Part shown: piece by piece, positions 1 through 64,000 of the stretch | How positions within the stretch are numbered: the first letter of the stretch is position 1 | Layout: each line of letters begins with the position of its first letter | The notes under the pieces: model-generated | The model's database searches: none | The model's input: only the letters and a program-made list of their open reading frames with translations | What the model was told of the DNA's origin: nothing | From: Escherichia phage vB_EcoM_Skers | Sequence record: MW748999.1 | Reading direction: 5' to 3' (one strand) | Length of the DNA: 64,000 nt | Made by a program: the position numbers and the translations under genes

Positions 1-140
1 ATCGTCTCTCTTTTCGCCTCGCTGTAAATCCTTAACCACTTTGAGTATACTACCGGATTATTCAGCGCCTCCCATTGCAACTTAGTCGCATCGATCTTCA
101 TGTCAGCTTCTAATTGTTCTTTCAAATCGTTTAGGTCCAT
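1..140 (-). CDS. uvsY: UvsY recombination mediator, N-terminal fragment; gene continues beyond window start
   Basis: ATG at 138-140 with SD AAGGGG; translation MDLNDLKEQLEADMKIDATKLQWEALNNPVVYSKWL matches recalled T4 UvsY N-terminus; lies downstream of gene 25 as in T4. Confidence 0.7.
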   Translation of the reverse strand, partial: MDLNDLKEQLEADMKIDATKLQWEALNNPVVYSKWLRIYSEAKRET

Positions 141-187
141 AATATCCCCTTATTCACACTAAGACCTATATCATATCACACACAAAA

Positions 188-586
188 TCACTTTGCAAGT
201 CTTATGCGTAGTTGTTCAAGATCATCTGGGTTATCTATTACTGAAAAGTAGATTGATACTATGATTGAGTTATCGTCGTACTGCGGAGTTACTTCTACTG
301 TCAGGTTTCGGACCCGTGGTTCATAGTTTCGGATCGCCTCATTGATGTTTTTTGATAAAGTGTCTACTGTCAGTGGGTTCATGTTCTCAAACAGTGATTT
401 ATTGAGATCGCATCCAAACAGTGGATCAAATGGACGAGATCCCTTGCGAGTAGTCACGATCAGTAGAATAGAATCCTTAACCGCTTTAATCCCTATGTTC
501 TTTTTAACGTCGTTATTCCACGATCTGGATATATTGAGATCCAAATCAGTATACATCTGATTAATAGTTGCCATGTTATACCTCAA
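188..586 (-). CDS. 25: Baseplate wedge subunit gp25
   Basis: 132 aa, same length as T4 gp25; motifs TRKGSRPFDPLFGCDL and IDNPDD match recalled gp25. Confidence 0.9.
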   Translation of the reverse strand: MRYNMATINQMYTDLDLNISRSWNNDVKKNIGIKAVKDSILLIVTTRKGSRPFDPLFGCDLNKSLFENMNPLTVDTLSKNINEAIRNYEPRVRNLTVEVTPQYDDNSIIVSIYFSVIDNPDDLEQLRIRLAK

Positions 587-1212
587 AGAATTTTAAGGAA
601 ACTGGATAGACCTGATAATGAATATACACCAGATTCCCCGCATTCGCACTTGATCGGTACTGCCAGCGTGATTTGATTTCTTGTTAGCTCGTCGATCACT
701 TCTTCCACTTTATCCGTGGTAAGCATATCCAGCACGCGGTCAAAGTCCTGTGCGTTCAGGTCGTCTATATTGAATTGCTGATCGCCGATCACGATATATT
801 CGATACATGCAATTACCATCTGCATAATATCAACATCTTCTGTAAATTTAGGTTGACGAAACTTGATTTTTACTTGTCCTAAGTCCAGAATATACGGTTC
901 AACTTCTGGTATCTGTGTGCGTGAAACATCAAGAGAGTATACTTTCTCTTTATTGCATACACCACACACCCAAGTAGCATCAATTTTCATCTTATTGAGG
1001 CTGTGACACCATAAGAGAAGAAAAATATATTCTGCTTCGCATTTCTCTAGCTCTAATGCATTGATCCCCGTACATTCATGTATGATCTCTATAACAACCT
1101 CTGACAGCTTGCCAGTCTCTTTTGCTGCTACCAGTTTTTGAAATTCGCCGAAGGTGAAAGCACGGGCGTGTATCAACTTTTCGCCTAATTGGATCTTGAA
1201 AAAGTATTGCAT
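583..1212 (-). CDS. 26: Baseplate hub subunit gp26
   Basis: 209 aa (T4 gp26 is 208 aa); position between gene 25 and divergent gene 51; CxxCNKE zinc-ribbon-like motif. Confidence 0.7.
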   Translation of the reverse strand: MQYFFKIQLGEKLIHARAFTFGEFQKLVAAKETGKLSEVVIEIIHECTGINALELEKCEAEYIFLLLWCHSLNKMKIDATWVCGVCNKEKVYSLDVSRTQIPEVEPYILDLGQVKIKFRQPKFTEDVDIMQMVIACIEYIVIGDQQFNIDDLNAQDFDRVLDMLTTDKVEEVIDELTRNQITLAVPIKCECGESGVYSLSGLSSFLKIL

Positions 1213-1254
1213 AATAAAACACCCTTTATAAACACATAGAATTATTTAGTATTT

Positions 1255-1262
1255 TATAAATA
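1255..1262 (+). promoter_or_regulatory. T4-type late promoter (TATAAATA)
   Basis: Exact TATAAATA about 20 nt upstream of the gene 51 ATG. Confidence 0.55.
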
Positions 1263-1282
1263 CCCGAAAGGGGGATTATACC

Positions 1283-2053
1283 ATGAATATTATCCGAATA
1301 AAACTACCGGAAGGTGTGCAGAGATTTAAACCATTCACGGTAAAAGATTATAGAGATTTCCTTCTGGTGTCAACTGAAATTAAGATGAATCCAGAAGAAG
1401 AACAAACGATTCTGGATGAGCTATTAGAAGAAATATATCCAGAAGTAGATCCGGCATTTCGTGAATATATTTTCCTGAATGTCTTTACTAGTTCAATCGG
1501 TAAAACTAAGATACCGCTTTGTTTTACTTGCCCGACTTGCAACAAAGAAAGAAAAATGTTGCTTAACTTACAGGTTGAAGCACTAAAACCAATCGTTCTA
1601 GAGGCCGCAGGGCTTAAAATAACTTTCCGGTATGTTAAACCATCAACCGACTATGCAAAAACGTTTCTGGATGCGATAGAGCGTGTATCTGATGGTATTA
1701 ATGATTATCTATGGACTGAATTACCGGAAGAAGTTAGAGAACAGGTTATCGATTCAATCTCATTTGCTGAATTTGAAGAAGTTGTTAAGCAGATGCACAC
1801 AATCAAGATCGAACAAAAGATATCTTGTTGTGAAAGTCATGACCTGAAATACATAGGTCTTCTTCCATTATTCAAATTGTTGTTGAATCCAGATGAGTTA
1901 TTCATCTTTTATCGAATAAACCATCTATTGGCAAAATCAAATTATTCTATCAGTGATCTTATGGATATGTTACCGATTGAGAGAAACATTGCACTGACAC
2001 TGGTCGAGAAAGACGTAAAAGAGGCAACTAATGCAAAGAACGGGGTTTCCTAA
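1283..2053 (+). CDS. 51: Baseplate hub assembly protein gp51
   Basis: 256 aa (T4 gp51 is 249 aa); divergent from 26 and upstream of 27 as in T4; paralogous to gp26 (EYIFL, CxxCNKE motifs). Confidence 0.65.
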   Translation: MNIIRIKLPEGVQRFKPFTVKDYRDFLLVSTEIKMNPEEEQTILDELLEEIYPEVDPAFREYIFLNVFTSSIGKTKIPLCFTCPTCNKERKMLLNLQVEALKPIVLEAAGLKITFRYVKPSTDYAKTFLDAIERVSDGINDYLWTELPEEVREQVIDSISFAEFEEVVKQMHTIKIEQKISCCESHDLKYIGLLPLFKLLLNPDELFIFYRINHLLAKSNYSISDLMDMLPIERNIALTLVEKDVKEATNAKNGVS

Positions 2054-3140
2054 TGTCTCAATAAAACTTTATCAGGATTATGAGGCATTTCTAAATCATC
2101 GCTTTATAGAGTTGGGTGCTACCTTTGTTACAATGACTCTGCGTGATTCGATTCGTGGGGTGAATGAAGGATTGTTGCAATTCTATGATAATAAGGCGAT
2201 GCATACAAAATTAAATGGGAGAGAGATCATTCAGATTTCGCTATCCACTGCTAATACAGATGAAGTGTTTAACCGAATCTATGGGATCTCTCATAGTAAT
2301 GTAACAATTGACCAAAAATCCGACAACATTTTAACATTCCAGTTAAAGAGCTATCACGAAACACTAAACCTTAAATTTTCTCGCTCATTAACAAATAACG
2401 CTGTTAATAACGTAACTAGCATGATTGATGCCATCTATAAGGAAGTTCCTTTATGGAAACCTACTATAAAGGGTGATAACGTTGTTATTCCTCGTTGTCC
2501 GTGGGTTAGTACCGTAAATGACTATATGGATTTTGTGAGGGCATACGGGCAAAGCGTAGAAACAGAGTCTTTCGTGTATTGCTGGGAAGATTTTGATGGT
2601 ATAACGATCGCTGGACACGATACATTATTAAAAAATGAGCCAATACCAGCTATAATCTGTGAGCCTAGACTCATGGGTCAATTTATTGATATGTCACCTA
2701 ATCTGATGGTTTTTAATTTCGAGTGGCAGACTAAGAGCAATGCTAAAGTCAAAAACTCGTTTAACAATGTGACATACACAGCTATTGATTTTGTTACTAA
2801 GCAGTATAATAAAATTGTTGTTGGTAATGGGGATAATATTGCACACTTTGCTCATGGTGGCGCTTATGGAGATTTAACTTATAAGAATGCGTTTTTGGAA
2901 GGTTCTAAACTTGCCACAATAGAACAATATGATTCGTATGCTACCGCCGTGTGTCACGGTAATTTTTCGTTGCGCCCCGGTATGGTTATTCGATTCTTTG
3001 ATGAGAAACAACAAGCACGCAATGATTTTATTGTTGACGAAGTTGTGCATGAAATTAGCCGAGAGCAATCATTAACTCACCTGTATATGATCGGTAACAG
3101 CGAAGAATTACAGGAAGTCAAATTTGAAGGTAAGATATAA
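2031..3140 (+). CDS. 27: Baseplate hub subunit gp27
   Basis: 369 aa; N-terminus MQRTGFPNVSIKLYQDY resembles recalled T4 gp27; gene order 51-27-28-29. Confidence 0.8.
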   Translation: MQRTGFPNVSIKLYQDYEAFLNHRFIELGATFVTMTLRDSIRGVNEGLLQFYDNKAMHTKLNGREIIQISLSTANTDEVFNRIYGISHSNVTIDQKSDNILTFQLKSYHETLNLKFSRSLTNNAVNNVTSMIDAIYKEVPLWKPTIKGDNVVIPRCPWVSTVNDYMDFVRAYGQSVETESFVYCWEDFDGITIAGHDTLLKNEPIPAIICEPRLMGQFIDMSPNLMVFNFEWQTKSNAKVKNSFNNVTYTAIDFVTKQYNKIVVGNGDNIAHFAHGGAYGDLTYKNAFLEGSKLATIEQYDSYATAVCHGNFSLRPGMVIRFFDEKQQARNDFIVDEVVHEISREQSLTHLYMIGNSEELQEVKFEGKI

Positions 3141-3658
3141 TGACAGAAACTAAACCTATGTTAAAATTTGTTGTTCCTGTAAAAAAATTAGAGATAAACG
3201 GGAAACATATTAAGATCCCAAAAATGGGGATTAAGCAACATCGATTATTAAAAGATGTTCGTAGCTGTGATGAAACATTAAAGATTCTTCTTGATTCAAT
3301 CTGTCCTGGGTTAAACGCTGCCGAGTCTGAATTGGTTATGCTTAACCTTTGTGCGTTTAATGGTAAGTGTCTGGAAGAAAAAGATGGTCTTAAGCTGTCT
3401 GATGTGTATATTTGTACAGAGACCGAATTTACTTTAAATGGTAAAGTCTTTAAATTTAAAAATCCAATGTATACTTCTGACCCCATTATCGATGACGCTG
3501 ATTTCTTGAGTCATCATTATCACGATCCTAGTGTAGACTTCCATGATTTCCCAGCTTTTATTATGGATTGGGCTACAGGATTAAGAAAAACTATTGCGCT
3601 GGATACGCCGGAAGGCACTATCTATGGTGGAATTAACATATTGGATCGCCTATCATGA
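3140..3658 (+). CDS. 28: Baseplate hub distal subunit gp28
   Basis: 172 aa (T4 gp28 is 177 aa); start overlaps gp27 stop; position. Confidence 0.75.
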   Translation: MTETKPMLKFVVPVKKLEINGKHIKIPKMGIKQHRLLKDVRSCDETLKILLDSICPGLNAAESELVMLNLCAFNGKCLEEKDGLKLSDVYICTETEFTLNGKVFKFKNPMYTSDPIIDDADFLSHHYHDPSVDFHDFPAFIMDWATGLRKTIALDTPEGTIYGGINILDRLS

Positions 3659-5388
3659 ATGACGCATTAACATCATTTCGCGGGATGCGCAAGGAAGCGG
3701 AAGAAAATCCGATTGATAAACTTAACAAGTTAGATAAACTTGATTCTATTGATAATTTGCAAGCCGCTACCGAATTGGTGGCGGAGACAGTAGAACAAAA
3801 ATCTAATGAAGTTGTTGGTGCGGTAGAGGATAACACCGCAGCCAATGAATTGACGGCAGAGAATACCCAATCTACCGCTGGCAATACCCAAAAAACTTAT
3901 GAAGAATTGCAAAAACTCAATAATTTCTCTTCTCAGATGAATGAGAAATTACGTGGTTTTGGTGTTATGATGGAACGTAGATTTGGTGTTGTCAGTAAAA
4001 TGGCTAGCGGTATTGGTGCGATTGAAGAAGCACTGAAAAAACCTGAACAACCGCAAACAATGCCATCACCTCAGCCAGTTTTGCCTACTGTACCGGAACA
4101 GCCTAATAATGACAACTATCAAGGTCTTCCAAAGAAAAAACCAGATGTTGAGGAACGGAAGAAAAAGAACGCCGCAGATAAGCGCAATGCGGATTCTATG
4201 GAAAATCTTCTTAAAGTTGTTCGTGGAGGATTTAAAGAAACCATAGGTATCTCTAATAAGGTCTTAGGGATGTTATTTAAGATCACCTTGACCGCTATGG
4301 CAGAAGCCGCAAAATGGGGCGCTATTTTGATGGGTATTGTTTTTGCCATCGACACCCTTATGATTCATTTCAGATATTGGAGTGATTTATTCGAAACAAA
4401 ATTCGATGAATTTATGGATAAGGCCGGAGAATGGGCTGGACCAATTAGTGATATTCTAACAACTATTCGTCAAGTTCGAGATTATTGGTCTAAAGGTGAA
4501 TATGGAGAATTAATTAAATCTCTTGTTATGGGTATTGGTGATGCATTCTATAAAACCTTTATCCAACTTGATCGAATTATCACTACTGGTATTGCTAAAA
4601 TTCTTCGCATGATCCCTGGTATGGGTGATTATGCCGATAAGTTAGAATATGGTGCTTTAAAATCTGCTGTCGCTCAAGGCTATACGCCAAATGAAAGAGA
4701 ACTCGAATTAATGGATAAGGTCGAGTCTGAACACGAAGAGGACAAATACGGGGAGCGTACTGGCTGGACCGGAAAAGCCCGTGATATTGGTGAGGCTATC
4801 GGTGACTCCATTAAAGATAAAGTTAACGAGGGTCTTGTTAGTCTGGGCTGGAGAGATCAAAAGGATGTTGACGCAGAGAAGCGACAAGAAGAATTAAAAC
4901 GCGGGGAATATGAGTCTGTTTCTGCTGAACAGCGATCTGCTAGTCGTAAACTTAGAATTAAAAGCGAGGGCGCGATCAATAATATTAATGAAGTTATGGA
5001 GAACTTGAGCGGTGACTATGACAAAGAAAAAATTGGAGAGTTGAAAAAGGATATTGATGTTTACCGTGAGCAAGTTCAAGATCCTACATTAGTTGAAAGT
5101 GATCGTTCTCAGTTAGAGCGTCTTATTGAAAAATTTGATGAGATGTATGCTGATAAAACTAAGGGTGTGGTTCCAGCTAAATCTGTTCCGGCAACTGAAA
5201 CGGAAACAGCAAAACAAGCGGAACGTACTGAACAAATGCAGAAACAAGCTGCAATCCAGCAACAAACGACAAATCAGACCTCAAACGTAAATAATACACA
5301 AATTGTAACAAACAATAGAACTATTAAACAGGGTGCACCAACAACTAGAATTGATGCACCAGGTACAATTAATATGGGGAACTTTTAA
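3655..5388 (+). CDS. 29: Baseplate hub / tail length determinator gp29
   Basis: 577 aa (T4 gp29 is 590 aa); charged coiled-coil-rich sequence; position. Confidence 0.8.
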   Translation: MNDALTSFRGMRKEAEENPIDKLNKLDKLDSIDNLQAATELVAETVEQKSNEVVGAVEDNTAANELTAENTQSTAGNTQKTYEELQKLNNFSSQMNEKLRGFGVMMERRFGVVSKMASGIGAIEEALKKPEQPQTMPSPQPVLPTVPEQPNNDNYQGLPKKKPDVEERKKKNAADKRNADSMENLLKVVRGGFKETIGISNKVLGMLFKITLTAMAEAAKWGAILMGIVFAIDTLMIHFRYWSDLFETKFDEFMDKAGEWAGPISDILTTIRQVRDYWSKGEYGELIKSLVMGIGDAFYKTFIQLDRIITTGIAKILRMIPGMGDYADKLEYGALKSAVAQGYTPNERELELMDKVESEHEEDKYGERTGWTGKARDIGEAIGDSIKDKVNEGLVSLGWRDQKDVDAEKRQEELKRGEYESVSAEQRSASRKLRIKSEGAINNINEVMENLSGDYDKEKIGELKKDIDVYREQVQDPTLVESDRSQLERLIEKFDEMYADKTKGVVPAKSVPATETETAKQAERTEQMQKQAAIQQQTTNQTSNVNNTQIVTNNRTIKQGAPTTRIDAPGTINMGNF

Positions 5389-6446
5389 TGAAAATTAGTG
5401 TTATCAATGATGCCGTTGATAGCTTTAAAGCGGGGGTTAAAACCTCCGCTGGTTTTACCTCAAAAAATAAAGGGAAAACATTAACCGCTCAATTCCCCGC
5501 TGAACGTGCTAGCGGTAATGATGCTAGCGGTTATTATATCAACGACTTATATAATAATGGTCTGTTATTCACTGCATACGATTACACATCTCGTACTACT
5601 GGATCGTTGCGTGATTTCAGGAAAAAGAAAAATGTTGCTAGCGGTTTTGGTGGTAGCGTTAATATCGCTGGTTTTGATTTAAATTTGGGTGGGAGAAATG
5701 CTGCATTTGACCGAGAGGCAATTGCTAATATTCTTCTTCCTCGTAGTCAATCTGACGTTGACGCTGCCAGCCATAAGTTTAATGATGTTGGTGAATCTGT
5801 TATTTCTCGCGGCGGTGGTACTTTAGGCGGTGCTCTTTCTAATATGGCATCTACGGCCGTTTTTGGTGGTATCGAAAGTATTACTGGTGGATACCTTGCC
5901 GATCACGGTGAACAGATTTATAATACTGCGCGAAGCATGTATGCGGGTGCTGACGCACGAACGAAAAACTACGTATGGCATCTAACCCCACGTAGTATTG
6001 AAGACCTTCGCAATATTCTGATCATATACGAAACGTTTTTAGAGTTGTCTTATGGTTCTAGTGGTATTTCCAGCACCGCAAAAGAATTAAAAGCGGAAGT
6101 TGATGCGTGGTATAAAAATACACTATTGAGCAAATCCACTCCAGCCGAGGCAAAGAGAAATGATACGCTGTTTGAAGGGATCACCGATTTTCTATCAAAC
6201 GTAATTACTGTATCTAACCCGACAATATGGATGATATCTAACTTCGGTAAGCGTACATCGTTTGAAGGGCGTAGCGATGCATTTGGTCCCGCTCAGATCT
6301 CAAGTGTACGTCTGGACAAGTCGCCTGATGGTAAGTTTAATGGCCTTGCTATTTCTCCTAACTTGCCGAGTACCTTTGTTCTGGAAGTATCATTTAGAGA
6401 GATCTTGACACTTTCCCGTGGTACTATATTTGGGAGTGCGGCATAA
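5388..6446 (+). CDS. 48: Baseplate tail-tube junction protein gp48
   Basis: 352 aa (T4 gp48 is 364 aa); ATGA overlap with gene 29; position. Confidence 0.8.
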   Translation: MKISVINDAVDSFKAGVKTSAGFTSKNKGKTLTAQFPAERASGNDASGYYINDLYNNGLLFTAYDYTSRTTGSLRDFRKKKNVASGFGGSVNIAGFDLNLGGRNAAFDREAIANILLPRSQSDVDAASHKFNDVGESVISRGGGTLGGALSNMASTAVFGGIESITGGYLADHGEQIYNTARSMYAGADARTKNYVWHLTPRSIEDLRNILIIYETFLELSYGSSGISSTAKELKAEVDAWYKNTLLSKSTPAEAKRNDTLFEGITDFLSNVITVSNPTIWMISNFGKRTSFEGRSDAFGPAQISSVRLDKSPDGKFNGLAISPNLPSTFVLEVSFREILTLSRGTIFGSAA

Positions 6447-7378
6447 TGTTTGATTTAAATGACTTTAACGAACAAGCCGCTAACCTTGACTTTCAGCGAT
6501 CGAACTTATTCAGTGTGGCATTTGCCACCACTCCAAGTAATAAGACACAAGCGATCCTAGAAAGTATGGGCGGTGCGGTATATGATATTATACCAAATGC
6601 ATTAAATGACTATTTCGGGATTACTCGTGGTGATTATACTGACGCATTAACAAATCTTGCTGTACAGGGTGTTAGGCGTGCTGTTGATTCATCCGGTGTC
6701 AAAAAGTATCTTTTAGGTGCAATGTCATCCCGCGTAGTTCAATCTCTTCTGGGGCAATTTGATGTTGGTACATATGCGCTTGACTGGTTCAATATGGCAT
6801 ATAAGACAAGCGGTCTTCTGGTGTATGCTGTTAAGGTTCCAGAAAACAGATTGAATTATGAAATGGACCGTAACCACAATGCGCCGAACATTCGAATTAC
6901 CGGACGTGATTTTGATCCGCTTGTATTGAGCTTTAGAATGGACTCTAGCGCATCAAACTATAGAGCAATGCAGGATTGGGTTAACTCAGTAGAAGACCCC
7001 GTTACAGGGCTTCGTGCGCTTCCTGTTGACGTTGAAGCAGATATTCAGGTCAACTTACATAACCGAATGGGAGTTCCTCACACGATCATGATGTTTAATG
7101 GTTGTGTTCCTGTTGGTGTGAGTGCACCGGAATTAAACTATGAAAACAACAACGAAATCACAACATTCGATGTTACTTTCGCATATCGTTCTATGCAAAC
7201 TGGTGCTGTAGGAGAGCAAGCCGCGCGAGAATGGATTGAGGATAAGGCAATAAACGCAATAACAAACACTTTCGGCAATAATTTACTTGATAGTGGGTTA
7301 TCTGCTGCTGGTAATGCTTTATCGCGTCTAAATGGCGTTGGTGGGCGTGTGGTGAATACTGTCACTAACTGGTTCTGA
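6446..7378 (+). CDS. 54: Baseplate tail-tube initiator gp54
   Basis: 310 aa (T4 gp54 is 320 aa); overlap-coupled to gene 48; followed by terminator. Confidence 0.8.
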   Translation: MFDLNDFNEQAANLDFQRSNLFSVAFATTPSNKTQAILESMGGAVYDIIPNALNDYFGITRGDYTDALTNLAVQGVRRAVDSSGVKKYLLGAMSSRVVQSLLGQFDVGTYALDWFNMAYKTSGLLVYAVKVPENRLNYEMDRNHNAPNIRITGRDFDPLVLSFRMDSSASNYRAMQDWVNSVEDPVTGLRALPVDVEADIQVNLHNRMGVPHTIMMFNGCVPVGVSAPELNYENNNEITTFDVTFAYRSMQTGAVGEQAAREWIEDKAINAITNTFGNNLLDSGLSAAGNALSRLNGVGGRVVNTVTNWF

Positions 7379-7384
7379 TAAGCG

Positions 7385-7412
7385 AAAGGCGGGGATTATC
7401 CCCCGCCTTTTT
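7385..7412. terminator. Bidirectional intrinsic terminator between convergent genes 54 and lipoprotein gene
   Basis: Hairpin GGCGGGGattatCCCCCGCC flanked by A-run and T-run. Confidence 0.7.
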
Positions 7413-7899
7413 ATTTTGCTAAATCATTGCAATATTTTAGTGCCTTAGTTTGAAATTCTGCGCTGTTAAGTTCTTCATAACGGTCATAATCACCGTTTAA
7501 TGCTGCCTTTCTTGCTTCTTGCTCTATCTGCATGTCAGACATGATAATACAGCGATCCCGTGCTTTCATCTTCTCAAGTTGTATAGACTCTTCTTTCTGT
7601 TTGCGCAATTCTTCTTGACGCTTCTTTTCTTCTCGTGCTTTCTCTTCCCGCGCTTCTTTGATTGCATCCTTGAACATCTGCGTTTGTGGTGCTAAACCAA
7701 CTTTAACGCGATCCACGTCTCGACGTTCCATTTTAGAAATAAAGCATGATTCGATCTGACCATCACTTGCATATGCTGCTTTACATTCACGAAGCAAGAA
7801 AACCGGATCTGATTTAGCCTTCATCATAGCTTCCATGTTAGCACAACCATTAAGCATAGCCACTAAAGCCGCAAGACCAATTAGTTTAATCATTTTCAT
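7411..7899 (-). CDS. Putative lipoprotein with Lys/Glu-rich coiled-coil
   Basis: N-terminal signal peptide with lipobox-like LNGC; KEAREEKAREEKKRQEELRK low-complexity helix. Confidence 0.55.
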   Translation of the reverse strand: MKMIKLIGLAALVAMLNGCANMEAMMKAKSDPVFLLRECKAAYASDGQIESCFISKMERRDVDRVKVGLAPQTQMFKDAIKEAREEKAREEKKRQEELRKQKEESIQLEKMKARDRCIIMSDMQIEQEARKAALNGDYDRYEELNSAEFQTKALKYCNDLAK

Positions 7900-8720
7900 T
7901 TAGTCACCTCACCGAAAATTGTAAATTGTCTACGATTCTCATCGCCGAAAGATTCTACTACGTCGTTTACCTTGACGCAAGTCCCGCGCGGTAAAATTAC
8001 TTCACATTCGCAAGGATTCCATGCAATCGACCCAACAACAAAACCTTTATGATCTTTTACGTCAATTACCCATGATACATTACAAGAATGTTGCATCTTT
8101 CCGGTCATCGATTCATATCGATTCTCACAATAAAGGCTAGTGCTATTTGAAAGCCAGCCTCCAAAGATGATTGGTGTCATGCTGGTTGATACAAAGTTTT
8201 TAAAGGTAAATTCCTTATCTTCAATAATACGCTCTATTGTTTGAATGTCAAGATGTTGACCACGATAAAGAGTACCGTTTAACTTTTCGGTTTTATCCAT
8301 GACGCAATCCATCAAATCAACAATTTCGGATATCTCGTCGGTCATGTCTTCTTCCCCTAAGAGAGCACCATTTACCCATTCGTATTGTTCAGACACATAA
8401 TCACAGATTGCATTATATTCTGCTGGGGTTATGTTGTTATGTTTGTAATGTTTGAATACATTATCTCCAAAATCTTCGGAGTGTACTTCATACATCACAT
8501 TAATGATTTTCTTGATAAATCCATAATCTTGTGTCTCACGCTCAAGGAAGCGGATAACCTTCACATAATCATCAAAGTTAATCTGATCACTGATCATCTC
8601 AGTGATCATGTAACCATTAATCCCCTCAATGTCATATGTTTCGATGTAATTATCCATACGTTCCATCATTGATTCGCGTGATTCTTCTGAAAGACGAAAA
8701 TCCTGTAATTTCTTGAACAT
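7896..8720 (-). CDS. Alt/Mod-family ADP-ribosyltransferase (small paralog)
   Basis: R-S-ExE catalytic triad: LYRGQ, FVSTSMT, ECEVILPRG; homologous to C-terminal domain of adjacent Alt. Confidence 0.8.
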   Translation of the reverse strand: MFKKLQDFRLSEESRESMMERMDNYIETYDIEGINGYMITEMISDQINFDDYVKVIRFLERETQDYGFIKKIINVMYEVHSEDFGDNVFKHYKHNNITPAEYNAICDYVSEQYEWVNGALLGEEDMTDEISEIVDLMDCVMDKTEKLNGTLYRGQHLDIQTIERIIEDKEFTFKNFVSTSMTPIIFGGWLSNSTSLYCENRYESMTGKMQHSCNVSWVIDVKDHKGFVVGSIAWNPCECEVILPRGTCVKVNDVVESFGDENRRQFTIFGEVTK

Positions 8721-8738
8721 TTTAAACCTCCCATATAA

Positions 8739-8773
8739 CAGAAAACGGGGCTAGTATAAAACTAGTCCCCGTT
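8739..8773 (-). terminator. Hairpin terminator downstream of alt
   Basis: Stem ACGGGGCTAGT/ACTAGTCCCCGT followed by T-rich tract on minus strand. Confidence 0.5.
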
Positions 8774-8797
8774 TGAGTCAACCATTATTTCTTAAAA

Positions 8798-10849
8798 TTA
8801 CATTTTAAATTTATCTGGCATTGCGTCTACAGATACCAGATCAGCGATAAGCTGACGTAGAGTTGCCTTATCTGCTTTCTTACGTTCGGTTTTAGCTTCG
8901 GTAATAAAGCTGGAGAAAGACAGGTCAGAAGCAGGTTTAATAACACCTTCACGGATGAATGCATCACCGTCAGCGATCATCTCGCCAGATTCTTGTAATG
9001 CTGCCAGTTCATTTTTGTTCATAATATGTGCCTCAATGTAATAAGTTTCTTGTGAATCCGTCGATGCCGTAGCACGAGTTACCGTATCAAAGGATAGCAC
9101 AACACCGCGAGGAAGTAAAATCTCGCATTCTTTGTAAGCAAATGCTTTGTTACCTACTGGCAATACAGGGATGTTTTCCGCGCCAGCAATGGAGAAAGCA
9201 ACATTAGCGCCACCTTCACCGCGAGAGCCAGCCATAGAATCAACACCAGCAACGGCACTAGCCACGTTTGCATTCCAGCCGCCAAAAATGTTAGGTGCAA
9301 GGGAAGTGCTCACATAGTTTTTAAAGTAAAACGCTTTTTGCTTACGTGCAGTTTCCCACATTTGCGAACGGAAGTCCATACCACGATACAGAATAGTACC
9401 CGGATCAAGTTTAACGCCATAGTTAGAGAAGGCATTATCCAGTGCATCGCACATCTTGACCAATTCTTCTGGATCTGCGATGCCGTCAAACTCTTCCAGC
9501 TTACGGTCGGTTAGGAAGTTGTTCATATTGATGTATGCTGCATCGGCATATTCGCTCAACACAAAACCTTCCGCGCCCGGCAGATCAAGATCAATATCTG
9601 CCATCATTTCACCCATGTTGCTAGCAATTGCTTCAAACATACCGGAAGCAACATTACGTAGGGCATCGGTTTTAATCTGTGTGATGTGACTACGCAACAT
9701 TTCAGCTTTTACATCTGCTGGCATAGACTGGTCTACTCGATCCATTGCTATGGCAGTGATCTTGTTTTCGAATACGTCCTCGCTCATGATTTCTTTTAAG
9801 CGTTTGATTGATGCTGCGATAACTTCCGCAGACAACGGATCATATTGATCCTGAACTTTTACCAGTTCGCTTACTGCGTATTTTGCATCGGCTTCGCTTT
9901 CAAAAATAGTACGCATGAAACCATAGCGAGTGATAATATCACTTGTCCAGTCATTCAGAGAACGAGCGGTTGAACGTTCTAAGGCTTGACGATCAATCAG
10001 AGTATTAAACTGTTTCTTAGGTTCTGCTTCGGTGATATCTTCTTCCGGTTTAAGATTAATTTTTTCTGGATGATTCACATAGTCGCTGTTATAGGTCGCT
10101 TGAGTTTTCAGCATTTCTTCTTTAGTCAAACGAGATTTAGCCGCTACGCGTTGTTCTGCTTCCGCGTTTCGTTCTTCTTCTGACACAAGACTAGCCGCAT
10201 ATGCCTCATCTTTAGTCAGAGATTCACCAGTAGCCTTAGATACCCAGCGATCACCTAAATCACTTTCTACTTTAGTGAACAAGGATTCATCAAGTTTAAT
10301 CCCTTTAATCTTATCAATCGCCATCCCGCGACGCTTGACAACAACTAAAGCGATCTTTTTGCTGGTCATTACTTCCTGCTGGAATACTTCAAACTTCGGT
10401 GTACGACGCACCAAACGCTCTATAACGCGCTTAACCAGTTCGGTCTTACCCTTCATACGGGATACGTTAAAACGGAACATAACAGCGTCTAATTGCGCTT
10501 TACGGGCTGTTTCCATAACCACATCAAAAGCACTTGCCATAACTGCAATCGGGTTATCGCCTAGACCATTTTTAAGCTGTACAATACGACCGCTTTTGTT
10601 CATTTCGCACAGTACAACATGTGCGGTCTTGTCACCCATACGAATGATTTTAGGTGTTTTGTTGGTGAAGTTACAAAGACGGACAATCACATCTTTATCG
10701 CGTGTCTGTACTGCAAAAAGCTGTTTAGGATTCTGCTTAGGCTTTAAGCACTGTACCGGAGCAATACTGCCAAAGTTTTCTTCCTCTTCCGTCAACAGCC
10801 ATTTCTCGAAAGATTCAATCATTAGATCGTCGATTTCTAAGTTAAACAT
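8798..10849 (-). CDS. alt: Alt ADP-ribosyltransferase (packaged RNA polymerase modifier)
   Basis: 683 aa (T4 Alt is 682 aa); C-terminal LYRGMD, YVSTSLAPNIFGG, ECEILLPRG triad. Confidence 0.9.
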   Translation of the reverse strand: MFNLEIDDLMIESFEKWLLTEEEENFGSIAPVQCLKPKQNPKQLFAVQTRDKDVIVRLCNFTNKTPKIIRMGDKTAHVVLCEMNKSGRIVQLKNGLGDNPIAVMASAFDVVMETARKAQLDAVMFRFNVSRMKGKTELVKRVIERLVRRTPKFEVFQQEVMTSKKIALVVVKRRGMAIDKIKGIKLDESLFTKVESDLGDRWVSKATGESLTKDEAYAASLVSEEERNAEAEQRVAAKSRLTKEEMLKTQATYNSDYVNHPEKINLKPEEDITEAEPKKQFNTLIDRQALERSTARSLNDWTSDIITRYGFMRTIFESEADAKYAVSELVKVQDQYDPLSAEVIAASIKRLKEIMSEDVFENKITAIAMDRVDQSMPADVKAEMLRSHITQIKTDALRNVASGMFEAIASNMGEMMADIDLDLPGAEGFVLSEYADAAYINMNNFLTDRKLEEFDGIADPEELVKMCDALDNAFSNYGVKLDPGTILYRGMDFRSQMWETARKQKAFYFKNYVSTSLAPNIFGGWNANVASAVAGVDSMAGSRGEGGANVAFSIAGAENIPVLPVGNKAFAYKECEILLPRGVVLSFDTVTRATASTDSQETYYIEAHIMNKNELAALQESGEMIADGDAFIREGVIKPASDLSFSSFITEAKTERKKADKATLRQLIADLVSVDAMPDKFKM

Positions 10850-10888
10850 TTTATATCCTCTAGTTGATAACCTATAAACCTATATTTA

Positions 10889-10911
10889 TGAAAAAGGGGC
10901 TTAACGCCCCA
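10889..10911 (-). terminator. Hairpin terminator
   Basis: GGGGCttaacGCCCC followed by TTTTT on minus strand, just downstream of 10916..11128. Confidence 0.5.
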
Positions 10912-10915
10912 TTTA

Positions 10916-11128
10916 TTATAATGCACCATCGAGCAATTGCTCTAAGGTGTATCCTGAATAGTCTTTTTCAATCAGGATATATTTTCCTACTCGTTTAATA
11001 CAACCACGCATTTCAACGTATTCTGCGTAGTTGATGGTACGAGTTGTTCCATCTTCCAGTAATGCAGTACCGATTTCGTTAATGCGGTCATAAGTTACGT
11101 CGGTAATGATGATTTCGATGTTAGCCAT
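10916..11128 (-). CDS. Hypothetical protein (70 aa)
   Basis: ORF with SD AAGGAG and PeSL promoter upstream. Confidence 0.6.
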   Translation of the reverse strand: MANIEIIITDVTYDRINEIGTALLEDGTTRTINYAEYVEMRGCIKRVGKYILIEKDYSGYTLEQLLDGAL

Positions 11129-11164
11129 TTGATACTCCTTAGTAGTTCGTTTCGGTATGGGTGT

Positions 11165-11193
11165 ATTATGATATACACCCTCTGTTATGTCAA
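11165..11193 (-). promoter_or_regulatory. PeSL-type early promoter cassette
   Basis: Minus strand TTGACA-N17-CATAAT; palindrome GGGTGTAT/ATACACCC spans the -10; followed by SD and ATG. Confidence 0.7.
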
Positions 11194-11199
11194 CAACTT

Positions 11200-11379
11200 T
11201 TAGAACATTTTTGAAATTAATTCTGCTTTGATTTCGCAGAGAACATCTAAAGATTTCTCGTCACCTGCTTTTGCGGCTTCTGCTTGCATTTTTGAAATGG
11301 CTTCAATGTCAGTGCAATTATAAGCCGCTTGAACTTTAGCGATTGCGATGATTGCCGATTCGATGGTTAAGTGTTTCAT
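11200..11379 (-). CDS. Hypothetical small protein (59 aa), not in ORF track
   Basis: ATG at 11377-11379 with SD GGAGAATCAAAC; PeSL promoter upstream; translation MKHLTIESAIIAIAK.... Confidence 0.45.
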   Translation of the reverse strand: MKHLTIESAIIAIAKVQAAYNCTDIEAISKMQAEAAKAGDEKSLDVLCEIKAELISKMF

Positions 11380-11411
11380 GTTTGATTCTCCTTTCGTTTC
11401 GGTATGTGTGT

Positions 11412-11440
11412 ATTATAGGGGATCGATGATCCCCTGTCAA
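11412..11440 (-). promoter_or_regulatory. PeSL-type early promoter cassette
   Basis: TTGACA-N17-TATAAT with 17-nt palindromic spacer GGGGATCatcGATCCCC. Confidence 0.75.
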
Positions 11441-11447
11441 CAACTTT

Positions 11448-11966
11448 TTAGTTATTTTTTAATTGCTCATCTTGCAATAGGGCAATCACATGCTGGCGAT
11501 GCTCTTCCGATTGAGGCACACCGAAAAAGTTTGTTTTGTAGAAATACTCTAATCGGTCTTCTCGTGTGCTCTCTTCCATCATGATCGCTGGTAGTCCGAG
11601 ATTTCGGAAACGTCGCTTTTCTGCTGGAGTAAAATCACTGTAATACAACATAGAATCATCATTACCAGCAATGCTAAACTCATCCTTCATAAAGGAGAAT
11701 ATTGCGTTTAAACGCTGTTTACCGTCCACGATTTCGATCTCATAGCGAGAGCCATCATCAATCTTAGCCATTGCGATAGCACCAACCGGAAAATCATTAA
11801 TAAGGTTTTCGATAAACATACGTTTGTTTTCTGTGTCCCATACTAAAGGACGCTGATAATCTGGGTTCATGTTGATATAGCCATCTTCTAACCATGCATC
11901 ATAAACAGAGATGACAAAGTTTTTAGTATTGGTATAGTAACGGCGTTTAGGCGTTAAACGGTTCAT
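11448..11966 (-). CDS. DUF262 (ParB-like / GmrS N-domain-like) protein
   Basis: DGKQRL (DGQQR-type) motif and PDYQRPLVW; start trimmed to ATG 11966 with SD AGGAG; last gene of five-gene operon. Confidence 0.6.
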   Translation of the reverse strand: MNRLTPKRRYYTNTKNFVISVYDAWLEDGYINMNPDYQRPLVWDTENKRMFIENLINDFPVGAIAMAKIDDGSRYEIEIVDGKQRLNAIFSFMKDEFSIAGNDDSMLYYSDFTPAEKRRFRNLGLPAIMMEESTREDRLEYFYKTNFFGVPQSEEHRQHVIALLQDEQLKNN

Positions 11967-11967
11967 G

Positions 11968-12300
11968 TTATAGTCTCCTGAATGGATCATCACGTAAATC
12001 AATATCTTTTAAGAACTCCTCCCATGAATGGCGGATATTGTTCTTAATTCTCCAGATAAGAGCAGGGATTGAACGCTCTCCCATCTGGAAGTATGGATCA
12101 TATGATCCATATGCCCAATATGCTACTACAATTCCACAATCAGCGCAATAATATTCTATTTCACTTGCTGGCGACCAAAGTCCATCAATATGATCGGTGA
12201 TCTTGCTTTCGATGTTATGGCTATGACAATCAGGGCAACGGATGCAATGACCTTGTTTATCGTAATTTGACGTTAGAGAATACTTAAACAATCTCATCAT
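11968..12300 (-). CDS. Zinc-ribbon protein (110 aa)
   Basis: CIRCPDCHSH ... YYCADCG (CxxC ... CxxC); ATGA overlap with upstream gene. Confidence 0.6.
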   Translation of the reverse strand: MMRLFKYSLTSNYDKQGHCIRCPDCHSHNIESKITDHIDGLWSPASEIEYYCADCGIVVAYWAYGSYDPYFQMGERSIPALIWRIKNNIRHSWEEFLKDIDLRDDPFRRL

Positions 12301-13013
12301 AGATCCTTATTTGCTTCAAATACTGCCTTTGCGAATCCTCGCGGGGTAAGTGACCTTATAGTCTTTGTTTTCGTTCCTTTCCCGCCTAGCTTAGAATGCT
12401 GTTTACTGTACCCTTTATTAATCTGCAAAGGTTTCTTTTCTGGCATTATAAAGCCTTGTCCGGTCCATAAGCAAGTCTTTTTCGGGTACATATCACGGGC
12501 GGCAATATACTCAGGAAACGTAGGATGCTTATCATCTTCCGGCAAATAACCGCCATATTCCCACGGATGGAACATATAATCAGGCTTACGCCACATGCTA
12601 GAGATAACGCTTACAGGATTCTCTATCATGTAGGGAACTCCTAGCCATTCACCCAAATACGCGGTTATTTTGGCTGCCCTTACATCATGAACTTGAATCA
12701 ATGGTCCTTGTTCTCGTTTCTTTCGTTCAAAGTGCGCAGCGCCACTAACAGCTAAATTGGTGCACGGTGGGAATGCAAAGATAATATCCGGTTTCCCCCA
12801 TTCAAGGTCCATTGCTCTTTCCAGCCAGTTCAAATCAATCCAGGTGTTTACATAGGTAATGTTTGGATGTTCAAATCGGGTATTATACTTTTTGTATGTG
12901 CCGTGGTCGGCGTCATCCGCATTAAAGCAGACTACCTTATGACCTGCTTTAGCCCATTCTAGCCCCATTATCCCCGATCCGTCAAAGTTGCAGAATATTA
13001 ATTTTTGTTTCAT
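12297..13013 (-). CDS. Minimal C5-cytosine methyltransferase-fold protein (no target recognition domain)
   Basis: Motif I FDGSGIMG (FxGxG), motif IV FPPCTNLAVSG (PC catalytic Cys), motif VI ENP (ENV-like), C-terminal RSLTPRGFAKAV (R.LTPRE-like). Confidence 0.6.
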   Translation of the reverse strand: MKQKLIFCNFDGSGIMGLEWAKAGHKVVCFNADDADHGTYKKYNTRFEHPNITYVNTWIDLNWLERAMDLEWGKPDIIFAFPPCTNLAVSGAAHFERKKREQGPLIQVHDVRAAKITAYLGEWLGVPYMIENPVSVISSMWRKPDYMFHPWEYGGYLPEDDKHPTFPEYIAARDMYPKKTCLWTGQGFIMPEKKPLQINKGYSKQHSKLGGKGTKTKTIRSLTPRGFAKAVFEANKDL

Positions 13014-13255
13014 ATACGCCCCTTTAATCCAACACAGATTTTAGAAGGTTCTTTGCCGTGCCACATTAAGTAAAGTCCGTTAATGCGGCCTTGTTTTGTA
13101 TATGATTCTTTTCTGATCTTCTTATAGTGTCGTGCTTCCTCAACCGATTGTTTAGAATACCAATCATAAAGGAAGAGGCACAAAGGCCAACCATTAGCGG
13201 CCTTAATGCAGTTATTAAGAAATTCCTTATTGCGTTTAATTAATTTTCTTTTCAC
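13010..13255 (-). CDS. Hypothetical protein (81 aa), GTG start
   Basis: GTG start with SD GGGGG; overlap-coupled in operon. Confidence 0.5.
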   Translation of the reverse strand: MKRKLIKRNKEFLNNCIKAANGWPLCLFLYDWYSKQSVEEARHYKKIRKESYTKQGRINGLYLMWHGKEPSKICVGLKGRI

Positions 13256-13503
13256 GCTGCCCCCATTGGTTTGATAGTAACAGAATCTAAAAGACCTTTG
13301 TTAGCCAGTTCGCGGCAAGTTTTCAGATCCGCAACTTCCCAGCCAGCCGCAATCAGGTTATCAATGAGGCTGTTAGCAACTTCTTCGCTCATGAAAGAGC
13401 ACTGTTTGCCGATGGTGTAGCGTACACGCTGTAATTTCAGTTTACGGAAGCCTTTAACGTTCAGGTCTTTAGCGATTTTCTTTGCGGTTTCGATGTTAGC
13501 CAT
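13252..13503 (-). CDS. Hypothetical protein (83 aa), first gene of operon
   Basis: ATG with SD AGGAG directly downstream of PeSL promoter. Confidence 0.6.
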   Translation of the reverse strand: MANIETAKKIAKDLNVKGFRKLKLQRVRYTIGKQCSFMSEEVANSLIDNLIAAGWEVADLKTCRELANKGLLDSVTIKPMGAA

Positions 13504-13543
13504 TGTTTGATTCTCCTAAGTGGTATCTCGTCTTGATGGTTGT

Positions 13544-13572
13544 ATTGTAGGGGAGTTATCCTCCCCTGTCAA
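13544..13572 (-). promoter_or_regulatory. PeSL-type early promoter cassette
   Basis: TTGACA-N17-TACAAT; spacer is the palindrome GGGGAGgataaCTCCCC. Confidence 0.75.
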
Positions 13573-13586
13573 CACTTTTTATAAAA

Positions 13587-13754
13587 TCATTTGTTAATTT
13601 CTGGTGCGTTGCTAGGATAGTAACCTTCTTTAACTCCGAGGTATTTCGCAACCATCCCTACAATCTTCTGTGCTACTACAATGTCAAATTTCAGATAATC
13701 TTCGCCGTGGGTTTCAATGATATATGCTTCACATGCTGCTTTCGTCTCGAACAT
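13587..13754 (-). CDS. Hypothetical small protein (55 aa); paralog of 16858..17025
   Basis: Start trimmed to ATG 13754 (MFETKAACEAY...); the ORF-track N-terminus runs into the promoter. Confidence 0.6.
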   Translation of the reverse strand: MFETKAACEAYIIETHGEDYLKFDIVVAQKIVGMVAKYLGVKEGYYPSNAPEINK

Positions 13755-13787
13755 TTTGATTCTCCTATATCTCGTTGGTATGTGTGT

Positions 13788-13815
13788 AGTATAGGGGATC
13801 ACCGATCCCCGTCAA
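13788..13815 (-). promoter_or_regulatory. PeSL-type early promoter cassette
   Basis: TTGACG-N16-TATACT with palindrome GGGATCggtGATCCC; almost identical to cassette at 17060..17088. Confidence 0.7.
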
Positions 13816-13829
13816 CAACTTTTTTAAAA

Positions 13830-14111
13830 TTATTCGTGATTAGTTTCGATGTTGTGCATTTTGCACCAGTTCAGCCAATCGCCCAGATCCTGATAGTTGA
13901 TGCTTTTATCTGCTGCCATCGTTTTTGTCTTGATACCCATATGTGCGTTATGAGTAAGCATTTTTACAGTGAACTCGATTTTATCGCCTTTAGCTTTAAC
14001 ATCAACCAGTTTGGTCCACTGGCTACCAGCGCCGCGAATGTTCATACCAACGATGTTTCCGATGTATGCTTCTTTGTTTTTCAGGATTTCGGTTGCTTTG
14101 ATGAATTTCAT
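13830..14111 (-). CDS. Hypothetical protein (93 aa)
   Basis: ORF with SD; PeSL promoter upstream. Confidence 0.6.
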   Translation of the reverse strand: MKFIKATEILKNKEAYIGNIVGMNIRGAGSQWTKLVDVKAKGDKIEFTVKMLTHNAHMGIKTKTMAADKSINYQDLGDWLNWCKMHNIETNHE

Positions 14112-14145
14112 TGTTTGATTCTCCAGTTCGTTTCGGTATGGGTGT

Positions 14146-14174
14146 ATTATGCTATGTTCTTACTTTGGTGTCAA
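14146..14174 (-). promoter_or_regulatory. PeSL-type early promoter (degenerate, no palindrome)
   Basis: TTGACA-N17-CATAAT; conserved UTR CGAAACGAACT. Confidence 0.65.
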
Positions 14175-14183
14175 CAACTTTTT

Positions 14184-14453
14184 TTAGATATTTTCAGAAA
14201 TAAATTTTAAAACTTGACGTAAATGTTTCTCATCTTTGATAGTCGCCGGAAGTTCTTCTTTTACTTCCTGTGCAAGATAGATATTTCCGTTCCAAGTGAA
14301 AGATCCGTCTTCGTTTACGCGATAGCTGAACATCCACTCGCAATCATTTTCGATTTCATATACACACAGAAGGGTGTAATCGTTAAAGCTATTGATTTCA
14401 AGGTCGAAGCCGTGGCGTTTTGCAAAGTTGGTAGTGGTTTTAGTCAGTGCCAT
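14184..14453 (-). CDS. Hypothetical protein (89 aa)
   Basis: ORF with SD AGGAG; promoter upstream. Confidence 0.6.
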   Translation of the reverse strand: MALTKTTTNFAKRHGFDLEINSFNDYTLLCVYEIENDCEWMFSYRVNEDGSFTWNGNIYLAQEVKEELPATIKDEKHLRQVLKFISENI

Positions 14454-14493
14454 TGTTTGATTCTCCTAAGTGGTATCTCGTTTCGATGTGTGT

Positions 14494-14522
14494 ATTATGC
14501 TATAGGCGTGATCTGGTGTCAA
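14494..14522 (-). promoter_or_regulatory. PeSL-type early promoter (degenerate)
   Basis: TTGACA-N17-CATAAT. Confidence 0.65.
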
Positions 14523-14540
14523 CAACTTTTTTAATTTTTT

Positions 14541-14573
14541 GGAAATAAAAAAAGCCGACACTAAGGTCGGCTA
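14541..14573 (-). terminator. Intrinsic terminator
   Basis: AGCCGAC-loop-GTCGGCT followed by TTTTTTTATTT on minus strand, after 14580..14891. Confidence 0.65.
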
Positions 14574-14579
14574 ATAAAA

Positions 14580-14891
14580 TCATTTAGACAAATAATCATT
14601 CTGTGCAATCCGGTCAGCATGTTCCGGCGTTACGTCAATTGCAATCACTTTAACGCGCGCTTTCTTGACTGAATTTTCTCGTAGCCAGTGCGTGTGAGCG
14701 TGCACATTTTTATATTTTGATGCTGATGCGGTTTCAAAGGTACGGATCGGACCAGGGTAATCAGCGTAAAGGATCTCTAGGTCATCGGTGATGTAAAAAT
14801 ATACATCATAATTACTGTTCTCTAGTTTAAGCAGAGACTTTCGGAACATTGGGAGATTTTCGCGGGTAAATTCAAAGATATTATCTTTCAT
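14580..14891 (-). CDS. HxHW-motif small protein family member (103 aa)
   Basis: Shared motifs YITDDL, HAHTHW, IAIDV. Confidence 0.6.
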   Translation of the reverse strand: MKDNIFEFTRENLPMFRKSLLKLENSNYDVYFYITDDLEILYADYPGPIRTFETASASKYKNVHAHTHWLRENSVKKARVKVIAIDVTPEHADRIAQNDYLSK

Positions 14892-14913
14892 AGTATTATC
14901 CTCAATAGTTGGA

Positions 14914-14936
14914 TGAAAAGGGGCGTTAACGCCCCC
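14914..14936 (-). terminator. Intrinsic terminator
   Basis: GGGGCGttaaCGCCCC followed by TTTTC on minus strand. Confidence 0.55.
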
Positions 14937-14941
14937 ATATA

Positions 14942-15229
14942 TTAAAACAGTCCTTCCTGTACACCGTAGTAGAGTTCATCGCTGATAATTTCATTAATGC
15001 GACGGTGTGCATATTCCTGATTTGCGAAGTTATCAGCAAGTTCTACTTTAGTTTCGCCGTCATGAGTCCATTTAGTGATAACTTTACCATCTGCAAATTT
15101 GAAGTTGAACTCTTTAGCTACCGCATCGCGTACCAGACGTGCAAACTTATTGTTGCGGATTGCATTGTCGGTTTCGTGTGCAGCGTGAGCGAATTTGTTA
15201 ACTTTCAGGGTGATAGTAATGTATGCCAT
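14942..15229 (-). CDS. Hypothetical protein (95 aa)
   Basis: ORF with SD; PeSL upstream. Confidence 0.6.
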   Translation of the reverse strand: MAYITITLKVNKFAHAAHETDNAIRNNKFARLVRDAVAKEFNFKFADGKVITKWTHDGETKVELADNFANQEYAHRRINEIISDELYYGVQEGLF

Positions 15230-15275
15230 AATTTGATTCTCCTAGTTAGAAAGTGTATCTCGTTTCGATGGGTGT

Positions 15276-15304
15276 ATTATGCTATACACCCGATCTTATG
15301 TCAA
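15276..15304 (-). promoter_or_regulatory. PeSL-type early promoter cassette
   Basis: TTGACA-N17-CATAAT; palindrome GGGTGTAT/ATACACCC. Confidence 0.7.
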
Positions 15305-15310
15305 CACTTT

Positions 15311-15589
15311 TTATAAAATAATTTTTTGATATTTTTCTATGATGTTCGTGTAAGTCACATCAACCGCTAGCACCGTTGCTTCGAATCCACCGTTTAGCCA
15401 ATGGCTATGATCATGATCGTGAAAGAAACCTAGACCAGTACGAAGACCTTCTTTATATTCTGCGCGTACATTCAGTTTGTCGTCGATAAACAGATAAAAC
15501 CATGAATTTTTACTAGGATTGATGATACAACCTTTCAGATTAGGGAGAATATCACGACTAAGAATAAACTTATCACCTACTTTGAACAT
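15311..15589 (-). CDS. HxHW-motif small protein family member (92 aa)
   Basis: FIDDKL, HDHSHW, LAVDV. Confidence 0.6.
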   Translation of the reverse strand: MFKVGDKFILSRDILPNLKGCIINPSKNSWFYLFIDDKLNVRAEYKEGLRTGLGFFHDHDHSHWLNGGFEATVLAVDVTYTNIIEKYQKIIL

Positions 15590-15603
15590 AATATTTTCCT
15601 CAC

Positions 15604-15912
15604 TTATAAAGTTTGACCGTTGTTTTTCGCATAATGCTTAATGCGTGCTTGATCTGCTTCCGCTGGTGATAGATTCCATGCAACCACTACAACTTCTGAC
15701 GCATCATGATCATTATCACTTACCCAATGATTATGATTCATACAATTGTTTGCTATCGCGTGAGTAAATGATCTCATTACCGGAGACGTATAATCATAGT
15801 AACGGATTTTCAGATTTTCATCAACGTACAAGTAGATCGTATACGGCTTATATTCAGTAACCAGTAACAGACAGTTACGCAATTCTGGGAAAATCTTTTT
15901 AGTTAATTTCAT
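15604..15912 (-). CDS. HxHW-motif small protein family member (103 aa)
   Basis: Start trimmed to ATG 15912 (SD GAGGA); YVDENL, NHNHW. Confidence 0.55.
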   Translation of the reverse strand: MKLTKKIFPELRNCLLLVTEYKPYTIYLYVDENLKIRYYDYTSPVMRSFTHAIANNCMNHNHWVSDNDHDASEVVVVAWNLSPAEADQARIKHYAKNNGQTL

Positions 15913-15913
15913 T

Positions 15914-16135
15914 TTATAATCCTCGGTCGCGGCTATAGTACACTGTACGCCATACAATTTCATGTTTCGTGTCGCTCCAGCACACGATCTCATTTACTCT
16001 TAAATCTTTGTTATCAACAAAAGATGAACATTGTGACGCTTCTTTCATCATTTTATCTGCTGTTTTCTCATCAAATACAGCACAGATTTCTTTATACACT
16101 CGATAATCTTTAAACTTGCTCATAATTAACACCAA
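15914..16135 (-). CDS. Hypothetical protein (73 aa); tandem paralog of 16126..16335
   Basis: Shared MSKFKDY...KMM.EAS.C.SF pattern with neighbouring gene. Confidence 0.55.
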   Translation of the reverse strand: MVLIMSKFKDYRVYKEICAVFDEKTADKMMKEASQCSSFVDNKDLRVNEIVCWSDTKHEIVWRTVYYSRDRGL

Positions 16136-16335
16136 TCAAGAGTTTTTGAAAACACATCTATCCATTGTTGAGTATATGCGGTTTCTTTCCATGACACAAT
16201 ACCAGTCGAATAATGGTTTTTGTTTCCAGAAAAGGACGGGCATTTTGATGCATCTTCCATCATCTTTTCGGCGAACTCTGGTGCGTATACTCGCAGGATC
16301 TGTTGATATGCTTTATAGTCTTTAAATTTGCTCAT
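16126..16335 (-). CDS. Hypothetical protein (69 aa); tandem paralog of 15914..16135
   Basis: See paralog. Confidence 0.55.
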   Translation of the reverse strand: MSKFKDYKAYQQILRVYAPEFAEKMMEDASKCPSFSGNKNHYSTGIVSWKETAYTQQWIDVFSKTLDWC

Positions 16336-16600
16336 AATCGTTAACTACCTTATCAGCTTCTTTTATTGTTTTTACATCAACTGCGATAATCCGTAAAGGT
16401 TCGTCGAAGGTCCACCAGTGGTCATGAATATCAGCTTGTGATTTATCACCAAAGGAATCACGAATATCATTTTTACATTTATAGCTAATGTGACCTTCAT
16501 AGTCAACATAAAGGTAATTATCGAAAATCGGCGTTTTTAAGATCATACCGAAAAATCTTTCTTTGTGTGTCTTATCCAGTGTTGCAGTAATTCGCATCAT
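16322..16600 (-). CDS. HxHW-motif small protein family member (92 aa)
   Basis: YVDYEG, HDHWW, IAVDV. Confidence 0.6.
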   Translation of the reverse strand: MMRITATLDKTHKERFFGMILKTPIFDNYLYVDYEGHISYKCKNDIRDSFGDKSQADIHDHWWTFDEPLRIIAVDVKTIKEADKVVNDYEQI

Positions 16601-16612
16601 AATATATTCCTC

Positions 16613-16792
16613 TTAGAAAGGGATGGTCATTTCTTGAGCTTGTACATTCTCGTTAGGATTAAACTTCATCCAACCGATATTGTCTACCAGCATATGCACA
16701 TTTTTATCATATCCTACGTGAGTAGTCAACACTAAATGTGCTTTACCTTCAACGATGATTTCCATGTACTTCTGAACTTCGATAGCTTTCAT
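16613..16792 (-). CDS. Hypothetical small protein (59 aa), not in ORF track
   Basis: ATG 16790-16792 after SD GGAGAATCAAAA and PeSL promoter; translation MKAIEVQKYMEIIVEGK.... Confidence 0.45.
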   Translation of the reverse strand: MKAIEVQKYMEIIVEGKAHLVLTTHVGYDKNVHMLVDNIGWMKFNPNENVQAQEMTIPF

Positions 16793-16825
16793 TTTTGATT
16801 CTCCGTTTGTTGTCTTGATGGGAGT

Positions 16826-16854
16826 ATATTACTACTCCCTTTAATCATTGTCAA
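16826..16854 (-). promoter_or_regulatory. PeSL-type early promoter cassette
   Basis: TTGACA -35; palindrome GGGAGTA/TACTCCC spans AT-rich -10. Confidence 0.65.
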
Positions 16855-16857
16855 CTA

Positions 16858-17025
16858 TTATTTGTTAATTTCCGGTGCGTTGCTCGGATAGTAACCTTCT
16901 TTAACACCCAGATATTTCGCAACCATTCCGGTGATCTTCTGTGCTACTACGATATCGAATTTCAGGTAGTCTTCACCGTGGTTTGCTACAATGTATGCTT
17001 CGCATTCTGCTTTAGTCTGGAACAT
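16858..17025 (-). CDS. Hypothetical small protein (55 aa); paralog of 13587..13754
   Basis: MFQTKAECEAYIVANHGEDYLKFDIVVAQK... near-identical to 13587..13754 product. Confidence 0.55.
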   Translation of the reverse strand: MFQTKAECEAYIVANHGEDYLKFDIVVAQKITGMVAKYLGVKEGYYPSNAPEINK

Positions 17026-17059
17026 TTTTGATTCTCCTATATCTCGTTGGTATGTGTGT

Positions 17060-17088
17060 AGTATAGGGGATCACCGATCCCCTGTCAA
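17060..17088 (-). promoter_or_regulatory. PeSL-type early promoter cassette
   Basis: TTGACA-N17-TATACT with palindromic spacer GGGGATCggtGATCCCC. Confidence 0.75.
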
Positions 17089-17096
17089 CAACTTTT

Positions 17097-17399
17097 TTAT
17101 TCTTCGTCTTTATCTTTATATGCGTATTTCATAAATTTGTCTGCTACTTCATCGGCATGTTCCGATTCTACGTCGGATTCGAGAACAATAGCAAGATCGG
17201 TTTCGTCGTTTCCGTCATACCAATGATTATGGGTATCGTTTTCTTCGATATAGAATGAGTCATTTGGAGTTGGACGACAATATACATCTAAATTCTCATC
17301 GATGTAAAAGATCCAATCTTCGTAAAGAATAACCGTATTAGCCAGATTTTTATTGCCTTCAACGAAAGGTTCAGCTACAAATAGCTTAGTTTGTTCCAT
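17097..17399 (-). CDS. HxHW-motif small protein family member (101 aa)
   Basis: Start trimmed to ATG 17399; YIDENL, THNHW. Confidence 0.55.
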   Translation of the reverse strand: MEQTKLFVAEPFVEGNKNLANTVILYEDWIFYIDENLDVYCRPTPNDSFYIEENDTHNHWYDGNDETDLAIVLESDVESEHADEVADKFMKYAYKDKDEE

Positions 17400-17415
17400 A
17401 ATATTTTCCTCAAAA

Positions 17416-17607
17416 TTATACAGCTTCGTAAACTTCCCAATGTTCAGCGCCAGCACGCTTAACGAAAAGGTTTTCTTTGATGTTATTCATAAACGTCTGG
17501 ATGGATTTAATGCGGTTGGAAGGTTTCCAGTCTTCGTTGGAATTGCGTCGATACATCATAACATTACCAGATCGCTTATATTCAGCAACCATTTTAAGAC
17601 CACACAT
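17416..17607 (-). CDS. Hypothetical protein (63 aa)
   Basis: ORF with SD GGAGG-like upstream. Confidence 0.5.
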   Translation of the reverse strand: MCGLKMVAEYKRSGNVMMYRRNSNEDWKPSNRIKSIQTFMNNIKENLFVKRAGAEHWEVYEAV

Positions 17608-17663
17608 AATATTATCCTCAATTTGTGGGAGAGTATTACCCTCCCGATTATTGTTATACTACA

Positions 17664-17966
17664 TTACGCAAAATGGCGTGTCAATGCTTCTTTTGCTGTT
17701 CCGCTAAGATTCTCGATCTCTCCTGGCATAACATCAACCGCCAGAACTTCTACAACATCCTCTGATCCTAACCAGTGAGTATGACCTTTGTAGAACTTGA
17801 TATCCCATTTATCGCTATCGCTAGCCCACCACACATCACCGTCGATAAAGTTGATGTAAAGCACACTACGACACATTGAATTAATTACTTTCAATACTGC
17901 GCCTTTCATATCTTCCACGGTATGGTCTTCCATTTTGAAGACCTCACCTACCTGAACTTTTGCCAT
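17664..17966 (-). CDS. HxHW-motif small protein family member (100 aa)
   Basis: GHTHW, LAVDV. Confidence 0.6.
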   Translation of the reverse strand: MAKVQVGEVFKMEDHTVEDMKGAVLKVINSMCRSVLYINFIDGDVWWASDSDKWDIKFYKGHTHWLGSEDVVEVLAVDVMPGEIENLSGTAKEALTRHFA

Positions 17967-17983
17967 TTAGTCACCTCTCTTTA

Positions 17984-18163
17984 TTACATAACAATCACGC
18001 CAGCCGTTGAAAGTTGATGTTTCAACTGAGCATTTTCTGCTACTGTCAAATCAATGATTTCTTGTGACGCTGCAATCATATAGCCATTGGTGATATTGTT
18101 TTTCATCAGTTCAATGGTTTCTTCGTTGTAGCGGATTTTAGCGATGATTTCGTTGAAGTTCAT
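17984..18163 (-). CDS. Hypothetical small protein (59 aa)
   Basis: Start trimmed to ATG 18163 downstream of PeSL promoter (MNFNEIIAKIRYN...). Confidence 0.5.
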   Translation of the reverse strand: MNFNEIIAKIRYNEETIELMKNNITNGYMIAASQEIIDLTVAENAQLKHQLSTAGVIVM

Positions 18164-18197
18164 GTTTGATTCTCCTAGTTCGTTTCGGTATGTGTGT

Positions 18198-18226
18198 AGT
18201 ATAGGGGATCGGTGATCCCCTGTCAA
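18198..18226 (-). promoter_or_regulatory. PeSL-type early promoter cassette
   Basis: TTGACA-N17-TATACT; spacer palindrome GGGGATCaccGATCCCC. Confidence 0.75.
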
Positions 18227-18239
18227 CAACTTTTTTGAA

Positions 18240-18716
18240 TTATTTTTCTTGATGCTCGCGCTCGTACTTTTCGAAATAAAATTCTACTGGCTGGTCGTGG
18301 ATTGACAGTAAGCCAAAGCGTTTAGCCGCTCGCAATCCCATATTGCGCTGAATGTACTTCTGGAAGTTCTCGCGTATACACTTACGCCAGTATTCTAAGC
18401 CCATACAGCTTTTATAAAGATTGCATTGCACACATGCCGGATTCATGTTATCAAGTATATCATGCTCCGGTTTATGCATTCCTACAACCTTATACTTCCA
18501 CGATCCATCATCATTACGGGCAATTCGTCCATTTTCATCATAGACTACCTTTGAGCGTCGCAATACTGGTTTGATGTGGTCTGCGTGCCAGCGATCCCCT
18601 AGTTCCTCGCCACAATAGGCACAACGTCCACCATATTTCATTTTCAGGATCTGGCGTTGCTCTTTCTTTGACAATTTTTTAGGTTTAGGGGCTTTCGCCC
18701 CTTCATTATCACACAT
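18240..18716 (-). CDS. HNH endonuclease
   Basis: CAYCGEEL ... WHADHIKPV ... NMNPACVQCNLYK (HNH / zinc-finger nuclease motif). Confidence 0.75.
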   Translation of the reverse strand: MCDNEGAKAPKPKKLSKKEQRQILKMKYGGRCAYCGEELGDRWHADHIKPVLRRSKVVYDENGRIARNDDGSWKYKVVGMHKPEHDILDNMNPACVQCNLYKSCMGLEYWRKCIRENFQKYIQRNMGLRAAKRFGLLSIHDQPVEFYFEKYEREHQEK

Positions 18717-20208
18717 CGAATACCTCTTTTACTGTATTTGCAGTGGTCTTGTCGTAGCGAATACGTTTGATGATCGGGAGAAATAAAGAGAACTCTGGTT
18801 CATCTTCTTTACGTGATTTGCTGCGGATATACCCGTTGCATGTCATCTCAATGACTTTTCCAATCAGGTTATGACGGTCAGCCCATAACATTTCTCGGTC
18901 AAGTTCATTTCTACGATCGAACGGAATCACACGTTCAATACCATCATCTTTTTCGGTTGTAGTGTCGGTCAATCCCGATCCGGTGTTGGTCATCATTCGT
19001 CCGCACGCACTACGGACAGTAAAACCGCCTACCTTATTAGGATCTTTACTATGCGGATATACATCAACAATTTCCGCGTCGAAGTCAATCACTTCTTTAA
19101 ATTTAACCTGATCTTTACTACGGCGATCTTCAAATACACCATGTAAATTTTTAAGGATAATACCTTCTAAGCCCATGTTTACATAGCGATGATATACTTC
19201 GCGAGCTTCATCTATATTGTTAACTACAGTGTTTTCGATTATCTGAACACGAGGATCGTTAAGTTCTTCAACAATCTGTTTTAGTTCTTCGAATCGATCT
19301 TTATATTGCTTCGTTGCTTTCTCGTTTCCGTAATACACATCACGGTCGATAACATCCCAGACAGTGTAAACAATACATTGGGCTTCTTCTTTTGGAATAG
19401 TTCCTTTCAGTGATTTGTTGAGGATACCATTTCCGGTCTGACGATCTGCAACAACGGATTCTTTTACTGCTTCCGCTACTGGCGTTAATGGCATTTCCTC
19501 TTCTTCAAATATCCATGACAGAGTACCATCATAAACGCTTTCAACGAAGTTCTGCGCTGGTGTTTGCGAAAGGGTAGGCATATATACCAATTCCCCATCT
19601 AGAACAATTCCACGGCCTCGTAGACGCTCTAAAACAGCAAACAAATCATCCAGCCCCTGATAGGTATTACCTGAACGGGTATAGATTGCTAATGTTTCCC
19701 CGTCAATATCAGCCATCCCACGAGCGCCATCGCTTTTAAGTTGTGCATACGCCGGATACTTGATATTAGCAATAGTCTTATCAGAACATGACGATGCAAG
19801 GTGGCACGGTTGCTGAGGGATCAGTTTCTTCCATACCTTGTTTGCAGTGGTAGCGGAACAACCGCATTCCAGATCACGATTCAGGACCATCATTGCAACT
19901 TTAGCATCATCTTCTGACAAGCAAGTCAGAGTATCGGTAACTAGCTGTAATGCTGCATTACCAGTTACTTGACGCGTGGCAAGTTTATTTTTAAAGACCT
20001 GTAATGCACCGGATAAAGACAATACAGACGAATAACGCGATGGTTTATCGTATTTCTTTACGCCAAACGTAACCTGTTTGCAATATGCCAGATAAAAACA
20101 TTCTTTCAGTGTTTCATTGCTTGCAGATTCTTTCAGGATCTTTTCTTTCAGCGATGTTTTGTCTGTTGCTGCAAGCTGGTTAATGATATTAAGAATTGAC
20201 ATTTTCAC
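18709..20208 (-). CDS. 30: ATP-dependent DNA ligase
   Basis: 499 aa; adenylation motif KSDGARG (KxDG); N-terminus resembles recalled T4 gp30. Confidence 0.9.
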   Translation of the reverse strand: MKMSILNIINQLAATDKTSLKEKILKESASNETLKECFYLAYCKQVTFGVKKYDKPSRYSSVLSLSGALQVFKNKLATRQVTGNAALQLVTDTLTCLSEDDAKVAMMVLNRDLECGCSATTANKVWKKLIPQQPCHLASSCSDKTIANIKYPAYAQLKSDGARGMADIDGETLAIYTRSGNTYQGLDDLFAVLERLRGRGIVLDGELVYMPTLSQTPAQNFVESVYDGTLSWIFEEEEMPLTPVAEAVKESVVADRQTGNGILNKSLKGTIPKEEAQCIVYTVWDVIDRDVYYGNEKATKQYKDRFEELKQIVEELNDPRVQIIENTVVNNIDEAREVYHRYVNMGLEGIILKNLHGVFEDRRSKDQVKFKEVIDFDAEIVDVYPHSKDPNKVGGFTVRSACGRMMTNTGSGLTDTTTEKDDGIERVIPFDRRNELDREMLWADRHNLIGKVIEMTCNGYIRSKSRKEDEPEFSLFLPIIKRIRYDKTTANTVKEVFDV

Positions 20209-20668
20209 CTCGTTTTGTTAAACGTTCACGAATATCATTGAGGATACTACAAAATTCCGATTCAGTCAATATAGTCTTTAACGGATCAGTTCCACCTATG
20301 CTATGTCGCAATTTCTTATTTCCGGTCGCGAGTAATGCTTTACAAAATTCTGGGTTATTCCGTGCCATCGTAACAAATGCCAGATGTACCAGTCTGTAAT
20401 AATGCTCACTCATTCGATGAATCGGGCGACCCTGAAAATATAACATGTGATTCTCAATCTTTTCAGTTCTTCCGGTTCTTTTTGCTTTGCCACCGTGCAT
20501 CAAAAAGATTTCTCTTTGTCTCTGAGGGTTCTTAAATCTTAGCCCCTGTAAAAATCCTTCTGTGCTGTTAATATCGCAACCAAATAGACGGAATGGTCTT
20601 TTATTGAAATTACTCAATTCACCCGATGGATAAGGTCCACCCGCATAGATATCAATTTCAGAAGTCAT
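20189..20668 (-). CDS. NADAR (YbiA-like, DUF1768) domain protein
   Basis: LSNF, STEGFLQGLRF, ALLATGNKKL and GG.DP segments match the NADAR pattern (FSNF ... SEHYFQ..KF ... LLAT). Confidence 0.55.
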   Translation of the reverse strand: MTSEIDIYAGGPYPSGELSNFNKRPFRLFGCDINSTEGFLQGLRFKNPQRQREIFLMHGGKAKRTGRTEKIENHMLYFQGRPIHRMSEHYYRLVHLAFVTMARNNPEFCKALLATGNKKLRHSIGGTDPLKTILTESEFCSILNDIRERLTKRGENVNS

Positions 20669-20822
20669 TGAAACTAATCTCGCTAATCAGAGAGAACGGA
20701 TCATAATCGTCATTAGGAATATCGATAGTAATCGAATGAGGATTTACCCATACACCAAACTGGTCTTCTTCGGTGAATACTTCGGTATGGATTTCGTGGA
20801 TGTTTACATTCATAGTTTTCAT
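20655..20822 (-). CDS. Hypothetical small protein (55 aa), not in ORF track
   Basis: ATG 20820-20822 with SD AAGGAA; stop overlaps NADAR start. Confidence 0.4.
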
Positions 20823-20861
20823 AATAAAATTCCTTAATAATCAATAACTTACAAAATCATA

Positions 20862-20894
20862 TAGCCAAAATATAGGCGGGATTATTTCCCGCCG
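20862..20894 (-). terminator. Intrinsic terminator downstream of gene 31
   Basis: GGCGGGaaataatCCCGCC followed by T-rich tract on minus strand. Confidence 0.55.
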
Positions 20895-20904
20895 TTTAAA
20901 ATCA

Positions 20905-21228
20905 TTAACCGTAAACTACCACAATATTCTGTTTGTGCGTTACAGTCCATTTCAGGTCGATCTCTTCTTCCTTCTTAACGCCGTTAATAACGTCTGGATG
21001 AGGAACTTTATTCATCTTTCCATGTGGCAGTAGAACAGTTTTACCCAGCAATTCTTTATCTACCGTTTCACCAATATCAATAATCTTACCTACCAGCGGA
21101 ATCTCGCCCATAGTGCGCTTTTGCTCAATAATGATCCCCATAGAGCTTTTTACTTCGGTCCCTGCGCTTTCTGCTTTAGCTTCGATAATTACATAATCAC
21201 CAAGTGCTTTAGGAGTTTTAACGGTCAT
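20905..21228 (-). CDS. 31: Co-chaperonin gp31 (GroES-like)
   Basis: 107 aa; GEYVI/VPHP pattern resembling recalled T4 gp31; position next to cd. Confidence 0.8.
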   Translation of the reverse strand: MTVKTPKALGDYVIIEAKAESAGTEVKSSMGIIIEQKRTMGEIPLVGKIIDIGETVDKELLGKTVLLPHGKMNKVPHPDVINGVKKEEEIDLKWTVTHKQNIVVVYG

Positions 21229-21270
21229 AATTTTTATTACCTCTTCAAATCAATACAGTTTAATGATGAA

Positions 21271-21591
21271 TTATTTATAAATTTCGACGATCTGCGCTGG
21301 AGTCAGCCCGTCTACATTAATCAGACTATCAAGCCCAAAACTACGGAAACCTTCAACTGCAATTTCATATACTGGCAAAGATGTTTCTGATTCTTTACGC
21401 GGTTTTTCAACATTAGGAACTAACCACTTTTCGTATGTTTCAAACGGCATCAGTGCCGGATCTCGCGTGGCGAACATCTCACGGACAGTACCATCTTTCT
21501 TAGTAAACTGTAAAGAGTGAGTACCTACAGCAAGCATTTTCTTTAGTGCTTCACGAAGTGCGATATTATCAATTTGTTCAGTCATTATCAA
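21271..21591 (-). CDS. Hypothetical protein (106 aa)
   Basis: ORF overlap-coupled to cd. Confidence 0.55.
   Translation of the reverse strand: MIMTEQIDNIALREALKKMLAVGTHSLQFTKKDGTVREMFATRDPALMPFETYEKWLVPNVEKPRKESETSLPVYEIAVEGFRSFGLDSLINVDGLTPAQIVEIYK
21272..21279 (-). promoter_or_regulatory. T4-type late promoter (TATAAATA) upstream of gene 31
   Basis: Minus-strand TATAAATA about 44 nt upstream of gene 31 ATG, overlapping the stop of the upstream ORF. Confidence 0.5.
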
Positions 21592-22084
21592 TACCCTTCA
21601 AATCAGTCAATAATGCTTTTGGAATACGCGTAACCGTAATGTCGGCTTTATCCAAAATATCAGCCCAATCACGCCCACCATTTCGGTCGTATGTATCGCA
21701 ATAGTATAGATGTTTAATACCACTGTTTGCAATTGCTTTAGCGCAATCTGGACACGGTGAAGCAGTACACCACATACTAGCGCCTTCAATCGATACACCG
21801 CTACGGGCAGCAAACAAAATAGCATTTAATTCAGCGTGGATCTCGTTTTTCTGTGACCATGCACTATGTTCTGGTCGTTTTTCTGGGATCATTTTACCGT
21901 CACCATCCAGCCAACCGCTTTTATGTGCATGACAGCTACAATTTACTTGCCCTGCTGGAGTGCCATTAAATCCAGTAGAAATGATTCGCCCGTCTTTTTC
22001 AATTAGTGCGCCTACCTTCCACGAAACACATTTAGAGTTCTTTGCGATTAGATAGGCGATCTGCATGTAAGTTTGTGACAACAT
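21578..22084 (-). CDS. cd: dCMP deaminase
   Basis: Zinc-binding motifs HAELNAI and PCPDCAKAI. Confidence 0.9.
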   Translation of the reverse strand: MLSQTYMQIAYLIAKNSKCVSWKVGALIEKDGRIISTGFNGTPAGQVNCSCHAHKSGWLDGDGKMIPEKRPEHSAWSQKNEIHAELNAILFAARSGVSIEGASMWCTASPCPDCAKAIANSGIKHLYYCDTYDRNGGRDWADILDKADITVTRIPKALLTDLKGIDND

Positions 22085-22105
22085 AATATAATCCTCACAT
22101 ATTAA

Positions 22106-22309
22106 TTAACCGTATACGCGAAAGTATTCTACTGATCCGTCGCTATATTGTTTTACATTGAATGTATTCACGCCATGATCATTGCTCATAATGACATACA
22201 CACTGCGACGCTCATCACTAAACGGGTTAACTGGTGCTGGTTCAATTTCAACATTAAAACCACGTTTAGCAAGTGCTTCGCCTAATTGCTTGAGTTTATC
22301 GGTAAACAT
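22106..22309 (-). CDS. Hypothetical protein (67 aa)
   Basis: ORF between pseT and cd. Confidence 0.5.
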   Translation of the reverse strand: MFTDKLKQLGEALAKRGFNVEIEPAPVNPFSDERRSVYVIMSNDHGVNTFNVKQYSDGSVEYFRVYG

Positions 22310-23187
22310 TAAAAGTCTCCGTAGTTAACCTGAAAACATTCTACACCAATTGAGCGGTACATGTCAACCACTTGATCACGGTCATCTACTGCCAAAACAA
22401 CATGATATCGCGGTGCAATTTCAGAGAAGAAAATCTCTTTCTTTACTTCATGATCAGGACGACGATCATTAGTTTCACGTTGAAAGTGATCACTAGGTTC
22501 AATACCCTGTTCACGCAACCATTGCAGAGTATCTTCTTCGCAAACATCCTCACGCCCTGAGCATGTAATGATACGATAGCCATTATCACGATACAGTTTA
22601 AGCATTTCGACCACTTGCTGACGTGGTTTATCTTCTTTGACCTTTGTCCAGTCAAACGGATGACGACCGCCCTTATCCGCTAATGTTCCATCAATATCAA
22701 AGATCACTGCCTTTGGCAGCATAGTATTCGGTTTGTATACTTCTTGACCCATATATTCCTGCATCAGATAAAATTGGTTACGCAAATGAGAAAGTGGAAT
22801 TGCTTTCTCGCCGCGATAGAAATTACGTTTCTTTAGTGTCTCAAACGGTTCATTGAACACTTGTTCAGTATACACCGCGTTAAATTCTTTTGCAAGTTCT
22901 TTGTAGAATACACGATGTTTTTCTTTCAGGTTGGTATCAGAGATAATGATACTCAATCCGCGTGATAGAGTCTCGCGAGCAATCATTCTCTGAATAGACT
23001 CTACCAGCTTTTCCTTTTCCTTAGTATATTTGTATTTCAAAAGTGAGTCAACACCAAACAACATAAGACGAAGGTCATCACGATTCACATTACGATAATT
23101 ACTAAACCTTTTACATGTTTCCATAGCCCATGTAGTTTTACCGGACCCAGAACAACCAACGGTTAAAATCACTTCACATTTCGGCAT
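22309..23187 (-). CDS. pseT: Polynucleotide kinase / 3'-phosphatase
   Basis: Walker A GCSGSGKTT; HAD phosphatase motif VIFDIDGTL; start trimmed to MPKCEVIL by comparison with recalled T4 Pnk. Confidence 0.85.
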   Translation of the reverse strand: MPKCEVILTVGCSGSGKTTWAMETCKRFSNYRNVNRDDLRLMLFGVDSLLKYKYTKEKEKLVESIQRMIARETLSRGLSIIISDTNLKEKHRVFYKELAKEFNAVYTEQVFNEPFETLKKRNFYRGEKAIPLSHLRNQFYLMQEYMGQEVYKPNTMLPKAVIFDIDGTLADKGGRHPFDWTKVKEDKPRQQVVEMLKLYRDNGYRIITCSGREDVCEEDTLQWLREQGIEPSDHFQRETNDRRPDHEVKKEIFFSEIAPRYHVVLAVDDRDQVVDMYRSIGVECFQVNYGDF

Positions 23188-23639
23188 TATTTCTCCTTCG
23201 GTTTGCACCGTTCCTCATTAAGTTCTTTTCGATAATAACACATGATCAACTTACTTTCAAGTGTATATCTCTTAATATCCGCAAGCCAGACTCTGAATTT
23301 TTGGGAGTCCTCCCACGACATAGAAACTCTAGGTTTACCGTCTATTGTATCCACTTTCAGGTCAATGTCAACTTTTTCTATTGGTGCTGGTAGTGGAGGA
23401 TGTAATTTCGGTTCCTGTGAATAATGGTCCATTGTACACGAAGAAAGAGCAAATACAATAGGTACAGCGCAGACATGGATTATGGCGGTCTGAAAATTCT
23501 TATGTGCTTTCTTAAACATCCAGTGTATCACGAAAATTGAAAACACCATCAGGATAATAATGCTTGCACCTATCCCCAGATAATCAACAAGATTAAAATT
23601 GTTTATCTGCTCTTGCGTAGACAATATTTCTATGCTCAT
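23187..23639 (-). CDS. Putative o-spanin-like membrane lipoprotein (Rz1-like) with N-terminal extension
   Basis: Internal signal/lipobox-like FALSSC then proline-rich segment PPLPAPIEK; adjacent to i-spanin and pseT, as T4 pseT.2/pseT.3. Confidence 0.45.
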   Translation of the reverse strand: MSIEILSTQEQINNFNLVDYLGIGASIIILMVFSIFVIHWMFKKAHKNFQTAIIHVCAVPIVFALSSCTMDHYSQEPKLHPPLPAPIEKVDIDLKVDTIDGKPRVSMSWEDSQKFRVWLADIKRYTLESKLIMCYYRKELNEERCKPKEK

Positions 23640-23959
23640 TTAGTCGCCTCCTTTAATTCTTCGGTAAACTCCTTAAATGAATCATTAAGCTGTTTCTCTA
23701 CCAACTTGGGTTTTTGTGCTACTACATAGCCTCGTGTAGCGTCTTTCATTGCTTTGTTTTGTTCTTCTGCAAACTTAGTTCTTATTCCGTACATCTCCTT
23801 TTGTAGTGAGTCTACGACCTTCATCTTTTCATCTGTCTTTTTCTTATATTCTGTAAATTCCTGATTCAGTCGATCTACCTCTTTTTTATTTTCCCACCAC
23901 ATATTGCCACCCACCCCCAGCAATACAGATATGATAACAATGTATATCAGCTTTGACAT
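23636..23959 (-). CDS. Putative i-spanin (Rz-like)
   Basis: Start trimmed to ATG 23959 (SD GGGGG); N-terminal TM helix then coiled-coil periplasmic domain. Confidence 0.55.
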   Translation of the reverse strand: MSKLIYIVIISVLLGVGGNMWWENKKEVDRLNQEFTEYKKKTDEKMKVVDSLQKEMYGIRTKFAEEQNKAMKDATRGYVVAQKPKLVEKQLNDSFKEFTEELKEATK

Positions 23960-23969
23960 ATTACCCCCA

Positions 23970-23999
23970 ACGACAAAAGGCGGGGAACTAGCCCCGCTT
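23970..23999 (-). terminator. Intrinsic terminator downstream of rnlA
   Basis: AAGCGGGGctagttCCCCGCCTT followed by TTTTG on minus strand. Confidence 0.55.
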
Positions 24000-24003
24000 A
24001 TTA

Positions 24004-25173
24004 TTACCAATCAATCTTATCAGCCGGAATAAGTTTCTTATAATTCCGTAGATAGTAAGTTTTCATTGAATCCATAATACGGTCATAATCAAGACCATCA
24101 AATGCAATCATCAGACACATGAAAATATATGCTTGTGCATCACCGTGTTTACGTGATTCGATAGTCGCATTTGATGCATATGTCTTTCTGTCTTCTCCCG
24201 CGTGTGCGTTATAAAATTCTGTTGCTGTCGTGAAGGCATTGCGAAGAATAGACCTGAATGCTTCCTCGAATAGCTCGATTCGTTCCATTGCTTCCGGTTC
24301 GCCTTCATATGCAGCACGCAAATCATCGGTTTCGCTTTCTACGACATAGTAGATCAGGTTATTAGGAAACATCGATGTGTTTTTAATGTTGTGCACACCA
24401 ATATACCATTCACTCTTCACTTTGAACATTTGACCGTCTTTAGTGCGGGCAACAATTCCTTCGATACCTTCTGCGATCCTAACTTCATCAAGAATATTGC
24501 TAAAACGCGCTGAATCAACCTGTAACGCATTTACCAGATGAGGACGTAGGATTGCGTCAGCAAATAGCATTTGATGCGGTACGTACTCTCCTGTGACGTT
24601 ATGGCGTACATTCAGAAGTGTTAGCGACGGTTCAGAATATTCTACAACAATTCGGTTGCTGGGTGCTGTATATTCAAAGTTGAAAGTATAATCAGACCCA
24701 ATATCAGCAATCTTAGCGCGTAGATCCGCATACTTCTCTGAATACAGAAGACCGTTTGCTCTCTCTGCCTGGCTTGAGTACAAGGCCGCTTTAGACTTCA
24801 ACTGAACATAGCCGTTATCAATGTATGTGCTTACTAGACTACCGTCCATTTTGTCCATGACCATTTCCACATCTTCCGGCTTAAAGCGAGCGCGATCATT
24901 CTCGCCCAAATTAAAAAACTTCTCCATAGGACGAGATGCGATGCGGACCGGACGACCTTTATCGTCAATTTCAAACATGATCCCGCGACACTCTAACGCA
25001 TCTGGTTTATTCCACATTTCCGGTTTGCTCAAGTACAGATAGCTAAAAATGCGCATACGGGTTTGCATCGCCGTAATTTCATCTTTGTAATAGAACGTAT
25101 CAGATCCGTCACATAGTGCCATCAGATTTTTGAACAATGCTAAAACTTTTTTGTTGTTTTCTTTTGTTGACAT
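24004..25173 (-). CDS. rnlA: RNA ligase 1
   Basis: 389 aa; nucleotidyltransferase motif KMDGSL; N-terminal LFKNLMALC resembles recalled T4 Rnl1. Confidence 0.85.
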   Translation of the reverse strand: MSTKENNKKVLALFKNLMALCDGSDTFYYKDEITAMQTRMRIFSYLYLSKPEMWNKPDALECRGIMFEIDDKGRPVRIASRPMEKFFNLGENDRARFKPEDVEMVMDKMDGSLVSTYIDNGYVQLKSKAALYSSQAERANGLLYSEKYADLRAKIADIGSDYTFNFEYTAPSNRIVVEYSEPSLTLLNVRHNVTGEYVPHQMLFADAILRPHLVNALQVDSARFSNILDEVRIAEGIEGIVARTKDGQMFKVKSEWYIGVHNIKNTSMFPNNLIYYVVESETDDLRAAYEGEPEAMERIELFEEAFRSILRNAFTTATEFYNAHAGEDRKTYASNATIESRKHGDAQAYIFMCLMIAFDGLDYDRIMDSMKTYYLRNYKKLIPADKIDW

Positions 25174-25570
25174 AATTTGTGTTCCATTCTGGTTTAAATT
25201 TGGTGATCAAAACAGGTTCTTCGATATCGGCAGTGCTTATAATATCTTTACCCGTTGGATTCTCAATATATAACTCAAAGCACTGGCGGTAATAGAATGT
25301 TACTGTCTTCCCTTCCTCTAGCGCCTTATGAATATTCTTACTCTTGCGAGTATCCGCCGTTGGTGTCTGTCTGTTAATGCTAGTCCGGTAATAATTGATC
25401 CGCTTTCTGAGATTAACAGTCTGACCAATATATACCAGTTCATCATCAACCACAATAGCGTAAAGAACATTTAAACGGTTCTTCTGAGGCGGTAGAATCA
25501 CATCACCATCTTTACACTCTAAACATGAATATTTAACGAATCCATAGTTTTCTATTAGCTCATTAATCAT
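25109..25570 (-). CDS. denA: Endonuclease II (GIY-YIG family)
   Basis: VLYAIVVDDELVYIGQTVNLRKRINYYRT closely matches recalled T4 EndoII; 3' end overlaps rnlA start by about 65 nt. Confidence 0.8.
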   Translation of the reverse strand: MINELIENYGFVKYSCLECKDGDVILPPQKNRLNVLYAIVVDDELVYIGQTVNLRKRINYYRTSINRQTPTADTRKSKNIHKALEEGKTVTFYYRQCFELYIENPTGKDIISTADIEEPVLITKFKPEWNTNYVNKRKQQKSFSIVQKSDGTM

Positions 25571-25587
25571 TATCCTTTCCTCACGTC

Positions 25588-25614
25588 ACAACAAAGGCGG
25601 GATTTCTCCCGCCC
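25588..25614 (-). terminator. Possible hairpin terminator
   Basis: GGCGGGAgaaaTCCCGCC; weak T-tract. Confidence 0.35.
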
Positions 25615-25620
25615 ACCTTA

Positions 25621-26019
25621 TTAACTTTCCAGAATATCGCGAGCTTCGTTACGCTCCTTGATGATTTTCAGGACAAATTCCAGTTTTTCTTTGTTCAGTG
25701 TTCCGTTTTCCATTGCTTCTTTGACGGTAAACACTCCGCCACCTTGCCCGTATACAGTGACAGTGATTTCACCTAACATCGTGGTATGAAAACCGCCAAT
25801 TTTCGGTGATTCGAAAGAAACAATTACCTCGCGGACATTATTACCGTCGTTGATTTCTGAGAGGGTAATGTCGTTTTTGTAGGCGGTTGCTTTAACCATA
25901 CGGATCAGCATAGTCTGATCTGGGGAGATGGTCATTTTGTCCATTGCATGTTGCAATGCAGCGTAACCGAAAACTTTAACGAAGTCCAGAACGTCTTTGC
26001 GAGTTTGAAATTTAATCAT
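25621..26019 (-). CDS. Hypothetical protein (132 aa)
   Basis: ORF with SD AGGAG downstream of PeSL. Confidence 0.6.
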   Translation of the reverse strand: MIKFQTRKDVLDFVKVFGYAALQHAMDKMTISPDQTMLIRMVKATAYKNDITLSEINDGNNVREVIVSFESPKIGGFHTTMLGEITVTVYGQGGGVFTVKEAMENGTLNKEKLEFVLKIIKERNEARDILES

Positions 26020-26060
26020 CTTGATACTCCTTAGTAAGTTAGTTTCGTTTCGATGGGGGT

Positions 26061-26089
26061 ATATTACTACCCCCGTTTCATGCTGTCAA
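26061..26089 (-). promoter_or_regulatory. PeSL-type early promoter cassette
   Basis: TTGACA -35; palindrome GGGGGTA/TACCCCC; -10 TAATAT. Confidence 0.65.
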
Positions 26090-26308
26090 CTACTTTTTAA
26101 TGACAAGTTCGAATTTTGCTACCTTGCGTCCTCGTTTATTGAAAGCAACCCACGGACGGTTTTCAATGTAGAACAATTCTTCACCAATAATGAATACTGG
26201 CTGATTGTAAAGGCGACCCATCAGGTCACGCTGGCGAATGGTAGTAGATTCGTATACTTCTCCTACTACAAAGTGTTTGCTGATAGAGTCGGTGCAAGTA
26301 AATTTCAT
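26090..26308 (-). CDS. Hypothetical protein (72 aa)
   Basis: ORF with SD after PeSL. Confidence 0.55.
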   Translation of the reverse strand: MKFTCTDSISKHFVVGEVYESTTIRQRDLMGRLYNQPVFIIGEELFYIENRPWVAFNKRGRKVAKFELVIKK

Positions 26309-26341
26309 TTTGATTCTCCTTTGTTTCGTTTCGATGGGGGT

Positions 26342-26370
26342 ATATTACTACCCCCGTTATTCAGTGTCAA
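26342..26370 (-). promoter_or_regulatory. PeSL-type early promoter cassette
   Basis: TTGACA; palindrome GGGGGTA/TACCCCC; near-duplicate of 26061..26089. Confidence 0.65.
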
Positions 26371-26377
26371 CTACTTT

Positions 26378-26596
26378 TTACTTGTTGTATTCATTCCACC
26401 ATTGAGTGAGCTTATCAATTATTTTTGTGTTTCTATCCAACTTATCCCACCGTTTTCGAGGGTTTATCAACCGGAATAGGTAAGGTGTACTTGTTAAGTG
26501 GACTCGGTCAATATAGTGATTGATGTACTGTTTTTCGATTCTAAGTTTCATCTTTTTACGATGAAAATATGCAATGACTTGTTCTTCTGTTTCCAT
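26378..26596 (-). CDS. Hypothetical protein (72 aa)
   Basis: ORF with SD GGAGGAA. Confidence 0.55.
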   Translation of the reverse strand: METEEQVIAYFHRKKMKLRIEKQYINHYIDRVHLTSTPYLFRLINPRKRWDKLDRNTKIIDKLTQWWNEYNK

Positions 26597-26620
26597 ATGT
26601 TCCTCCGTTTCGATGTGCGT

Positions 26621-26649
26621 ATTATGCTATGGCAAGATCCGATTATCAA
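26621..26649 (-). promoter_or_regulatory. PeSL-type early promoter (degenerate)
   Basis: TTGATA-N17-CATAAT. Confidence 0.55.
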
Positions 26650-26656
26650 CACCCAA

Positions 26657-26686
26657 TAACAAAAAAGTCGCCACTATGGGCGACTT
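26657..26686 (-). terminator. Intrinsic terminator downstream of HAD gene
   Basis: GTCGCCcatagtGGCGAC followed by TTTTTTGTT on minus strand. Confidence 0.6.
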
Positions 26687-26696
26687 TGAACAAACA

Positions 26697-27173
26697 TTAA
26701 TCATGACCGTGATTTGCAATATCCGCTCGCGTCTTATCTTTGTGATTTCCTACGTCAAAGACACGATAACCATTTTCACGCAAAACTTTAATCACTTCTG
26801 GGTTATCCTCAAAGACTCCGACAACTTCATCTTTATCAAAGGATTTAATTACCTCTAATTTGATGTGATAATCTTTACGGGAATCGGTACGGCCTCTCAT
26901 AAAGATTTTATCAAAACACACCCCGTTAGAAATTAACCAATCAATTGTTTCCATGTAAGCATGTGAACTTCGTCCGGTGAGGATGTAAATCAAATGCCCG
27001 TTGTCGGAAAGAGCATTAATAACACGAATTACATCGTAAATGGGGGAATCTCCCCCACATGCCTTGTTATATTCGATCCATGACTCGACTTTATCAAGAT
27101 TTTCGGTTGGCATCTTTGCTAGTCGATGTGTTGGATCTGTGATCGTAAAATCTAAATCGACAAAATATATCAT
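26697..27173 (-). CDS. HAD-superfamily phosphatase (putative nucleotidase)
   Basis: N-terminal DxDxT motif (VDLDFTIT); ATGA overlap with nrdB. Confidence 0.65.
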   Translation of the reverse strand: MIYFVDLDFTITDPTHRLAKMPTENLDKVESWIEYNKACGGDSPIYDVIRVINALSDNGHLIYILTGRSSHAYMETIDWLISNGVCFDKIFMRGRTDSRKDYHIKLEVIKSFDKDEVVGVFEDNPEVIKVLRENGYRVFDVGNHKDKTRADIANHGHD

Positions 27174-28357
27174 AGATATTTACCGAATCGGTTGTAGTCA
27201 TCGTCTGTTAAATCGGTATTAACCTGAGACACCAGATACATAATCTCTACTTCTTGCGCCGCGTTTTGAACTTCGTCAGAGTTTAACCACTTACGCATCC
27301 ACGGTAACGGATGACGACGAACACTAAACGGGCTTTTCAGTCCGACAGCACGCATACGGGAATCTGCCAGGTATTCTACATAGGTTTTCAGAATTTCCGG
27401 TGACAGGTTAGGAATTGCCCCCATTGCGAATAGGTGGTCTACCCATTCTTTTTCTTGCTCGACAACATCCAGAAAGATTTTCGTTGCTTCGCCTTCAAGT
27501 TCTTCCGCAATCTGTTTCCACTCATCACCATCACCCCCCGTTTGCCATTGACGAATAATGTATTGTGTGCCTTTTAAATGAAGTTGTTCATCACGCGCAA
27601 TAAATTTCATGATCTTCGCGTTACCTTCCAGTAAACCACGTTCGGCAAAGCTGAAAGTACATGCAAAGGACACATAAAAACGGATTGCTTCCAGTGCATT
27701 GACGCAGTGTGCACACAGATAAATCGAAGCCATCAGATCTCGTTTTGTATCTTCAAAAAATCTTCTTGCATCATCTAATTCTGTCTGATCGTCTCGTTCT
27801 TCCCAATAGTGGTGGAGAACTTCTTCTTCCCAATAGCGGAGATCTTCTTTTGCATTCTCATACTTACGAATCCAATAAAGAACATCATCATAATATTTCC
27901 CGATAGATTCCGCTCGCTTCATGATAGCAGGGTTATCGATGATCTGGTCGAACTCACTAGCCGGATCAATGAAACAGTTACGCATAATGTGTGTATAGCT
28001 TCGGCTATGAATCGTTTCGCTGAATGTCCATGTTTGCAACCATGTATCGAGAGTTGGATCAGATACAATTGGACCAAATGCTGCGGACGGTGCGCGACCT
28101 TGAATAGAATCAAGTAATGTCTGATACTTCAAGTTTTCGGTAAAGAAACGCTTTTCAACGTCACCCATATTAAGATATTGTATGCGGTCGGTTGCAAGTG
28201 AAATCTCTTCGGGACGCCAGAAAAATGACAATTGCTTTTCGATCAGTTCTTCAAATACTTGATGACGCTGAATATCATAGCGAGCGATACCCAACCCACT
28301 ACCCAGAAACATCGGTTCGTTCATAATATCAACATGTTCGCGGTTAAATACGCTCAT
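27170..28357 (-). CDS. nrdB: Ribonucleotide reductase small subunit (class Ia beta)
   Basis: 395 aa; ferritin-like R2 sequence (FACTFSFAERG, EQLHL); uninterrupted. Confidence 0.9.
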   Translation of the reverse strand: MSVFNREHVDIMNEPMFLGSGLGIARYDIQRHQVFEELIEKQLSFFWRPEEISLATDRIQYLNMGDVEKRFFTENLKYQTLLDSIQGRAPSAAFGPIVSDPTLDTWLQTWTFSETIHSRSYTHIMRNCFIDPASEFDQIIDNPAIMKRAESIGKYYDDVLYWIRKYENAKEDLRYWEEEVLHHYWEERDDQTELDDARRFFEDTKRDLMASIYLCAHCVNALEAIRFYVSFACTFSFAERGLLEGNAKIMKFIARDEQLHLKGTQYIIRQWQTGGDGDEWKQIAEELEGEATKIFLDVVEQEKEWVDHLFAMGAIPNLSPEILKTYVEYLADSRMRAVGLKSPFSVRRHPLPWMRKWLNSDEVQNAAQEVEIMYLVSQVNTDLTDDDYNRFGKYL

Positions 28358-28372
28358 TAATTCACCTCACTA

Positions 28373-28540
28373 TCACTTTTTAACACAAAAGAACTTAGTA
28401 TTTCTGTTTATTTCGTTATCCTGTTGCAATTCCTGCACGGCTTCAAAACAGCTTTGATGTGATGAAAACTCCACGCTGGTAACAGTTCCTTTATTATATG
28501 ATCCTACGCTAACGGAAAGCAATAACCATAATGTAGCCAT
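28373..28540 (-). CDS. Hypothetical small protein (55 aa), hydrophobic N-terminus; not in ORF track
   Basis: MATLWLLLSVS...; start overlaps upstream stop as TAATG. Confidence 0.45.
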   Translation of the reverse strand: MATLWLLLSVSVGSYNKGTVTSVEFSSHQSCFEAVQELQQDNEINRNTKFFCVKK

Positions 28541-28713
28541 TAGTTCACCTTTTGTTTTTCAACGCAATATAGATTCATAAAGCGTTTATTGTCTTCACGG
28601 ATAATCTCGCGAGCTTTAACGCAATCCTGCTTTGTTGCAAACTCAATGCTTGACATATTTCCGTAATTATACATTGAATTGCTTATTGCAATCAATAACC
28701 ATACAGTAGCCAT
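28540..28713 (-). CDS. Hypothetical small protein (57 aa), paralog of 28373..28540; not in ORF track
   Basis: MATVWLLIAIS...CVEK; TAATG coupling on both sides. Confidence 0.45.
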   Translation of the reverse strand: MATVWLLIAISNSMYNYGNMSSIEFATKQDCVKAREIIREDNKRFMNLYCVEKQKVN

Positions 28714-28880
28714 TATCCTACAACCTCAAAACATTTATCATCGGGAAGAATAGCCCATTCTACGCCGTATTCATCCTCAACGTAGTAGCAAGTCCCATCA
28801 TATCGAGCCTCATATACATCACCGACAACAAAGCTATCAGCTAGCTCAAAATCTACAGCAACACATTTTAATTTGGTCAT
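28713..28880 (-). CDS. Hypothetical small protein (55 aa)
   Basis: Start trimmed to ATG 28880 (SD GAGGA) downstream of PeSL promoter. Confidence 0.5.
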   Translation of the reverse strand: MTKLKCVAVDFELADSFVVGDVYEARYDGTCYYVEDEYGVEWAILPDDKCFEVVG

Positions 28881-28911
28881 AATAAAATCCTCACTTGTTT
28901 TTGATGGTTGT

Positions 28912-28940
28912 ATTATAGCGGGGATTTCTCCCCGCGTCAA
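28912..28940 (-). promoter_or_regulatory. PeSL-type early promoter cassette
   Basis: TTGACG-N17-TATAAT; spacer palindrome CGGGGAgaaaTCCCCG. Confidence 0.75.
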
Positions 28941-28948
28941 CACTTATT

Positions 28949-31192
28949 TTACAGCTTGCAAGATGAGCACTCGCTAGCGTCTTCCGTACCATCTGCACCG
29001 TCGCGAACGTTCGCATAATACAGGGTTTTCAGACCGTAATGTTGAGCGAACAACATATCATCTAACACATCAGCAATATCGACTTTACCAGTCTTATAAG
29101 TGCTTGGATCATAGGATGTATTGGAACTAATCGCCTGATCTACAAACTTCTGCATGATCGCTGCCAGTGTCAGATAGGGCTTGTTACCTTTCTTGATCAG
29201 TGTCCAAAGCAGGTCAATAACATCAGCATTATTCTCTACGTTCGGAATAACCTGATTAAATTGCCCTTCTTTCGATCCTTTAACCGATACAATCCCGCGA
29301 GGCGGTTCAATACCGTTTGTGCTGTTAGATACCTGAGAAGACGACTCACAAGGCATCAGAGCCGAAAGCGTACTATTACGAATGCCATATTTTTTCAGGT
29401 CTTCGCGCAGTTCTTCCCAATCCATCTCATACACAGGATCAACCAGTTCATCTACTGTCTTTTTGTACCAGTCGATAGGCAGTTCACCGCGTCCATAACG
29501 TGTTTCGTGCATCAGTTCGCAAGCACCCTTCTCTTTAGCCAGTTGCACACTAGCCTTAATCAGAGCATATTGCAAGCGTTCAAACGTTTTATGCGTAAAC
29601 TCGTTAGCGTCTTCATATGTGAAGAAATTATCCGCTAGATATGACGCAAAGTTAGTAACACCAACACCCAGAGAGCGACGTTTTTTGGCTGTCAGAGCTT
29701 GTTCTACAGGATAATCCTGATAATCTAACAGGTTGTCAAGTGCACGCACCATAACCATAGCAATGCGTTCTACTTCTTCCATGTTTTCGATATCGAAATT
29801 ACCTAAAACATATGCTGCCAAAGTACATAGGCTGATCTCTGAATCATCACGCCCCATCGGTTTAGTAGGCAGAGCAATTTCACAACACAGGTTAGATTGT
29901 TTAATTGGTGCTACATTACGAATAAACGCCCCGTGATTGTTCATGTTGTCTGTGAATGTTGGGTAGATTCGACCAGTGTTAAAACGTTCAATTGCCACCG
30001 CTAAAAACAGGTCTTCGGCTTTAACACGAGTTTTACGAACACTCGGATCTTTTTCCAGTTTTTCGTAAAGCTGGCGGAAACCTTCCTCATCTCGGAAGTA
30101 CAGATCCCACAACAAGCCACCTGCAACATCTGGACTAAACAGAGTAATGTAATCCCGTTTAAGGAATCGCTCTACCATCAGGTTATTAATCTGTACGCCG
30201 TAGTCAAGATGGCGAATGCGGTTATCTTCCACGCCCTTATTGTTCTTTAACACAATCAGACTTTCAAACTCTAAATGCCACATTGGGTAATAGAGAGTCG
30301 CCGCCCCGCCACGAATACCGCCTTGTGAGCATGACTTAACGGCAGTCTGAAAATGTTTCCAGAATGGGATAACGCCAGTATGACGAACTTCACCATGCCC
30401 GATCTTAGATCCTTCCGCGCGAATCATGCCAGCGTTGATACCGATACCAGCACGCTTGCTAATATACTTGATGATTGCATTTGCTGTTTCGTTGATGCCC
30501 TGCAATGAGTCATCACTTTCAATCACCACACACGAACTAAATTGTCGTGTTGGAGTACGCACACCCGCCATAATCGGAGTAGGCAGAGAGATTTGCTTAT
30601 TCGCAACAGCATTATAAAAATCAATCACATGTTCAAGTCGATTTTCTGTCTCTTCTTGATGCAAACACATACCAATCAGCATATACGCAAATTGCGGTGT
30701 TTCGATGATTTTCTTAGTGCTGCGATCCTGAACAAGATATTTCTCTTTTAACTGCATCGCACCAGCATAGGTCATTTTAAAATCAAGTTTATGGTCGATG
30801 AATTTCTCCAGATATTCCACTTCTTCACGGGAATATTTTTGCAGAATTTCGCGATCATATTTTCCGGTTGCAATATTACGCTCAATATGGCTATAAAAAT
30901 CAATAGGTTGGAATTGACCGTATACTGATTTACGAAGCGCGAACATTGCAAGGTTACTTGCTACATATTGATAATCAGGCGTTTCTACAGTAATGTTATC
31001 TGCGGCGACCTTAATCAATACTTTCTGGATATCATTGGTAGACATACCTTCTGTCAGAAGTGGTTCAACCATATCAAACAATTCATATGGATCAACGTTA
31101 TGACCTTCGGCTGCCGCTTCCAGAATTTTCATTACTTTTTCTTTTTCAAACGGAACAGTCAGACCGGAAGACTTAACAACATTTTTAATCAT
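28949..31192 (-). CDS. nrdA: Ribonucleotide reductase large subunit (class Ia alpha)
   Basis: 747 aa; ATP-cone N-terminus; C-terminal CSSCKL redox pair. Confidence 0.9.
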   Translation of the reverse strand: MIKNVVKSSGLTVPFEKEKVMKILEAAAEGHNVDPYELFDMVEPLLTEGMSTNDIQKVLIKVAADNITVETPDYQYVASNLAMFALRKSVYGQFQPIDFYSHIERNIATGKYDREILQKYSREEVEYLEKFIDHKLDFKMTYAGAMQLKEKYLVQDRSTKKIIETPQFAYMLIGMCLHQEETENRLEHVIDFYNAVANKQISLPTPIMAGVRTPTRQFSSCVVIESDDSLQGINETANAIIKYISKRAGIGINAGMIRAEGSKIGHGEVRHTGVIPFWKHFQTAVKSCSQGGIRGGAATLYYPMWHLEFESLIVLKNNKGVEDNRIRHLDYGVQINNLMVERFLKRDYITLFSPDVAGGLLWDLYFRDEEGFRQLYEKLEKDPSVRKTRVKAEDLFLAVAIERFNTGRIYPTFTDNMNNHGAFIRNVAPIKQSNLCCEIALPTKPMGRDDSEISLCTLAAYVLGNFDIENMEEVERIAMVMVRALDNLLDYQDYPVEQALTAKKRRSLGVGVTNFASYLADNFFTYEDANEFTHKTFERLQYALIKASVQLAKEKGACELMHETRYGRGELPIDWYKKTVDELVDPVYEMDWEELREDLKKYGIRNSTLSALMPCESSSQVSNSTNGIEPPRGIVSVKGSKEGQFNQVIPNVENNADVIDLLWTLIKKGNKPYLTLAAIMQKFVDQAISSNTSYDPSTYKTGKVDIADVLDDMLFAQHYGLKTLYYANVRDGADGTEDASECSSCKL

Positions 31193-31261
31193 ATTACCTC
31201 ACTTCATATTTTAGCAGGAACAAGTTTATCCTCCATATTGGGGGCTTTCGCCCCCTTTTGT

Positions 31262-32497
31262 TTATACTGCCATTTGAGCGGTGATTGCTGGATGGCTTTG
31301 ATAGTTGTGAATTTTAAAGTCTTTCGGAGTCTTTGTCAATACCTCATCTAAAGACTTAAATTCCGGCAACTCAATTGTTGGTTTATCAAACGGAACACGG
31401 CTTAACTGTTCCATAACTTGATCAAAATGGTTTTTGTAAATGTGGCAATCCCCACACTGATAAACCAGTTCGCCAACTTCTAACCCGCAAATCTTCGCGA
31501 TGATATGCGTTAACAGTGCATAGCTCGCTACGTTGAACGGATTCCCTAAAAAGAGATCATTCGAACGCATGAAAAATAAACAACTCAATTTGTTGTCGTT
31601 GGAAACATAAAACTGTACCATCGGATGACATACACCTAACACAGCATTATGCGTTTCCTGTACGTTCCATGAATCAATGATAATACGACGACTATACGGA
31701 TCATTCTTGATCATGTCAATAACTTTTTGTAACTGGTCTTCCCAAATCTTCGGGCGATAGACATATTCTTCATCGTCTTTAGTGCTTGATGTGTCTACGT
31801 CCATACTAGCAAAGATCGTGGTATCTGGTGCTAAAATATCCCCACCCAGATAATCACTATCAAGCAGATAACCGAAATAACCATCATCTACCCATTCCTG
31901 GAATCCCCACAAGCAATATGCATCATTAACAAAATTAGATTGAGTCTTCCAGTGATCGGCTACTAAGAATTGATTATATTCAGAATCAAACTCTTCATAA
32001 CGCATACCACGCCAGATAGCACATAAACGGTCTTCTGTTTCATTGGTTGGCGTAAAGTCTTCTACCCACGGGTGCTTAAATGTATGTGCATATTTGCTCT
32101 TAACTCGCTTAATTTTGATTTCACCGTGTGGATGAATCGGTTTGCGTCGCCACGCCATACCATACATATTGCCGACATTATAACCATTGAATCGCAAGGG
32201 ATTCTTTTCTTTCATATCAAGACAGTTGCCGCGCCAAATATCAAAGGCTTCCTCGTCAAACTTGCCGCGTGTAATTTCCTGTAAGCGACGGCGGTCAAGT
32301 GATCCCTCCATAAACCATAGCAATTCGCCAATTACAGAGGCTGTAGCCATCTTTTTAGTGGTCAGTAAGGGGAAACCCTTGCTTAAATCAATTCGCATCT
32401 CTGCGCCGAATTTAGAGAGCGTACCTACCCCCGTTCGGTCGTCACGAGGCCAACCATTATCAAGAACATCACGCAATAGTTTCAAATATTCTTTCAT
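31262..32497 (-). CDS. td: Thymidylate synthase with about 115-aa in-frame insertion
   Basis: RDDRTGVGT, catalytic CHPMVQFYV, LGNPFNVASYALL (Asn, dUMP-type); 411 aa versus about 286 aa for T4 Td. Confidence 0.85.
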   Translation of the reverse strand: MKEYLKLLRDVLDNGWPRDDRTGVGTLSKFGAEMRIDLSKGFPLLTTKKMATASVIGELLWFMEGSLDRRRLQEITRGKFDEEAFDIWRGNCLDMKEKNPLRFNGYNVGNMYGMAWRRKPIHPHGEIKIKRVKSKYAHTFKHPWVEDFTPTNETEDRLCAIWRGMRYEEFDSEYNQFLVADHWKTQSNFVNDAYCLWGFQEWVDDGYFGYLLDSDYLGGDILAPDTTIFASMDVDTSSTKDDEEYVYRPKIWEDQLQKVIDMIKNDPYSRRIIIDSWNVQETHNAVLGVCHPMVQFYVSNDNKLSCLFFMRSNDLFLGNPFNVASYALLTHIIAKICGLEVGELVYQCGDCHIYKNHFDQVMEQLSRVPFDKPTIELPEFKSLDEVLTKTPKDFKIHNYQSHPAITAQMAV

Positions 32498-32738
32498 CCC
32501 ACATCACCTTTTTCTTATTGATTGCTTTCTTACGCAGTTTTGCTACTGTCTCGTCAATGTCTATAAAGATAACACCACGGTCGAATACAGTAACAGGTCT
32601 TGAAATGTCGCTATTTTCCTGTACTGGAAGCCATGACGCTTGAGCTTCATCATAGAGATATTGTAAACCGTAATAATCTACGGCTACTGCGTAGTTTTCA
32701 CTGGTAGCTGACCATAATTGAATAATACCGACTTTCAT
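32469..32738 (-). CDS. Hypothetical protein (89 aa)
   Basis: Start trimmed to ATG 32738; TAATG-coupled to a 30-codon CxxC...CxxC micro-ORF (32738..32830). Confidence 0.45.
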   Translation of the reverse strand: MKVGIIQLWSATSENYAVAVDYYGLQYLYDEAQASWLPVQENSDISRPVTVFDRGVIFIDIDETVAKLRKKAINKKKVMWDERIFETIA

Positions 32739-32831
32739 TATTGTTCCCGTCCGCAATGTAAACACCGACTACCAGCAAACATCAAAGATTCACCACAATG
32801 TTTGCACTCATAATCTGTCAGAATTTTCATG

Positions 32832-33401
32832 TTACGCCTTCTTACGTTCTAAAATTTGTTCGCTGATCAGGTAATCATCAAGGAAGTAATTATGTTCTTC
32901 TTTTGTTGCAAAGTCAAAATATAATTCCTGAATCATTTCCTTAGAGATACCAACATCATATTCGAACGGATCATTAATTCCTGCTCGTTGAACATACGTT
33001 AATACAATACGGTCCGCAAAGTCAACCGCTTTTTCAATCAGGGAAGGTCCGCCGATAACACTTACCAAACCTTGCGTTTTCTCTAGGGCTTTTAACAGAT
33101 CCTTCAATTCAATTCCAGTATACACATCAGGTTGGTCGCCGTTTTTAGCTTTCGGTTCTGGCTTGTTGGTATCGGTGCTAACAACCACATTCAAACGTCC
33201 CCAAAGTGCTTTAGGCAGACTTTCAAAGGTATTGCGTCCCATTACTACCGCAGAAAAATCAACCTCACCAATAGTGCGGATTTGAAAGTTTTCCATATCT
33301 TTTTTGATTGGACGACCCCACGGTAAGCCACCTTTAAAACCAAAAGCCCAATTTTCATCCGACATTTTAGTGTTACCAATCGCAAATACACATTGAATCA
33401 T
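32832..33401 (-). CDS. frd: Dihydrofolate reductase
   Basis: GLPWG motif; start trimmed to ATG 33401 with SD AGGAG (track used upstream TTG). Confidence 0.85.
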   Translation of the reverse strand: MIQCVFAIGNTKMSDENWAFGFKGGLPWGRPIKKDMENFQIRTIGEVDFSAVVMGRNTFESLPKALWGRLNVVVSTDTNKPEPKAKNGDQPDVYTGIELKDLLKALEKTQGLVSVIGGPSLIEKAVDFADRIVLTYVQRAGINDPFEYDVGISKEMIQELYFDFATKEEHNYFLDDYLISEQILERKKA

Positions 33402-33415
33402 AATATAATCTCCTG

Positions 33416-33745
33416 TCAAATCAGTTTAAAGAAGTTTTCGTTTACATTTTCTTCTGTGATCTCGGTTTTAAATTCATTACCATCATCGGGAGAAACATAA
33501 TAGCGTTCGGAATAATCACGCCACATTTTCAGTAAGCTGACACCAACATTAACACCGTTTTCCCAGAAACGGAATACAATTTTATGTGCGGTGTAACGAT
33601 AATCACTTTGAATTAAGCTGCCATCCCCGCGACGAGATTCATAAACCGTAATACAATCGCGGTTAGCGGCGTTAAGACATTCTTCAATAGTCCCGCATGA
33701 GACAATTTCGGTTGATTCGTCTACGATTTTTTCTACTGTCCACAT
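33416..33745 (-). CDS. Hypothetical protein (109 aa)
   Basis: ORF with SD GAGGA downstream of PeSL. Confidence 0.55.
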   Translation of the reverse strand: MWTVEKIVDESTEIVSCGTIEECLNAANRDCITVYESRRGDGSLIQSDYRYTAHKIVFRFWENGVNVGVSLLKMWRDYSERYYVSPDDGNEFKTEITEENVNENFFKLI

Positions 33746-33776
33746 AATATAATCCTCTCTTTGTTTCGATGTTTGT

Positions 33777-33804
33777 ATTATACACTGTTGCGTTACGCTG
33801 TCAA
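33777..33804 (-). promoter_or_regulatory. PeSL-type early promoter (no palindrome)
   Basis: TTGACA-N16-TATAAT. Confidence 0.6.
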
Positions 33805-34971
33805 CTCTTTTTCAAAAGATTTTACGATATACATGATAGTGCTCAATTCAGACGGCGCTACTGTCTCTGTCCAGCCATCCGGCATATCTTCTTTCGAGAT
33901 ATAGGAAGTTTTACCTTTCATCGCTTCCTTGATTTTGTTTTCTAATTCTAAGATCTTTTGACCATCTTGTAAAGTCAATTCATAAAAGATCTCGTGATCG
34001 AACTTTGAAACACGAGATTGGTTTCTCATGCGCTCATGTGTTTCTTTGTTTGTTATTCCAAATTTCACGCCAACAAAGGAATCATTGTTGGTTAATTTCT
34101 GTATATAAAGAGTTCCTGTCTTTAATGCCTGATAACCATGCTTAGAACACAACGGGCAGCGTGTTCCGCGATTAACAAAATTATCAATAGTTACAACCCA
34201 TTCATGGTTACGTTCGCATGTCAGAAGTATTCTTGTTAATGCACCTTTCCACTTTCCTGAAATCCCAATAAATTTTAGTCTGTTGGTTTCGCATATTTTT
34301 TCAATTTGTTTTAATCGGTCACTTTTTGTTATTGGTGCTGTTCCGCTACATTTGTGACACCGACGACCTAGTTTGAACTTATCATAACTTTGTTCGTAAA
34401 TGTGATTATTAGGACACTCAAATTTAAGTTTAGTTTTTGTTCCTTTCCATTCCCCAATTATACCCAAAAATTTATAATCTCCTTTATTTTCATTTATATA
34501 AGATAAGGAATCTTCTTTATCATACATCTTGCCACCGTTACATAAAGGACATCTTGTTTTTTGATGAATGAAATCTGTATATGTTGGTTGGTATGTGTGT
34601 CCGTTTGCACAGTTCATAATGAGTCTTGTTCTGCTATTTTTATACTCCCCACCAACAAAACCAACAAATACATCGTTTGTTTCTTGTTTTATTCTTTCTA
34701 TCACATGGTTTAGGTTTAATCTTTGAGAATCAACCACACATTTCTTACACGAAACTTTTTTCCTGATATTTGCTAGAGTTGATGTGTATTCATGCTTGTT
34801 ATTACATAATATAAGAGCTTTTGTTTTGAGACCAGACCATTCTCCAACAAACCCCATGAAAGAATAACCAACTTCCAAACATGAATTTTTTACAACATTT
34901 TCCCAATAGAAGGGAGTTTTCGTGTTTCCTTTTATTTCTATACGAATCTCATGTGCTTGACGTACTAACAT
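33793..34971 (-). CDS. Repeat protein: four zinc-ribbon-like repeats plus C-terminal GIY-YIG-like (T5orf172-type) domain
   Basis: Four ~60-aa repeats F.G..GEW.G..T...C.N.H...(x)...RC..C; C-terminal GTLYIQ...VKFGITNKETHERM...HEIFYEL...GWTE; start trimmed to ATG 34971. Confidence 0.5.
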   Translation of the reverse strand: MLVRQAHEIRIEIKGNTKTPFYWENVVKNSCLEVGYSFMGFVGEWSGLKTKALILCNNKHEYTSTLANIRKKVSCKKCVVDSQRLNLNHVIERIKQETNDVFVGFVGGEYKNSRTRLIMNCANGHTYQPTYTDFIHQKTRCPLCNGGKMYDKEDSLSYINENKGDYKFLGIIGEWKGTKTKLKFECPNNHIYEQSYDKFKLGRRCHKCSGTAPITKSDRLKQIEKICETNRLKFIGISGKWKGALTRILLTCERNHEWVVTIDNFVNRGTRCPLCSKHGYQALKTGTLYIQKLTNNDSFVGVKFGITNKETHERMRNQSRVSKFDHEIFYELTLQDGQKILELENKIKEAMKGKTSYISKEDMPDGWTETVAPSELSTIMYIVKSFEKELTA

Positions 34972-35001
34972 AATTTTATCCTCCTTTGTTTCGATGTTTG
35001 T

Positions 35002-35029
35002 ATTATACATCCTAACATCAGCATGTCAA
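35002..35029 (-). promoter_or_regulatory. PeSL-type early promoter (no palindrome)
   Basis: TTGACA-N16-TATAAT. Confidence 0.6.
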
Positions 35030-35049
35030 CACCTTTTTCATAAAAATTT

Positions 35050-35081
35050 AGGCAATAAAAAAGCCTCCCCGAAGGGAGGCT
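35050..35081 (-). terminator. Intrinsic terminator downstream of gene 32
   Basis: AGCCTCCCttcgGGGAGGCT followed by TTTTTTATTGCC on minus strand. Confidence 0.7.
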
Positions 35082-35091
35082 GTAAAATTCA

Positions 35092-36066
35092 TTACATCGC
35101 TAACAGAGAATCCAGGTCATCCAGATCAGAAGCGGAGGAAGTACCGCCACCCAGATCCAGAGATGCCATCAGGTCATCAGCGGAAGAATCTAACGCCGTG
35201 CTAGCTGCGTTAATACCAACTACAGTGCTAGCTGCGGTCATACCAGAATCGAATGCATTCATCTGTGCGTCAAAATCGTCAAGCTGGCTGTTAATCGCTG
35301 CCGCAGCACTGGAAGCCGCAGCACCAGCTACCATAGAAACGCCCATAGTTTTCTTAAATTTGGTTTCCAGTTCATCGAACGGTTTAAACTGGCTAGGCGC
35401 TACAATCTCACTCAGATCAACCATGTTTTCCATCAGATATTTCTGATATGCTTCGTCTTCAATTTTCGGAAGCTGTGATTGCTGCATGAAACGAGAATCA
35501 TCATAGTTCTGGTGTTTATCAACCTTCTTAGCTTTCAGGAGGAAGTTAGCACCAGAGAACACACAAGTTACATCGACCGGAACTTCGCCCATATCGGTAT
35601 TCACGTTCACCATTGCAACGATCTTATCATAAATTTTCTGACCGAAGCGGAATTTGAATACCTTACCTTCATTTTCTGGTGCTTGAGGATCTTTCAGTAC
35701 CAGAATGTTTGCGTAGTAAGACGCTTTACGCTTAATCAGTTGCCATTCGGTTTTATCGGTATTGTACAAGTCTTTTTCGTTAATATATTTGCACACAGGG
35801 CAAGAATCAAAATCACCGTGGGTGCTGGAGCAGTTTTCCCAATACCATTTGCCATTAACTTTGAAGGAATGGTTTACCAGTTTCACAATCGGCAGACCGT
35901 CTTCTGTCTTAGACGGCAGGAAGCGAATCAGGGCTTCACCGTTACCTGCTGCATCAGTCTTAATCTTCCACTCTTTCGGATCTTCTTTGGAGAAACCGTT
36001 GCCACCTTTCAGTGCGGCCAGTTGAGCTTGCAATTTGGAGCTATCTTGACGACGAAACATGTTCAT
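35092..36066 (-). CDS. 32: Single-stranded DNA-binding protein gp32
   Basis: Strong match to recalled T4 gp32 (LPSK, NGKWY, CSSTHGD.DSCPVC zinc site, acidic C-tail). Confidence 0.92.
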
Positions 36067-36126
36067 AATTATACCTCTTTATACATTAACTATTGATTAA
36101 TTTACGTTTTATACTATATCAGATAC

Positions 36127-36723
36127 TTAATTGCTTGTCAATACTTTATCAATTATATCTAACAGTTTTGGCTTTCTATTTTCAAATTCTAACATCTCTT
36201 CGGGAGAAATGTCAACTACTTCTGTTTTGTTGAAAAAGTTTGGGTCTATAGCATCAGCAACAAAGTTTCTCGCAAGTGCTGCCGCTTTCTCATGAACATA
36301 TATTCCCAAATATATCAACTTCTTTCTTTCGACCTGAATATTGGCAACATATTTACCATCTCGTTTATAAAGACTAACACCGATATATTCAGACGATCGA
36401 CCTTTCTGTTTACCCATATTTCTTGAGTTTTGTTGCTCGTTCGCATCTCTCAAGTTTTCAATCCGATTATCTGTTATAATTCGGTTAACATGGTCAACGT
36501 ATTTTGGCATGTATCCATGATGCATAAAGAAAATTATTCTATGCTCTTTATGATGTTTACCATCGATACACACCAATCTGTATCCATGACTAGGATTAAC
36601 TCCACCCGCTCTAGATCCGACTTTATGCTTTCGGTTTGTCGATATCTTGCGAATCAGCTTACCGTTATCATATTTAAAGAGTTCATGACAACGAGCATAC
36701 AATTCAGGATCATATGTTTTCAC
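36127..36723 (-). CDS. HNH homing endonuclease with AP2 DNA-binding domain
   Basis: HNH motif HHGYMPKYVDHVNRIITDNRIENLR; AP2-like SEYIGVSLYKRDGKYVANIQV; inserted between genes 59 and 32. Confidence 0.75.
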   Translation of the reverse strand: MKTYDPELYARCHELFKYDNGKLIRKISTNRKHKVGSRAGGVNPSHGYRLVCIDGKHHKEHRIIFFMHHGYMPKYVDHVNRIITDNRIENLRDANEQQNSRNMGKQKGRSSEYIGVSLYKRDGKYVANIQVERKKLIYLGIYVHEKAAALARNFVADAIDPNFFNKTEVVDISPEEMLEFENRKPKLLDIIDKVLTSN

Positions 36724-37387
36724 CTTTTAACCTCGATATTTCTTTACACTCTTTAACTACTTTAACAAATAATGCTCTTGCTTTTGCGGCGTCAATAACA
36801 AGTAGTTTCTTGTACGCCTTCATTTTAACACTATAAGTTTGCCAAATCAAGTCTTTGGCTACCTTGTCGTGTTCGTCGATTATATTTAGAAAGCTATCTA
36901 ACAACATAAACGACTCAAACGATATAATCCGATTTTGCAGTAGTTTAAAAATACCGCTTGTTTCGGTTGCGGGATTATATGTAATTAGCTCTTTAAGAGT
37001 AACCCCGCGTTTCTCGGAGAAGTATACCAGACTTTTAATGTCATCGTCAAATCTTGTTGCTGCATCGGTTATCTTTCCTATGTATTCCATATAAAAGCCG
37101 TATGCGTCAACATCAGTGATTTCACCTACCCATGCATCGGTATTGGCTACCAGATTGCTTAGGAATAGGAAGTATAATTCTCTTAGATTGTATTTTTCCG
37201 CTAATTTCGCGAAATAATACTTATCTCTGCGTTTATTGAATGCGGCATCAGATAACCGCATCCTCCAATTATATTTTACGCAATCATAACGCCCGTTCAT
37301 ATGAGCTTTCATCATGCAATATAACATATACACAGATTTAGCATTAATTCGCATATCTGGATCTGGAGGAAGACGGTTTCTGATCAT
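36710..37387 (-). CDS. 59: Helicase loader gp59
   Basis: KSVYMLYCMMKAHMNGRYDCVKYNWRMRLSDAAFNKRRDKYYF matches recalled T4 gp59. Confidence 0.9.
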   Translation of the reverse strand: MIRNRLPPDPDMRINAKSVYMLYCMMKAHMNGRYDCVKYNWRMRLSDAAFNKRRDKYYFAKLAEKYNLRELYFLFLSNLVANTDAWVGEITDVDAYGFYMEYIGKITDAATRFDDDIKSLVYFSEKRGVTLKELITYNPATETSGIFKLLQNRIISFESFMLLDSFLNIIDEHDKVAKDLIWQTYSVKMKAYKKLLVIDAAKARALFVKVVKECKEISRLKGENI

Positions 37388-37396
37388 ACATACCCC

Positions 37397-37666
37397 TTAA
37401 ATATCGAGAGTGTTGGTCGGTTCGTCGATCACTCCCTTCCTGAGTGTTCTATTTACTATACATTCTTGTGTGATCTTGTCAATAATGGACACCGGAATAT
37501 ACTTCTGATAGTGACCATATTCTATAGAGTTTTCCTCTACAAACTGAGTGGTCGCTTCAAGATAAGTCAATCCCTCTTCAACAACCAGTTTTTCGATTGC
37601 AAGACCGTTTGCTGTTTTGTTCGCGGCTTTTACCGCATGTTCATTAAGCATTGAACACCCGATCAT
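37397..37666 (-). CDS. 33: Late transcription co-activator gp33
   Basis: IEKLVVEEGLTYLEATTQFVEENSI matches recalled T4 gp33. Confidence 0.85.
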   Translation of the reverse strand: MIGCSMLNEHAVKAANKTANGLAIEKLVVEEGLTYLEATTQFVEENSIEYGHYQKYIPVSIIDKITQECIVNRTLRKGVIDEPTNTLDI

Positions 37667-37919
37667 AGAGTTCTACCGCTTCATCGCGTTCTGCTTCGAA
37701 GGTTTCGCGCTGTTGCTGGTGATACAGTTTAAACAGAATGCCCCACATTTTACCATCTACGCCTAATTCTTCTTTAGCACGCTGTTTGATCTCTTTGATC
37801 TTATCGCCATATGCTTCTTGAATGGTTTTCTGATCGCTGGCTTCTTTAATCAGTTGTGCCAGGGTATTTCCGTGTACATTTTCATCGAATACTACTTTTT
37901 CTTTTTTCTGTTCAGTCAT
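37644..37919 (-). CDS. dsbA: dsDNA-binding protein DsbA
   Basis: FDENVHGNTLAQLIKEASD ... ELGVDGKM ... ELYDRVF matches recalled T4 DsbA. Confidence 0.85.
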   Translation of the reverse strand: MTEQKKEKVVFDENVHGNTLAQLIKEASDQKTIQEAYGDKIKEIKQRAKEELGVDGKMWGILFKLYHQQQRETFEAERDEAVELYDRVFNA

Positions 37920-37924
37920 AATAT

Positions 37925-38524
37925 TTAACCCTCTTTCGTCATTAATTGAAAACCACGTTCAGCTTTTGAAATTTCGCTAGGACTTAAATCGTCACCAACA
38001 TATCCTAGCATCATTTCTCGGATAATGTCAAGTGCTTTTTCATCACCTGATTTTAACTCGAACTCAAGTTCATAATTCGCGCTTGTGTTGATATATCTAC
38101 CTATTCCTGCATAATTAAATGCATCGGTGCATATTTCAACTACGCCTATACCAGTATCAATTGTTCGAGCTACTCTAGCTGTCATAACATAAAATTGCGG
38201 TCTAAGTTGTGTTAAGTTAACACCCAAACAATTAACAAATTCAGAAAAATCTTGATAACTACAAAACACTATTTCTTCTCGGTTAAATAAACCGCTTTCG
38301 TGACTTCCATGTTTTATTAGAAATTTATTTGTCTTTTTGTCAAGACGTGCATACACTCCCTGTTTATGTAAAATATATTCTTCGTCATCATAATACGATT
38401 CTAGCTTATTATAGATTTTTCTGTCTACAATACTATAACAATCATATAACTTAGAACATGCGTCAAAAATAGACTTAAGCCCTTTGTTTGACCTTGCATA
38501 GTATTTTAATTCAAGTTCTTTCAT
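37925..38524 (-). CDS. CYTH-like (triphosphate tunnel metalloenzyme) domain protein
   Basis: N-terminal ELELKY (ExExK) and C-terminal ELEFEL acidic strand motif; about 199 aa, typical CYTH size. Confidence 0.45.
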   Translation of the reverse strand: MKELELKYYARSNKGLKSIFDACSKLYDCYSIVDRKIYNKLESYYDDEEYILHKQGVYARLDKKTNKFLIKHGSHESGLFNREEIVFCSYQDFSEFVNCLGVNLTQLRPQFYVMTARVARTIDTGIGVVEICTDAFNYAGIGRYINTSANYELEFELKSGDEKALDIIREMMLGYVGDDLSPSEISKAERGFQLMTKEG

Positions 38525-38534
38525 ATGTCAACCC

Positions 38535-39482
38535 TTAGAACTCACCAATTTTCTGCAACATTTTAACTAACGCATTTGTTACAAAATAGTTATAAATCTT
38601 ACCGCGTGGTGCTGGTTTAGATTTCTCCCATGACTCCAGGATCTGATTCTGGATATTGTCTGGGATCTCGTCAAAGTCAATCAACTGACGGTTTTCATCA
38701 AATCGACGTGCTTCTTCCTCTGTCATCAAAGACTTTGGATCTTCGGCATCGAAAATTTGCTCTAACCATTTGGTTGCAATTGGTTTAGCTCGTTCTCCTT
38801 CCAGTCGTGAGATAATGAAATCACTACGGCACTTGATCGAAGCTACACCGTCTTTTGCGTCACCCTTAACACATTTTACCATAAGGTCTTTGTAAGGGCT
38901 ACCATATTTGCATTTCTTCCATGCTTTCTGTACTGGCGCCCACTGTTTCACGTTTTTGTATTTGTGCAACTGTGTGTAGTCACCATCGCCGGAGTTGATT
39001 AGCACCTGGCGACCTTCTACAGAAAACTTTTTAGTTAACACAGCGATTATATCATCCGCTTCAACTTTGTCAACCTTAATAACGTGATAAGGCATGTTCT
39101 CTTTAAACTCTTCGGTGATCTTATTGATCGCAGCAAAGATCATCTCCCAATCACGCGGATCTGCGTCTCGTTTTTCCTTACGGTTGCGTTTATAGTAAGG
39201 GGCGATATCACGTCGCCAGTAACCTTTGCTTGAATCAAAGGCAAGTACCGTAATTGGGTATTGCTCTTTGAATTTTGTCATATTATAACGCATGGTGTCA
39301 AGAATAAGATGACGGATCATGCCTTCACTAATAGGGTCTTCCGGTTTAAAGGTATGCGAGATAGTAGCAATCATAAGCTGCGACATATCAATCAAATGCA
39401 CACCTTCCGGCAGTTTATCTTCTGGAGCATCGAAGAAATCATTAAGTGTAGCGGTAGTTTTTGTAAACGGGTTATACGTCAT
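38535..39482 (-). CDS. rnh: RNase H (5'-3' exonuclease / flap endonuclease)
   Basis: YWRRD.APYYKRNR, KYPNVKQW-like, DFIISRLEGER and PRGKIYNYF match recalled T4 RNase H. Confidence 0.9.
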   Translation of the reverse strand: MTYNPFTKTTATLNDFFDAPEDKLPEGVHLIDMSQLMIATISHTFKPEDPISEGMIRHLILDTMRYNMTKFKEQYPITVLAFDSSKGYWRRDIAPYYKRNRKEKRDADPRDWEMIFAAINKITEEFKENMPYHVIKVDKVEADDIIAVLTKKFSVEGRQVLINSGDGDYTQLHKYKNVKQWAPVQKAWKKCKYGSPYKDLMVKCVKGDAKDGVASIKCRSDFIISRLEGERAKPIATKWLEQIFDAEDPKSLMTEEEARRFDENRQLIDFDEIPDNIQNQILESWEKSKPAPRGKIYNYFVTNALVKMLQKIGEF

Positions 39483-39484
39483 AA

Positions 39485-39670
39485 TTAAGTTCTCTCCACT
39501 CTCACAACAACAGACTCATCAAACGAGCTAGATACTTCACGATCATACCCGTATTTCTCCATAACTCGCAGAATTGCATTGTTTAATTCGGCACGGAAAT
39601 AATTGTAATCCTTATCTGGGATTCTGTCAACTACCCATTTTGCACCATCTGACAAATCAAATTTAACCAT
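39485..39670 (-). CDS. Hypothetical protein (61 aa)
   Basis: ORF between rnh and gene 34. Confidence 0.5.
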   Translation of the reverse strand: MVKFDLSDGAKWVVDRIPDKDYNYFRAELNNAILRVMEKYGYDREVSSSFDESVVVRVERT

Positions 39671-39708
39671 AATATATCATCCTCTTTTGTTTCTATCAAG
39701 CCTTATTT

Positions 39709-39716
39709 TATAAATA
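39709..39716 (+). promoter_or_regulatory. T4-type late promoter (TATAAATA) for gene 34
   Basis: Exact TATAAATA about 28 nt upstream of gene 34 ATG. Confidence 0.6.
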
Positions 39717-39744
39717 TGAACATACTATAAAAGGAGACCCAATA

Positions 39745-42700
39745 ATGGCAGATTTTTCTCAACATTTCAAGGCCACATTTGGCTTTGATGCTGGTAATGA
39801 AAAGGTCGTCAATGTAGCATTGGCTGATAAGAATGTCAACACCGATGCGGTCAACGTTGAATTTTTCAATTACCATAATGGTATTACTCAGTATGACACA
39901 ACTCGCGGTTATGATCAATACGGAACTACAATCTATCAAAACCGCCCGTATTATGCAAAAGAAGATATCGCAAAACCAGCAGGTGACTTTGACCCGACTA
40001 AATGGCAAGCACTGCGCACGGACCCACGTTGGGATTATGTTGCAGCAACTTCCGGCGATACTCCTTTAAAGTCCGGTGATTATATCGCAGCGGACTGTCA
40101 GTTTGCAAACTTGACATTCTCAATGCCTACTAATCCGGCAGAGGGCGACACTATAACAGTAAAAGATATCGGTGGCAAGTGCGGTGTTAATGAGTTATCG
40201 TTCCTTGCGGCTGGTCATGAGTTCTATCATAACGGTGTGGTAAACAACCGCAAATGGTATTGTACTACCCCTTATGCAATGAACTACTTCATTTTTGCTC
40301 GCAATCGCTGGCACGTTTACCAGACGGGAACGGAGCCACGCGGGGTATATGCACAGCCATCTATTGATCCGATCCAGATGCAAAACGGTGATCAGGTATT
40401 CCGCCGTAGTTCTTTGGGTAACATTGTTTTGATGCTTCCTAAGTTTGCTAATAACGGTGATATGATCCAGACTACCGATCTTGACGGATTGACTGCAACC
40501 AACCATGTTACGGTAAAAGTGCATGAAGGTGCGCAAGAACAATCGATCGGTACTTTCGGGGTAAAAGAAATTGTTGGTAAGCGTAGCGGTCATGGTGTAT
40601 TCATCTTTGACAAACCGGAAAACTTATGGCGTTTGTGGGATGGCGATCAGTCTGTTCGCTTGAATCCTATCATTAGTGATACTCGCTTATCCCCTAATAG
40701 CTATGTTGCTGTATTTGGTGATCGTGATGTTACCTTGACTTTACCGACCAATGTCGAGCCGGGTGATCGTATTCAAGTTTCTATGCAGTATATGCACGGA
40801 AACCAGACTTGCCGAATCATTACCTCAGAAGAGGATACAAAAATCCTTATGCAGAAAAACATGGTTCAGTTTCCTAAGCGTAGCGAGTACCCATTCAATG
40901 GGACCGATACATGGACGGGAGTGTCTGAATTGTCTTTCAACGCTGCAAATGATTATGTACCTTATCTGGAGTTCTCTTATTCAGAAGGTGATGATGGTAA
41001 GAAATACTGGTTGGTGGCACATGCTCACCCGATTGTAGAACGAGTAGATCCGACTCGTAAAGATCGTGTTGGTGTAATTGCACTGGCTACCCAGGATGAA
41101 ACAAACAAAAACCATGAAGATAATCCTAGCGACGAAGTTGCGGTGACTCCAAAGGTTCTGGCTAACAAAACAGCCAACGAAACTCGACGCGGTATTGCTC
41201 GCATTGCAACTCAAGCGGAAACGCATCAAGATACTGGTTCCAGCTTCCTGGATGATGTTATCGTTACACCTAAAAAGTTAAATGACTGTGTTGCTACCGA
41301 AGACCGTCGTGGTGTGATGGAAATTGCAACTCAACATGAAACAAACGAAGGTTTAGACGATACCCGCGCAATCACTCCTAAGAAGTTAGAAGAACGTCGC
41401 GCGTCCGAGGATCTTGCTGGTATCGCTGAAATTGTTCAGGTAGGCGGTAATGCTGCCGCTCTAAGGGGTGAAGCTGGTACAGGGATCTATAATATCAATG
41501 ACCATGCTAAAATTGTTACACCGCAAAACATCAACGAAGTTAAGGCGACCGAAACTTCCCGTGGTGTTGGGTATCTGGCGACGGATGAGGAAGTTCAAGG
41601 GGCGACTGAATCAACCCCACAAGATGCATTGCTTATCACTACTCGCACGTTAACCAAGCGTACTGCCACCGAATCCCGTACTGGTATCGCTGAAATTGCT
41701 ACGCAGGAAGAAACTAACTTAGGCCAAAGTGACAACCATATCATCACGCCTAAAAAGCTACATACTCGCCGCGCAACGGAAACTTTACACGGTTTAGCAG
41801 AAATTGCAACTCAGTCTGAATTTGACGCAGGTCGTGACGATGCTCGCATTTCTACCCCATTGAAGATTAAAACCTTCTTTGAGAATGCACAGCGTTTGAA
41901 AGTAGATCCGACTCAGGGGCTTAACCTTACTGGTGATTTGTGGCAAGGTATCATGATCAGCGGTCTTGATGCAACCGAAGATACAAAAGGTGTCGCGAAA
42001 GTTGCAACTACTCAGCTTACAGACGCAGGAGAAGATGACGCTACGATCATTACTCCTAAAAAGCTGCAAGGCAAAAAGGCCACCGAAGGTAAAGAAGGTA
42101 TTATCCGAGTTGGTACTCAAGACGAAACCGTAGCTGGTACTATGGACAATGTAGCAATTTCTCCGAAGAACTTCAAATATGTTGTTCAGACAGAGGATAC
42201 ATGGAAAGCAACCGAATCGCGTCGCGGATTCCTGAAAGTAGCAACACAAGAAAACTGTTTTGTTGGTGACAATCTGCAAGGTTCTACTCAAGATCTTGAT
42301 AACTATCAGCATGACGGGATTGCGGTAACTCCGAAAGGATTAAACTACGCACTTGCTAATTTCTTACCTAAGATGGCAACCGCTCAGAATAGTTTGAAAT
42401 TGGGTAACGTAGAGGCCGCTAAATGGGCGCGTAGAGACATTGACCAGACCATAGAGAGCAATTACACGTTTAATAAAAACGTTAACGTGAAGGGCGATTT
42501 AGAGTGCTTAAAATCAGGTTCCTTTGAAACTCTGTCTGTGACTAAGAACTCTACTGATGATCCGAGTAATGGTCATCTGGTGTTGGGTGAGCGTGGAGTT
42601 GACGGTCACACCGGAATTACTCTGCATGGCACAACCGCATCGGAAGGCATGGAAAACTCATGGTCTATTATCGTTGGTGGCACTGGAACATCTCAAGTTG

Positions 42701-43485
42701 TTGATAGTAATGCTATCGCTTTCGGTAAAATCAATGATGGTGGAGTCGTCGAGCATTACGCCTTTGCTATGGAACACAATGGCGACGCGACAGCATATAG
42801 AGACTTTATTGCAGGTCGTAACCTGTATGCGAAACAAGGCGGTTTATACATTGTTGATCAGTCTAATCCGGCGATGACTCGCTCAGAAGACGGTATGTTG
42901 AATATCGGGCACGGTGGAAGTGTTAACATCAAAGCAGGTTATCAGACGCTTACTACAGAGATTGCCGGACAGAAATATCAGATCGTCCACGCAGGAAACG
43001 CAGACGAAGTTCTTAATCGTCAGTTTGTTAAGAATGCTGGCGATACGATGACCGGAAAGCTGATGATGGATAATGCGTCTATTGTATCAGTTAAGCATGA
43101 AGCGATCGCTACTACTGCGCCAGCAATTGGTAACATTGGCTTCTGGAACATGCGAGTAACTACCCAAAACATCAAAGAAACCTACCCAGAAAAGAAAAAT
43201 GGTACATTGATGCAATGGGGTACTGATGAAAACGGCCTTACCCAAATCTGGTCGCCTGATGGTACTCATAAGCATTATATCCGTTCTGGTACAGATGGTC
43301 AATGGACCGCATGGGGCGAAATTTACACCAAACAGAACAAGCCTACCGCTCAGGAAATCGGGGCAGTGGTTGCCGAAGGTGGTTTGATGAACTCTATGAC
43401 GGTTCGTGATTGGATCAAAGTTGGTAATGTTAAAATCATCGCCAATAATCTGACTCGTACCGTAGACTTTATCTGGGAAGACTAA
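39745..43485 (+). CDS. 34: Long tail fibre proximal subunit gp34
   Basis: 1246 aa; N-terminus and repeated ATQ.ETN.G..D...I(T/S)PKKL units match recalled T4 gp34. Confidence 0.92.
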   Translation: MADFSQHFKATFGFDAGNEKVVNVALADKNVNTDAVNVEFFNYHNGITQYDTTRGYDQYGTTIYQNRPYYAKEDIAKPAGDFDPTKWQALRTDPRWDYVAATSGDTPLKSGDYIAADCQFANLTFSMPTNPAEGDTITVKDIGGKCGVNELSFLAAGHEFYHNGVVNNRKWYCTTPYAMNYFIFARNRWHVYQTGTEPRGVYAQPSIDPIQMQNGDQVFRRSSLGNIVLMLPKFANNGDMIQTTDLDGLTATNHVTVKVHEGAQEQSIGTFGVKEIVGKRSGHGVFIFDKPENLWRLWDGDQSVRLNPIISDTRLSPNSYVAVFGDRDVTLTLPTNVEPGDRIQVSMQYMHGNQTCRIITSEEDTKILMQKNMVQFPKRSEYPFNGTDTWTGVSELSFNAANDYVPYLEFSYSEGDDGKKYWLVAHAHPIVERVDPTRKDRVGVIALATQDETNKNHEDNPSDEVAVTPKVLANKTANETRRGIARIATQAETHQDTGSSFLDDVIVTPKKLNDCVATEDRRGVMEIATQHETNEGLDDTRAITPKKLEERRASEDLAGIAEIVQVGGNAAALRGEAGTGIYNINDHAKIVTPQNINEVKATETSRGVGYLATDEEVQGATESTPQDALLITTRTLTKRTATESRTGIAEIATQEETNLGQSDNHIITPKKLHTRRATETLHGLAEIATQSEFDAGRDDARISTPLKIKTFFENAQRLKVDPTQGLNLTGDLWQGIMISGLDATEDTKGVAKVATTQLTDAGEDDATIITPKKLQGKKATEGKEGIIRVGTQDETVAGTMDNVAISPKNFKYVVQTEDTWKATESRRGFLKVATQENCFVGDNLQGSTQDLDNYQHDGIAVTPKGLNYALANFLPKMATAQNSLKLGNVEAAKWARRDIDQTIESNYTFNKNVNVKGDLECLKSGSFETLSVTKNSTDDPSNGHLVLGERGVDGHTGITLHGTTASEGMENSWSIIVGGTGTSQVVDSNAIAFGKINDGGVVEHYAFAMEHNGDATAYRDFIAGRNLYAKQGGLYIVDQSNPAMTRSEDGMLNIGHGGSVNIKAGYQTLTTEIAGQKYQIVHAGNADEVLNRQFVKNAGDTMTGKLMMDNASIVSVKHEAIATTAPAIGNIGFWNMRVTTQNIKETYPEKKNGTLMQWGTDENGLTQIWSPDGTHKHYIRSGTDGQWTAWGEIYTKQNKPTAQEIGAVVAEGGLMNSMTVRDWIKVGNVKIIANNLTRTVDFIWED

Positions 43486-43518
43486 TTAAAGGGGGCTAAA
43501 GCCCCCTATGGGGTTATT

Positions 43519-44658
43519 ATGACACAAGAGATAGAATTACGCAATACTGGAATTAAGTTTGCGCATTTCGACGAAGACTCCGCGACATTTACAAGCATTT
43601 CAGAAAACAACTCTGTGATGTATAAGCTGGAAGTGCGCGGATCTAATGCAGATTCTACCAAACCAGCAAGGATTAGATTTAATGGAGCGGAGATCGTTGG
43701 TACTGGCTATGAAAATGGCCTAAATTTTAAAGTTCTTACTCCAACTGGACAACTACACGAAGAAAAGGTATTCTATGGTCGCGGTGCTGTTTTGGCAATG
43801 CGTGATTATCTTTCTTTGCTGAAAGGTGACTATATCATTGCGATGGCAACGCATGGAGAATTGTTTGCAGATCCGATAAGTGATGTTGTATTTTCTAAGA
43901 TGGGATCTGTATCATTCCCGAATCACATTTTGTTACAGCAAATGCCTCGTGTATCCTATGCAGCAATTTATTCTACTAAAATGGGTAAAATTGTGTGTGA
44001 AGGGATGCAAGCAACGAACGGGGAAGGTCAAGATTCGTCTATACAGATCGAGAAAGTTTATGATACTATAGACGATCTTGCAATAACAGGAACACCACAA
44101 CGATTTTTAGATTATCCGGTTGAGTATGTTAGCGAAGATGCCGAACATTTCGAGCTAATACAATGGCCTCATGATGAGATCAGCGCACCACTTGAATATT
44201 TTAACATAAAGGCAGGTGACAAACTATCAATATCCTTTGAATTGTTCCGTGATAGTGCCGCAGCCGCAGCCAACGTAACAGCGCGTTTCTATCACAACTA
44301 CTTCACTGATGGACAATATCAAACTGGCGTTCGTTATAATGCCAGCCAGAAAGATCAATGGGAAAAGTTTGAAGCCGTCTATACCGTACCGGAAGGAGTT
44401 GATAGTGTTACCACTGGTTGTATCAGATATCCAACCAACTCAAATGAAGGTATTGTTAAAATTAGAAACATACTAATAACGCCGATCAGTGGAGTCGTCA
44501 AAACTACTGGTCCTACTTCATTTGGTGTTAATGGTGTTAGAACAACTCATATTCAGGATAACGGTGATTTTACTAACCCTGTAATGAGTCTTCTTAAACT
44601 ACCAAGAGACAATAAACATATCACATCCAACAACTTTAAAGAGTTTGATGTTGATTAA
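43519..44658 (+). CDS. 35: Long tail fibre hinge protein gp35
   Basis: 379 aa (T4 gp35 is 372 aa); position between 34 and 36. Confidence 0.75.
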   Translation: MTQEIELRNTGIKFAHFDEDSATFTSISENNSVMYKLEVRGSNADSTKPARIRFNGAEIVGTGYENGLNFKVLTPTGQLHEEKVFYGRGAVLAMRDYLSLLKGDYIIAMATHGELFADPISDVVFSKMGSVSFPNHILLQQMPRVSYAAIYSTKMGKIVCEGMQATNGEGQDSSIQIEKVYDTIDDLAITGTPQRFLDYPVEYVSEDAEHFELIQWPHDEISAPLEYFNIKAGDKLSISFELFRDSAAAAANVTARFYHNYFTDGQYQTGVRYNASQKDQWEKFEAVYTVPEGVDSVTTGCIRYPTNSNEGIVKIRNILITPISGVVKTTGPTSFGVNGVRTTHIQDNGDFTNPVMSLLKLPRDNKHITSNNFKEFDVD

Positions 44659-44668
44659 CATTTTTAAC

Positions 44669-44699
44669 AAGCCGATCCTCGTGGTCGGCTTTATTTTTA
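44669..44699 (+). terminator. Intrinsic terminator after gene 35
   Basis: AAGCCGATCCtcgtGGTCGGCTT followed by TATTTTTAT. Confidence 0.7.
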
Positions 44700-44819
44700 T
44701 ACAGTTGGTTAAAACATAACCAAAACGAAGAAAGATCTTTAGAATAATAGAAAATTTGTTTCGGTTAAAAAGTAGTCAGTGCCTCCGGCACGTCGCAAAG
44801 CGATATTTTGTTAACATTC

Positions 44820-44827
44820 TATAAATA
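44820..44827 (+). promoter_or_regulatory. T4-type late promoter (TATAAATA) for gene 36
   Basis: Exact TATAAATA about 33 nt upstream of gene 36 ATG. Confidence 0.6.
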
Positions 44828-44860
44828 CTCGGAACTATAACTAATTTTTGAGGTTACTTT

Positions 44861-46351
44861 ATGGCAGATTTGAAACATGGATCTACTGTAGGCGGATCTC
44901 CCATTTGGACGCAAGGAAACTTGACGATCCAGCCAGCGGGTGATCAGCTTTTCTACAAAGGTCATAAAATCTATACCGCTTTTGATAAACCTTCGGCTGC
45001 CGATTTTGATGCTGTTAGTGCATCCGAAGGTGGTACATTTCAGAAACTGGTCCATTTTGAGGAAGGTTTAAGCGTAGGTAGCGCATCCGGTGGAGAAACC
45101 AAAAAGAACGGGATCTTTAAAGGAAATAGTGATGCGGCTAACTTTGATGGTGTAAGTTGGGGTTTGCATTCGTGGAAATCTATTGGTTTTGTTAATGCTC
45201 GTGATGATGTTATCATGGCTTATATTGACACTACCACAGGTGATTTTAAAACTAAAGGGACTATCGAAGGGACAACCATTAAAGACACAGGTCAACGCGT
45301 CTATAGCCCTGTTAATAAACCAACGAATAATGATTTAGATTTGGTGTCTCGTCGCGGTGATACCCTCACAGGAACATATAATTTAAACACTGTCACTGTT
45401 AAACTATCGGTTGATTCTAAATTAATTGCAAGGGAACGTGATTTAATTAATTTTGATGCGACTAAGATCTATTATGGTAACGTTCTTGATACGTTGGTCT
45501 TCCGAAGTAAAGATGAGCCTACCATTTTTGTTAATGGCAGAGAAGGTCGTTTTTATCACACCAACAATAAACCAACTAAAGCCGATGTTGGGCTAGGCAA
45601 TGTCACCAATGATGCACAGGTTAAACGTGCTGGTGATATTATGGAAGGTAACTTGCAAGCGCCTAGAATGTTGGCGACAAACGATCCTGCTGGTCCTAAT
45701 GAATTGGTTCGTTTGAGCTACTTTGAGAGAAAATCAATGGTAGCAAATCCAACCATCATTGGAAACGTTGATTGGAACACTCTTATTAATCGCGGTATCT
45801 ATCGTGTGGAAAATGCTGGGTCAGGTACTAATAAACCGTCTGATAGCTATTATAACGGCGTTTTGATGGTATATCGCCCAGAAGATGCGGTCGGTACTCG
45901 TCGAATTGTTCAGGTGTATTATCCTGAATCTATTGACCATCCGATGTGCTGGCGTTCGTGTTCTAATGAATCATGGACTGCATGGAACTATGTAGATCAC
46001 CGTAAATTGGCTGATATTCGCTATGTTAACGTCACTGGCGATACCATGACAGGACCGTTAACTGTTCCGGCTGCAAACGGTGTTCATACCGCAGAAGCTA
46101 ACTATAATGGTGATAATTGCTACGCTGGACTTAATAGCTTAAATGGTACAGCAATGATTTATCGTGTTAGCGATATTAAAGCGCACGAGAAACTAGGAAT
46201 CACACATGATTCTAAAATTATTTTCGTTAAATCTCGTGACAATACTCAGGACACCGATACCTTTGAATTATACCACGAAGGACATAAACCAACTCCTGAT
46301 GAGGTTGGCGCGGTTCCGCTCAATGCGGTAATTGATTTTGGTACTTTCTAA
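44861..46351 (+). CDS. 36: Long tail fibre distal connector gp36 (enlarged)
   Basis: N-terminus MADLKHGSTVGGSPIWTQGN...PAGD...YKGHKIY matches recalled T4 gp36; 496 aa versus 221 aa in T4. Confidence 0.8.
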   Translation: MADLKHGSTVGGSPIWTQGNLTIQPAGDQLFYKGHKIYTAFDKPSAADFDAVSASEGGTFQKLVHFEEGLSVGSASGGETKKNGIFKGNSDAANFDGVSWGLHSWKSIGFVNARDDVIMAYIDTTTGDFKTKGTIEGTTIKDTGQRVYSPVNKPTNNDLDLVSRRGDTLTGTYNLNTVTVKLSVDSKLIARERDLINFDATKIYYGNVLDTLVFRSKDEPTIFVNGREGRFYHTNNKPTKADVGLGNVTNDAQVKRAGDIMEGNLQAPRMLATNDPAGPNELVRLSYFERKSMVANPTIIGNVDWNTLINRGIYRVENAGSGTNKPSDSYYNGVLMVYRPEDAVGTRRIVQVYYPESIDHPMCWRSCSNESWTAWNYVDHRKLADIRYVNVTGDTMTGPLTVPAANGVHTAEANYNGDNCYAGLNSLNGTAMIYRVSDIKAHEKLGITHDSKIIFVKSRDNTQDTDTFELYHEGHKPTPDEVGAVPLNAVIDFGTF

Positions 46352-46356
46352 TATTA

Positions 46357-46378
46357 GCGGGGATTTCCCCCGCTTTTC
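46357..46378 (+). terminator. Hairpin terminator/attenuator after gene 36
   Basis: AGCGGGGatttcCCCCGCT followed by TTTT. Confidence 0.6.
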
Positions 46379-46419
46379 TAAATAATATTATTCTAATAAC
46401 CGTTTAAGGATTTTATAAA

Positions 46420-49400
46420 ATGGCAGATTTAAACAGAATCCAGTTTAAACGCACTAGCGCAGCCGGACGTAAACCGGATGCTGGTACGATGAATCCGGGA
46501 GAGTTGGCAATTAACTTAGCAGACCAATATCTGCTTACAAAAAATGATGGTGGGCAAATTGTTAATTTAAGTTGCCCGCCAGTTTATGACAAGAGCGTAG
46601 ATCGGAAGAGCACACCGTCTGAACTCCAGTCACCGGCTATGATCTCGTTGACCGCCGTGGTCTACACGGCCCTGAACACTCTTTCCTACACGACGCTCTT
46701 CCGATCTGCAGATTTAAACAGAATCCAGTTTAAACGCACTAGCGCAGCCGGACGTAAACCGGATGCTGGTACGATGAATCCGGGAGAGTTGGCAATTAAC
46801 TTAGCAGACCAATATCTGCTTACAAAAAATGATGGTGGGCAAATTGTTAATTTAAGTTGCCCGCCAGTTTATGACAAGAGCGTTAATGTAAAAGGTCGTG
46901 TGGTTGCAGATGACCTTATGTGGAGTAATACCGCAAACTATTTCGATGACCCAACCGCACGGAATCTTGATAAATTCGGTGCATTTCGTACTAATGATAT
47001 GGATGGTCATCTAGCATTGGCTTTGCATATTCCTCATCCTAGCGGTATAAACCATGCTCGTGGGTTGGATTTTACTTATGGTTCTAACGTTGTTCCTACT
47101 GTAAAAACCTATGGTTATAACGCTGATGGTGCATTGGCATATTCATATCGCATGTATCACGAAGGTGATAAGCCTAGTCCGTCAGAATTAAATGTATACA
47201 GCAAACAAGAAGTAGATCGGATGTTCCAGAAGACCATCAACTTTGGTGTAGAAACTGGATGGTTTAAAATTGCTACAGCATTTATTCCGCAAAATGATGG
47301 ACGTAGCTTGAAAATTAGATTGGTTGGTGGAAATGGGTGGAACGTAGGCCAAACGGGACAATGTAATATTATTGAACTTGTTATAAGGACTAGCAACGGT
47401 TCCCCTAAAGGAATTAACTTTGTTGCATATCATCATGTTTCTGGTTACGAAAATCAATTTTGTGCCATTAATACAGGTGATGACACTTATGATATCTATG
47501 CATATTACTACGAATTTACTAATATGGTATTGGCTGAATATCAAGCGTCCAGCGATGTTAATTTAACTGTATTTGATCGACCTGAATATGTAGGCGAAAA
47601 ACCTGTAGCTGATCATATCTATGATGCATATACAATACGCTCCTTTAACAGTTTCAGTAACCGTGGAACATTAAATTTTGCTGGCAACCATCAAGGCCAA
47701 TATGACATTGAGCATATGAACGAACAACCGACAAATGCTAAAAAGATGTTGCGTCGGTTTCGAAGCTCTGCCAGCGCGACAATCTGGCATGAAACCGTTG
47801 ATGACCAGAATTATCGTCTTGCCGCTGGAAGTACAGACTCAAGTCAACAATTATTGTTGTCTACTGGGACTGGTTTGCATATTCGTAGATTGACCATCGA
47901 TGGTGGCTTAGGTTCCGGTTCTAATGCTGGTATTGATATTCGTCGAGGACCAAACGAATCAAGCCATTTTAATTTTATGGATTATCGCACTGGTCAAGAT
48001 GTTCGTAATGGTTGGTTTGGTTTTGGTGATTTGACGACCAAAGATTTTATTTGGTGGAACGATAACGGTCAAAACTCGATAAACTTGATCGAAAACGGTG
48101 AATTACATATTACTGGTGGTAAAGGCCAGAAAATTGTAATGAATAGCGAAGTTGCATTATCTGAAAATGCTCGTTTGGCTGTTAAAGGTGGTAATTATGG
48201 TTTGTTGTTCCGTAATGATGGTGTTAGTTTCCATATACTGACTACTAATTTAAAGGATTCTTTTGGAAATTGGAATAATCGTAGACCATTTAGTTATGAT
48301 TTTGCCGAAGGTGGATTGGATCTAGGTGGTACTGAAACTGCTCGTTGTTTGCATCTGGGGATCGATGGTAGTACCCGCATCGAAGATAACTTAGTTTTCC
48401 GATCTGGGTCGCGTCAATCAATGGACTATATTGAAATGATCCATTGGGGTAACAGTAATACAGGACGCAACAACGTTTTGAGTATGAAAGACTCGAAAGG
48501 ATTCTTGGCTGAATTTGAGCGCACCGGAACCAATAGCATTAAAACTAGATTCTTTGGTGAAACATTCACTGATGGTACATTATACCTAAATCAGATGAAT
48601 AATAGCTCTGAACGATTCTCTATCAATAATTGGGGAAATTCAGAAGTTGGTCGCGCGGCAGTCTTAGAAGTTGGTGATTCTAAAGGTTATCACTTTTATG
48701 CTGAACGCAGGACTGATAATAGTTCTTTGTTCTCTGTTGGTGGTGCTTTGTTTGTGCAGGGACCTTCCGGGATTATTATCAAAAACTCTGCTGGTGCTCG
48801 CCATGTTTGGTTTAAAGATGACGGTGATAATGAAAAGGCTGTTATTTGGGCGACCGATGAAGGTATATTACATCTACGAAATAATCATGATGGTGCATTT
48901 AGTCATCACTTCCAGGGCGCAATGATTAAACTGCAAGGGCGTGTTCCTTATGATGCAGCAAAGGGAATTGTTCGTGGTGAAGTTTCTGGTGGTGCATATG
49001 TTGCATGGAGAGACCGCCCTGCTGGTTTGTTAGTTGACTGCCAGCAAAGTGTTGATAGTGCTCATGCTGTTTGGAAAGCGGTTGATTGGGGGCGTCAATA
49101 TATCGCTGCTATGGACGTTCACTGTCCTGGTGATGGTAATAATACCGCAGCCGCTGTTCTTCATGTTCAGGCTGCTGATTATCAATTCCATGCAAGCGGA
49201 GAATTTCATGCCAGTGGCAACGGAAACTTTAACGATGTGTATATTCGTTCTGACCGTCGCCTTAAAGACAATATAGAAGATTATACTGGAAATGCGTTAA
49301 GTTTGATTGGTAAACTGAAAGTGAAAACTTACGATAAAGTTAAATCTCTTAAGGACCGTGAAATTATCGGTCACGAGATCGGCATTATCGCACAGGATTT

Positions 49401-49602
49401 ACAAGAAATATTACCGGAAGCTGTAAAATCTTCAAAAATTGGCAATCTTGATAATCCAGATGAAATTCTGACAATTTCTAACTCTGCCGTGAATGCTCTT
49501 TTAATTAAGGCTATTCAGGAAATGAGTGAAGAAATTAAAGAATTGAAAACACCTCTCTTTACTAAAATTGCTCGCAAAATTAGTAAATATTTTAAATTCT
49601 AA
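46420..49602 (+). CDS. 37: Long tail fibre distal subunit gp37 with C-terminal intramolecular chaperone domain; reading frame includes a 285-bp probable assembly artefact
   Basis: N-terminus MADLNRIQFKRTSAAGRKP...GELAINL matches gp37; C-terminal SDRRLKDNIEDY chaperone-type motif; codons 60-154 derive from adapter plus duplication. Confidence 0.85.
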   Translation: MADLNRIQFKRTSAAGRKPDAGTMNPGELAINLADQYLLTKNDGGQIVNLSCPPVYDKSVDRKSTPSELQSPAMISLTAVVYTALNTLSYTTLFRSADLNRIQFKRTSAAGRKPDAGTMNPGELAINLADQYLLTKNDGGQIVNLSCPPVYDKSVNVKGRVVADDLMWSNTANYFDDPTARNLDKFGAFRTNDMDGHLALALHIPHPSGINHARGLDFTYGSNVVPTVKTYGYNADGALAYSYRMYHEGDKPSPSELNVYSKQEVDRMFQKTINFGVETGWFKIATAFIPQNDGRSLKIRLVGGNGWNVGQTGQCNIIELVIRTSNGSPKGINFVAYHHVSGYENQFCAINTGDDTYDIYAYYYEFTNMVLAEYQASSDVNLTVFDRPEYVGEKPVADHIYDAYTIRSFNSFSNRGTLNFAGNHQGQYDIEHMNEQPTNAKKMLRRFRSSASATIWHETVDDQNYRLAAGSTDSSQQLLLSTGTGLHIRRLTIDGGLGSGSNAGIDIRRGPNESSHFNFMDYRTGQDVRNGWFGFGDLTTKDFIWWNDNGQNSINLIENGELHITGGKGQKIVMNSEVALSENARLAVKGGNYGLLFRNDGVSFHILTTNLKDSFGNWNNRRPFSYDFAEGGLDLGGTETARCLHLGIDGSTRIEDNLVFRSGSRQSMDYIEMIHWGNSNTGRNNVLSMKDSKGFLAEFERTGTNSIKTRFFGETFTDGTLYLNQMNNSSERFSINNWGNSEVGRAAVLEVGDSKGYHFYAERRTDNSSLFSVGGALFVQGPSGIIIKNSAGARHVWFKDDGDNEKAVIWATDEGILHLRNNHDGAFSHHFQGAMIKLQGRVPYDAAKGIVRGEVSGGAYVAWRDRPAGLLVDCQQSVDSAHAVWKAVDWGRQYIAAMDVHCPGDGNNTAAAVLHVQAADYQFHASGEFHASGNGNFNDVYIRSDRRLKDNIEDYTGNALSLIGKLKVKTYDKVKSLKDREIIGHEIGIIAQDLQEILPEAVKSSKIGNLDNPDEILTISNSAVNALLIKAIQEMSEEIKELKTPLFTKIARKISKYFKF
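46423..46598 (+). repeat. Direct repeat copy 1 (176 bp) flanking adapter-derived insert
   Basis: Identical to 46708..46883. Confidence 0.9.
46599..46707. other. Illumina adapter-derived sequence (sequencing/assembly artefact)
   Basis: Contains AGATCGGAAGAGCACAC(C)GTCTGAACTCCAGTCAC and ACACTCTTTCC(-)TACACGACGCTCTTCCGATCT, near-exact TruSeq adapter sequences. Confidence 0.9.
46708..46883 (+). repeat. Direct repeat copy 2 (176 bp)
   Basis: Identical to 46423..46598; offset 285 bp keeps gp37 frame. Confidence 0.9.
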
Positions 49603-49606
49603 CAAC

Positions 49607-49626
49607 AAGGGGGCGTTGCCCCCTTT
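49607..49626 (+). terminator. Hairpin (weak terminator/attenuator) between genes 37 and 38
   Basis: AAGGGGGcgttgCCCCCTT followed by a short T-run. Confidence 0.4.
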
Positions 49627-49638
49627 GGAGTATAAATT

Positions 49639-50418
49639 ATGGCAGTAGTTGGTGTTCCTGGTTGGATTGGAAGTTCAGCCGCAAATGAAACAGGACAACG
49701 TTGGATGAGTCAAGCGGCTGGACAATTAAGATTGGGTGTTCCCTGCTGGATGAGTCAATTTGCAGGTCGCTCGCGAGAAATTATTCATACTGTAGGAGCA
49801 AACCACAATTTTAATGGCCAGTGGTTCCGTGATAGATGCTTTGAAGCTGGCGGTGCACCTATTGTATTCAATATTGTCGGTGATATCGTTTCTTATTCTA
49901 AAGATGTACCACTTTTCTTTATGTATGGAGATACACCTAATGAATATGTGGTTCTTAATATTCATGGCGGAGTTCATATGTGGGGACGAGGTGGTAACGG
50001 TACTGTAAACGGAAACCCGGGCACAAATGGCGGCGATGTAATCCAAAATGATATCGGCGGAAGACTTCGTATTTGGAACTATGGCGTTATTGCATCAGGC
50101 GGCGGCGGTGGTGGTGCAGTGTCATTACAGAATAGCTGGGCGCCAAATGCTACAGCAGGTGGCGGTGGTGGTAGACCATTTGGCATCGGCGGAGGCGGCG
50201 TTAATTGGCCGGGTGGTAATGCTAGTTATGACGCACCGGGCGGAGCCGGTTACACTTCCCAATTCGGCGGAGGCAATGGCGGTGATGCTGGAGGTTGGGG
50301 TGGAGATGGATGGGGTAATCACTTATCTAGATCCGGCGGTGGTGCTCCAGGTAGAGCGGTATTCGGTTCTTCACCATCATGGGGTGCTGTAGGGACAATT
50401 TATGGATCTTACATTTAA
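49639..50418 (+). CDS. 38: Tail fibre adhesin gp38 (T2-type, glycine-rich motifs)
   Basis: N-terminus [28 protein letters not shown] matches T2-type gp38 as recalled; C-terminal half has multiple poly-Gly runs (GGGGGG) separating short variable segments. Confidence 0.85.
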
Positions 50419-50478
50419 CCGTTAAAAAAGAATTAAGGAAAACTCCCACGGAAGGGAACTTACTAAGGAGAAACGGCT

Positions 50479-50718
50479 ATGGTCTATAATATCGTCATTG
50501 GTGCTTTGTCTAATTTCGGAATGAAACTATTATCAAAGTTAATTAGTGAAAAGATGCTCACTAAAATTTTCTTCTACTGCGCTCGTCGTCTTGCGGCTTA
50601 TACCAATACGCCAATTGATGATCGTTTTGTGGAAGAACTTTATAAGGAGTTTAATAAAGATCAGTCAGAAGATAGTAACGAGCAAGATAAACCTAGTGAT
50701 AGTCAAGTACCTAAATAA
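50479..50718 (+). CDS. Hypothetical protein (79 aa), hydrophobic N-terminus
   Basis: ORF between gene 38 and t with SD AAGGAG. Confidence 0.5.
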   Translation: MVYNIVIGALSNFGMKLLSKLISEKMLTKIFFYCARRLAAYTNTPIDDRFVEELYKEFNKDQSEDSNEQDKPSDSQVPK

Positions 50719-50751
50719 GAGTACACTGTCATAGTTATTTTAGGGCATTAT

Positions 50752-51408
50752 ATGCAAGTTTCTGAAAAAGAGAAAGACTTTGCTATCTCAAATGTCCTGC
50801 GCGCTATTTTCACAACTAAAAGCACGGAGTTGCTCGTACTTCGTGTTTTTGCTGCCGTCGTGTTGTCCATATTAGCATTTGTCGTTTATAGTAAAAACGA
50901 GTTATTTGCCTTGTATAAAGAGACTCGTTATGAGACTTATGCTCACGTTCTCCAGGTAGAGAAAGACCGCAATTTTGATAATGCAGCACAGGAGCAGTTA
51001 CAGATAGTTCATGTGTCGGCTGATGCCGATTTTTCTGCTGTTTTTAGTTTTCGTCCGAAAAACCTAAACTATTTTGTTGATTTGGTGGCATATGAAGGAA
51101 AGCTACCACATACAATCGATGAAAAGAATTTAGGCGGATTCCCTATCAATAAAACGAGTGAAGAATATCGTAGGCATCTTTTAGGTAAATCATATTTTAC
51201 CGATAAAGATTTCCAGTATATTCCATCGAGGGAGAAAAAATTAGAGAATATCGATATAGGGTTTATGTATTCTTGTCCTATATTCAATCTCGATAATGTC
51301 TATTCTGGTAGTATTGCCATTGCATGGAAGAATAAACCAGATATTGACATTGAGAATTTAGATACTCTTTGTAATCAATCTGCCAGAATCCTCGGAAGGA
51401 TTAGATAA
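50752..51408 (+). CDS. t: Holin
   Basis: 218 aa, same as T4 T; LEQLQIVHVSADADFSAVFSFRPKNLNYFVDLVAYEGKLP and CNQSARILGR match recalled T4 holin. Confidence 0.92.
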   Translation: MQVSEKEKDFAISNVLRAIFTTKSTELLVLRVFAAVVLSILAFVVYSKNELFALYKETRYETYAHVLQVEKDRNFDNAAQEQLQIVHVSADADFSAVFSFRPKNLNYFVDLVAYEGKLPHTIDEKNLGGFPINKTSEEYRRHLLGKSYFTDKDFQYIPSREKKLENIDIGFMYSCPIFNLDNVYSGSIAIAWKNKPDIDIENLDTLCNQSARILGRIR

Positions 51409-51412
51409 AATT

Positions 51413-51448
51413 AAAGGGGAAGCCTTTCGGCTTCCCCTTCTTTTTTTA
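51413..51448. terminator. Bidirectional intrinsic terminator between convergent genes
   Basis: GGGGAAGCCtttcGGCTTCCCC flanked by A-run and T-run. Confidence 0.75.
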
Positions 51449-51694
51449 TTGACGCATAGACGCGCCTGAATCGCATTTTGACGCTGTGTGATGAAAACAG
51501 GTAGCGTACCAGTCATCGGCTTGTTTGTCTTCGTCAGAAAACGCGTAATTTCGTTGTACGCCGTTTTCTACTTTGACCAGTGCAATAGCTGTTTCTGGAA
51601 GATCAATCAATCGGACAAAATCGCCATCTTCCCATTCTACACGAGCAATATCATAGCCCATCTCAAAGTATACAATCGCTTGTTCTAATTTCAT
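51446..51694 (-). CDS. Hypothetical protein (82 aa)
   Basis: ORF; overlap-coupled to upstream gene. Confidence 0.5.
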   Translation of the reverse strand: MKLEQAIVYFEMGYDIARVEWEDGDFVRLIDLPETAIALVKVENGVQRNYAFSDEDKQADDWYATCFHHTASKCDSGASMRQ

Positions 51695-52023
51695 TCTGGA
51701 AACTTCCCGTAAATGTTCTCTGCCAACATACGCGCATCGCTAATGATATCTTTCATGCTATGACCGTAGTGTTCAGCCATTGAGTTGACACAATCAACAA
51801 AGAAATTATAACGGCGACGGTTTAAGATTTCTTCTCTGTTATAGTTTTCATATTTGACGGTCGAGTGTGCTTTCTCGATTGCCTTGATCGCTATATTGAC
51901 TTCATTGATAATGGTTTTAGCATTGTATGCGCCACGACGGATCAGGATATTTGTCAATTCTCTTGCAATATCTTGCAATTCTTCATATTCATGTTCAAAC
52001 ATAATCAACCTCTCAAAATACAA
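51691..52023 (-). CDS. Hypothetical protein (110 aa)
   Basis: ORF with SD GAGGTTGA. Confidence 0.5.
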   Translation of the reverse strand: MYFERLIMFEHEYEELQDIARELTNILIRRGAYNAKTIINEVNIAIKAIEKAHSTVKYENYNREEILNRRRYNFFVDCVNSMAEHYGHSMKDIISDARMLAENIYGKFPE

Positions 52024-52026
52024 TCC

Positions 52027-52359
52027 TTACAGATGAAAACCTGTTACAATTACCGCATCGATCGTACCGCTAGGAATAAACGGTTCACCCTCTTTTATTT
52101 CAACTTTGAATTGATGCCATTTCGCTAATACTTCTTCCGGTACACCCAGCGATTCGGCGTCTGCTTTAGTTTCATCCATAATCCAACTAGGCTGCATGAG
52201 AGCATAGTTTACATAGTCCATTTCTGGGGTCATGTCATCAATGTTAATATATTTGCAGTTGACGCGTTTCAGAATTTCAAATTCTTTATTATCAACCTGT
52301 ACCATGTATAATTCAGTAGTTTCTGGAATCAGTTCCCACACAATCAGTACATTTTTCAT
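52027..52359 (-). CDS. Hypothetical protein (110 aa)
   Basis: ORF with SD-like upstream. Confidence 0.5.
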   Translation of the reverse strand: MKNVLIVWELIPETTELYMVQVDNKEFEILKRVNCKYINIDDMTPEMDYVNYALMQPSWIMDETKADAESLGVPEEVLAKWHQFKVEIKEGEPFIPSGTIDAVIVTGFHL

Positions 52360-52367
52360 AGTTCACC

Positions 52368-52736
52368 TCACTTAACAAAGATTTTCTTTAATGCTTTCAG
52401 GATCGTTGCTTCCGGTGCTTCTTCCGGTGGAGGAAGCAATTCTACCACTTCCTCTTCCAACTCGATATAGTCTACCAGATATTCTACATAGAATGCAAGT
52501 GCTTCCATGAAATTAGATGCTACATCCGATTCACCACAAGCGCCTACATGCATTGTATAAACATCACTGCGATCAAGTTTGTGGATGCTTCCCAGATAGT
52601 TCCGGTTATACCAGACTTCCCACACTTTCAGCTTTCCGGTTTTGGTTGATGTTTTATAATCGGTTTCGTAATGATGCAATTGACGTTGCAAATCATTGAT
52701 AATAACACATTTTTCGTAATTGTTTTGAATTTCCAT
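52368..52736 (-). CDS. Hypothetical protein (122 aa)
   Basis: ORF with SD GAGGA. Confidence 0.5.
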   Translation of the reverse strand: MEIQNNYEKCVIINDLQRQLHHYETDYKTSTKTGKLKVWEVWYNRNYLGSIHKLDRSDVYTMHVGACGESDVASNFMEALAFYVEYLVDYIELEEEVVELLPPPEEAPEATILKALKKIFVK

Positions 52737-52746
52737 GATGTAATCC

Positions 52747-52938
52747 TCACTTATCGTTAAGAAGTTCTAAAACTTTCTGTCGTACTTTGTCAATATTAGT
52801 TGATTCAAAAACTGTACGGTATCCCCAGCTTTGACCGTATGAGCGGTTGCAATCTCCATATCCCCATTGTTCAACCTGATAGTATTCAAGGAATGGATGC
52901 TGCCGAACTATGATACCATCGCGATTAAAAATTACCAT
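52747..52938 (-). CDS. Hypothetical protein (63 aa)
   Basis: ORF with SD GAGGA; truncated -35-like CGTCAACA motif immediately upstream. Confidence 0.5.
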   Translation of the reverse strand: MVIFNRDGIIVRQHPFLEYYQVEQWGYGDCNRSYGQSWGYRTVFESTNIDKVRQKVLELLNDK

Positions 52939-52961
52939 AATATAATCCTCACGTCAACAAC

Positions 52962-53249
52962 TTATTTTCGGTTGTGGTCACGATATGTTTTAAAATATCC
53001 CTCGTACCACGGTAAAACATCTGGATTTTTACCACTATACAGACCTTTAACCATCATGTCAATAAGACCGTCCGGTGTTTGATAATTACCAGCTTTTATA
53101 AGCTCTCTGATTAAAATTTCCCTGTATATGTCTTTCGGATCTTCGTAATCAACTTGTATCGTTGTTGTGGTCTCATTCAATTTGGTTTCTGGAGTATCTT
53201 GCATCGCCTTCCACCAATCTTTTGTGATCTTCATGTTATTGAATTGCAT
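52962..53249 (-). CDS. Hypothetical protein (95 aa)
   Basis: ORF with SD GAGG. Confidence 0.5.
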   Translation of the reverse strand: MQFNNMKITKDWWKAMQDTPETKLNETTTTIQVDYEDPKDIYREILIRELIKAGNYQTPDGLIDMMVKGLYSGKNPDVLPWYEGYFKTYRDHNRK

Positions 53250-53260
53250 AATTTAACCTC

Positions 53261-54019
53261 TTACTTGCAAACGTATTGATCTACATCAATTGCGCCACCG
53301 AATGTAGGATGACGTTTTTCAAATCGAATAGTTCCGTCGTTTGGTTCGAAAACGGAGTATTCATATAGATCTTTCTTACCAACATTCTTATAAAACCCGC
53401 CTTTAGTCATAACGGTTTCTTGTACGTTTGCTTTGTGTACGTTGTATTCATCAATGTATACAAAATCAACCATCTTCCCATTTTTAATGGTTACTTTAAG
53501 ATCCCCTGGCTGGTTTCCATATTTTGCATACAGTGGAGCCTCTTTAATTTTGGTGGAAATTCCATCTTTCATACTCCACTCATAACGAACGGTGCATTGA
53601 TAGGTAAAAGTTTCGTCCTTCGGTTCTTCCACCACTTTTTCTTCCTGTTTCGGTTGTTCTTCGTCAACCTTTGCAGAAGTCTCTGAATCGCTTTCTGACG
53701 CGGTTTCTTCTTTAGGTAATACATTCATCAAGTTTTGGATTTGAGCGTTGTATACAGCCTCCAGTGGCTGAATCTGCCCGATATTGATCATTGTATCACG
53801 AACAGTTTTATTCCAGTTACGTTGTTCTTGTTTCAGAGATGGATCAATCTTAACAGCCTTAACATATACTTCATGAAGTTTCGAATCCAGTGCGGAAATT
53901 GACTCATTAGCACAAATAAACTTCTCTGATTTGGTAGTGGCTTTAGCGCAATCGAAGGACGCAGCATTAGCACCGAATGCAGTAGCAGAAAGAACGATAG
54001 CAGCGATAATGTTTTTCAT
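53261..54019 (-). CDS. Secreted protein with DUF1311 (LprI-like) N-terminal domain
   Basis: Signal peptide MKNIIAAIVLSATAFGANA; pattern C...T..E..IC...LD..L..Y...QR.W...RD. Confidence 0.55.
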   Translation of the reverse strand: MKNIIAAIVLSATAFGANAASFDCAKATTKSEKFICANESISALDSKLHEVYVKAVKIDPSLKQEQRNWNKTVRDTMINIGQIQPLEAVYNAQIQNLMNVLPKEETASESDSETSAKVDEEQPKQEEKVVEEPKDETFTYQCTVRYEWSMKDGISTKIKEAPLYAKYGNQPGDLKVTIKNGKMVDFVYIDEYNVHKANVQETVMTKGGFYKNVGKKDLYEYSVFEPNDGTIRFEKRHPTFGGAIDVDQYVCK

Positions 54020-54053
54020 AATATATTCCTCAGTGTTTTGTCTTGATGGGAGT

Positions 54054-54082
54054 ATATTACTACTCCCTTAATCCGGTGTCAA
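54054..54082 (-). promoter_or_regulatory. PeSL-type early promoter cassette
   Basis: TTGACA; palindrome GGGAGTA/TACTCCC; -10 TAATAT. Confidence 0.65.
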
Positions 54083-54089
54083 CTACTTT

Positions 54090-54245
54090 TTAAATTTCTT
54101 CTACAGTAAAGTCTTCAATGTTGTTGTGCTCGGAGAACGTTGCCAAACCAGCATCCCATGCATCATCCTCAGAGAAGAATACACCGTAACGTTCATATCC
54201 CTTAGCGCCTTCAAATTTAACCATTAATTTGTGAGTATGTTTCAT
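54090..54245 (-). CDS. Hypothetical small protein (51 aa)
   Basis: Start trimmed to ATG 54245 downstream of PeSL promoter. Confidence 0.45.
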   Translation of the reverse strand: MKHTHKLMVKFEGAKGYERYGVFFSEDDAWDAGLATFSEHNNIEDFTVEEI

Positions 54246-54276
54246 TTTGATTCTCCTTCGTTGTCTTGATGAGTTT

Positions 54277-54305
54277 AGTATAGGGGATCGCCGATCCCCT
54301 GTCAA
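54277..54305 (-). promoter_or_regulatory. PeSL-type early promoter cassette
   Basis: TTGACA-N17-TATACT; spacer palindrome GGGGATCggcGATCCCC. Confidence 0.75.
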
Positions 54306-54319
54306 CCAGTTTTTAGAAA

Positions 54320-54580
54320 TTATTTTCGCCATTCACCGGAAACAATGAAGTTTGTAAAGTGATTGTGGTCCGTGATAATGTCATTAAGTACCATATGCGG
54401 ATATGCTTTAGTGTAATCACGTTTACGATCAGTCATCCAACCAACGAAAGTCGGTGCAAAGTACGGCACACCGTCAGATGATGCCATATTAAACCCTTTA
54501 TCAGCCATAAATGCAGCCGCCCTAAGATTTTTAATTGAAGTAGTGCGACTAATTTCAAAAACTTTATCAGTAAAATTCAT
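54320..54580 (-). CDS. Hypothetical protein (86 aa)
   Basis: ORF after PeSL promoter. Confidence 0.5.
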   Translation of the reverse strand: MNFTDKVFEISRTTSIKNLRAAAFMADKGFNMASSDGVPYFAPTFVGWMTDRKRDYTKAYPHMVLNDIITDHNHFTNFIVSGEWRK

Positions 54581-54792
54581 TTTAAGCCCCCCGCTCGTGC
54601 ATTAATACGCATTTTCTGAATAGCCATGATCTGGCTTACTGCTTCTTCTTTACGTTCTTGCGTGATAACGTGACCAGATTCCGCAAACTCTCCAGCAACT
54701 TCTTCTACGATCTCGCGAACTTGAGAACGTCCAAAGATGCGGTTTCCTTCGTAGCTCATAAACTCTGTTACTACTTGCTCGATAGATTTCAT
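54577..54792 (-). CDS. Hypothetical protein (71 aa)
   Basis: ORF with SD AGGAG after PeSL. Confidence 0.55.
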   Translation of the reverse strand: MKSIEQVVTEFMSYEGNRIFGRSQVREIVEEVAGEFAESGHVITQERKEEAVSQIMAIQKMRINARAGGLK

Positions 54793-54821
54793 GTGATTCT
54801 CCTTTTGTTTGGTATGGGAGT

Positions 54822-54850
54822 ATGTTACTACTCCCTTATCTTTACGTCAA
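54822..54850 (-). promoter_or_regulatory. PeSL-type early promoter cassette
   Basis: TTGACG -35; palindrome GGGAGTA/TACTCCC. Confidence 0.6.
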
Positions 54851-54857
54851 CTAGTTT

Positions 54858-55100
54858 TTAGAAATTTTTCGCTTCTTCTTCGGTCATCATCACCGCGCAT
54901 TCGTGCATAACTTTGAAAACCGGGTCAATCATATCGAATGCTTCGCGAGACAATTTACGAGAAGCGATTTTGATTGCTTCAACGTCTTCTACTACAGGAA
55001 CAAAAACAGTTTTCAGTTCATCGAGAACGGCAGCTTCTTTTTCATTCAGGAAGATTCCAGCGTCGTACAATGCAACTTCGATAACATTAACTTTAACCAT
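54858..55100 (-). CDS. Hypothetical protein (80 aa)
   Basis: Start trimmed to ATG 55100 (SD GGAGGAAATAAAA) after PeSL. Confidence 0.5.
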   Translation of the reverse strand: MVKVNVIEVALYDAGIFLNEKEAAVLDELKTVFVPVVEDVEAIKIASRKLSREAFDMIDPVFKVMHECAVMMTEEEAKNF

Positions 55101-55134
55101 TTTTATTTCCTCCAGTTCGTTTCGGTATGGGAGT

Positions 55135-55163
55135 ATAATACTACCGATGACCTTTGGCGTCAA
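55135..55163 (-). promoter_or_regulatory. PeSL-type early promoter (degenerate)
   Basis: TTGACG-N17-TATTAT. Confidence 0.5.
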
Positions 55164-55365
55164 CTAGTTTTTTGTTATTTTCGTGAAATTTTTTCGTCGC
55201 CTCATGTGCTTTTCGCTGGGCTTCTAGTTGTGCTTTCTGGCGTGCTGCCTCTTGTGAAGCCATAACGGAAGCATTTGCAGCAGTTACAGCCGCGACCATC
55301 GCTGCGGTATTAGCATTTACCGTACATGCACTAGCCAGCAAAGCAATCGCAATCATTTTCTTCAT
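55141..55365 (-). CDS. Small secreted protein (74 aa)
   Basis: N-terminal signal peptide MKKMIAIALLASACTVNA; Ala/Lys-rich mature region. Coordinates overlap the predicted promoter, so one of the two calls may be wrong. Confidence 0.45.
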   Translation of the reverse strand: MKKMIAIALLASACTVNANTAAMVAAVTAANASVMASQEAARQKAQLEAQRKAHEATKKFHENNKKLVDAKGHR

Positions 55366-55532
55366 AGTTTCCCCTTTAGGTTATCTTCGACCTTCACCCA
55401 TTCCGCGTATTCTTGCGCGGCTACTTTCGGATTTAGTCCGTCTTCGTACATTGCTTCAAGTAATTCTTCGTCGGTGGGCTTATACCCTAGATAAGCCTCC
55501 ACCTGATTTTTCCAAATTTTATACCAGTTCAT
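55362..55532 (-). CDS. Hypothetical small protein (56 aa)
   Basis: Start trimmed to ATG 55532. Confidence 0.4.
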   Translation of the reverse strand: MNWYKIWKNQVEAYLGYKPTDEELLEAMYEDGLNPKVAAQEYAEWVKVEDNLKGKL

Positions 55533-55536
55533 ATTA

Positions 55537-55809
55537 TCACCAATCAAGAGCGCGTGTCTCTGCGTCTTCCCATGCTTGATCCATAACAGCCTTGAAAACA
55601 TATTCTAGAGTATCATCTTTAGAGAATCCGAAGACTTTAGACGGAATATCTTCAATTGCTACTCCCGCAACTTCTGCATTACGCGCTTGGCAATAATGCA
55701 ACTCTAAGTTATCGAGATAGCGACCGCCTAATTTCTCCATATCATCCCAACATTTCCAGTAACCTACTTTATCTGCAATTGCCAACACTTTGCTGTTTTC
55801 GTTGTTCAT
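55537..55809 (-). CDS. Hypothetical protein (90 aa)
   Basis: Start trimmed to ATG 55809 (SD GGAGAATCAAAG) after PeSL. Confidence 0.5.
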   Translation of the reverse strand: MNNENSKVLAIADKVGYWKCWDDMEKLGGRYLDNLELHYCQARNAEVAGVAIEDIPSKVFGFSKDDTLEYVFKAVMDQAWEDAETRALDW

Positions 55810-55840
55810 CTTTGATTCTCCTTTTGTTTGGTATGGGTGT

Positions 55841-55869
55841 ATTATGCAATGCTGGATTATGGAAGTCAA
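55841..55869 (-). promoter_or_regulatory. PeSL-type early promoter (degenerate)
   Basis: TTGACT-N17-CATAAT. Confidence 0.55.
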
Positions 55870-55878
55870 ACAACTTTT

Positions 55879-55912
55879 CAAATAAAAAAAAGCCGACCAC
55901 AAGGATCGGCTT
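55879..55912 (-). terminator. Intrinsic terminator
   Basis: AAGCCGATCCttgtGGTCGGCTT followed by TTTTTTTATTT on minus strand; same hairpin as 44669..44699 in opposite orientation. Confidence 0.7.
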
Positions 55913-55921
55913 AATAGTCAG

Positions 55922-56293
55922 TTACTTACTAAATTTCTTTTTGGCTTCGTCTACTGCATGAGATGCTAGTACCGCTGCCGCATGTGCACTTTTATCTGTG
56001 TTGCAGAGAACACCCAGATAAACATCACGCCAAAGTTTAATCATCTCGTAGATCATATCAATATCATTTTCTTGTTTGTTGGCGATGCTATTCATCGTTA
56101 TCTGGTAAGGCAACGGCTTGATCTGTACTGGTTCCGCCATCGGGCTAATCGGTTTCGGATCAGTCATAATAGGTGCTGTTGTTGGTGGTGTTTTCCATAC
56201 ACCATTATTCCACGGTTTAATCGTTGTATCGTAAAGTTTATAAGGATTTTTGTCTGGATTAACCATCCAGGCATGATGAAGTACCCAAACCAT
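55922..56293 (-). CDS. Hypothetical protein (123 aa)
   Basis: ORF followed by terminator. Confidence 0.5.
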   Translation of the reverse strand: MVWVLHHAWMVNPDKNPYKLYDTTIKPWNNGVWKTPPTTAPIMTDPKPISPMAEPVQIKPLPYQITMNSIANKQENDIDMIYEMIKLWRDVYLGVLCNTDKSAHAAAVLASHAVDEAKKKFSK

Positions 56294-56310
56294 TTGAAGT
56301 AATGCGTCGT

Positions 56311-56520
56311 TCAGTCATACTTTCCCTCCAAAAATTCTTTCATCAAATAGTCTATCGTTGCTCTGTGTTCTGGTGTGTTTGTTATCTCTGCTAACTTGTT
56401 CAGAGATTCAATAGTGATCCGGTTGGCTTCTTCCATAGTCTCAACGACCATCGGTACAATCTTTTTATTGTTGTACACGAAAGCCACATAACCGCCTTCT
56501 GGATATTCTTTCATAATCAA
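56311..56520 (-). CDS. Hypothetical protein (69 aa)
   Basis: ORF overlap-coupled to gene 52. Confidence 0.5.
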   Translation of the reverse strand: MIMKEYPEGGYVAFVYNNKKIVPMVVETMEEANRITIESLNKLAEITNTPEHRATIDYLMKEFLEGKYD

Positions 56521-57878
56521 CCCTTCTTAAGTTCTTTAAGATCTTTCTTATATTCCTTCATTGCGGTCGTCTTTGTCCAATACTCATATTCACTATGATG
56601 TTTATCGGCATCTTTGACCAGTCGATCATACTCTTCTTGAGTAACGCTATACAATGGCATAGAAACGAGCTTATCGGCATATGGGCGAAGTTTTTCATGT
56701 TCATTGATGGATTGCATTACCTCGGCCTTTTTCTTGCCCTGTAGCTCGATTTCGCCCTTAATTACGCGGTCGATAAATTCGGCTTTAGCCATTGCATAAT
56801 TGTATGCTTCCAGCGTTTCCGCTTGCATCAATTCAATGCGTTTATCGACATAGCCTAATCGGATTTCGACGAATCGACGGATCAGATCGCTCGCTTTCTC
56901 GAATACTTCTACTAAACCACGTTCGTTAACTACTACGATATTCTGGGCTACTAACTGCGTTAGTTTAAAATCCTTCATGATTTGCTCATGTCGAGCGGAT
57001 TCATCTTCGCTTTTGAAATAATCGCGTTTCAGTGTTACCTCAAATCTGAATCCGTCCTTAGAGCAACGGTCATTATACGATACAATCAGATCTTTTTCTT
57101 CCAGTGCATCCAGTACCGCTACATATTCTTCACGGTCGAACTTATAAGGAACTTCTGATATTGTCAGTTTAGTCTTGCCGTTTAGTTCATATGTACCCTC
57201 AAGAATCACACCATCGCGATCATCTCGCGGGATAACTTTACCCGTGAATTTCGGGAATTGAACACTAGGTTCTTTATCCAGTTTTCCGGCAAGTGCTAGC
57301 TCTGTGCATTCAATAAGGCTTTCCAATGAATGCGGTAAAATGTCAGTTTTATACCCTGTAGCAATACCACTAATACCATTAGCCAATACCATTGGCACAA
57401 CTGGCAAGTAGAACGCTGGCGGGATGTGTTCCAGATCTTCGTGCTTAGGTGCGCAATTCATATCTTTATAGATTTTAAAGAAGTTTTCATGCACACGAGC
57501 AAAGATATAACGTGCCGCACCTGCTTTCTGGACTAAACGCGATCCGAAGTTACCTTGACCGTCAAGCAGTGGAGTATTATTGCTCCATGTATTCGCCATA
57601 AGTGATCCGGCTTCTACGGCATTAGTTTCCCCGTGGTGATAACCCAACTCAGCAACACCAGATCCAATATCTGCCATCTTACGGAATTTCTTACGGTCGC
57701 CTTTACTCTTTTGAAGTGCGCACTCCATAACAAAGCGTTGTACTGGTTTAAGCCCATCTACCAATTGAGGAATCCCGCGTTCCTCGGCAGAATAGATCGC
57801 ATATTCCTTAGCTTCATTATGTACAATGCTTTCAAGGCTGCGGTAAGTAACTGATTTATTCATCTTCACCTCATACAC
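56517..57878 (-). CDS. 52: DNA topoisomerase II medium subunit (GyrA-like cleavage domain)
   Basis: 453 aa (T4 gp52 is 442 aa); GIPQLVDGLKPVQRFV and active-site AARYIFARV. Confidence 0.88.
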   Translation of the reverse strand: MYEVKMNKSVTYRSLESIVHNEAKEYAIYSAEERGIPQLVDGLKPVQRFVMECALQKSKGDRKKFRKMADIGSGVAELGYHHGETNAVEAGSLMANTWSNNTPLLDGQGNFGSRLVQKAGAARYIFARVHENFFKIYKDMNCAPKHEDLEHIPPAFYLPVVPMVLANGISGIATGYKTDILPHSLESLIECTELALAGKLDKEPSVQFPKFTGKVIPRDDRDGVILEGTYELNGKTKLTISEVPYKFDREEYVAVLDALEEKDLIVSYNDRCSKDGFRFEVTLKRDYFKSEDESARHEQIMKDFKLTQLVAQNIVVVNERGLVEVFEKASDLIRRFVEIRLGYVDKRIELMQAETLEAYNYAMAKAEFIDRVIKGEIELQGKKKAEVMQSINEHEKLRPYADKLVSMPLYSVTQEEYDRLVKDADKHHSEYEYWTKTTAMKEYKKDLKELKKG

Positions 57879-58233
57879 GCTTACAAATCACATTCTTTAC
57901 TTTATCAGATTTATCCGCCCAATCCAATAGCCATTTTAACGGAAGGATTGAAACAATAAACGGGGCAGCAATCAAAGCAAACATGATACACCGGATAATC
58001 AGAAAAACGCAAGTAACAAAACTAGCGATAGTGATCCCGACAAAACAAAATACCATAGAAAACAGAGTAATGATATAGAAAGGCCAGAATACCCACTCCC
58101 GCATCTTAACGCCTTTGTATTCCCTGAATTGCTTAAAATCTACAAACAATTCTCGGATAGACGCGTACAGGACCGAAAAATCATCTTTCATTGCTCTGAA
58201 TGAGCAATCTTCTATTTTAGAATGATCTAGCAT
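57871..58233 (-). CDS. Membrane protein (120 aa)
   Basis: Two predicted TM helices (IITLFSMVFCFVGITIASFV, ALIAAPFIVSILPL). Confidence 0.5.
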   Translation of the reverse strand: MLDHSKIEDCSFRAMKDDFSVLYASIRELFVDFKQFREYKGVKMREWVFWPFYIITLFSMVFCFVGITIASFVTCVFLIIRCIMFALIAAPFIVSILPLKWLLDWADKSDKVKNVICKRV

Positions 58234-58235
58234 TA

Positions 58236-58529
58236 TTAACCGCCTTTAACCATTGATACCGGAATTGTTTTCTGATTTGTGTATAAGTGGCCTACTTCAA
58301 ATTTTTCCTGAATCACCACAACGTTACAATATCCACTGTCTTTAAGTTTTCTGATAATGTCTCGCTTTTGTTCGTCGGTGATAGGATTGACTGTTCTCAC
58401 CAATTCATCGCAAATAATAGCACCATCTTTACAATTACCAGTAACTTTCATGCTACGACCGTGAACAACAACCACATCACCGTAAATCACATTTTTGTCT
58501 TCGTATTTGGTAATAATCGTGACCGTCAT
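58236..58529 (-). CDS. Hypothetical protein (97 aa)
   Basis: ORF with SD. Confidence 0.5.
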   Translation of the reverse strand: MTVTIITKYEDKNVIYGDVVVVHGRSMKVTGNCKDGAIICDELVRTVNPITDEQKRDIIRKLKDSGYCNVVVIQEKFEVGHLYTNQKTIPVSMVKGG

Positions 58530-58544
58530 AATGTATTCCCTCTA

Positions 58545-58568
58545 AGAAAGGCCGCGCAAAGCGGCCTA
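58545..58568 (-). terminator. Hairpin terminator
   Basis: AGGCCGCtttgcGCGGCCT followed by TTCTT on minus strand. Confidence 0.45.
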
Positions 58569-58574
58569 TGTTGA

Positions 58575-58892
58575 TTATTGTTCTACAGTATAACCGTTGT
58601 TTTCAAGCCATGCAATAACAATCTTTTCACCAATTTCATCGAGCATTTCATCAGCGCCATATTCTTTAATGAAAGTCGATGGATCATTATTGCTTACTAC
58701 GTGCTGGATCACAACATGTTCAGGGATTGCATCTAGCAGTTCGCTATGATCATACTCATTAACGATATCTTCAACGGTAACATTATTAGCCAGATCCACA
58801 TCGTCTAAAGTCACCGTAACGCGTCGAGATGGATATGCTACCTGTTCTACTTCAACATGTGCACTTTCGCAAGTAACCTTCATATCAATCAT
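58575..58892 (-). CDS. Hypothetical protein (105 aa)
   Basis: ORF with SD GAGGAA. Confidence 0.5.
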   Translation of the reverse strand: MIDMKVTCESAHVEVEQVAYPSRRVTVTLDDVDLANNVTVEDIVNEYDHSELLDAIPEHVVIQHVVSNNDPSTFIKEYGADEMLDEIGEKIVIAWLENNGYTVEQ

Positions 58893-58906
58893 AATTAATT
58901 CCTCTA

Positions 58907-59908
58907 TTAGTAATGGCTAAAACCTTCGGTTACATCTTCAACCACATAGTAACGATGACAGCGCATTTTGGCATTCGCATAATCTTTCGGGATACTTACA
59001 ACGTGACGCGGATCAACTTTGCATTTAATGATTCGGCCTCGCCCACCGCCATAGTGCGGAATATAGTGTTTCGCTGCAACGTGGAGGCCATTAGAGCAAG
59101 TACGATCATCATCTGGGTCCACGTCTTTACGCTTCATTTTAACCGTTCGCCCTGGGCTATTATCAAACGTATGCGTAAAGAAATCTTTATAATCAACATC
59201 AACACGTTTCCATGCATAGAAACAACCGTCTTCCCCGATCTCAATGTCGTTGTGCTCTAAGAAGTCAAACAGACGATCTACGGCCTTACGGCTAGGGTTT
59301 TTCTTGCACTTCTCAAAGAAGTTCAGATAGTGCGTATATGGCTTATTCTCTTTAATAGACTCCACAACTCGACGAGTCAGATTATTATCAAGAACAATAT
59401 TATGATAATACACAATACCATTTTCGATACGGAAAGCGCCGTGATAATATACTTCAACCGCTTTCTTAATGTCAATCAGCGTAATTGCTTTAATGAAATC
59501 ATTCTGCTTAACTGCTTCCAGTGCTTCATTAAAGTTAACATGTGATGGATCAGCAGTATAAACAATGTCACCACATGTAATAGTAATAAACTTAGTTGAG
59601 GCTATGGCTACGATTTTTGAGGAAGTAGTCACGGGCTTTTTTGCGCGTTCACCGCCTTTTCCTTTACTGGTTTTACGGCGTGCTTTACGTTTTTCTAGTG
59701 CCTTGCGACCTTCCGCTACTGCGTCTTTCTGAATCAGTAATACACGGGAGGCAGTACGACGAGATACCCCAAATGCTGCCGCAAGTGCTTCGCGGGTAGT
59801 AAACTTACCTTCGCCCCACTGTTTAGCCAGTTTGATTTGTTTTTCAGAATCCAGGCATTGAACGTTACGGTCAGAGACGGTGATTTTTGCTTTAGTCATA
59901 GTATTCAT
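58907..59908 (-). CDS. rIIB: rIIB protein
   Basis: C-terminal RLFDFLEHNDIEIGEDGCFYAWK ... FDNSPGRTVKM ... CSNGLHV ... HVVSIPKDYANAKMRC ... VVEDVTE matches recalled T4 rIIB. Confidence 0.85.
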   Translation of the reverse strand: MNTMTKAKITVSDRNVQCLDSEKQIKLAKQWGEGKFTTREALAAAFGVSRRTASRVLLIQKDAVAEGRKALEKRKARRKTSKGKGGERAKKPVTTSSKIVAIASTKFITITCGDIVYTADPSHVNFNEALEAVKQNDFIKAITLIDIKKAVEVYYHGAFRIENGIVYYHNIVLDNNLTRRVVESIKENKPYTHYLNFFEKCKKNPSRKAVDRLFDFLEHNDIEIGEDGCFYAWKRVDVDYKDFFTHTFDNSPGRTVKMKRKDVDPDDDRTCSNGLHVAAKHYIPHYGGGRGRIIKCKVDPRHVVSIPKDYANAKMRCHRYYVVEDVTEGFSHY

Positions 59909-59962
59909 TCCTCTATTAGTTGGGCGACTATCGCCGCCCGATTCACATCATTATACCAGAAT

Positions 59963-60093
59963 TATTTTGCTTCGACAACCTTGCGGATTGTGCGGTCTGA
60001 TACATTATAGATTCGTGCCAGTTCGCCTTTAGTCAAGCCGCGAGCGTATTGTTTACGGATGGTTTCTTTCTGGATAGCGGTCAGTTTAGTCAT
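59963..60093 (-). CDS. Small HTH protein (43 aa), not in ORF track
   Basis: MTKLTAIQKETIRKQYARGLTKGELARIYNVSDRTIRKV; resembles rIIB N-terminal HTH. Confidence 0.35.
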
Positions 60094-60104
60094 AATATCA
60101 CCTC

Positions 60105-62213
60105 TTAAAATTTAACATTCTTAACCAGTTTCATAAAGTCTTGTGCGCGTTTGTCGTTATGCAGAATACGATACCAGTTATCTACAATATCATACAGTAA
60201 CGGGCTATTCTCTTTAAACTTCGCACAAACTGCTTTAATTCGTTCGTTTGCTGCCGTGAATTTTTCATCACAAATCTTTTTAGTTTCTTCGTCCATAATC
60301 CAACGAGTATGAAGGAGTAACTTGGAAACCTCTTTATTATAATGACGACCGTACAGTCTGTCAATAAATTCTGGAACACAGCGTTCTAGTTCATCGTCAT
60401 GAAACAACATAGTGATCACACCCAGATATTCGCCATACCCCAGATGATTGGTCTTAACCTTCTTAGCCAGACCAGCCAGCTTACCGCAAACAAATTCTAG
60501 CGCACATTCCAATTGTTCGTCAACGAGATATTTTTGTGTCTCGTTTCGAGTAATAATATACTTTGTTACCCCGAAGTAGTCAAGCGCCGTGTGTAATGTA
60601 TTTTCACTATGGATCGATTTACGACTACGGCTTTCGAATGCATCACCTACGCGGAACATGTGCAAGCCTGATAACTCGCGAATCTCTGCCGCTTTCATGT
60701 GATGGCTGGTTTTATGCCAATTGTCACCAATCTTTTCCATAATATACACGTTAGGCAGCTTGGGAGTAGCTTCACGTTGTGTACGCTCGGTCTTTTCCGG
60801 TTTAACTGCTTTAGCACGCAGATCATCGGCCTCAGACACCTTAATCACGGTCATTTCAGAATCATCATAATACTGTTTGATGTACTCGAAAGTCTCCATA
60901 TGTTTTTCGTTGCGCTGACGGAACACAAGTACCTTTTTATTGATGCCGTATTCCTGGACCATACCGTTAAGAGTCAGTGCACGCAGTTTCGGTTTATCGG
61001 TATCATCAATAAGACACGTAATATCTTCTTTATGCATCCATACAAAATGCGTAATGTTGTATTGACTGCTAACGAAAGCAGGGCGCAATTTGCTGATCGT
61101 GTGTCGATGATGATACAGAGTATACACTTGACCTTCTACGTCATTAGGCGAATCTTTACCCGCATTCACAAACTTATTATAGATTGCTACCGGATCGTCC
61201 CATTGTCCGATCTTACCCATCTTGCTAATAATATTGCGTTGAGTCGATGAATACTCGCTCATAAATTGCGCAAGTTTACGCTCTGTTTTAATGTTGGCGA
61301 TCTTTTCTTTAACCTTTTCCAACATCATTTCATTGATTTCTGCAATGCGTTTTTCGATGTTCGCTTTAGTCTCAATTGACAAGTGAACTTCTTCACGCGA
61401 TGGCATCAGGTCCAGATCACCCAACTCAAAATTAATGTAAATGGTCTGGTGCTGGCGGTTTACAGCTTCTAACCATGTTCCGCGAACATATTCATACGGG
61501 ATCGGATACTGGATCTTACCCATGATTGCATATACTACATAGGAATCGTTATCACGCCCATTACAAACATAATAATTATCAAAGCTAGGGAAATAATTAA
61601 TTTCGATTGCATTGATATTAGGTTTGTGTTCCCCAAAATGACGAAGTACAAATTGTGCTTCTCGATGCCATGTTTGAATGTCTTTTTCTTTCACCGGAAT
61701 AGTGATTTTCAGACCATTGTCTTCATAGGTCGGTTCGTCGAAAATCTGCACCATTTTCGGCATAGAGTTTTGCACAAATGCAGTAAAGCCATAAGCGCGA
61801 CCATTGTAGTAGTTTACGATTGTAAAGGTGTCGGTATAGCTATAAGCAGACTTCGCACCCAAACCAAAAGACCCGATATAGTCATTAGTCTGGTCTTTTG
61901 TTGATTCAAAGTAAACCGTAAACAGTTGTTCTAATTCTTTCTTAGACGGAATACCAGTACCATAATCACGCACAGAAAAATACGGTTCGATTGCAGTCGG
62001 TAAATGAATATCAAACGGACGATCTAAGGTTCCGGCTTCTTTGTGAGTGTCGGTAGCATTGCACGAATACTCACGGACGCAAGCGCGTTCACAATATTGA
62101 TAAGTGTTCTTAGAAAGCACCATAAAAGCCTTGCTACTTGCTTTCAGTGAAAAATCAACCGCACCGCTCAAGTCACTGCCAAATACTTCTTCATTATCAA
62201 TATGCATTTTCAT
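60105..62213 (-). CDS. rIIA: rIIA protein (GHKL-type ATPase N-terminal domain)
   Basis: 702 aa (T4 rIIA is 725 aa); Bergerat-fold motifs RDYGTGI and GSFGLGAKS; adjacent to rIIB. Confidence 0.85.
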   Translation of the reverse strand: MKMHIDNEEVFGSDLSGAVDFSLKASSKAFMVLSKNTYQYCERACVREYSCNATDTHKEAGTLDRPFDIHLPTAIEPYFSVRDYGTGIPSKKELEQLFTVYFESTKDQTNDYIGSFGLGAKSAYSYTDTFTIVNYYNGRAYGFTAFVQNSMPKMVQIFDEPTYEDNGLKITIPVKEKDIQTWHREAQFVLRHFGEHKPNINAIEINYFPSFDNYYVCNGRDNDSYVVYAIMGKIQYPIPYEYVRGTWLEAVNRQHQTIYINFELGDLDLMPSREEVHLSIETKANIEKRIAEINEMMLEKVKEKIANIKTERKLAQFMSEYSSTQRNIISKMGKIGQWDDPVAIYNKFVNAGKDSPNDVEGQVYTLYHHRHTISKLRPAFVSSQYNITHFVWMHKEDITCLIDDTDKPKLRALTLNGMVQEYGINKKVLVFRQRNEKHMETFEYIKQYYDDSEMTVIKVSEADDLRAKAVKPEKTERTQREATPKLPNVYIMEKIGDNWHKTSHHMKAAEIRELSGLHMFRVGDAFESRSRKSIHSENTLHTALDYFGVTKYIITRNETQKYLVDEQLECALEFVCGKLAGLAKKVKTNHLGYGEYLGVITMLFHDDELERCVPEFIDRLYGRHYNKEVSKLLLHTRWIMDEETKKICDEKFTAANERIKAVCAKFKENSPLLYDIVDNWYRILHNDKRAQDFMKLVKNVKF

Positions 62214-62227
62214 AATATAATCCTCAC

Positions 62228-62485
62228 TTAATTAAAATCTTCTTTGTCCATCTCTGCGTAAATTACATCCCACGCCCATAAATCAATAAACGCATTATAT
62301 GTCACGGTGCAATCGTTGTCAATCACTTCTTTCGCATATTTCTTGATGTTTTCGTAGGAAACTTGCGGATCAATTTTGTGTTTACGAAGATGCGCATATT
62401 CATACCTCAAACACTCCATAAACAGGTCCATCGATTTCTTTTCTCGATGACACTTGGCGATCATAAAATCAAAACTTCGACTCAT
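62228..62485 (-). CDS. Hypothetical protein (85 aa)
   Basis: ORF with SD GGAG. Confidence 0.5.
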   Translation of the reverse strand: MSRSFDFMIAKCHREKKSMDLFMECLRYEYAHLRKHKIDPQVSYENIKKYAKEVIDNDCTVTYNAFIDLWAWDVIYAEMDKEDFN

Positions 62486-62495
62486 TTTCTACTCC

Positions 62496-62690
62496 TTATA
62501 CATTTTCAATCACCCATTGCAGATGGGCTTCTGCGTCAACCAGTTCAGCGCGGCTTTTCTCTAAGCACTTGCTGTATTCTTTACGTTCCCACTCGGCAAT
62601 TTCGTTTTTCAGGACTTCTTCATAGTAAGCAATTACGCCTTTCAGATCGGAAACTTTACGGCTTGCCAGTTCGATGTAATGGTTACGCAT
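62496..62690 (-). CDS. Hypothetical protein (64 aa)
   Basis: ORF with SD AGGAG. Confidence 0.5.
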   Translation of the reverse strand: MRNHYIELASRKVSDLKGVIAYYEEVLKNEIAEWERKEYSKCLEKSRAELVDAEAHLQWVIENV

Positions 62691-62877
62691 TTTGATTCTC
62701 CTTTGTTACTAGATAACGAATTTGGTCTTGCATTGCAATCAGTTCCCAGCGTGCTACTTTCATCATAGAAACCGACTCTTTGAACATAATATTAGCTTTT
62801 TCCTTATCCCCTGTCAAGTAGATTTCTGCAATTTTTTCACAAAATTTTTGAGTTTCTTCATTCTTAAACGGTTTCAT
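62683..62877 (-). CDS. Hypothetical protein (64 aa)
   Basis: Start trimmed to ATG 62877 (track used upstream TTG); PeSL upstream. Confidence 0.5.
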   Translation of the reverse strand: MKPFKNEETQKFCEKIAEIYLTGDKEKANIMFKESVSMMKVARWELIAMQDQIRYLVTKENQNA

Positions 62878-62907
62878 ATAAGTCAACCTTTTGTTTTCGA
62901 TGGGGAT

Positions 62908-62936
62908 ATTATGATATATCCCCGATCCGGTGTCAA
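62908..62936 (-). promoter_or_regulatory. PeSL-type early promoter cassette
   Basis: TTGACA-N17-CATAAT; palindrome GGGGATAT/ATATCCCC. Confidence 0.7.
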
Positions 62937-62943
62937 CAGATTT

Positions 62944-63243
62944 TTAATCTTTTTTCAGTGCATCCATTACTCGCTCTGCGATCAGTTCTCTTAAGCACTG
63001 ATAACCATGATATTTGATGGCAATGTCACGCAGATCATTAACCAGTTCCCGTACTTCATGGTCTTTCAGATCGTCTCTGTATTTCGATTTAATCGTATCT
63101 TTAGGTGGATTGCGGATAACCTGAAAACCTTGTTCTGCAATCACTGCGGCTTCTCGCTGGCGTTCATGCTGTACTGTATTTTTGATCAGGTCTGCTTCCA
63201 TGAACTTTGCCACACTCATCATCATGTTATTCTTTTTGCTCAT
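62944..63243 (-). CDS. Hypothetical protein (about 99 aa)
   Basis: Start trimmed to ATG 63243 (SD GAGGA) after promoter. Confidence 0.5.
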   Translation of the reverse strand: MSKKNNMMMSVAKFMEADLIKNTVQHERQREAAVIAEQGFQVIRNPPKDTIKSKYRDDLKDHEVRELVNDLRDIAIKYHGYQCLRELIAERVMDALKKD

Positions 63244-63277
63244 CGTTAAATCCTCATAAAAGAAAAGGGAGACTCCC

Positions 63278-63305
63278 ATTATAGAGAATCTCCCTTGTAT
63301 GTCAA
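63278..63305 (-). promoter_or_regulatory. PeSL-type early promoter cassette
   Basis: TTGACA-N16-TATAAT with GGGAG/CTCCC palindrome, immediately after gene 39 stop. Confidence 0.65.
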
Positions 63306-63308
63306 GTG

Positions 63309-64000
63309 TTATGATTGCATCCAAATTTTGCGTTGATCTGCATCTTCACTATAGAGCAAATCGAATAGCTCTTTATAGTTTTCCGGTAACGTGATGATCT
63401 CCATTACAGGATCGTTGATCACGCGATGATAATCTGATTCTGTAAGCGATGCTAACCCTTTGATATATCGAATGTTGTAACCTTTGATATTATCTCGGTC
63501 GTTCTCGAAATCTTCTAGGTCATAATACCATCGAACATCATCACCTTTCTTTGGTTCCGCAATGATAATAGGTGTTTTGATAAACCGGATTCGACCATCT
63601 TCGAACAATTCAGGCCAACGAGCAAAGAAAGAGATCAGACTAGGCTTAATAGACCCGATCCCGTCGGTATCAGCGTCTGTCATAATCGCAATATTTTTGT
63701 ATTGCATAACTTCCAATGCATCAACACCAAATTGCAAACCAGTGATCGCCATGATGTTAAAAATTTCAGCGTTCTTAACGATCTTTGCCTCCGGTTGTTC
63801 CCACGTTGTAAGAGTTTTGCCTCGCAACGGGAAACCGCCATGTAAATCTTGATCACGTACAGAGATCAGATAGTTGATCGCGGAATCACCTTCCGTCAAA
63901 AACAGGGTAGTTTCTGCGTCAGTTCCAATAAGGTTAGCTTTAACGTGCTTTGCTACCTTAGCCCGTTTTGCTGCCTTTGCTGCCTTAGTCGCTGCCGCTT
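63309..64000 (-). CDS. 39: DNA topoisomerase II large subunit (GyrB-like), C-terminal part; 5' end beyond window
   Basis: Toprim motifs EGDSA and IMTDADTDG; frame stays open to window edge (the track M is a TTG inside the ORF). Confidence 0.85.
   Translation of the reverse strand, partial: AAATKAAKAAKRAKVAKHVKANLIGTDAETTLFLTEGDSAINYLISVRDQDLHGGFPLRGKTLTTWEQPEAKIVKNAEIFNIMAITGLQFGVDALEVMQYKNIAIMTDADTDGIGSIKPSLISFFARWPELFEDGRIRFIKTPIIIAEPKKGDDVRWYYDLEDFENDRDNIKGYNIRYIKGLASLTESDYHRVINDPVMEIITLPENYKELFDLLYSEDADQRKIWMQS

Follow-up and report, generated by a model that had tools for sequence, protein, structure and literature searches.

A putative free-standing HNH-AP2 homing endonuclease gene at the 59/32 junction of Escherichia phage vB_EcoM_Skers

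Between gene 59 and gene 32 of Escherichia phage vB_EcoM_Skers lies an additional reading frame, and the question is what this frame encodes, how it came to lie there and whether it moves. The phage belongs to Krischvirus (RB49-like), its best record matching at about 95% over 20 kb, and the window analysed here is a stretch of 64,000 nucleotides of its genome (MW748999.1). In the original prediction the frame was described as the gene of a free-standing homing endonuclease with an HNH motif and an AP2-type DNA-binding segment, inserted between two genes that are normally close neighbours and possibly driving marker exclusion of the flanking 32 and 59 alleles in mixed infections.

The reading frame and its predicted product

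The frame is present exactly as described, with 198 codons and an HNH motif between genes 59 and 32 (Table 1). It begins with GTG (36723-36721), ends with TAA (36129-36127) and shares exactly the predicted 14 nt (36710-36723) with the 3' end of gene 59. Its product includes KYVDHVNRIITDNRIENLR. The gene is free-standing, being an ORF of its own between intact genes 59 and 32; a search of positions 34900-37500 with Rfam gave no intron or gene 32 operator family, the two sub-threshold matches both lying at the gene 32 terminator, and no paralogue of the gene was found in the window. Because 50 homologues (E<=1e-5) exist and the AlphaFold model has a pLDDT of 94.5 (pTM 0.81), we do not regard it as a chance ORF.

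Table 1. Positions of the genes, protein regions, junctions and putative signals around the endonuclease ORF in the window.
Feature	Position	Strand	Evidence or remark
HNH-AP2 endonuclease ORF, 198 aa	36127..36723	-	same CDS annotated in MIZ4, G2494, ELT4, kvi, Makalu_002
Gene 59 (helicase loader), upstream host gene	36710..37387	-	Pfam T4_Gp59_N E 4e-41, T4_Gp59_C E 6.5e-29
Gene 32 (ssDNA-binding protein), downstream host gene	35092..36066	-	Pfam gp32 E 1e-51
N-terminal helix and beta-hairpin region, residues 1-60	36544..36723	-	aligns to I-HmuI jointly with the HNH core
HNH (beta-beta-alpha-metal) catalytic core, residues 61-102	36418..36543	-	Pfam HNH_3; 47-sequence alignment
AP2-type predicted DNA-binding domain, residues 112-159, three strands and a helix	36247..36390	-	fold
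C-terminal extension, residues 165-198, long helix 174-197	36130..36231	-	alignment; AlphaFold model
Left junction, last 8 codons of gene 59	36710..36734	-	SRLKGENI(stop) versus SQLKAETNS(stop) in empty alleles
Right-flank block: gene 32 promoter, 5' UTR, first codons; candidate co-conversion tract	36040..36133	-	SNP table; r2
GAGG Shine-Dalgarno sequence, 7 nt upstream of GTG	36731..36734	-	junction alignment; r2 = 1.0 with insert presence
Sigma-70-type promoter-like site TTGACA-18-TAGAAT, TG extended, facing gene 32	36186..36215	-	within the last 30 ORF codons
Gene 32 promoter-like site TTGACA-17-TATAGT	36113..36141	-	straddles the ORF stop; -35 hexamer in the last ORF codons
Terminator-like hairpin 3' of gene 32	35062-35081	-	terminator-like site

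The HNH part is readily recognised. Residues 61-101 match the Pfam profile HNH_3 (PF13392) with 43.6 bits against a curated cut-off of 24.8 (E 2.2e-11), and the whole ORF matches PHROG 99 'HNH endonuclease' with E 1.5e-50. In an alignment of the product with 46 homologues nine positions are invariant among the 47 sequences (R62, D77, H78, N86, R87, E89, N90, R92 and N102). All of them are kept here, and therefore the catalytic centre looks intact. The AP2 profile (PF00847) matches residues 112-153 with 23.4 bits, which is under the curated cut-off of 33.3; a precomputed PF00847 match is present in 12 of the 50 homologues, and the AP2 repeats of WRI1 are also matched in a phmmer search of the PDB sequences (E 0.0018). 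At the tryptophan positions of the AP2 family consensus the protein has Leu and Tyr (GVSLYKRDGKYVA versus the consensus GVxWxKxxxKWxA). NCBIfam contains no match for the ORF, and Pfam gives none for the N-terminal 71 aa or the C-terminal 33 aa when each is searched alone.

The AlphaFold model, built on the homologue alignment, consists of an N-terminal beta-hairpin region, a beta-beta-alpha HNH core, a module of three strands plus a helix (residues 116-159) and a long C-terminal helix (residues 174-197). The predicted core resembles a solved HNH nuclease, and the second module, a three-stranded antiparallel sheet with one helix, can be superposed on solved AP2 domains. The AP2 domain is thus divergent, failing the Pfam threshold and passing the fold test, and is structurally clear in the model. 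The predicted HNH and AP2 architecture is therefore borne out, for HNH by Pfam and for AP2 by the fold with a sub-threshold Pfam score. The C-terminal extension has no counterpart in any of the aligned homologues from outside Krischvirus. Part of it may be former host sequence that is now read through, as has been suggested for T4 segG.

Carriers, empty alleles and linkage

Of 65 phage records which match the 32-59 interval, eleven have the gene at exactly the 59-32 site and about 83% lack it. The other listed Krischvirus records, including RB49, Phi1, JSE and GEC-3S, align in two segments and lack about 590 bp between them. The interval is short and empty in more distant genera as well (Serratia CHI14, Pectobacterium PM2, Morganella MP1), and therefore the empty allele is the ancestral state and the insert is derived. 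Far from being conserved in all relatives, the gene is thus faced with empty alleles in the majority of the close relatives and in the outgroups. Genes 59 and 32 are indeed normally close together in Krischvirus; in T4, however, segG occupies the slot.

The exact ends of the insert were derived from a junction alignment of the window, ten of the eleven carrier loci and eleven empty loci. The empty allele reads ...GAAATATC TCAATTAAAAGCCGAAACAAATAG TTGACAAGTAA..., and in the carriers about 24 nt of it are swapped for about 595 nt starting with GAGGTTAAAAGGTGAAAAC. Because these 24 nt are replaced, gene 59 ends in eight altered codons. On the right the ORF continues into the TTGACA hexamer that forms the -35 element of the gene 32 promoter. 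The insert divides the sequence of the empty site, and six of the 13 bases beside the insert differ between carriers and empty alleles. In the two carriers of the variant that we call type B (see below) only the insert and the 13-bp left junction differ from the empty alleles, and the right flank is identical. With clean empty junctions in relatives and exact ends, the comparison confirms an insertion between the two genes.

An 11-mer of the empty site, AAAGCCGAAAC, recurs with one mismatch in the 3' tail of the endonuclease gene (36165..36175, minus strand) and in a diverged form at the left junction (36716..36730, minus strand), and thus resembles a short direct repeat which flanks the core. 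About 1.6 matches of this type are expected by chance in the whole window, the test is post hoc and type B has a weaker copy; a target-site duplication was set aside on the two latter grounds.

All tblastn matches of at least 80% identity are located at the 59-32 locus, while the next-best relatives reach at most 49% and come from Ralstonia, Erwinia and Klebsiella phages and from metagenomes. The carriers, which fall under records labelled as several Krischvirus species, comprise two variants. Type A includes the window and eight fetched loci with 98.5-99.5% amino-acid identity, type B includes E26 and 011D4 with 85%. None of the eleven copies has a frameshift or a truncation, and the catalytic residues are intact in all of them. 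A comparison of the two variants (window versus E26) gives a mosaic picture, with 100% identity over the first approximately 120 nt (36617-36736), 97% over 36177-36216 and merely 65-80% over most of the core. This pattern suggests either recombination between the variants or constrained ends.

Among the nine type A genomes the nucleotide diversity of the insert is 0.0044, about 4-fold lower than in genes 32, 59 and 33-dsbA (0.017-0.020). The low value suggests a recent spread, and purifying selection could account for part of it. The flanks of carriers and non-carriers differ by 0.016, which equals the diversity within the groups. Flanking SNPs are completely associated with the presence of the insert (r2 = 1) only at 36723-36734, about 13 bp into gene 59. 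In the right flank (36031-36139), which covers the promoter, leader and first codons of gene 32, the mean r2 is 0.53, and this for type A only; within genes 32 and 59 proper and further out it is at the background of 0.04. Judged by these patterns, the insert sits on many flanking haplotypes and is younger than these, which would be expected of a homing element but equally of any recently spreading cassette.

Because linkage to the insert ends after 13 bp in gene 59 and after about 100 bp on the gene 32 side, there is no visible footprint of a long-range exclusion of 32/59 alleles. Of the marker exclusion in the original prediction there remains a reasonable inference from the T4 precedent, to which the population linkage adds no long-range footprint. 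The short tracts, together with the type B right flank, would also weigh against regarding co-conversion as demonstrated.

Expression signals and the surroundings of gene 32

The Shine-Dalgarno sequence in front of the GTG start arises from insert-linked substitutions within the last codons of gene 59. Between gene 59 and the endonuclease gene there is no promoter-like or terminator-like site, and a T4-type late promoter (TATAAATA) is absent from positions 34900-37700. While T4 mobE is regulated by an internal terminator, none was found within the endonuclease ORF. In several T4 endonuclease genes the ribosome-binding site is hidden by an RNA hairpin. Here folding of 36680-36780 (minus strand) yields -11.2 kcal/mol with z = +0.86, and therefore no RNA structure beyond chance is seen over the ribosome-binding site at the endonuclease start.

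The 3' end of the ORF contains two promoter-like sites for gene 32 (Table 1). The extended -35 context of the upstream one, AAGTAGTTGACA, is found at three other sites of the window. The downstream one aligns with a homologous TTGACA...TATAAT site, which the GEC-3S record lists as a promoter. Elsewhere in the window the 3' tail is matched by nothing longer than 12-mers, one of them being the promoter context AGTAGTTGACA. Because of the promoter-like sites in the 3' end, a simple deletion of the gene would probably harm the expression of gene 32, which would favour its retention.

Two alleles of the translation-initiation region of gene 32 (36040..36110, minus strand) are in circulation. The first, with a GAGG Shine-Dalgarno sequence, an ATG start, the N-terminus MNMFRR and a leader longer by about 14 nt, occurs in the window, in all type A carriers and in the empty phages ELT3 and phiS. 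The second, which begins with GTG and encodes MNMFKR, is that of the type B carriers and of most empty phages.

On the other side of gene 32 a 405-aa ORF (33793..35010, minus strand) harbours four CapR zinc-finger repeats (Pfam CapR, E 2.7e-29). It matches PHROG 681 'endonuclease' (E 3e-100) and is a putative free-standing nuclease gene; its C-terminal 114 aa give a weak match to MUG113/T5orf172-like domains (E 0.089), and a promoter-like site (35029->35002, minus strand) accompanies it. Among Krischvirus genomes this slot is hypervariable: the copy in GEC-3S is 97% identical, that in FL15 is frameshifted, Cognac, Phi1, W115, phiS, Sf20, ELT4 and MIZ4 have alleles of 38-53% identity, and about half of the genomes lack the gene, whose presence is independent of that of the HNH-AP2 gene. 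Judged by these similarities gene 32 has a nuclease-like gene on either side, an arrangement like that of the 'HEG islands' described before (PMC10055350). A further variable locus is a 199-aa ORF between dsbA and rnh (37925..38524, minus strand), for which Pfam gives no match at E<=0.01 and which is annotated in relatives as CYTH, triphosphatase or adenylate cyclase. Its diversity is 0.09-0.12 (maximum 0.35) compared to about 0.02 in its neighbours, in genomes that are otherwise about 98% identical.

Known systems, alternative explanations and significance

HNH-AP2 homing endonucleases have reportedly been described from T4-related phages, cyanobacteria and ciliates (Magnani et al. 2004; Wuitschick et al. 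2004). The protein from the window shares with this class the N-terminal HNH_3 domain followed by one AP2 domain, a size of about 160-200 aa and a free-standing position in a phage genome. It differs from the other members in its location at the 59/32 junction, in an identity of at most 49% and in the 34-aa C-terminal helical extension with its promoter-like site. Table 5 of Petrov et al. 2010 (PMC2993671) gives one HNH-AP2 gene for RB49, two for JSE, three for RB43 and six for RB16.

At the level of annotation the gene is already known, and the class to which it belongs, as an ordinary member, is known as well. The same gene at the same site is present in MIZ4 (WNA14879.1), ELT4 (UNY41509.1), G2494 (QBO63207.1) and Makalu_002 (QGS83845.1, ORF240) with 98.5-99.5% amino-acid identity, and in these four it is labelled 'HNH endonuclease' or 'homing endonuclease' in GenBank. 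The window phage differs from them by about 5% genome-wide, but without a material difference in this gene. ORF240 of Makalu_002 has been described as an HNH-type homing endonuclease which is missing in Phi1 and Makalu_001 (PMC11611945). In kvi, Cognac, FL20 and pEJ01 the gene is labelled 'hypothetical', and the type B copies (E26 locus 2523..3116, 011D4 locus 3483..4076) carry the label 'Fis family transcriptional regulator', probably a mis-annotation of the HNH-AP2 protein. We also considered the IPA-HNH proteins, the AP2-associated HNH enzymes of ICP1-like phages (Barth et al., PMC10055350). By definition their HNH domain is too divergent for the Pfam HNH_3 profile (PMC10055350). As HNH_3 is recognised here well above the threshold, this group is ruled out and the protein is a canonical HNH_3-AP2 enzyme.

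The closest parallel in position is T4 SegG, whose gene occupies the same 59-32 slot, is also about 0.6 kb long and, like the ORF here with its promoter-like sites, contains gene 32 promoters within its own coding sequence. SegG is a GIY-YIG enzyme which cuts inside gene 32 and away from its own insertion site, with proven homing into T2 and exclusion of T2 gene 32 markers. In Tequatrovirus the slot is dimorphic: without an insert it spans about 1178 bp, whereas the span is about 1765 bp where a SegG homologue is present (for example ASO78A locus 900..1532). With a BLASTP E of 11 against this homologue, membership of the window protein in the Seg (GIY-YIG) group is ruled out. Pfam finds no match at E<=0.01 in the ASO78A homologue, so that its GIY-YIG assignment rests on the literature. 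Among the HNH enzymes, T4 MobE is encoded by a free-standing gene between nrdA and nrdB, makes a strand-specific nick and still homes; unlike the window protein it has no AP2 domain. I-HmuI is a nickase with C-terminal helical and helix-turn-helix DNA-binding modules in place of AP2. It is intron-encoded (phage SPO1, PDB 1u3e) and shares 19% sequence identity with the window protein.

Taking the evidence together, we consider it likely that the element is a free-standing HNH-AP2 homing endonuclease gene at the Krischvirus 59/32 junction which spreads by standard homing. The domains, the polymorphic insertion and the empty outgroups support this reading of the original prediction, with the activity itself being predicted. 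For its transcription, translation, binding, cutting, cut site, immunity and homing we infer the following course from the sequence. Upstream promoters would yield a joint transcript with gene 59, and translation would begin at the gene's own GAGG-N7-GTG, which overlaps the end of gene 59. When the same cell is also infected by an empty-junction relative, the protein would bind at or beside the empty junction by means of its AP2 domain and its N-terminal beta region. The likeliest target, disrupted by the insert, would comprise the 3' end of gene 59 and the gene 32 promoter's -35 region; it most likely spans the insertion point. The HNH centre, with His78, which we take to be the general base, and with Asn86, Asn90 and Asn102, would then nick or cut the DNA, and T4-type recombination-dependent repair would copy the endonuclease gene with a short piece of donor flank. 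The carrier genome would be spared, because its site is split by the insert and six of the 13 adjoining bases are changed.

A patchy distribution and low linkage could also arise without an active endonuclease, given the heavy recombination of T4-like phages. The element might then be a passive cassette, moved by general T4-like recombination or by shuffling at promoter/stem-loop (PeSL) motifs, with a nuclease that is inactive or irrelevant to the spread. Krischvirus genomes are known to shuffle ORFs at such motifs (PMC2839356), the right end of the insert coincides with the TTGACA promoter element and a second promoter-like site lies in its 3' end; furthermore, the flanking SNPs are unlinked to the insert, just as free recombination predicts. 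However, the left end lies inside the coding sequence of gene 59, where there is neither promoter nor stem-loop, and therefore the ORF is not bracketed by two PeSLs. With promoter-like sites on the 3' side only and no left-hand PeSL, it does not correspond to the PeSL cassette with promoter and stem-loop on both sides (Arbiol et al. 2010, PMC2839356). The passive explanation also leaves unaccounted for that the catalytic residues are intact in every copy, that the element is confined to one site and that its diversity is 4-fold below that of the flanks, and we therefore hold it to be improbable.

The same 3' end invites the idea that the gene has been domesticated or serves a dual function, as a regulator of the gene 32 promoter through its AP2 domain, as a carrier of this promoter or as a weapon against competing phages. 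Two promoter-like sites for an essential gene in or at the end of the ORF, a C-terminal helix absent from the homologues and 5' and 3' ends which are nearly identical between the variants while the core diverged would all agree with this, and in T4 the embedding of host promoters in endonuclease genes is known as a means by which these are retained. On the other hand, about 83% of the matching records do without the gene and express gene 32 from a homologous promoter, and no evidence of regulation was found; the roles of a weapon and of a homing enzyme are, moreover, compatible with each other. A function of this kind thus seems quite improbable to us. Hardly credible, finally, is a decaying relic, that is a once-mobile endonuclease gene which is now inactive. 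Many phage endonuclease genes are defunct, for example I-TevIII, and the AP2 domain departs from its consensus, but the eleven copies are free of frameshifts and truncations, the invariant residues are kept, the model is highly confident and the very low diversity suggests a recent spread.

Spread by homing therefore remains our preferred explanation, and it can be placed in a wider context. Homing endonuclease genes settle beside conserved essential genes (PMC10055350), and a colonisation of 59/32 by two endonuclease families independently, each with gene 32 promoters inside, fits this rule. A more far-reaching proposal, which we put forward tentatively and think unlikely to hold as a whole, is that unrelated endonuclease families have converged on 59/32 as their landing site, GIY-YIG SegG in Tequatrovirus and HNH-AP2 in Krischvirus, and that each gene is hard to delete there owing to the gene 32 promoters. 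Together with the CapR-repeat gene the HNH-AP2 gene would form an 'HEG island' which moves gene 32 alleles from phage to phage, and the C-terminal helix and the AP2 domain might add a second role at the gene 32 promoter.

By itself the finding is of little weight, but it offers a clean case from nature of a free-standing homing endonuclease gene. In the several GenBank records that now call it 'hypothetical protein' or 'Fis family transcriptional regulator', the gene should be named HNH-AP2 homing endonuclease. Since carriers, empty alleles, two variants and exact junctions are all available in cultured coliphages, the locus is a convenient system for the specificity of HNH-AP2 enzymes, which has rarely been characterised. 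It could also serve to ask what makes unrelated endonucleases settle at 59/32 in T4 as well as in RB49-like phages.

Follow-up and report, generated by a model that had tools for sequence, protein, structure and literature searches.

The window analysed here, the whole 64,000-nt stretch taken from the Escherichia phage vB_EcoM_Skers record (MW748999.1), derives from a Krischvirus (RB49-like, Straboviridae) and is colinear with positions 42328 to 105808 of phage kvi (MN850615). Identity to kvi is ~79–97% per segment, with the minimum in the gp37 tip and gp38. The tail-fibre module has the gp34-35-36-37-38 order, and the features discussed below are collected in Table 1. The large ORF between gene 36 and gene 38 is identified as gene 37 by this position and by its synteny with kvi, KFS-EC and the near-identical phage L006 (introduced below), the corresponding proteins of relatives being annotated 'long tail fiber protein distal subunit'. 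The protein as deposited matches the Pfam families Gp34_trimer (residues 526–626) and Peptidase_S74 (residues 944–1003).

Table 1. Features of the gene 36–38 region of vB_EcoM_Skers; positions are those of the window.
Feature	Position	Strand	Description
Gene 36 (long tail fibre hinge/distal connector)	44861..46351	+	496 aa; Pfam Phage_T4_gp36; gp36 in relatives; genuine upstream neighbour
Gene 37 as deposited (long tail fibre distal subunit)	46420..49602	+	1060-aa ORF including the artefact
Copy 1 of the 176-nt segment	46423..46598	+	gp37 codons 2–59 plus two bases of codon 60
P7-side adapter (read-1 read-through)	46599..46648	+	A + GATCGGAAGAGCACAC[+C]GTCTGAACTCCAGTCAC + CGGCTATG + ATCTCGT, truncated before ATGCCGTCTTCTGCTTG
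P5-side adapter (reverse complement of read-2 read-through)	46649..46707	+	degraded ...GACCACCGAGA + TCTACAC + i5 + stem
Copy 2 of the 176-nt segment	46708..46883	+	runs on into authentic gp37 sequence
Gene 38 (tail fibre adhesin)	49639..50418	+	259 aa; Pfam GP38 (E 2e-80), Gp38_N; receptor-recognition protein in kvi; genuine downstream neighbour

Gene 37 as deposited opens with a direct repeat of 176 nt, the two copies of which are identical at 176/176 positions with a start-to-start offset of 285 nt. Copy 1 starts directly 3' of the ATG (46420–46422) and ends in ...GCGT, followed by A-GATCGG (adapter A overhang); CCGATC-T (adapter T overhang) lies directly 5' of copy 2. Both boundaries are A/T junctions of the kind that adapter ligation leaves in TruSeq libraries and, since the edges of the repeat coincide with them, the repeated unit is exactly one 176-bp library insert. 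The ORF is open through all 1060 codons and encodes the N-terminus twice, its translation including ...YDKSV DRKSTPSELQSPAMISLTAVVYTALNTLSYTTLFRS ADLNRIQFKR...; the 36 residues of translated adapter between the two N-terminus copies read VDRKSTPSELQSPAMISLTAVVYTALNTLSYTTLFRS, the leading V coming from a hybrid codon. The insertion in gene 37 amounts to 285 nt, or 95 codons. Deletion of 46599–46883 leaves a gene of 2898 nt (965 aa and a stop codon), in which ...GACAAGAGCGT is joined directly to TAATGTAAAAGG...; the true start of the gene reads ...TATAAAATG followed by GCAGATTT.... Exactly this 1060-aa sequence stands in the public databases under accession QXN69117.1, 'putative tail fiber protein [Escherichia phage vB_EcoM_Skers]'.

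The spacer between the copies (46599–46707) is adapter sequence throughout. All 109 nt align to the TruSeq dual-index P7 (D709) and P5 (D504) oligonucleotides with 7 edits, and the best two-piece model consists of a 49-nt prefix of P7 (1 edit) and a 59-nt suffix of P5 (6 edits). A published oligo table has this adapter layout and lists both indexes (D709 = CGGCTATG, D504 = GGCTCTGA). On the P7 side, 46599–46633 reads AGATCGGAAGAGCACAC+C+GTCTGAACTCCAGTCAC, that is the read-1 read-through sequence AGATCGGAAGAGCACACGTCTGAACTCCAGTCAC adjoining genomic sequence, matched at 34/34 nt with one inserted C. It is followed at 46634–46641 by CGGCTATG, an exact match to the i7 index D709 (chance 12/65536), listed in this strand orientation in the Illumina adapter document, and at 46642–46648 by ATCTCGT; with these seven bases the P7 flow-cell sequence begins and breaks off, and they are all that remains of the ATCTCGTATGCCGTCTTCTGCTTG that follows a valid 8-nt i7 index. 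On the P5 side, 46649–46660 is TGACCGCCGTGG, a degraded version of the CGACCACCGAGA of the P5 flow-cell sequence, and is succeeded by TCTACAC (46661–46667), by GGCCCTGA (46668–46675), an i5 index with 1 mismatch to D504 (GGCTCTGA), and by the P5 stem ACACTCTTTCC(-C)TACACGACGCTCTTCCGATCT (46676–46707), in which one C is missing. This is the P5 layout ...GATCTACAC[i5]ACACTCTTTCCCTACACGACGCTCTTCCGATCT adjoining genomic sequence, and its final 21 nt are exact.

The edits cluster in the middle of the spacer, the place expected for the 3' ends of the two reads, and the P5 (read-2) side is the worse of the two (6 edits vs 1). Illumina errors accumulate toward the 3' ends of reads, with read 2 the more affected, and the pattern of edits in the 109 nt would fit such a decay of quality at both 3' ends. 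Two of the edits, C to CC and CCC to CC, are indels of the homopolymer type; Illumina base calling rarely produces these, and we have no explanation for them. The garbled stretch 46649–46660 was also considered as a read-merger hybrid of the P7 tail and the P5 head; this was rejected, as the implied 27-nt overlap matches at 8/27 positions (hand comparison) and the 'P7-like' bases are within chance. The original prediction, made from the letters alone, had placed near-exact TruSeq adapter at 46599..46707 between two identical 176-bp copies and had described a 285-bp (95-codon) insertion that leaves the ORF open and adds a nonsense segment and a repeated N-terminus. All of this holds, the repeat to the base and the insertion in the 1060-aa ORF, and both indexes and the partial P7 and P5 flow-cell sequences are recognized in addition.

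Chance resemblance does not account for the match. A 32-mer from the P7 side and a 21-mer from the P5 side of the spacer each occur once in the window at up to 3 mismatches, against 0.00 expected (100 shuffles), and the GC content of the 109 nt is 56% vs 40% for the window. No further adapter remnants were found in the 64 kb; the sole other adapter 12-mer, at 11500, extends to 9/33 matches, and about 0.6 such 12-mers are expected in the window by chance. When the junction region alone (46560–46750) is compared, it matches unrelated phage records, in the adapter part only and mostly no more than ~100 nt from the end of the record (for example 45769–45830 of 45880, 3556–3604 of 3605, 60017–60066 of 60066 and 1–46). 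The hosts of these phages include Salmonella, Enterococcus, Klebsiella, Staphylococcus, Caulobacter, Paenibacillus, Nostoc, Mycobacterium and Bacillus; E. coli phage MS2 is also among the matching records.

The frame stays open by coincidence. The frame of the adapter that is used has no stop codon, both other frames have stops, and the joint chance of an insertion that is a multiple of 3 and a stop-free adapter frame is about 0.10 (shuffles). With a length divisible by 3 and no in-frame stop in the adapter, the insertion led the gene caller to a 1060-aa gp37; and because the fragment begins at codon 2, copy 2 has no ATG of its own, so that the first ATG and hence the long ORF is used. With the frame kept open, annotation, frameshift and pseudogene checks miss the artefact.

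Comparison with relatives locates the anomaly precisely. In eight GenBank Krischvirus records covering at least 80% of the query 45900–47500 (best match in the phage collection 96.4%), the corresponding span is ~1316 nt vs 1601 nt in the query, 285 fewer. The 176-nt segment is present in a single copy in kvi, FL20 and KFS-EC. In the comparison of the whole window with kvi, positions 88495–88664 of kvi are aligned twice, at window 46592 and 46708, and form the only kvi segment so used; over the 64 kb no other doubly used or broken segment was seen beyond ordinary accessory-gene indels. At the protein level, the full-length members of the 90%-identity cluster of QXN69117.1 are 956–966 aa long, and six of six aligned cluster homologues (85–96% identical) lack exactly residues 2–96.

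The closest comparison is provided by L006 (GCA_052848075.1, a 164,380-bp contig) and L007 (Logan SRR35595271), both of which encode an identical gp36 followed by a 965-aa gp37. These two show no difference from each other in the 7578 nt that they share, possibly come from one sample and were counted as one independent witness. Once 46599–46883 is deleted, the region 46000–47400 is identical to both (1116/1116). Leaving the block aside, the window from 38861 to 48618 has only two mismatches to L006, at 42675 and 47955 (99.99% identity over 38861–46598; 1 mismatch over 46708–48618). The adapter sequence is therefore absent from relatives and from independent assemblies alike, and the earlier estimate of about 965 aa for the true gp37 is borne out by the length range of the cluster, by the length of the protein in L006 and L007 and by base identity after the deletion. 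The chimeric junction 32-mer is absent from IMG/VR, an exact-product look-up for gp37 and gp38 found no contig, and a literature search found no mention of vB_EcoM_Skers. The possibility that the junction is a seam between the contigs of two phages was rejected, given the two mismatches to L006 over 38861–48618 and a divergence that starts 1.9 kb downstream.

We conclude, with a probability of about 0.97, that the 285-nt block is an assembly artefact that does not belong to the true phage genome and stems from a single TruSeq dual-index fragment whose insert measured 176 bp. For this speak the adapter identity of the spacer, the repeat edges that fall on A/T junctions, the lack of the block in relatives and, once it is deleted, the agreement with a near-identical phage. 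The block is one library molecule in circularly permuted order. The insert was shorter than the read length, with read 1 running into the P7-side adapter and read 2 into the P5-side adapter, and the adapters were left untrimmed. What stands at 46423–46883 is both reads of this one short fragment set end to end, read 2 as its reverse complement: [insert + 50 nt P7 adapter] abutting [59 nt P5 adapter + insert], i.e. 176 + 109 + 176 = 461 nt in place of the genomic 176.

Two routes to this arrangement are envisaged. Somewhat over half of the probability of an artefact is assigned to a route through contig ends, in which adapter-tailed reads formed the ends of one or two contigs that were later joined or rotated untrimmed. 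Such reads could not be extended and would terminate contigs; if the T4-like, circularly permuted genome came out of the assembly in linear form, the contig would start with P5 adapter and insert and end with insert and P7 adapter, and its rotation or concatenation would yield the block. A smaller, still sizeable share goes to a single passage of the assembler through an internal graph loop or through a read pair that had been joined in error. Since most assemblers do not join read tails end to end, a manual or scripted joining or circularization step is assumed. The deposited record is 154,769 bp long vs 163–168 kb in relatives and 164,380 bp for the L006 contig, ~10 kb shorter, which hints at a pieced-together assembly; the record may lack ~10 kb of sequence or have other assembly problems. 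The original prediction had spoken of a chimeric-read or contig-end artefact: adapter throughout the spacer and the absence of the block from relatives support the artefact, and the exact software step is left between the two routes.

A chimera formed in the laboratory is very unlikely. A head-to-tail PCR or ligation concatemer of the library (P5-insert-P7-P5-insert-P7), sequenced and assembled faithfully, would give the observed order insert-P7-P5-insert; it would, however, be expected to carry the complete P7 tail ATCTCGTATGCCGTCTTCTGCTTG and the complete P5 head AATGATACGGCGACCACCGAGATCTACAC, whereas P7 is short of 17 nt here and P5 of ~11 nt, and what is left of the P5 head is garbled. A truncated and garbled P7–P5 junction better fits two truncated, low-quality read ends. 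Moreover, a structure of 461 nt or more is too long for a single Illumina read, which could not have crossed it.

A genuine tandem duplication of the 5' end of gene 37 around a 109-bp foreign spacer, giving a real 1060-aa fibre with an extended N-terminus, is improbable in the extreme, even though the ORF remains open and mosaicism and frequent recombination are usual in tail-fibre genes (divergence from L006 starts at 48619). The spacer is synthetic oligonucleotide throughout, with an exact D709 and a near-exact D504 index, the ends of the repeat coincide with A/T ligation overhangs, and the same spacer sequence is found at the ends of unrelated phage records. The junction is not genomic, the duplication is absent from every related genome and protein examined, and the open frame, a coincidence of about 0.10, is no evidence of selection. 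In the long tail fibre of T4, the N-terminus of gp37 attaches to gp36, and a prefix of 95 residues of nonsense and repeat at this attachment site should do harm. A further reading is that the DNA that was sequenced did contain the block, for instance because amplified library had been carried into the phage or host culture and had recombined into gene 37 via the 176-bp homology to give a viable phage whose gp37 bears a 95-residue N-terminal extension; nothing supports this reading, and we give it next to no weight.

The assembly artefact can be set beside several known situations. It resembles the adapter contamination of deposited assemblies (the class addressed by NCBI VecScreen and FCS-adaptor) in that untrimmed synthetic sequence stands in a public GenBank record. 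This is a well-known class of error, and the Skers case is unusual only in its form: most adapter contamination lies at contig ends, whereas this block is internal, within a CDS and in frame, contains both adapters with their indexes and is accompanied by a false duplication of 176 nt, the length of one insert. When a circular genome is assembled as a linear contig, an untrimmed overlap of the ends produces a tandem duplication once these are joined or rotated. The direct repeat in Skers, at what were probably contig ends, would be comparable with such an overlap, as left at the ends of a circular or circularly permuted genome; unlike a plain overlap, it does not have the length of a k-mer but that of one library insert, is bounded by ligation junctions and has adapter in between. 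With the block removed, the gene is an ordinary T4-type gp37 of a Krischvirus (RB49-like) in its usual synteny, and the corrected gene differs from those of other Krischviruses by normal variation of the receptor-binding tip only.

The block has no biological significance, and the practical point is one of data hygiene. QXN69117.1 is 95 residues too long and is already in NCBI nr and in protein clusters; analyses of tail-fibre N-termini, structure predictions, host-range models and training sets that use it would inherit synthetic sequence. The record is corrected by deletion of 285 nt (46599–46883), which restores the 965-aa gp37.

The same pieces of TruSeq adapter were also noted in many other deposited phage genomes, for example KY442063.1/NC_047813.1 (18492–18539), PQ462667.1 (7547–7605), PV611058.1 (295320–295355), KY555145.1 (150496–150542) and PP438413.1 (16725–16773). 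In Staphylococcus phage Andhra, the terminal adapter match sits under an annotated 'repeat_region'. Internal matches occur in HMD-P3, WPEC3, Ccr29 and Nsp-JY21, those of HMD-P3 and WPEC3 lying under annotated genes ('endonuclease' and 'Sir2'). The matches in these genomes may be further embedded-adapter artefacts. For Oxford Nanopore (ONT) adapters and barcodes, a published survey gives 5,782 GenBank accessions with such fragments (PMC13182109).

Several further features of the tail-fibre module were observed. The Peptidase_S74 intramolecular-chaperone domain (window 49249–49428) ends gp37 although a separate gene for the gp38 adhesin follows. In T2-type fibres, gp37 is processed at its C-terminus before gp38 binds, and the combination of Peptidase_S74 with a separate gp38 would fit such a processing step here. 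The distal tip of gp37 together with gp38 (48619–50116) has about 125 mismatches to L006 vs 2 in the preceding 9.5 kb; a sharp mosaic boundary of the kind seen at 48619 is typical of an exchanged host-range cassette. Just 3' of the gp36 stop codon, a GC-rich hairpin followed by four Ts (46351–46379; GCGGGGATTTCCCCCGCTTTT) resembles an intrinsic terminator; it was not called by the terminator scanner, the T run being too short, and its loop is slightly different in relatives. A scan of 46200–47000 for sigma-70 promoters and terminators gave nothing informative, the two minus-strand 'promoters' being the duplicated segment counted twice.

Elsewhere in the window, two segments of ~240 nt (13586–13822 and 16857–17099) cross-match each other's kvi positions at 85–87% identity, which indicates a small paralogous family of short ORFs within the cluster of hypothetical genes. 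An ORF of 405 aa on the minus strand (33793–35010), with the frd-side genes on one side and gene 32 (ssDNA-binding protein) on the other, contains four CapR homology domains and a treble-clef zinc-finger match (Pfam PF21817, E 3e-29; PF14311). At this locus kvi has ~320 nt vs ~1160 nt in the window, and the CapR ORF is therefore a window-specific accessory gene.

Follow-up and report, generated by a model that had tools for sequence, protein, structure and literature searches.

A probable T2/S16-type long-tail-fibre tip module in the RB49-like phage vB_EcoM_Skers

The distal tail-fibre genes of Skers

We analysed a 64,000-nucleotide stretch of the genome of Escherichia phage vB_EcoM_Skers (MW748999.1), referred to as the window, in which the gene for the distal long-tail-fibre subunit gp37 lies directly upstream of g38. 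The features discussed here are the following:

46420..49602, plus strand: gp37, the distal long-tail-fibre subunit, called as an open reading frame with the Pfam domains Gp34_trimer and Peptidase_S74
46599..46883, plus strand: assembly artefact in gp37, 285 nt long and in frame, recognised by repeat and adapter sequence
48538..50425, plus strand: mosaic module comprising the distal third of gp37, the chaperone domain and gp38, delimited by blastn breakpoints and a 100-nt identity scan
49234..49248, plus strand: DVYIR, the last strand of mature gp37 and predicted docking surface for gp38, a motif invariant in 5 homologues
49249..49599, plus strand: C-terminal intramolecular chaperone domain of gp37 (Pfam Peptidase_S74; 117 aa, 13.2 kDa, S944-F1060)
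49609..49623, plus strand: hairpin rich in G+C (GGGGGC-GUU-GCCCCC), downstream of the gp37 stop codon and ahead of the gp38 ribosome-binding site
49639..50418, plus strand: gp38, a T2-type tail-fibre adhesin of 259 aa and 26.2 kDa, from Pfam, PDB and PHROG matches
49639..49764, plus strand: N-terminal attachment domain of gp38, aa 1-42 (Gp38_N), with W9, W22 and W37
49984..50352, plus strand: specificity domain of gp38, aa 116-238, from the alignment and per-segment identities

The start codon of g38 lies 36 nt past the g37 stop codon, with GGAG (49627-49630) ahead of it as the ribosome-binding site. The hairpin between the two genes has a folding energy of -15.5 kcal/mol (z -2.0), and a terminator scan did not flag it.

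As written, gp37 has 1060 residues, which is 95 codons too many because of the artefact at 46599-46883. Its first part is a 109-nt Illumina TruSeq adapter dimer (46599-46707), matching the canonical adapters at 34 of 34 positions with one extra base, and at 32 of 33. The second part (46708-46883) is the second copy of an exact 176-nt duplication of 46423-46598. The whole segment is absent from the phages phiS, kvi and RB49. Without it, gp37 has about 965 residues (107.1 kDa). The gp37 of the Krischvirus phiS is 91% identical to that of Skers over the full length.

The chaperone domain of gp37 and its predicted cleavage

The last 117 residues of gp37 open with SDRRLKDNIEDY, and residues 944-1003 matched the Pfam family Peptidase_S74 (PF13884) over model positions 1-58 of 58 (E 1.9e-15). 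The score of 57.3 bits, against a cut-off of 22 bits, is far beyond chance and bears out a chaperone-type domain that had been proposed here from the sequence-only reading. The domain is real, although it starts at 49249 rather than 49260 and has 117 rather than about 115 residues, a trivial shift of 11 nt. It also matched the far C-terminal ends of 36 tail-fibre PHROG families.

The chaperone domains of endosialidases and tailspikes (PF13884) have an opening serine and a lysine five residues downstream, which are catalytic in the endosialidase domains. The Skers domain has in common with them the family, the place at the extreme C-terminus and this pair of residues, which is intact as S944-D-R-R-L-K949 (codons 49249-49251 and 49264-49266). 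Their cargo is an enzyme tailspike, whereas in Skers it is a fibre shaft whose cleaved end is predicted to dock a second protein. S944 and K949 align to S-SDRRIK of phage S16, the domain contains the conserved motif GIIAQD, and FNDVYIRSD-RLK is invariant in five gp37 homologues from two genera. The proposed alignment with known intramolecular chaperone domains succeeded for the S16 gp37 tip (6F45_A; E 3.7e-6, and 9.6e-8 by profile) and for two further solved chains, 8JOV and the MYRF autocleaving domain 7DC3. A small profile that we built and ran against the PDB did not reach the endosialidase chaperone-domain structures, and the putative kinship with these rests on the Pfam model.

We predict that gp37 is cut after R943, at DVYIR^SDRRLK, into products of 93.9 and 13.2 kDa; in the 965-aa protein without the artefact, the serine at the cut would be S849. 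For the fPS phages of Yersinia, alignment to DLNVS^SDRRIKK, where S16 gp37 is cut, has led to the same predicted site, DVYIR^SD (PMC7917993). For S16, the account quoted in that paper is that the chaperone domain is autocleaved and that the docking surface for gp38 is thereby exposed. In T2 and T6, gp37 is cleaved and gp38 then caps the tip (PMC3157838), and the same order of events has been stated for RB49-like phages (PMC9569957).

Cleavage in Skers is predicted from homology, and this, together with the failure of the PDB profile to find endosialidase chaperone domains, would be compatible with a degenerate, non-cleaving remnant that is kept on the fibre while gp38 binds elsewhere or nowhere. 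We consider such a remnant highly improbable: the serine, the lysine, GIIAQD and the whole core are intact and do not vary among the five homologues, and the Pfam score equals that of T2 (AP018813; 56.5 bits in gp37), a phage in which gp37 does undergo processing (PMC3157838). The T2 junction, NVYIR-SDIRLK, shares VYIR-SD-RLK with Skers. The T2 gp37 is longer (1341 aa) and most of its shaft is unrelated.

gp38 as a tip adhesin and its probable receptor

Skers gp38 matched the Pfam families GP38 (PF05268; E 2.2e-80, 270.1 bits) and, at aa 1-42, Gp38_N (PF21721; E 6.7e-20, 71.3 bits), both with a threshold of 25 bits, as well as phrog_2056 (E 4e-107). Among solved structures, it matched the receptor-binding domain of PP01 gp38 (9V85; E 1.3e-71) and the S16 adhesin (6F45_D; E 1.1e-46), the latter over its full length and with all three tryptophans aligned. 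The conserved T2-type N-terminus noted earlier is confirmed by the Gp38_N score and these tryptophans. W9, W22 and W37 are invariant among seven aligned gp38 sequences, and six relatives share 44-46 of the first 46 residues with Skers. The N-terminal tryptophans of gp38 have been described as plugging into the gp37 tip (PMC7917993).

The C-terminal half of gp38 had been read as glycine runs separating variable loops, and we could map these as five Gly-rich motifs (GRM) and four hypervariable segments (HVS) between them:

Gly-rich motifs: GRM1, aa 116-121; GRM2, aa 154-159; GRM3, aa 174-182; GRM4, aa 211-215; GRM5, aa 234-238
Hypervariable segments: HVS1, aa 122-153; HVS2, aa 160-173; HVS3, aa 183-210; HVS4, aa 216-233

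This is the layout of the family (Trojet 2011, PMC3157838), and glycine makes up 47 of the 123 residues at aa 116-238. The Gly-rich motifs vary little or not at all, with 3-5 of 5 residues of GRM4 and GRM5 identical in phiS and kvi. Variation among relatives lies almost wholly within the hypervariable segments: HVS2 shares 0-1 of 14 residues with phiS and kvi, and all 14 with the gp38 proteins of four phages, which group with OmpF-dependent adhesins. The clustering agrees with the proposal that the gp38 loops set the host range, a role that the loops probably have by analogy with homologues. T2 gp38 (267 bits with GP38) is 50% identical to the Skers protein and has its Gly-rich and hypervariable segments in equal order, but differs in the loops; T2 also belongs to Tequatrovirus, whereas the Skers backbone is that of a Krischvirus.

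The best-described counterpart is the gp37-gp38 tip of S16 (PDB 6F45; Dunne et al. 2018, quoted in PMC7917993). Its chaperone domain, like that of Skers, has about 113-117 residues and opens with S-D-R-R-x-K. The order g37 to g38, the attachment domain with three tryptophans, the polyglycine sandwich and the distal loops are also shared. The two differ in the residues before the cleavage site (DLNVS in S16, DVYIR in Skers) and in the hypervariable loops. The PDB listing of 6F45 has three gp37 chains and one gp38 chain.

In T4, which resembles Skers in the locus, the gene names and the gp34-gp37 fibre architecture, gp37 has its own receptor-binding tip without a chaperone domain, and gp38 is an unrelated chaperone absent from virions (PMC3157838; PMC12892980). 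A T4-type tip, as described in those two papers, was rejected for Skers: the gp37 C-terminus is Peptidase_S74, and gp38 matches only adhesin families. It is accordingly very improbable that Skers gp38 acts solely as a T4-like assembly chaperone that is released after folding and leaves receptor binding to the gp37 tip. Several GenBank records do name close homologues "long tail fiber assembly chaperone/catalyst", and T2-type gp38 is said to help gp37 assembly before it stays attached (PMC7917993). However, the "catalyst" labels are a legacy carry-over of the T4 gene name, and Skers gp38 falls in GP38 and Gp38_N and has full-length homologues in the adhesins of S16 and PP01, proteins with structures solved as the fibre tip or on it. 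Moreover, variation concentrated in the loops is what is expected of a receptor binder, and gp37 ends in a removable chaperone domain and not in a T4-type needle domain.

Very probably, then, Skers carries a T2/S16-type distal tip module on the long tail fibre of an RB49-like (Krischvirus) phage, and nothing in the sequence contradicts this model. By analogy with the homologues, folding of the gp37 trimer would be aided by its own C-terminal chaperone domain of 117 residues, which would excise itself between R943 and S944 (R848 and S849 once the artefact is taken out) by means of the catalytic residues S944 and K949. The mature fibre subunit of about 94 kDa would end in the strand DVYIR. Once the trimeric tip is exposed, one gp38 monomer would dock there by its conserved N-terminal domain, using W9, W22 and W37 as prongs, and would remain part of the virion to bind the receptor. 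A polyglycine core would be built by its five Gly-rich motifs, and the four hypervariable segments would form distal loops touching the receptor. The earlier suggestion of gp38 as the tip adhesin therefore holds in that all sequence-level features of the T2/S16 type are present; the pairing with a chaperone domain is archetypal rather than unusual, as T2 has both.

The closest gp38 relatives point to the receptor. Those of fPS-90 and fPS-2 (Yersinia) and of FL33, FL34, 132 and phiC120 (E. coli) are 94-96.5% identical to Skers gp38 (fPS-90, 96.5%; FL33, 93.8%), and the DVYIR^SD junction is common to these phages and Skers. The phages differ from Skers in being Tequatrovirus or Mosigvirus and in their gp37 shafts; fPS-90 gp37 is only 34% identical, in the distal half. 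This gp38 group includes the OmpF-dependent phages fPS-90, FL33 and FL34: fPS-90 uses OmpF plus LPS (PMC7917993), and in the literature FL33 is OmpF-dependent and both FL33 and FL34 are also slightly dependent on TolC. Skers has the HVS1-4 of 132, phiC120 and fPS-90, apart from its R220W and from I183L, a change of fPS-90's own where HVS3 begins; FL33 differs at five further HVS3 positions. R220W, in HVS4 (codon 50296-50298), is unique to Skers among the compared sequences. Since the loops otherwise match those of OmpF-dependent adhesins (fPS-90, FL33), OmpF is the most likely primary receptor, perhaps with the LPS core in addition, in contrast to Salmonella OmpC for S16; the prediction comes from the loops and from the 94-96.5% identity of gp38, and R220W could change specificity.

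Mosaic origin of the tip module

The Skers backbone is about 95% identical to that of RB49 and most Krischvirus phages, with gp35, gp36, a Dc5-like ORF and the holin in equal order. RB49 gp37 also ends in FNDVYIR-SD plus the chaperone domain, and its gp38 adhesin belongs to the same Pfam families. The gp37 proteins, however, are only 45% identical, and RB49 has its g38 relocated far away, among early genes (45367-46143, minus strand; PMC3157838), whereas Skers g38 is in the canonical place directly after g37, as in kvi, phiS, FL04, FL15 and FL20. The module at 48538-50425 is shared with Tequatrovirus and Mosigvirus phages, while the flanking backbone is Krischvirus. The DNA of the gp38 specificity domain is 96-99% identical to that of Tequatrovirus and Mosigvirus phages; at 50000-50299, this range applies to three of fPS-90, FL33, 132 and phiC120, FL33 having 88-94% from 50100. 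Identity switches abruptly from Krischvirus-like to Tequatrovirus-like inside the conserved 5' half of g38 and back at 50425.

Such a switch could also arise if the Tequatrovirus-like adhesin half (about 49970-50425) were a chimeric assembly from a sample with two T4-like phages. The adapter artefact in gp37 is undeniable, so the assembly is not flawless, and no other record has exactly this gp38 sequence. Even so, we regard a chimera as very improbable. Across the left junction (46708 to 49969), Skers is collinear at 90% identity with phiS, an independent Krischvirus, and the right junction at 50425 falls where the g38 insertion naturally ends when compared with RB49. In addition, the gp38 ORF is intact and has five private substitutions (A15, V105, W220, V251 and Y258) relative to fPS-90, phiC120, 132 and FL33, so that it is a copy of none of them, and gp38 specificity domains are known from the literature to pass between genera (PMC3157838; PMC12032242).

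If the domain is a natural import, it may have moved between genera recently, by crossovers just past the g38 stop codon and within the conserved 5' half of the gene. R220W, the only private change in a hypervariable loop, may in addition be adaptive for host range, by altering receptor use or extending it beyond OmpF. Both parts holding together seems unlikely. A more remote variant is a displaced, RB49-style second g38 outside the window, which would give the phage two alternative adhesins.

The fibre-tip architecture described here is textbook knowledge: like its cleavage chemistry and the part played by the gp38 loops, it has been established for T2 since the 1980s, with the S16 structure following in 2018 and RB49-like phages in 2022-2025. 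The finding carries little weight for basic biology. For practical work, the adapter-derived artefact, which lengthens the deposited gp37 by 95 residues, needs correcting before modelling or engineering. The prediction of OmpF, possibly with the LPS core, as receptor would be useful in the design of phage cocktails, and Skers adds a further case of adhesin-module exchange among the genera of the Straboviridae.

The tail-fibre operon and the gp37 reading frame

ORF calling and Pfam searches identified a T4-type long-tail-fibre operon on the plus strand of the window.

Features of the long-tail-fibre region
43519-44658, +, gp35
44861-46351, +, gp36
46357-46375, G+C-rich hairpin directly after the g36 stop codon (-13.6 kcal/mol, z -2.8)
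46420-49602, +, gp37
49609-49623, G+C-rich hairpin directly after the g37 stop codon (-15.5 kcal/mol, z -2.0)
49639-50418, +, gp38
50479-50718, +, 79-aa ORF between g38 and the t holin gene, matching phrog_402 (unknown function) at E 5e-20
50752-51408, +, t holin

The deposited gp37 ORF contains an exact 176-nt direct repeat (46423-46598 and 46708-46883). Separating the copies is an Illumina TruSeq adapter dimer of 109 nt, which agrees with the read-1 adapter at 34/34 positions if one additional base is allowed and with the universal adapter at 32/33; index-like octamers are present as well. This 285-nt segment is missing from the Krischvirus phages phiS, kvi and RB49; almost certainly it is an artefact that arose during assembly, where a contig once ended. 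Because the 285 nt happen to be in frame, the ORF reads through and gains 95 spurious residues, shifting the residue numbering by 95, and the actual gp37 is about 965 aa long. The artefact has no effect on the findings for the chaperone domain and the adhesin; gp37 residue numbers below are those of the deposited ORF.

A consensus terminator scan picked up similar sites downstream of gp35 (44669-44691) and of t (51414-51439) but not the hairpins after g36 and g37, which on folding were only moderately better than shuffled sequences. We therefore do not claim these two hairpins as terminators; within the late operon they might serve to stabilise or attenuate the transcript. The number of sigma-70-like promoters was below the shuffled expectation, a measure that is uninformative for a T4-type late operon. 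The 79-aa ORF is a homologue of RB49 Dc5/ORF251w and had no match in Pfam; T2, fPS-90 and FL33 lack a homologue in the corresponding place. A weak match to Pfam ILEI (PF15711) in the hinge protein gp35 (aa 66-133, 43714-43917; E 5.7e-4; 20.8 bits, where 27 are required) is probably due to chance. Two minus-strand ORFs within g38 (49726-50046 and 50125-50322) were dismissed as mechanical ORFs in a region rich in Gly codons, with no evidence of genes.

The gp37 chaperone domain and the gp38 adhesin

The sequence-only reading had proposed that gp37 ends in a chaperone-type domain, and Pfam bore this out. Peptidase_S74 ('chaperone of endosialidase') matched gp37 aa 944-1003 over the entire model (E 1.9e-15, 57.3 bits; cut-off 22 bits). 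The domain occupies the last 117 codons, starting at S944 (nt 49249-49251) and opening SDRRLKDNIEDY, with K949 five residues further on; the start proposed earlier, 49260, falls 11 nt too far downstream, a difference of no consequence. A phmmer search of PDB sequences matched the tip construct of S16 gp37 (6F45_A, E 3.7e-6), aligning ...DVYIRSDRRLKD of the window opposite ...DLNVSSDRRIKK of S16, as well as the autocleaving MYRF domain 7DC3 and the tail fibre 8JOV. With a profile of five gp37 C-termini the S16 match improved to E 9.6e-8. In the PDB this profile reached S16 gp37, 8JOV and MYRF but none of the endosialidase chaperone-domain structures; its matches to interferon-gamma (E about 0.1) are noise. 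FNDVYIRSD-RLK, GIIAQDL, LPEAV and LTISNSAVNALLIKA were invariant in the alignment of the five gp37 sequences, which includes Krischvirus and Tequatrovirus proteins. In PHROGs, the 117 residues matched 36 different families of tail fibres, in each case at the extreme C-terminus, and hence behave as a promiscuous C-terminal module. A tblastn search over the 64-kb window for a second chaperone domain found the known copy only.

The 259-aa gp38 matched Pfam GP38 (270 bits, aa 47-258), Gp38_N (71 bits, aa 1-42) and phrog_2056 ('tail fiber protein; host specificity', E 4e-107). It also matched the receptor-binding domain of PP01 gp38 (9V85, E 1.3e-71) and, over its full length, S16 gp38 (6F45_D, E 1.1e-46). 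These full-length matches to solved adhesin structures settle its membership of the adhesin family. The T2-type N-terminus expected from the initial reading was confirmed not only by Gp38_N but also by the conservation of the N-terminal 46 residues (44-46/46 identical across six relatives) and by W9, W22 and W37, which aligned with the three Trp of S16 gp38, described by Salem et al. (PMC7917993) as prongs inserting into the gp37 tip. Alignment of seven gp38 sequences (the window and six relatives) likewise revealed the anticipated poly-Gly runs between variable loops: five Gly-rich motifs (GRMs; aa 116-121, 154-159, 174-182, 211-215 and 234-238), invariant or nearly so, with four hypervariable segments (HVS1-4) lying between them. 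HVS2 shares only 0-1 of its 14 residues with phiS and kvi. The layout is exactly the GRM/HVS scheme described by Trojet et al. in 2011 (PMC3157838). In the DNA that encodes GRM2 and GRM3 there is a 25-nt direct repeat of GGN codons (50091-50115 and 50148-50172, 80% identical); such repeats are proposed crossover points in adhesin shuffling.

For homologues of this fibre tip, the mechanism has been demonstrated or described in the literature. In S16, the final 113 residues of gp37 are an intramolecular chaperone domain (PMC7917993). For the fPS phages, the same authors predicted cleavage after DVYIR in DVYIR^SDGRLK (PMC7917993), and Golomidova et al. describe the same mechanism for RB49 as well as for 'the vast majority of T-even-like phages' (PMC9569957). 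T2 shares the pair of gp37 chaperone domain and gp38 adhesin with the window; we computed 56.5 bits for Peptidase_S74 in its gp37, with the junction NVYIR-SDIRLK, and 267 bits for GP38 in its gp38. Judging by these homologues, gp37 of the window phage would be cut between R943 and S944. Without the artefact, the predicted products are the mature protein (848 aa, 93.9 kDa) and a fragment of 13.2 kDa, after which gp38 (26.2 kDa) would cap the tip. PDB entry 6F45 lists gp37 as three chains and gp38 as one, consistent with one adhesin per fibre. Homology thus supports a fibre tip with a cleaved gp37 and a gp38 adhesin, which is a routine case of an already known system and would not surprise a specialist.

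Origin of the adhesin region

The backbone of the window is that of a Krischvirus; a stretch of 24 kb is about 95% identical to GEC-3S and RB49. The fibre locus is a fine-grained mosaic. Krischvirus identity is 93-97% as far as the g37 start and is back exactly at 50425. Positions 48538-50425, which hold gp38 and the last third of gp37, match Tequatrovirus/Mosigvirus phages (132 at 88.8%). In the DNA for the specificity domain of gp38 (50000-50299), identity is 96-99% with 132, fPS-90 and phiC120 and 88-98% with FL33, against no more than 45-59% with phiS and kvi. These switches in identity indicate that the specificity domain has been exchanged across genera, a known behaviour of the fibre locus (PMC3157838; PMC12032242). 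The left breakpoint lies just upstream of GRM1 (about 49900-50000).

The adapter artefact in gp37 raises the question of whether the mosaic is itself a chimeric assembly. We consider this very improbable, because phiS, an independent phage, is continuous across the left junction, because the right junction falls where the g38 insertion naturally stops in a comparison with RB49, and because the adhesin carries private substitutions.

RB49 and most Krischvirus records have g38 at a distant early-gene locus (in RB49, AY343333, 45367-46143 on the minus strand), as also stated by Trojet et al. (PMC3157838), and the small Dc5 ORF directly after g37. In the window, g38 occupies the canonical slot, as in kvi, phiS and FL04/15/20. 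A tblastn search for a second gp38 over the 64-kb window found the known copy only, the RB49-type displaced locus being outside the window; among the records listed, all those of Krischvirus have one gp38 each.

Receptor and host range

The window gp38 is 96.5% identical to that of fPS-90, whose receptors were shown genetically to be OmpF and the LPS core (PMC7917993), and 93.8% identical to that of FL33, which depends on OmpF with a minor effect of TolC. Compared with the four closest gp38 sequences (fPS-90, phiC120, 132 and FL33), HVS1, HVS2 and HVS4 are the same except for R220W, and two of the four also share HVS3 unchanged. Outside the loops, the window's private changes are A15, V105, V251 and Y258. 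A search of public assemblies for the exact gp38 sequence gave no match, and a literature search gave no paper on gp38 in the BASEL phage ChristianSchoenbein. Lutz et al. reported that the receptor is predictable from gp38 phylogeny across Tequatrovirus, Mosigvirus and Krischvirus (PMC12032242). Given this and the near-identity to OmpF-dependent adhesins, the receptor is probably OmpF, the likeliest candidate on sequence grounds. R220W (50296-50298, HVS4) is the sole change within the HVS that separates the window from all four closest sequences, and since single gp38 substitutions have been reported to alter the host range of RB49 and fPS phages, it may be a host-range variant.

Follow-up and report, generated by a model that had tools for sequence, protein, structure and literature searches.

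The interval between the holin gene t and gene 52 of Escherichia phage vB_EcoM_Skers is best explained, with a probability that we place at about 90%, as an early region of a Krischvirus that has neither AsiA nor MotA and would rely on a two-class transcription programme. In T4, asiA and motA are the genes of sigma appropriation and middle-mode transcription. In the window, i.e. the whole stretch of 64,000 nucleotides of record MW748999.1 that we have analysed, this interval would be one of the hyperplastic early regions of the Krischvirus group: its 16 small leftward genes would be grouped into a few transcription units, with a conserved PeSL cassette at the head of each (A-rich element upstream, -35 and -10 boxes close to the sigma-70 consensus, stem-loop rich in G+C), and all of the transcripts would stop at a bidirectional terminator that is common with t. 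All pre-replicative genes would be transcribed by the host sigma-70 holoenzyme from early promoters, the late genes would be served by the phage gp55/gp33 late-transcription system together with the gp45 clamp, and the DNA would contain ordinary cytosine, with Alc-type discrimination absent. T4's asiA, motA and arn are missing from the interval, and only a homologue of arn.4 is left of the asiA-motA genes. The feature is real, yet it has already been published for the RB49-like phage group, the properties of RB49 having been described earlier (Nolan 2006, Hinton 2010, Arbiol 2010, Yaung 2014).

The source genome is that of a Krischvirus (RB49-type, "pseudo-T-even") coliphage: in nucleotide comparison, about 58 genomes of Krischvirus (RB49-like) phages share 94-98% identity with the window, its positions 60105-64000 match RB49 1-3896 at 98%, and positions 50700-58300 are at least 80% covered, at 94-97% identity, by 51 phage records, every one of them RB49-like. 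RB49 1-100,000 has been used as a proxy for the ~100 kb of the isolate's genome that lie outside the window; most of RB49 100,001-164,018 corresponds to the window itself, and the remaining 4 kb (about 100,000-103,900) are annotated with hoc, inh, uvsW and uvsY.

Gene layout between t and gene 52

The left landmark is holin t (218 aa; 50752-51408, plus strand; Pfam Phage_holin_T PF11031, E 4.9e-61) and the right landmark is gene 52, the topoisomerase II medium subunit (56517-57878, minus strand, probable ATG at 57863; Pfam DNA_topoisoIV, E 1.4e-69); the Pfam matches uphold both landmarks as originally named, and pseT and rnlA as well. The space between them is taken up by 16 closely packed ORFs of 51-252 aa on the minus strand, with a coding density of 90% over 5,108 nt from t to 52; the original prediction was right that small ORFs fill the interval, and its number, about 18, was too high. 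A Shine-Dalgarno sequence is recognisable for most of these ORFs, and existing PHROG families are matched by 14 of them.

ORF1 (82 aa, 51446-51694) adjoins t, the place that asiA takes in T4; it is Tad2-like (DUF2829; Pfam PF11195, E 2.4e-6, 28.4 bits vs a cut-off of 25; phrog_1048, E 3e-19) and may possibly have an anti-Thoeris role, and no fold match was found for its low-confidence AF2 model (pLDDT 60). ORF2 (103 aa, 51691-52002; phrog_9457) is helical and restricted to Krischvirus, with only 6 clusters, all of at least 73% identity, among 5.8 billion proteins. ORF3 (110 aa, 52027-52359; phrog_4658, E 7.5e-40) is followed by ORF4 (122 aa, 52368-52736), a homologue of T4 arn.4 that is identical to RB49ORF257c: both ORF4 (E 8.8e-26) and T4 Arn.4 (E 1.1e-26) match phrog_1594, a family assignment by which ORF4 is the sole gene common to T4's asiA-motA interval and the window. 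The claim that the interval holds no T4-like genes thus stands for AsiA and MotA and fails for ORF4.

ORF5 (63 aa, 52747-52938; phrog_6957, E 2.8e-42) and ORF6 (95 aa, 52962-53249; phrog_15915, E 7.9e-49) precede ORF7 (252 aa, 53261-54019; phrog_14799, E 2e-155), whose N-terminus resembles, by eye, a signal peptide and is followed by an LprI domain (DUF1311; Pfam PF07007, E 1.1e-5) at residues 24-76; the LprI-like product is probably secreted. ORF8 (51 aa, 54090-54245) starts at ATG 54245, preceded by a Shine-Dalgarno sequence, and phrog_19699 spans residues 30-80 of the long ORF. The variable ORF9 (86 aa, 54320-54580; phrog_19692) occurs in no more than about 10 of the 58 relatives compared, and most relatives match the segment 54300-55540 only from query position 291, i.e. 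window position 54590, which lies beyond ORF9. ORF10 (71 aa, 54577-54792; phrog_14966, E 2.4e-48) is followed by the two ORFs that have no PHROG family: ORF11 (80 aa, 54858-55100), which is kept in many Krischvirus genomes, and the Ala/Lys-rich ORF12 (74 aa, 55141-55365), whose N-terminus also resembles a signal peptide by eye. The remaining ORFs are ORF13 (56 aa, 55362-55532; phrog_8655 spans residues 22-72 of the long ORF), ORF14 (90 aa, 55537-55809; phrog_7287; ATG 55809 with a Shine-Dalgarno sequence), ORF15 (123 aa, 55922-56293; phrog_15644, E 1.5e-81) and ORF16 (67 aa, 56311-56514; phrog_15105, E 3.4e-45).

Promoter cassettes, terminators and MotA boxes

The original prediction described the small ORFs as promoter-driven. 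A generic sigma-70 scan showed no enrichment (29 found vs 28.6 expected), but the longer PeSL-type pattern is strongly enriched, with 13 matches vs 0 expected, all on the minus (coding) strand; the support is at the level of sequence. The t-52 interval holds five of these conserved sigma-70 promoter and stem-loop cassettes, all on the minus strand: the putative early promoter P5 (54046-54090; TTGACA-17-TAATAT, stem GGGAGTA/TACTCCC) lies upstream of ORF7, P4 (54269-54313; TTGACA-17-TATACT, spacer stem GGGGATCG/CGATCCCC) upstream of ORF8, P3 (54814-54858; TTGACG-17-TAACAT, stem GGGAGTA/TACTCCC) upstream of ORF10, P2 (55127-55171; TTGACG-17-TATTAT) upstream of ORF11, where it overlaps the ORF12 3' end, and P1 (TTGACT-17-CATAAT, 55869-55841) upstream of ORF14, where it follows an intrinsic terminator (55912-55890). 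The annotation of phage GEC-3S has a promoter at the sites equivalent to P5, P3 and P2, and a terminator with a promoter at the site equivalent to 55841-55912. A bidirectional intrinsic terminator (51413-51440; 12-bp G+C-rich stem, T run on both strands) separates t from the leftward ORF cluster, and is also annotated in Makalu_003 and GEC-3S. [quoted passage not shown]

The MotA-box motif occurs in the window at chance level (2 found vs 3.07 expected, 0 on the coding strand) and shows no enrichment in RB49 1-100 kb (2 found), while it is enriched in T4 1-34 kb (12 found vs 2.23 expected). In RB49, a motA orthologue and a middle-promoter consensus are both absent (PMC1524935), and RB49 is not on the list of phages that carry asiA and/or motA (PMC2988021). 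The undetectable homologues of AsiA, MotA and the related proteins, together with the absence of MotA-box promoters, make a two-class programme most likely; the pseudo-T-even reading that was originally proposed, with early and late promoters only, draws support from the Krischvirus identity, the chance-level MotA boxes and the literature on RB49.

Searches for AsiA, MotA and Alc

The absence of AsiA and MotA refers to homologues that homology searches can detect. Neither protein was found when the 16 interval ORFs and four neighbours were compared with Pfam (E<=5) and with PHROGs, where, as a positive control, the T4 proteins match phrog_1166 and phrog_1345. When T4 AsiA and MotA were compared by phmmer with the six-frame translations of the window and RB49 1-100,000, E was no lower than 2.7 and 0.11, respectively; the MotA match (8.9 bits) falls in the Ala/Lys-rich ORF12 and is taken to be a chance one. 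A custom AsiA HMM of 40 sequences, gathered by exhaustive search of 1.84 billion proteins, found no AsiA over the same two sequences (best E 0.069, inside gp26). For another 148 small ORFs, drawn from the window and from RB49, the best 25 of the 28-29 Pfam matches per search, down to E 0.026-0.036, include no AsiA, MotA or Ndd family. The t-52 intervals of two more Krischvirus genomes likewise yielded no AsiA or MotA. The statement that no asiA/motA-like gene lies between t and 52 is thus borne out by Pfam, PHROGs, phmmer, the AsiA HMM and hhalign.

It is nevertheless conceivable, if unlikely, that an AsiA/MotA analogue undetectable by sequence hides among the Krischvirus-specific small early ORFs or elsewhere in the genome, so that a middle-like class would exist with a different motif. 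A non-homologous or extremely diverged replacement would escape sequence and profile searches, for 14 of the interval's 16 ORFs no function has been inferred, KVP40 and Aeh1 have AsiA without a recognisable MotA, for which reason Hinton proposed unrecognised analogues (PMC2988021), and a 43-aa HTH peptide between rIIA and rIIB weakly matches sigma-70 region 4. Against this, hhalign recovered all 8 of 8 held-out divergent AsiA members at >99% probability but gave <=10% for any of the 168 small ORFs that were aligned with the AsiA alignment; ORF7, the sole MotA-sized ORF of the interval, looks secreted; the four-helix AF2 model of ORF2 (low confidence, pLDDT 67) matches neither AsiA nor any other PDB fold; the RB49 annotators placed sigma-70-type early promoters before replication genes such as 43, 45, 46 and 32; and two published searches did not find a middle consensus (PMC1524935).

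It is very improbable that asiA and motA have moved to the ~100 kb of the isolate's genome beyond the window: small genes do get shuffled in the hyperplastic regions of T4-like genomes (PMC2839356), but HMM, hhalign, Pfam and phmmer searches found neither gene in RB49 1-100,000, the MotA box is not enriched there or in the window, the RB49 record has no annotated asiA, motA, alc, gp42, beta-gt, Ndd or DenB gene, and among the 30 relatives listed no annotation under the t-52 match names an anti-sigma or MotA-type gene (they read holin, topoisomerase/gyrase, hypothetical, membrane and unnamed phage proteins). A loss through deletion or mis-join in the contig is hardly credible: the window does contain a clear assembly artefact (46423-46884, where Illumina adapters occur and the start of gene 37 is duplicated), but 51 Krischvirus genomes, each sequenced independently, are collinear with the t-52 interval at 94-97% identity, and the interval is longer than that of T4 (5.1 kb vs 3.0 kb).

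The T4 gene order originally assumed is correct: t-asiA-asiA.1-arn-arn.1..4-motA-motA.1-52 and pseT-pseT.1-.2-.3-alc-rnlA. In the window, pseT (22309-23208), pseT.2, pseT.3 and rnlA (24004-25173) are contiguous on the minus strand (22309-25173; Pfam PNKP and T4 RNA ligase 1, ORF layout, RB49 annotation), and alc has no room between pseT and rnlA because the gap is completely filled by ORFs of the sizes of RB49 pseT.2 and pseT.3; phmmer found no sequence match to T4 Alc (best E 1.1), in agreement with the original reading of this interval. Sensitive profile searches, run with positive controls, for AsiA, MotA, Alc, DenB, Ndd, beta-gt and gp42 found none of them in the window or RB49 1-100 kb, and for Alc, gp42, beta-gt, Arn, Ndd and DenB nothing fell below E 0.003. 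The match at that value is one of gp42 with td, a full-length thymidylate synthase. RB49 DNA is cut by HpaII and NheI, i.e. it has unmodified cytosine and no hmC (PMC4041780), and from the absence of Alc we infer that these phages would not shut off cytosine-DNA transcription.

Comparison with known systems

KVP40 and Aeh1 resemble the Krischvirus phages in that a recognisable MotA and the middle-promoter consensus are missing there too (PMC1524935, PMC2988021), but they keep an AsiA orthologue, while Krischvirus is without both proteins. The T4 interval has the same flanks, with gene 52 following holin t on the other strand, and its genes, like the presumably early ones of the window, are all leftward, small and early, including host-takeover or anti-defence functions, with the arn.4 family present in both; it differs in carrying AsiA, MotA, Arn and other genes of which only arn.4 recurs in the window, in its 10 ORFs in 3.0 kb vs 16 in 5.1 kb, and in its promoters, which in the window are repeated PeSL cassettes without MotA-box enrichment.

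The cassettes of the window, known from their sequence, show no substantive difference from published PeSLs (Arbiol et al. 2010; Comeau et al. 2014): they share the A-rich upstream stretch, TTGAC(A/G), the 17-nt spacer, the -10 hexamer, the inverted repeats GGGG...CCCC or GGGAGTA...TACTCCC, and the location in intergenic gaps of hyperplastic regions beside ORFans (PMC2839356).

The closest systems are RB49, Phi1, JSE and GEC-3S (Krischvirus). The differences in gene content are minor: the window carries ORF9, it has one 110-aa ORF at the site of ORF3, where RB49 has two ORFs of this size (255c and 256c) and a 41-aa ORF annotated, and its ORF11 and ORF12 have no size counterpart in the AY343333 annotation, although many relatives contain the corresponding DNA. 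These phages share with the window 94-98% nucleotide identity, the flanking genes, the ORF families (RB49ORF253c-266c), the PeSL promoter cassettes and the terminator beside t.

The interval between t and gene 52

The order of the T4 genes given in the original prediction agrees with the T4 record (AF158101), which reads t, asiA, asiA.1, arn, arn.1-4, motA, motA.1 and 52, followed beyond gene 52 by 52.1, ac, stp, ndd and, further on, denB and rIIB. In the window, holin t (50752-51408, plus strand) and gene 52, which encodes the medium subunit of topoisomerase II (56517-57878, minus strand), both recognised by Pfam, are separated by 5,108 nt that hold 16 minus-strand ORFs, numbered here ORF1 to ORF16 from the t side; the number is 16, not the approximately 18 that had been predicted, while the description of an interval filled with small ORFs otherwise holds. 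After refinement of the start sites, these ORFs encode 51-252 aa at a coding density of 90%, and most of them are preceded by a recognisable Shine-Dalgarno sequence; t and the leftward cluster end at a common bidirectional terminator (51413-51440). Existing PHROG families accommodate 14 of the 16, every family being annotated as of unknown function, and the DNA of the remaining two, which have no PHROG family, is conserved in many Krischvirus genomes.

The comparison of positions 50700-58300 with 50,697 phage records (megablast) has returned 58 matching records, all belonging to the genus Krischvirus (RB49-like coliphages or Shigella phages), 51 of which align over at least 80% of the query with 94-97% identity. 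Positions 1-3896 of RB49 (AY343333) equal the final 3.9 kb of the window at 98%; the window therefore corresponds to approximately 103.9-164 kb plus 1-3.9 kb of RB49, and it behaves like a standard RB49-type genome. By its synteny and high nucleotide identity with RB49-type genomes, the interval qualifies as a Krischvirus hyperplastic region. Where the relatives differ in gene content, they do so in its cassette-rich part, an example being ORF9, which only about 10 of the 58 related genomes carry. At the site of ORF3, the RB49 record annotates two ORFs of the size of ORF3 and a 41-aa ORF. Such variable gene content among close relatives is the behaviour expected of a hyperplastic region.

ORF1 (51446-51694) adjoins t, at the position of asiA in T4, and matches the Tad2-like/DUF2829 family (PF11195; E 2.4e-6) with 28.4 bits, above the Pfam gathering score of 25, over positions 1-71 of the 73-position profile; Tad2 sequesters gcADPR. 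The direct homologue search with ORF1 has found two sequences, close relatives only, and its AlphaFold2 model, built from a shallow alignment (pLDDT 60), has no significant match in the PDB. ORF4 (52368-52736) matches phrog_1594 (E 8.8e-26, profile positions 1-111), the family that T4 Arn.4 also matches (E 1.1e-26, positions 43-111); the direct BLASTP comparison of the two proteins found nothing, so that the link is one at the level of profiles. With ORF4 placed in the Arn.4 family, one gene of the T4 asiA-motA interval is therefore retained, and this arn.4 homologue supports the correspondence between the two intervals. The N-terminus of ORF7 (53261-54019) resembles a signal peptide and is followed by an LprI/DUF1311 domain. 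PDB sequence searches with ORF1, ORF2, ORF4 and ORF7 gave no significant match.

On the other side of gene 52, only three minus-strand ORFs (120 aa, membrane-protein-like; 97 aa; 105 aa) are located between 52 and rIIB (57871-58892); none of the three is a relative of 52.1, ac, stp, ndd or denB, which T4 carries there.

AsiA, MotA, Alc and the genes of DNA modification

Our search for the regulators of middle-mode transcription has covered the window and positions 1-100,000 of the RB49 sequence, used as a proxy for the rest of the genome; what remains of RB49 mostly equals the window, and about 100,000-103,900 is covered by the RB49 annotation only. Across the 16 ORFs and four neighbours, neither AsiA (PF09010, phrog_1166) nor MotA (PF09114 and PF09158, phrog_1345) was matched at E of up to 5 in Pfam or up to 0.01 in PHROGs; as positive controls, T4 AsiA was assigned to phrog_1166 (“anti-sigma factor”) at E 1e-41 and T4 MotA to phrog_1345 (“MotA-like activator”) at E 2e-98. 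Among all six-frame translation fragments of 20 aa or longer in the window and RB49 1-100,000, phmmer reached a best E of 2.7 with T4 AsiA and of 0.11 with T4 MotA. The latter match, ORF12 (8.9 bits; E 0.02 in a tiny database), has been rejected as a MotA candidate: it amounts to about 9 bits to an Ala/Lys-rich, signal-peptide-like protein.

The AsiA family has an all-helical fold that binds and remodels region 4 of sigma-70. The direct homologue search for AsiA gave 10 sequences, close relatives only; a profile built from these was run exhaustively against 1.84 billion representative proteins and recovered 36 family representatives. The resulting 40-sequence HMM found its best match in the window and RB49 1-100 kb inside gp26 (E 0.069), and had no match in the t-52 interval of either of two further Krischvirus phages. 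When 168 small ORFs, those of the window together with the hypothetical ORFs of RB49, were compared with the AsiA alignment by hhalign, none exceeded 10% probability, while eight held-out divergent members of the AsiA family scored 99.0-99.7%. In Pfam scans of 148 further small ORFs, the best 25 of the 28-29 families per scan, down to E 0.026-0.036, included neither AsiA nor MotA nor Ndd. The AlphaFold2 model of ORF2, which is confined to Krischvirus and has six direct homologues, close relatives only, is a four-helix bundle (pLDDT 67, shallow alignment); it has no PDB match at E below 3, and AsiA is not among the matches listed. Because the shallow alignments gave low-confidence models, the Foldseek matches of both ORF1 and ORF2 are meaningless. 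The absence of asiA and motA between t and 52 is thus borne out, in that Pfam, PHROGs and phmmer searches found no member of either family, and the HMM and hhalign searches none of the AsiA family.

Alc, a T4 protein of 167 aa that terminates transcription on cytosine DNA, is encoded between pseT.3 and rnlA, and the T4 order pseT, pseT.1-3, alc, rnlA (AF158101) agrees with that of the original prediction. In the window, the stretch from pseT (22309-23208) to rnlA (24004-25173), both identified by Pfam, is contiguous: its ORFs correspond in size and position to pseT.2 and pseT.3 of RB49, and since they fill the stretch with overlapping stops and starts, no space is left for alc. With T4 Alc, phmmer reached a best E of 1.1 in the window and RB49 1-100 kb, and no alc is annotated in RB49, in agreement with the prediction that the gene is missing from this position.

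Sequence searches with T4 beta-gt, Arn, Ndd and DenB gave no match, and asiA, motA, alc, denB, ndd, 42, a-gt and b-gt are all missing from the annotation of the RB49 record; for alpha-gt, the absence has the scope of that annotation. The only match of gp42 (E 0.003) is td, which is a full-length thymidylate synthase (Thymidylat_synt, E 1e-83). The search for AsiA, MotA, Alc, DenB, Ndd and gp42 elsewhere in the genome, proposed with the original prediction, has therefore found none in the window and RB49 1-100 kb. Restriction digestion has shown RB49 DNA to be without hmC and glucosyl-hmC, hydroxymethylase and beta-glucosyltransferase being missing (Yaung et al. 2014, PMC4041780), and a survey of 2025 notes that neither the hmC genes nor endonuclease IV are present in Krischvirus (PMC12115623). 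The absence of sigma appropriation and of Alc fits unmodified cytosine DNA.

Two further observations concern genes of nucleotide metabolism and DNA cleavage. In td (31262-32497, minus strand, 411 aa), which has the same size in RB49, the whole 266-position Pfam profile is spread over residues 2-411, and the protein therefore carries an insertion of about 140 aa relative to a typical ThyA. A GmrSD_N (DUF262) domain (E 6e-20) is located in a 184-aa early ORF (11448-12002, minus strand) of the hyperplastic region between alt and gene 30; GmrSD-type enzymes cleave glucosyl-hmC DNA, and it may be speculated that such a fragment in a cytosine-DNA phage acts against co-infecting T-even phages.

Promoters and the transcription programme

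Of the T4 middle-promoter core (MotA box TGCTTnA, 11-13 nt, TAnnnT), the window has two copies, both of them on the non-coding strand, where 3.07 copies were expected in all; RB49 1-100 kb likewise has two. The same pattern occurs 12 times in T4 1-34 kb against 2.23 expected, a number reached by 0 of 100 shuffles, and several of these copies are located in gaps that immediately precede 45, 46 and segA-uvsX; the 9.4-kb t-rIIB region of T4 has no copy and is uninformative as a control. Since the MotA box is enriched in T4 but not in the window, the cis element of middle-mode transcription is missing as well as its proteins.

A generic sigma-70 scan of 50400-60200 showed no enrichment (29 matches against 28.6 expected), but its best matches are those on the coding strand of every one of the five intergenic gaps that are 40 nt or longer. 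Direct reading of these gaps has revealed a repeated cassette: AAAA(c/g)T(a/g/t)GTTGAC(A/G) is separated by a 17-nt spacer from a -10 hexamer, after which come ACTCCCAT, in most copies an AAGGAG-type ribosome-binding site, and ATG; the cassette also has an inverted repeat whose stems are visible in the sequence (GGGGATCG/CGATCCCC or GGGAGTA/TACTCCC). The extended pattern AAAANTNGTTGAC-N22-26-ANNCNCAT, the only informative one among the sigma-70 scans, has 13 matches in the window, all of them on the minus strand, against 0 expected. Four copies and a fifth, variant one (55885-55841) are located in the t-52 interval, and the remaining copies in the stretches from alt to gene 30 and from denA to nrdB; the small ORFs of the interval had been called promoter-driven, and these sigma-70/stem-loop cassettes agree with that description. 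At four of the equivalent sites, promoters are annotated in phage GEC-3S. The cassettes combine an A-rich tract, sigma-70 -35 and -10 elements and a stem-loop, and they are intergenic, repeated and on the coding strand; judged by their sequence, they are the promoter-early stem-loops (PeSLs) described for RB49 and phi1, which have promoter and terminator activity in reporters and between which recombination shuffles ORFans (PMC2839356, PMC4122927). Late promoters, TATAAATA, are located directly upstream of genes 51, 34 and 36 in the window.

The failure to find AsiA, MotA, Alc or MotA boxes supports the predicted pseudo-T-even phage with early and late promoters only, and we consider a two-class transcription programme, without sigma appropriation or Alc, the most likely reading (probability about 0.9). 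All pre-replicative genes would be transcribed from PeSL-type and other early promoters by the host sigma-70 holoenzyme, probably modified by the phage Alt and ModB ADP-ribosyltransferases, and the late genes would be transcribed from TATAAATA promoters by means of gp55/gp33 and the gp45 clamp. Two ADP-ribosyltransferase genes are located side by side in the window, one for a 274-aa paralogue resembling the C-terminal part of Alt (7896-8720, minus strand) and one for Alt itself (683 aa; 8798-10849, minus strand); both Alt and the paralogue match ADPrib_exo_Tox (E 3e-9 and 4e-16).

It is improbable, by our estimate, that a temporally distinct middle class is instead set by a non-homologous small early protein that acts on sigma-70 or on the PeSL stem-loops; the candidates for such a regulator would be the t-52 ORFs of unknown function and a 43-aa peptide with a weak match to sigma-70 region 4, encoded between rIIA and rIIB (59962-60093, minus strand; RB49ORF272c). 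This peptide is essentially a bare helix-turn-helix: it matches CENP-B_N (E 7e-6) and Sigma70_r4 (E 2e-4) in Pfam and, in PHROGs, its own family and, weakly, DNA-binding, Mor-type and RIIB families; the corresponding site in T4 is without an ORF. If there were such a hidden middle class, Krischvirus would have solved independently the problem for which T4 uses sigma appropriation.

Relation to RB49 and other T4-type phages

Several features of the window outside these intervals are to be mentioned next to RB49. Inside gene 37 (ORF 46420-49602), an Illumina TruSeq adapter is embedded in the assembly (46599-46708), reading AGATCGGAAGAGCACAC(C)GTCTGAACTCCAGTCAC, an index and then ACACTCTTTCC-TACACGACGCTCTTCCGATCT; a search at three mismatches missed it owing to a 1-nt insertion, and it was seen on direct reading. 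On its flanks, about 176 bp from the 5' end of gene 37 are directly duplicated, and the affected stretch (46423-46884) appears to be an artefact of assembly, the joining of contig ends via adapter read-through, which gives rise to a false gp37 of 1060 aa with a duplicated N-terminus. A full gp38 adhesin gene directly follows gene 37 (49639-50418, plus strand; Pfam GP38 E 2e-80, and Gp38_N), while in the RB49 record gene 38 is located far off (45367-46143, minus strand) and nothing but ORF251w/dc5 comes after gene 37; from the position of gene 38, the host-range module therefore differs from that of the type phage. Genes 32 (35092-36066) and 59 (36710-37387), adjacent in RB49, are separated in the window by a 198-aa ORF (36127-36723, minus strand), from which the HNH_3/AP2 homing-endonuclease matches in the pooled Pfam scan probably stem. 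A 405-aa ORF (33793-35010, minus strand; RB49ORF239c) combines a treble-clef zinc finger (DUF4379) with CapR homology domains, the latter in three stretches (E 3e-29).

As regards transcription, RB49 has been searched for an orthologue of motA and for a consensus of middle promoters without success (Nolan et al. 2006, PMC1524935), as it had been, according to the citation in that paper, in an earlier attempt by Desplats et al. 2002; Nolan et al. report AsiA only in RB69, 44RR, Aeh1 and KVP40, and RB49 is neither among the T4-type phages with both asiA and motA nor among those with asiA alone listed by Hinton 2010 (PMC2988021). Because earlier papers on RB49 and Krischvirus report the same properties, our finding is correct and already known, and it adds nothing new to T4-type transcription control. 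It matters in practice, since phages of this type are components of therapy cocktails and also transduce plasmids (PMC12115623), and the t-52 interval is a reasonable place to seek anti-defence genes, such as the Tad2-like ORF1. The RB49-type phages are marked by cytosine DNA, by the absence of sigma appropriation and of Alc, and by early genes that are arranged as PeSL-bounded cassettes.
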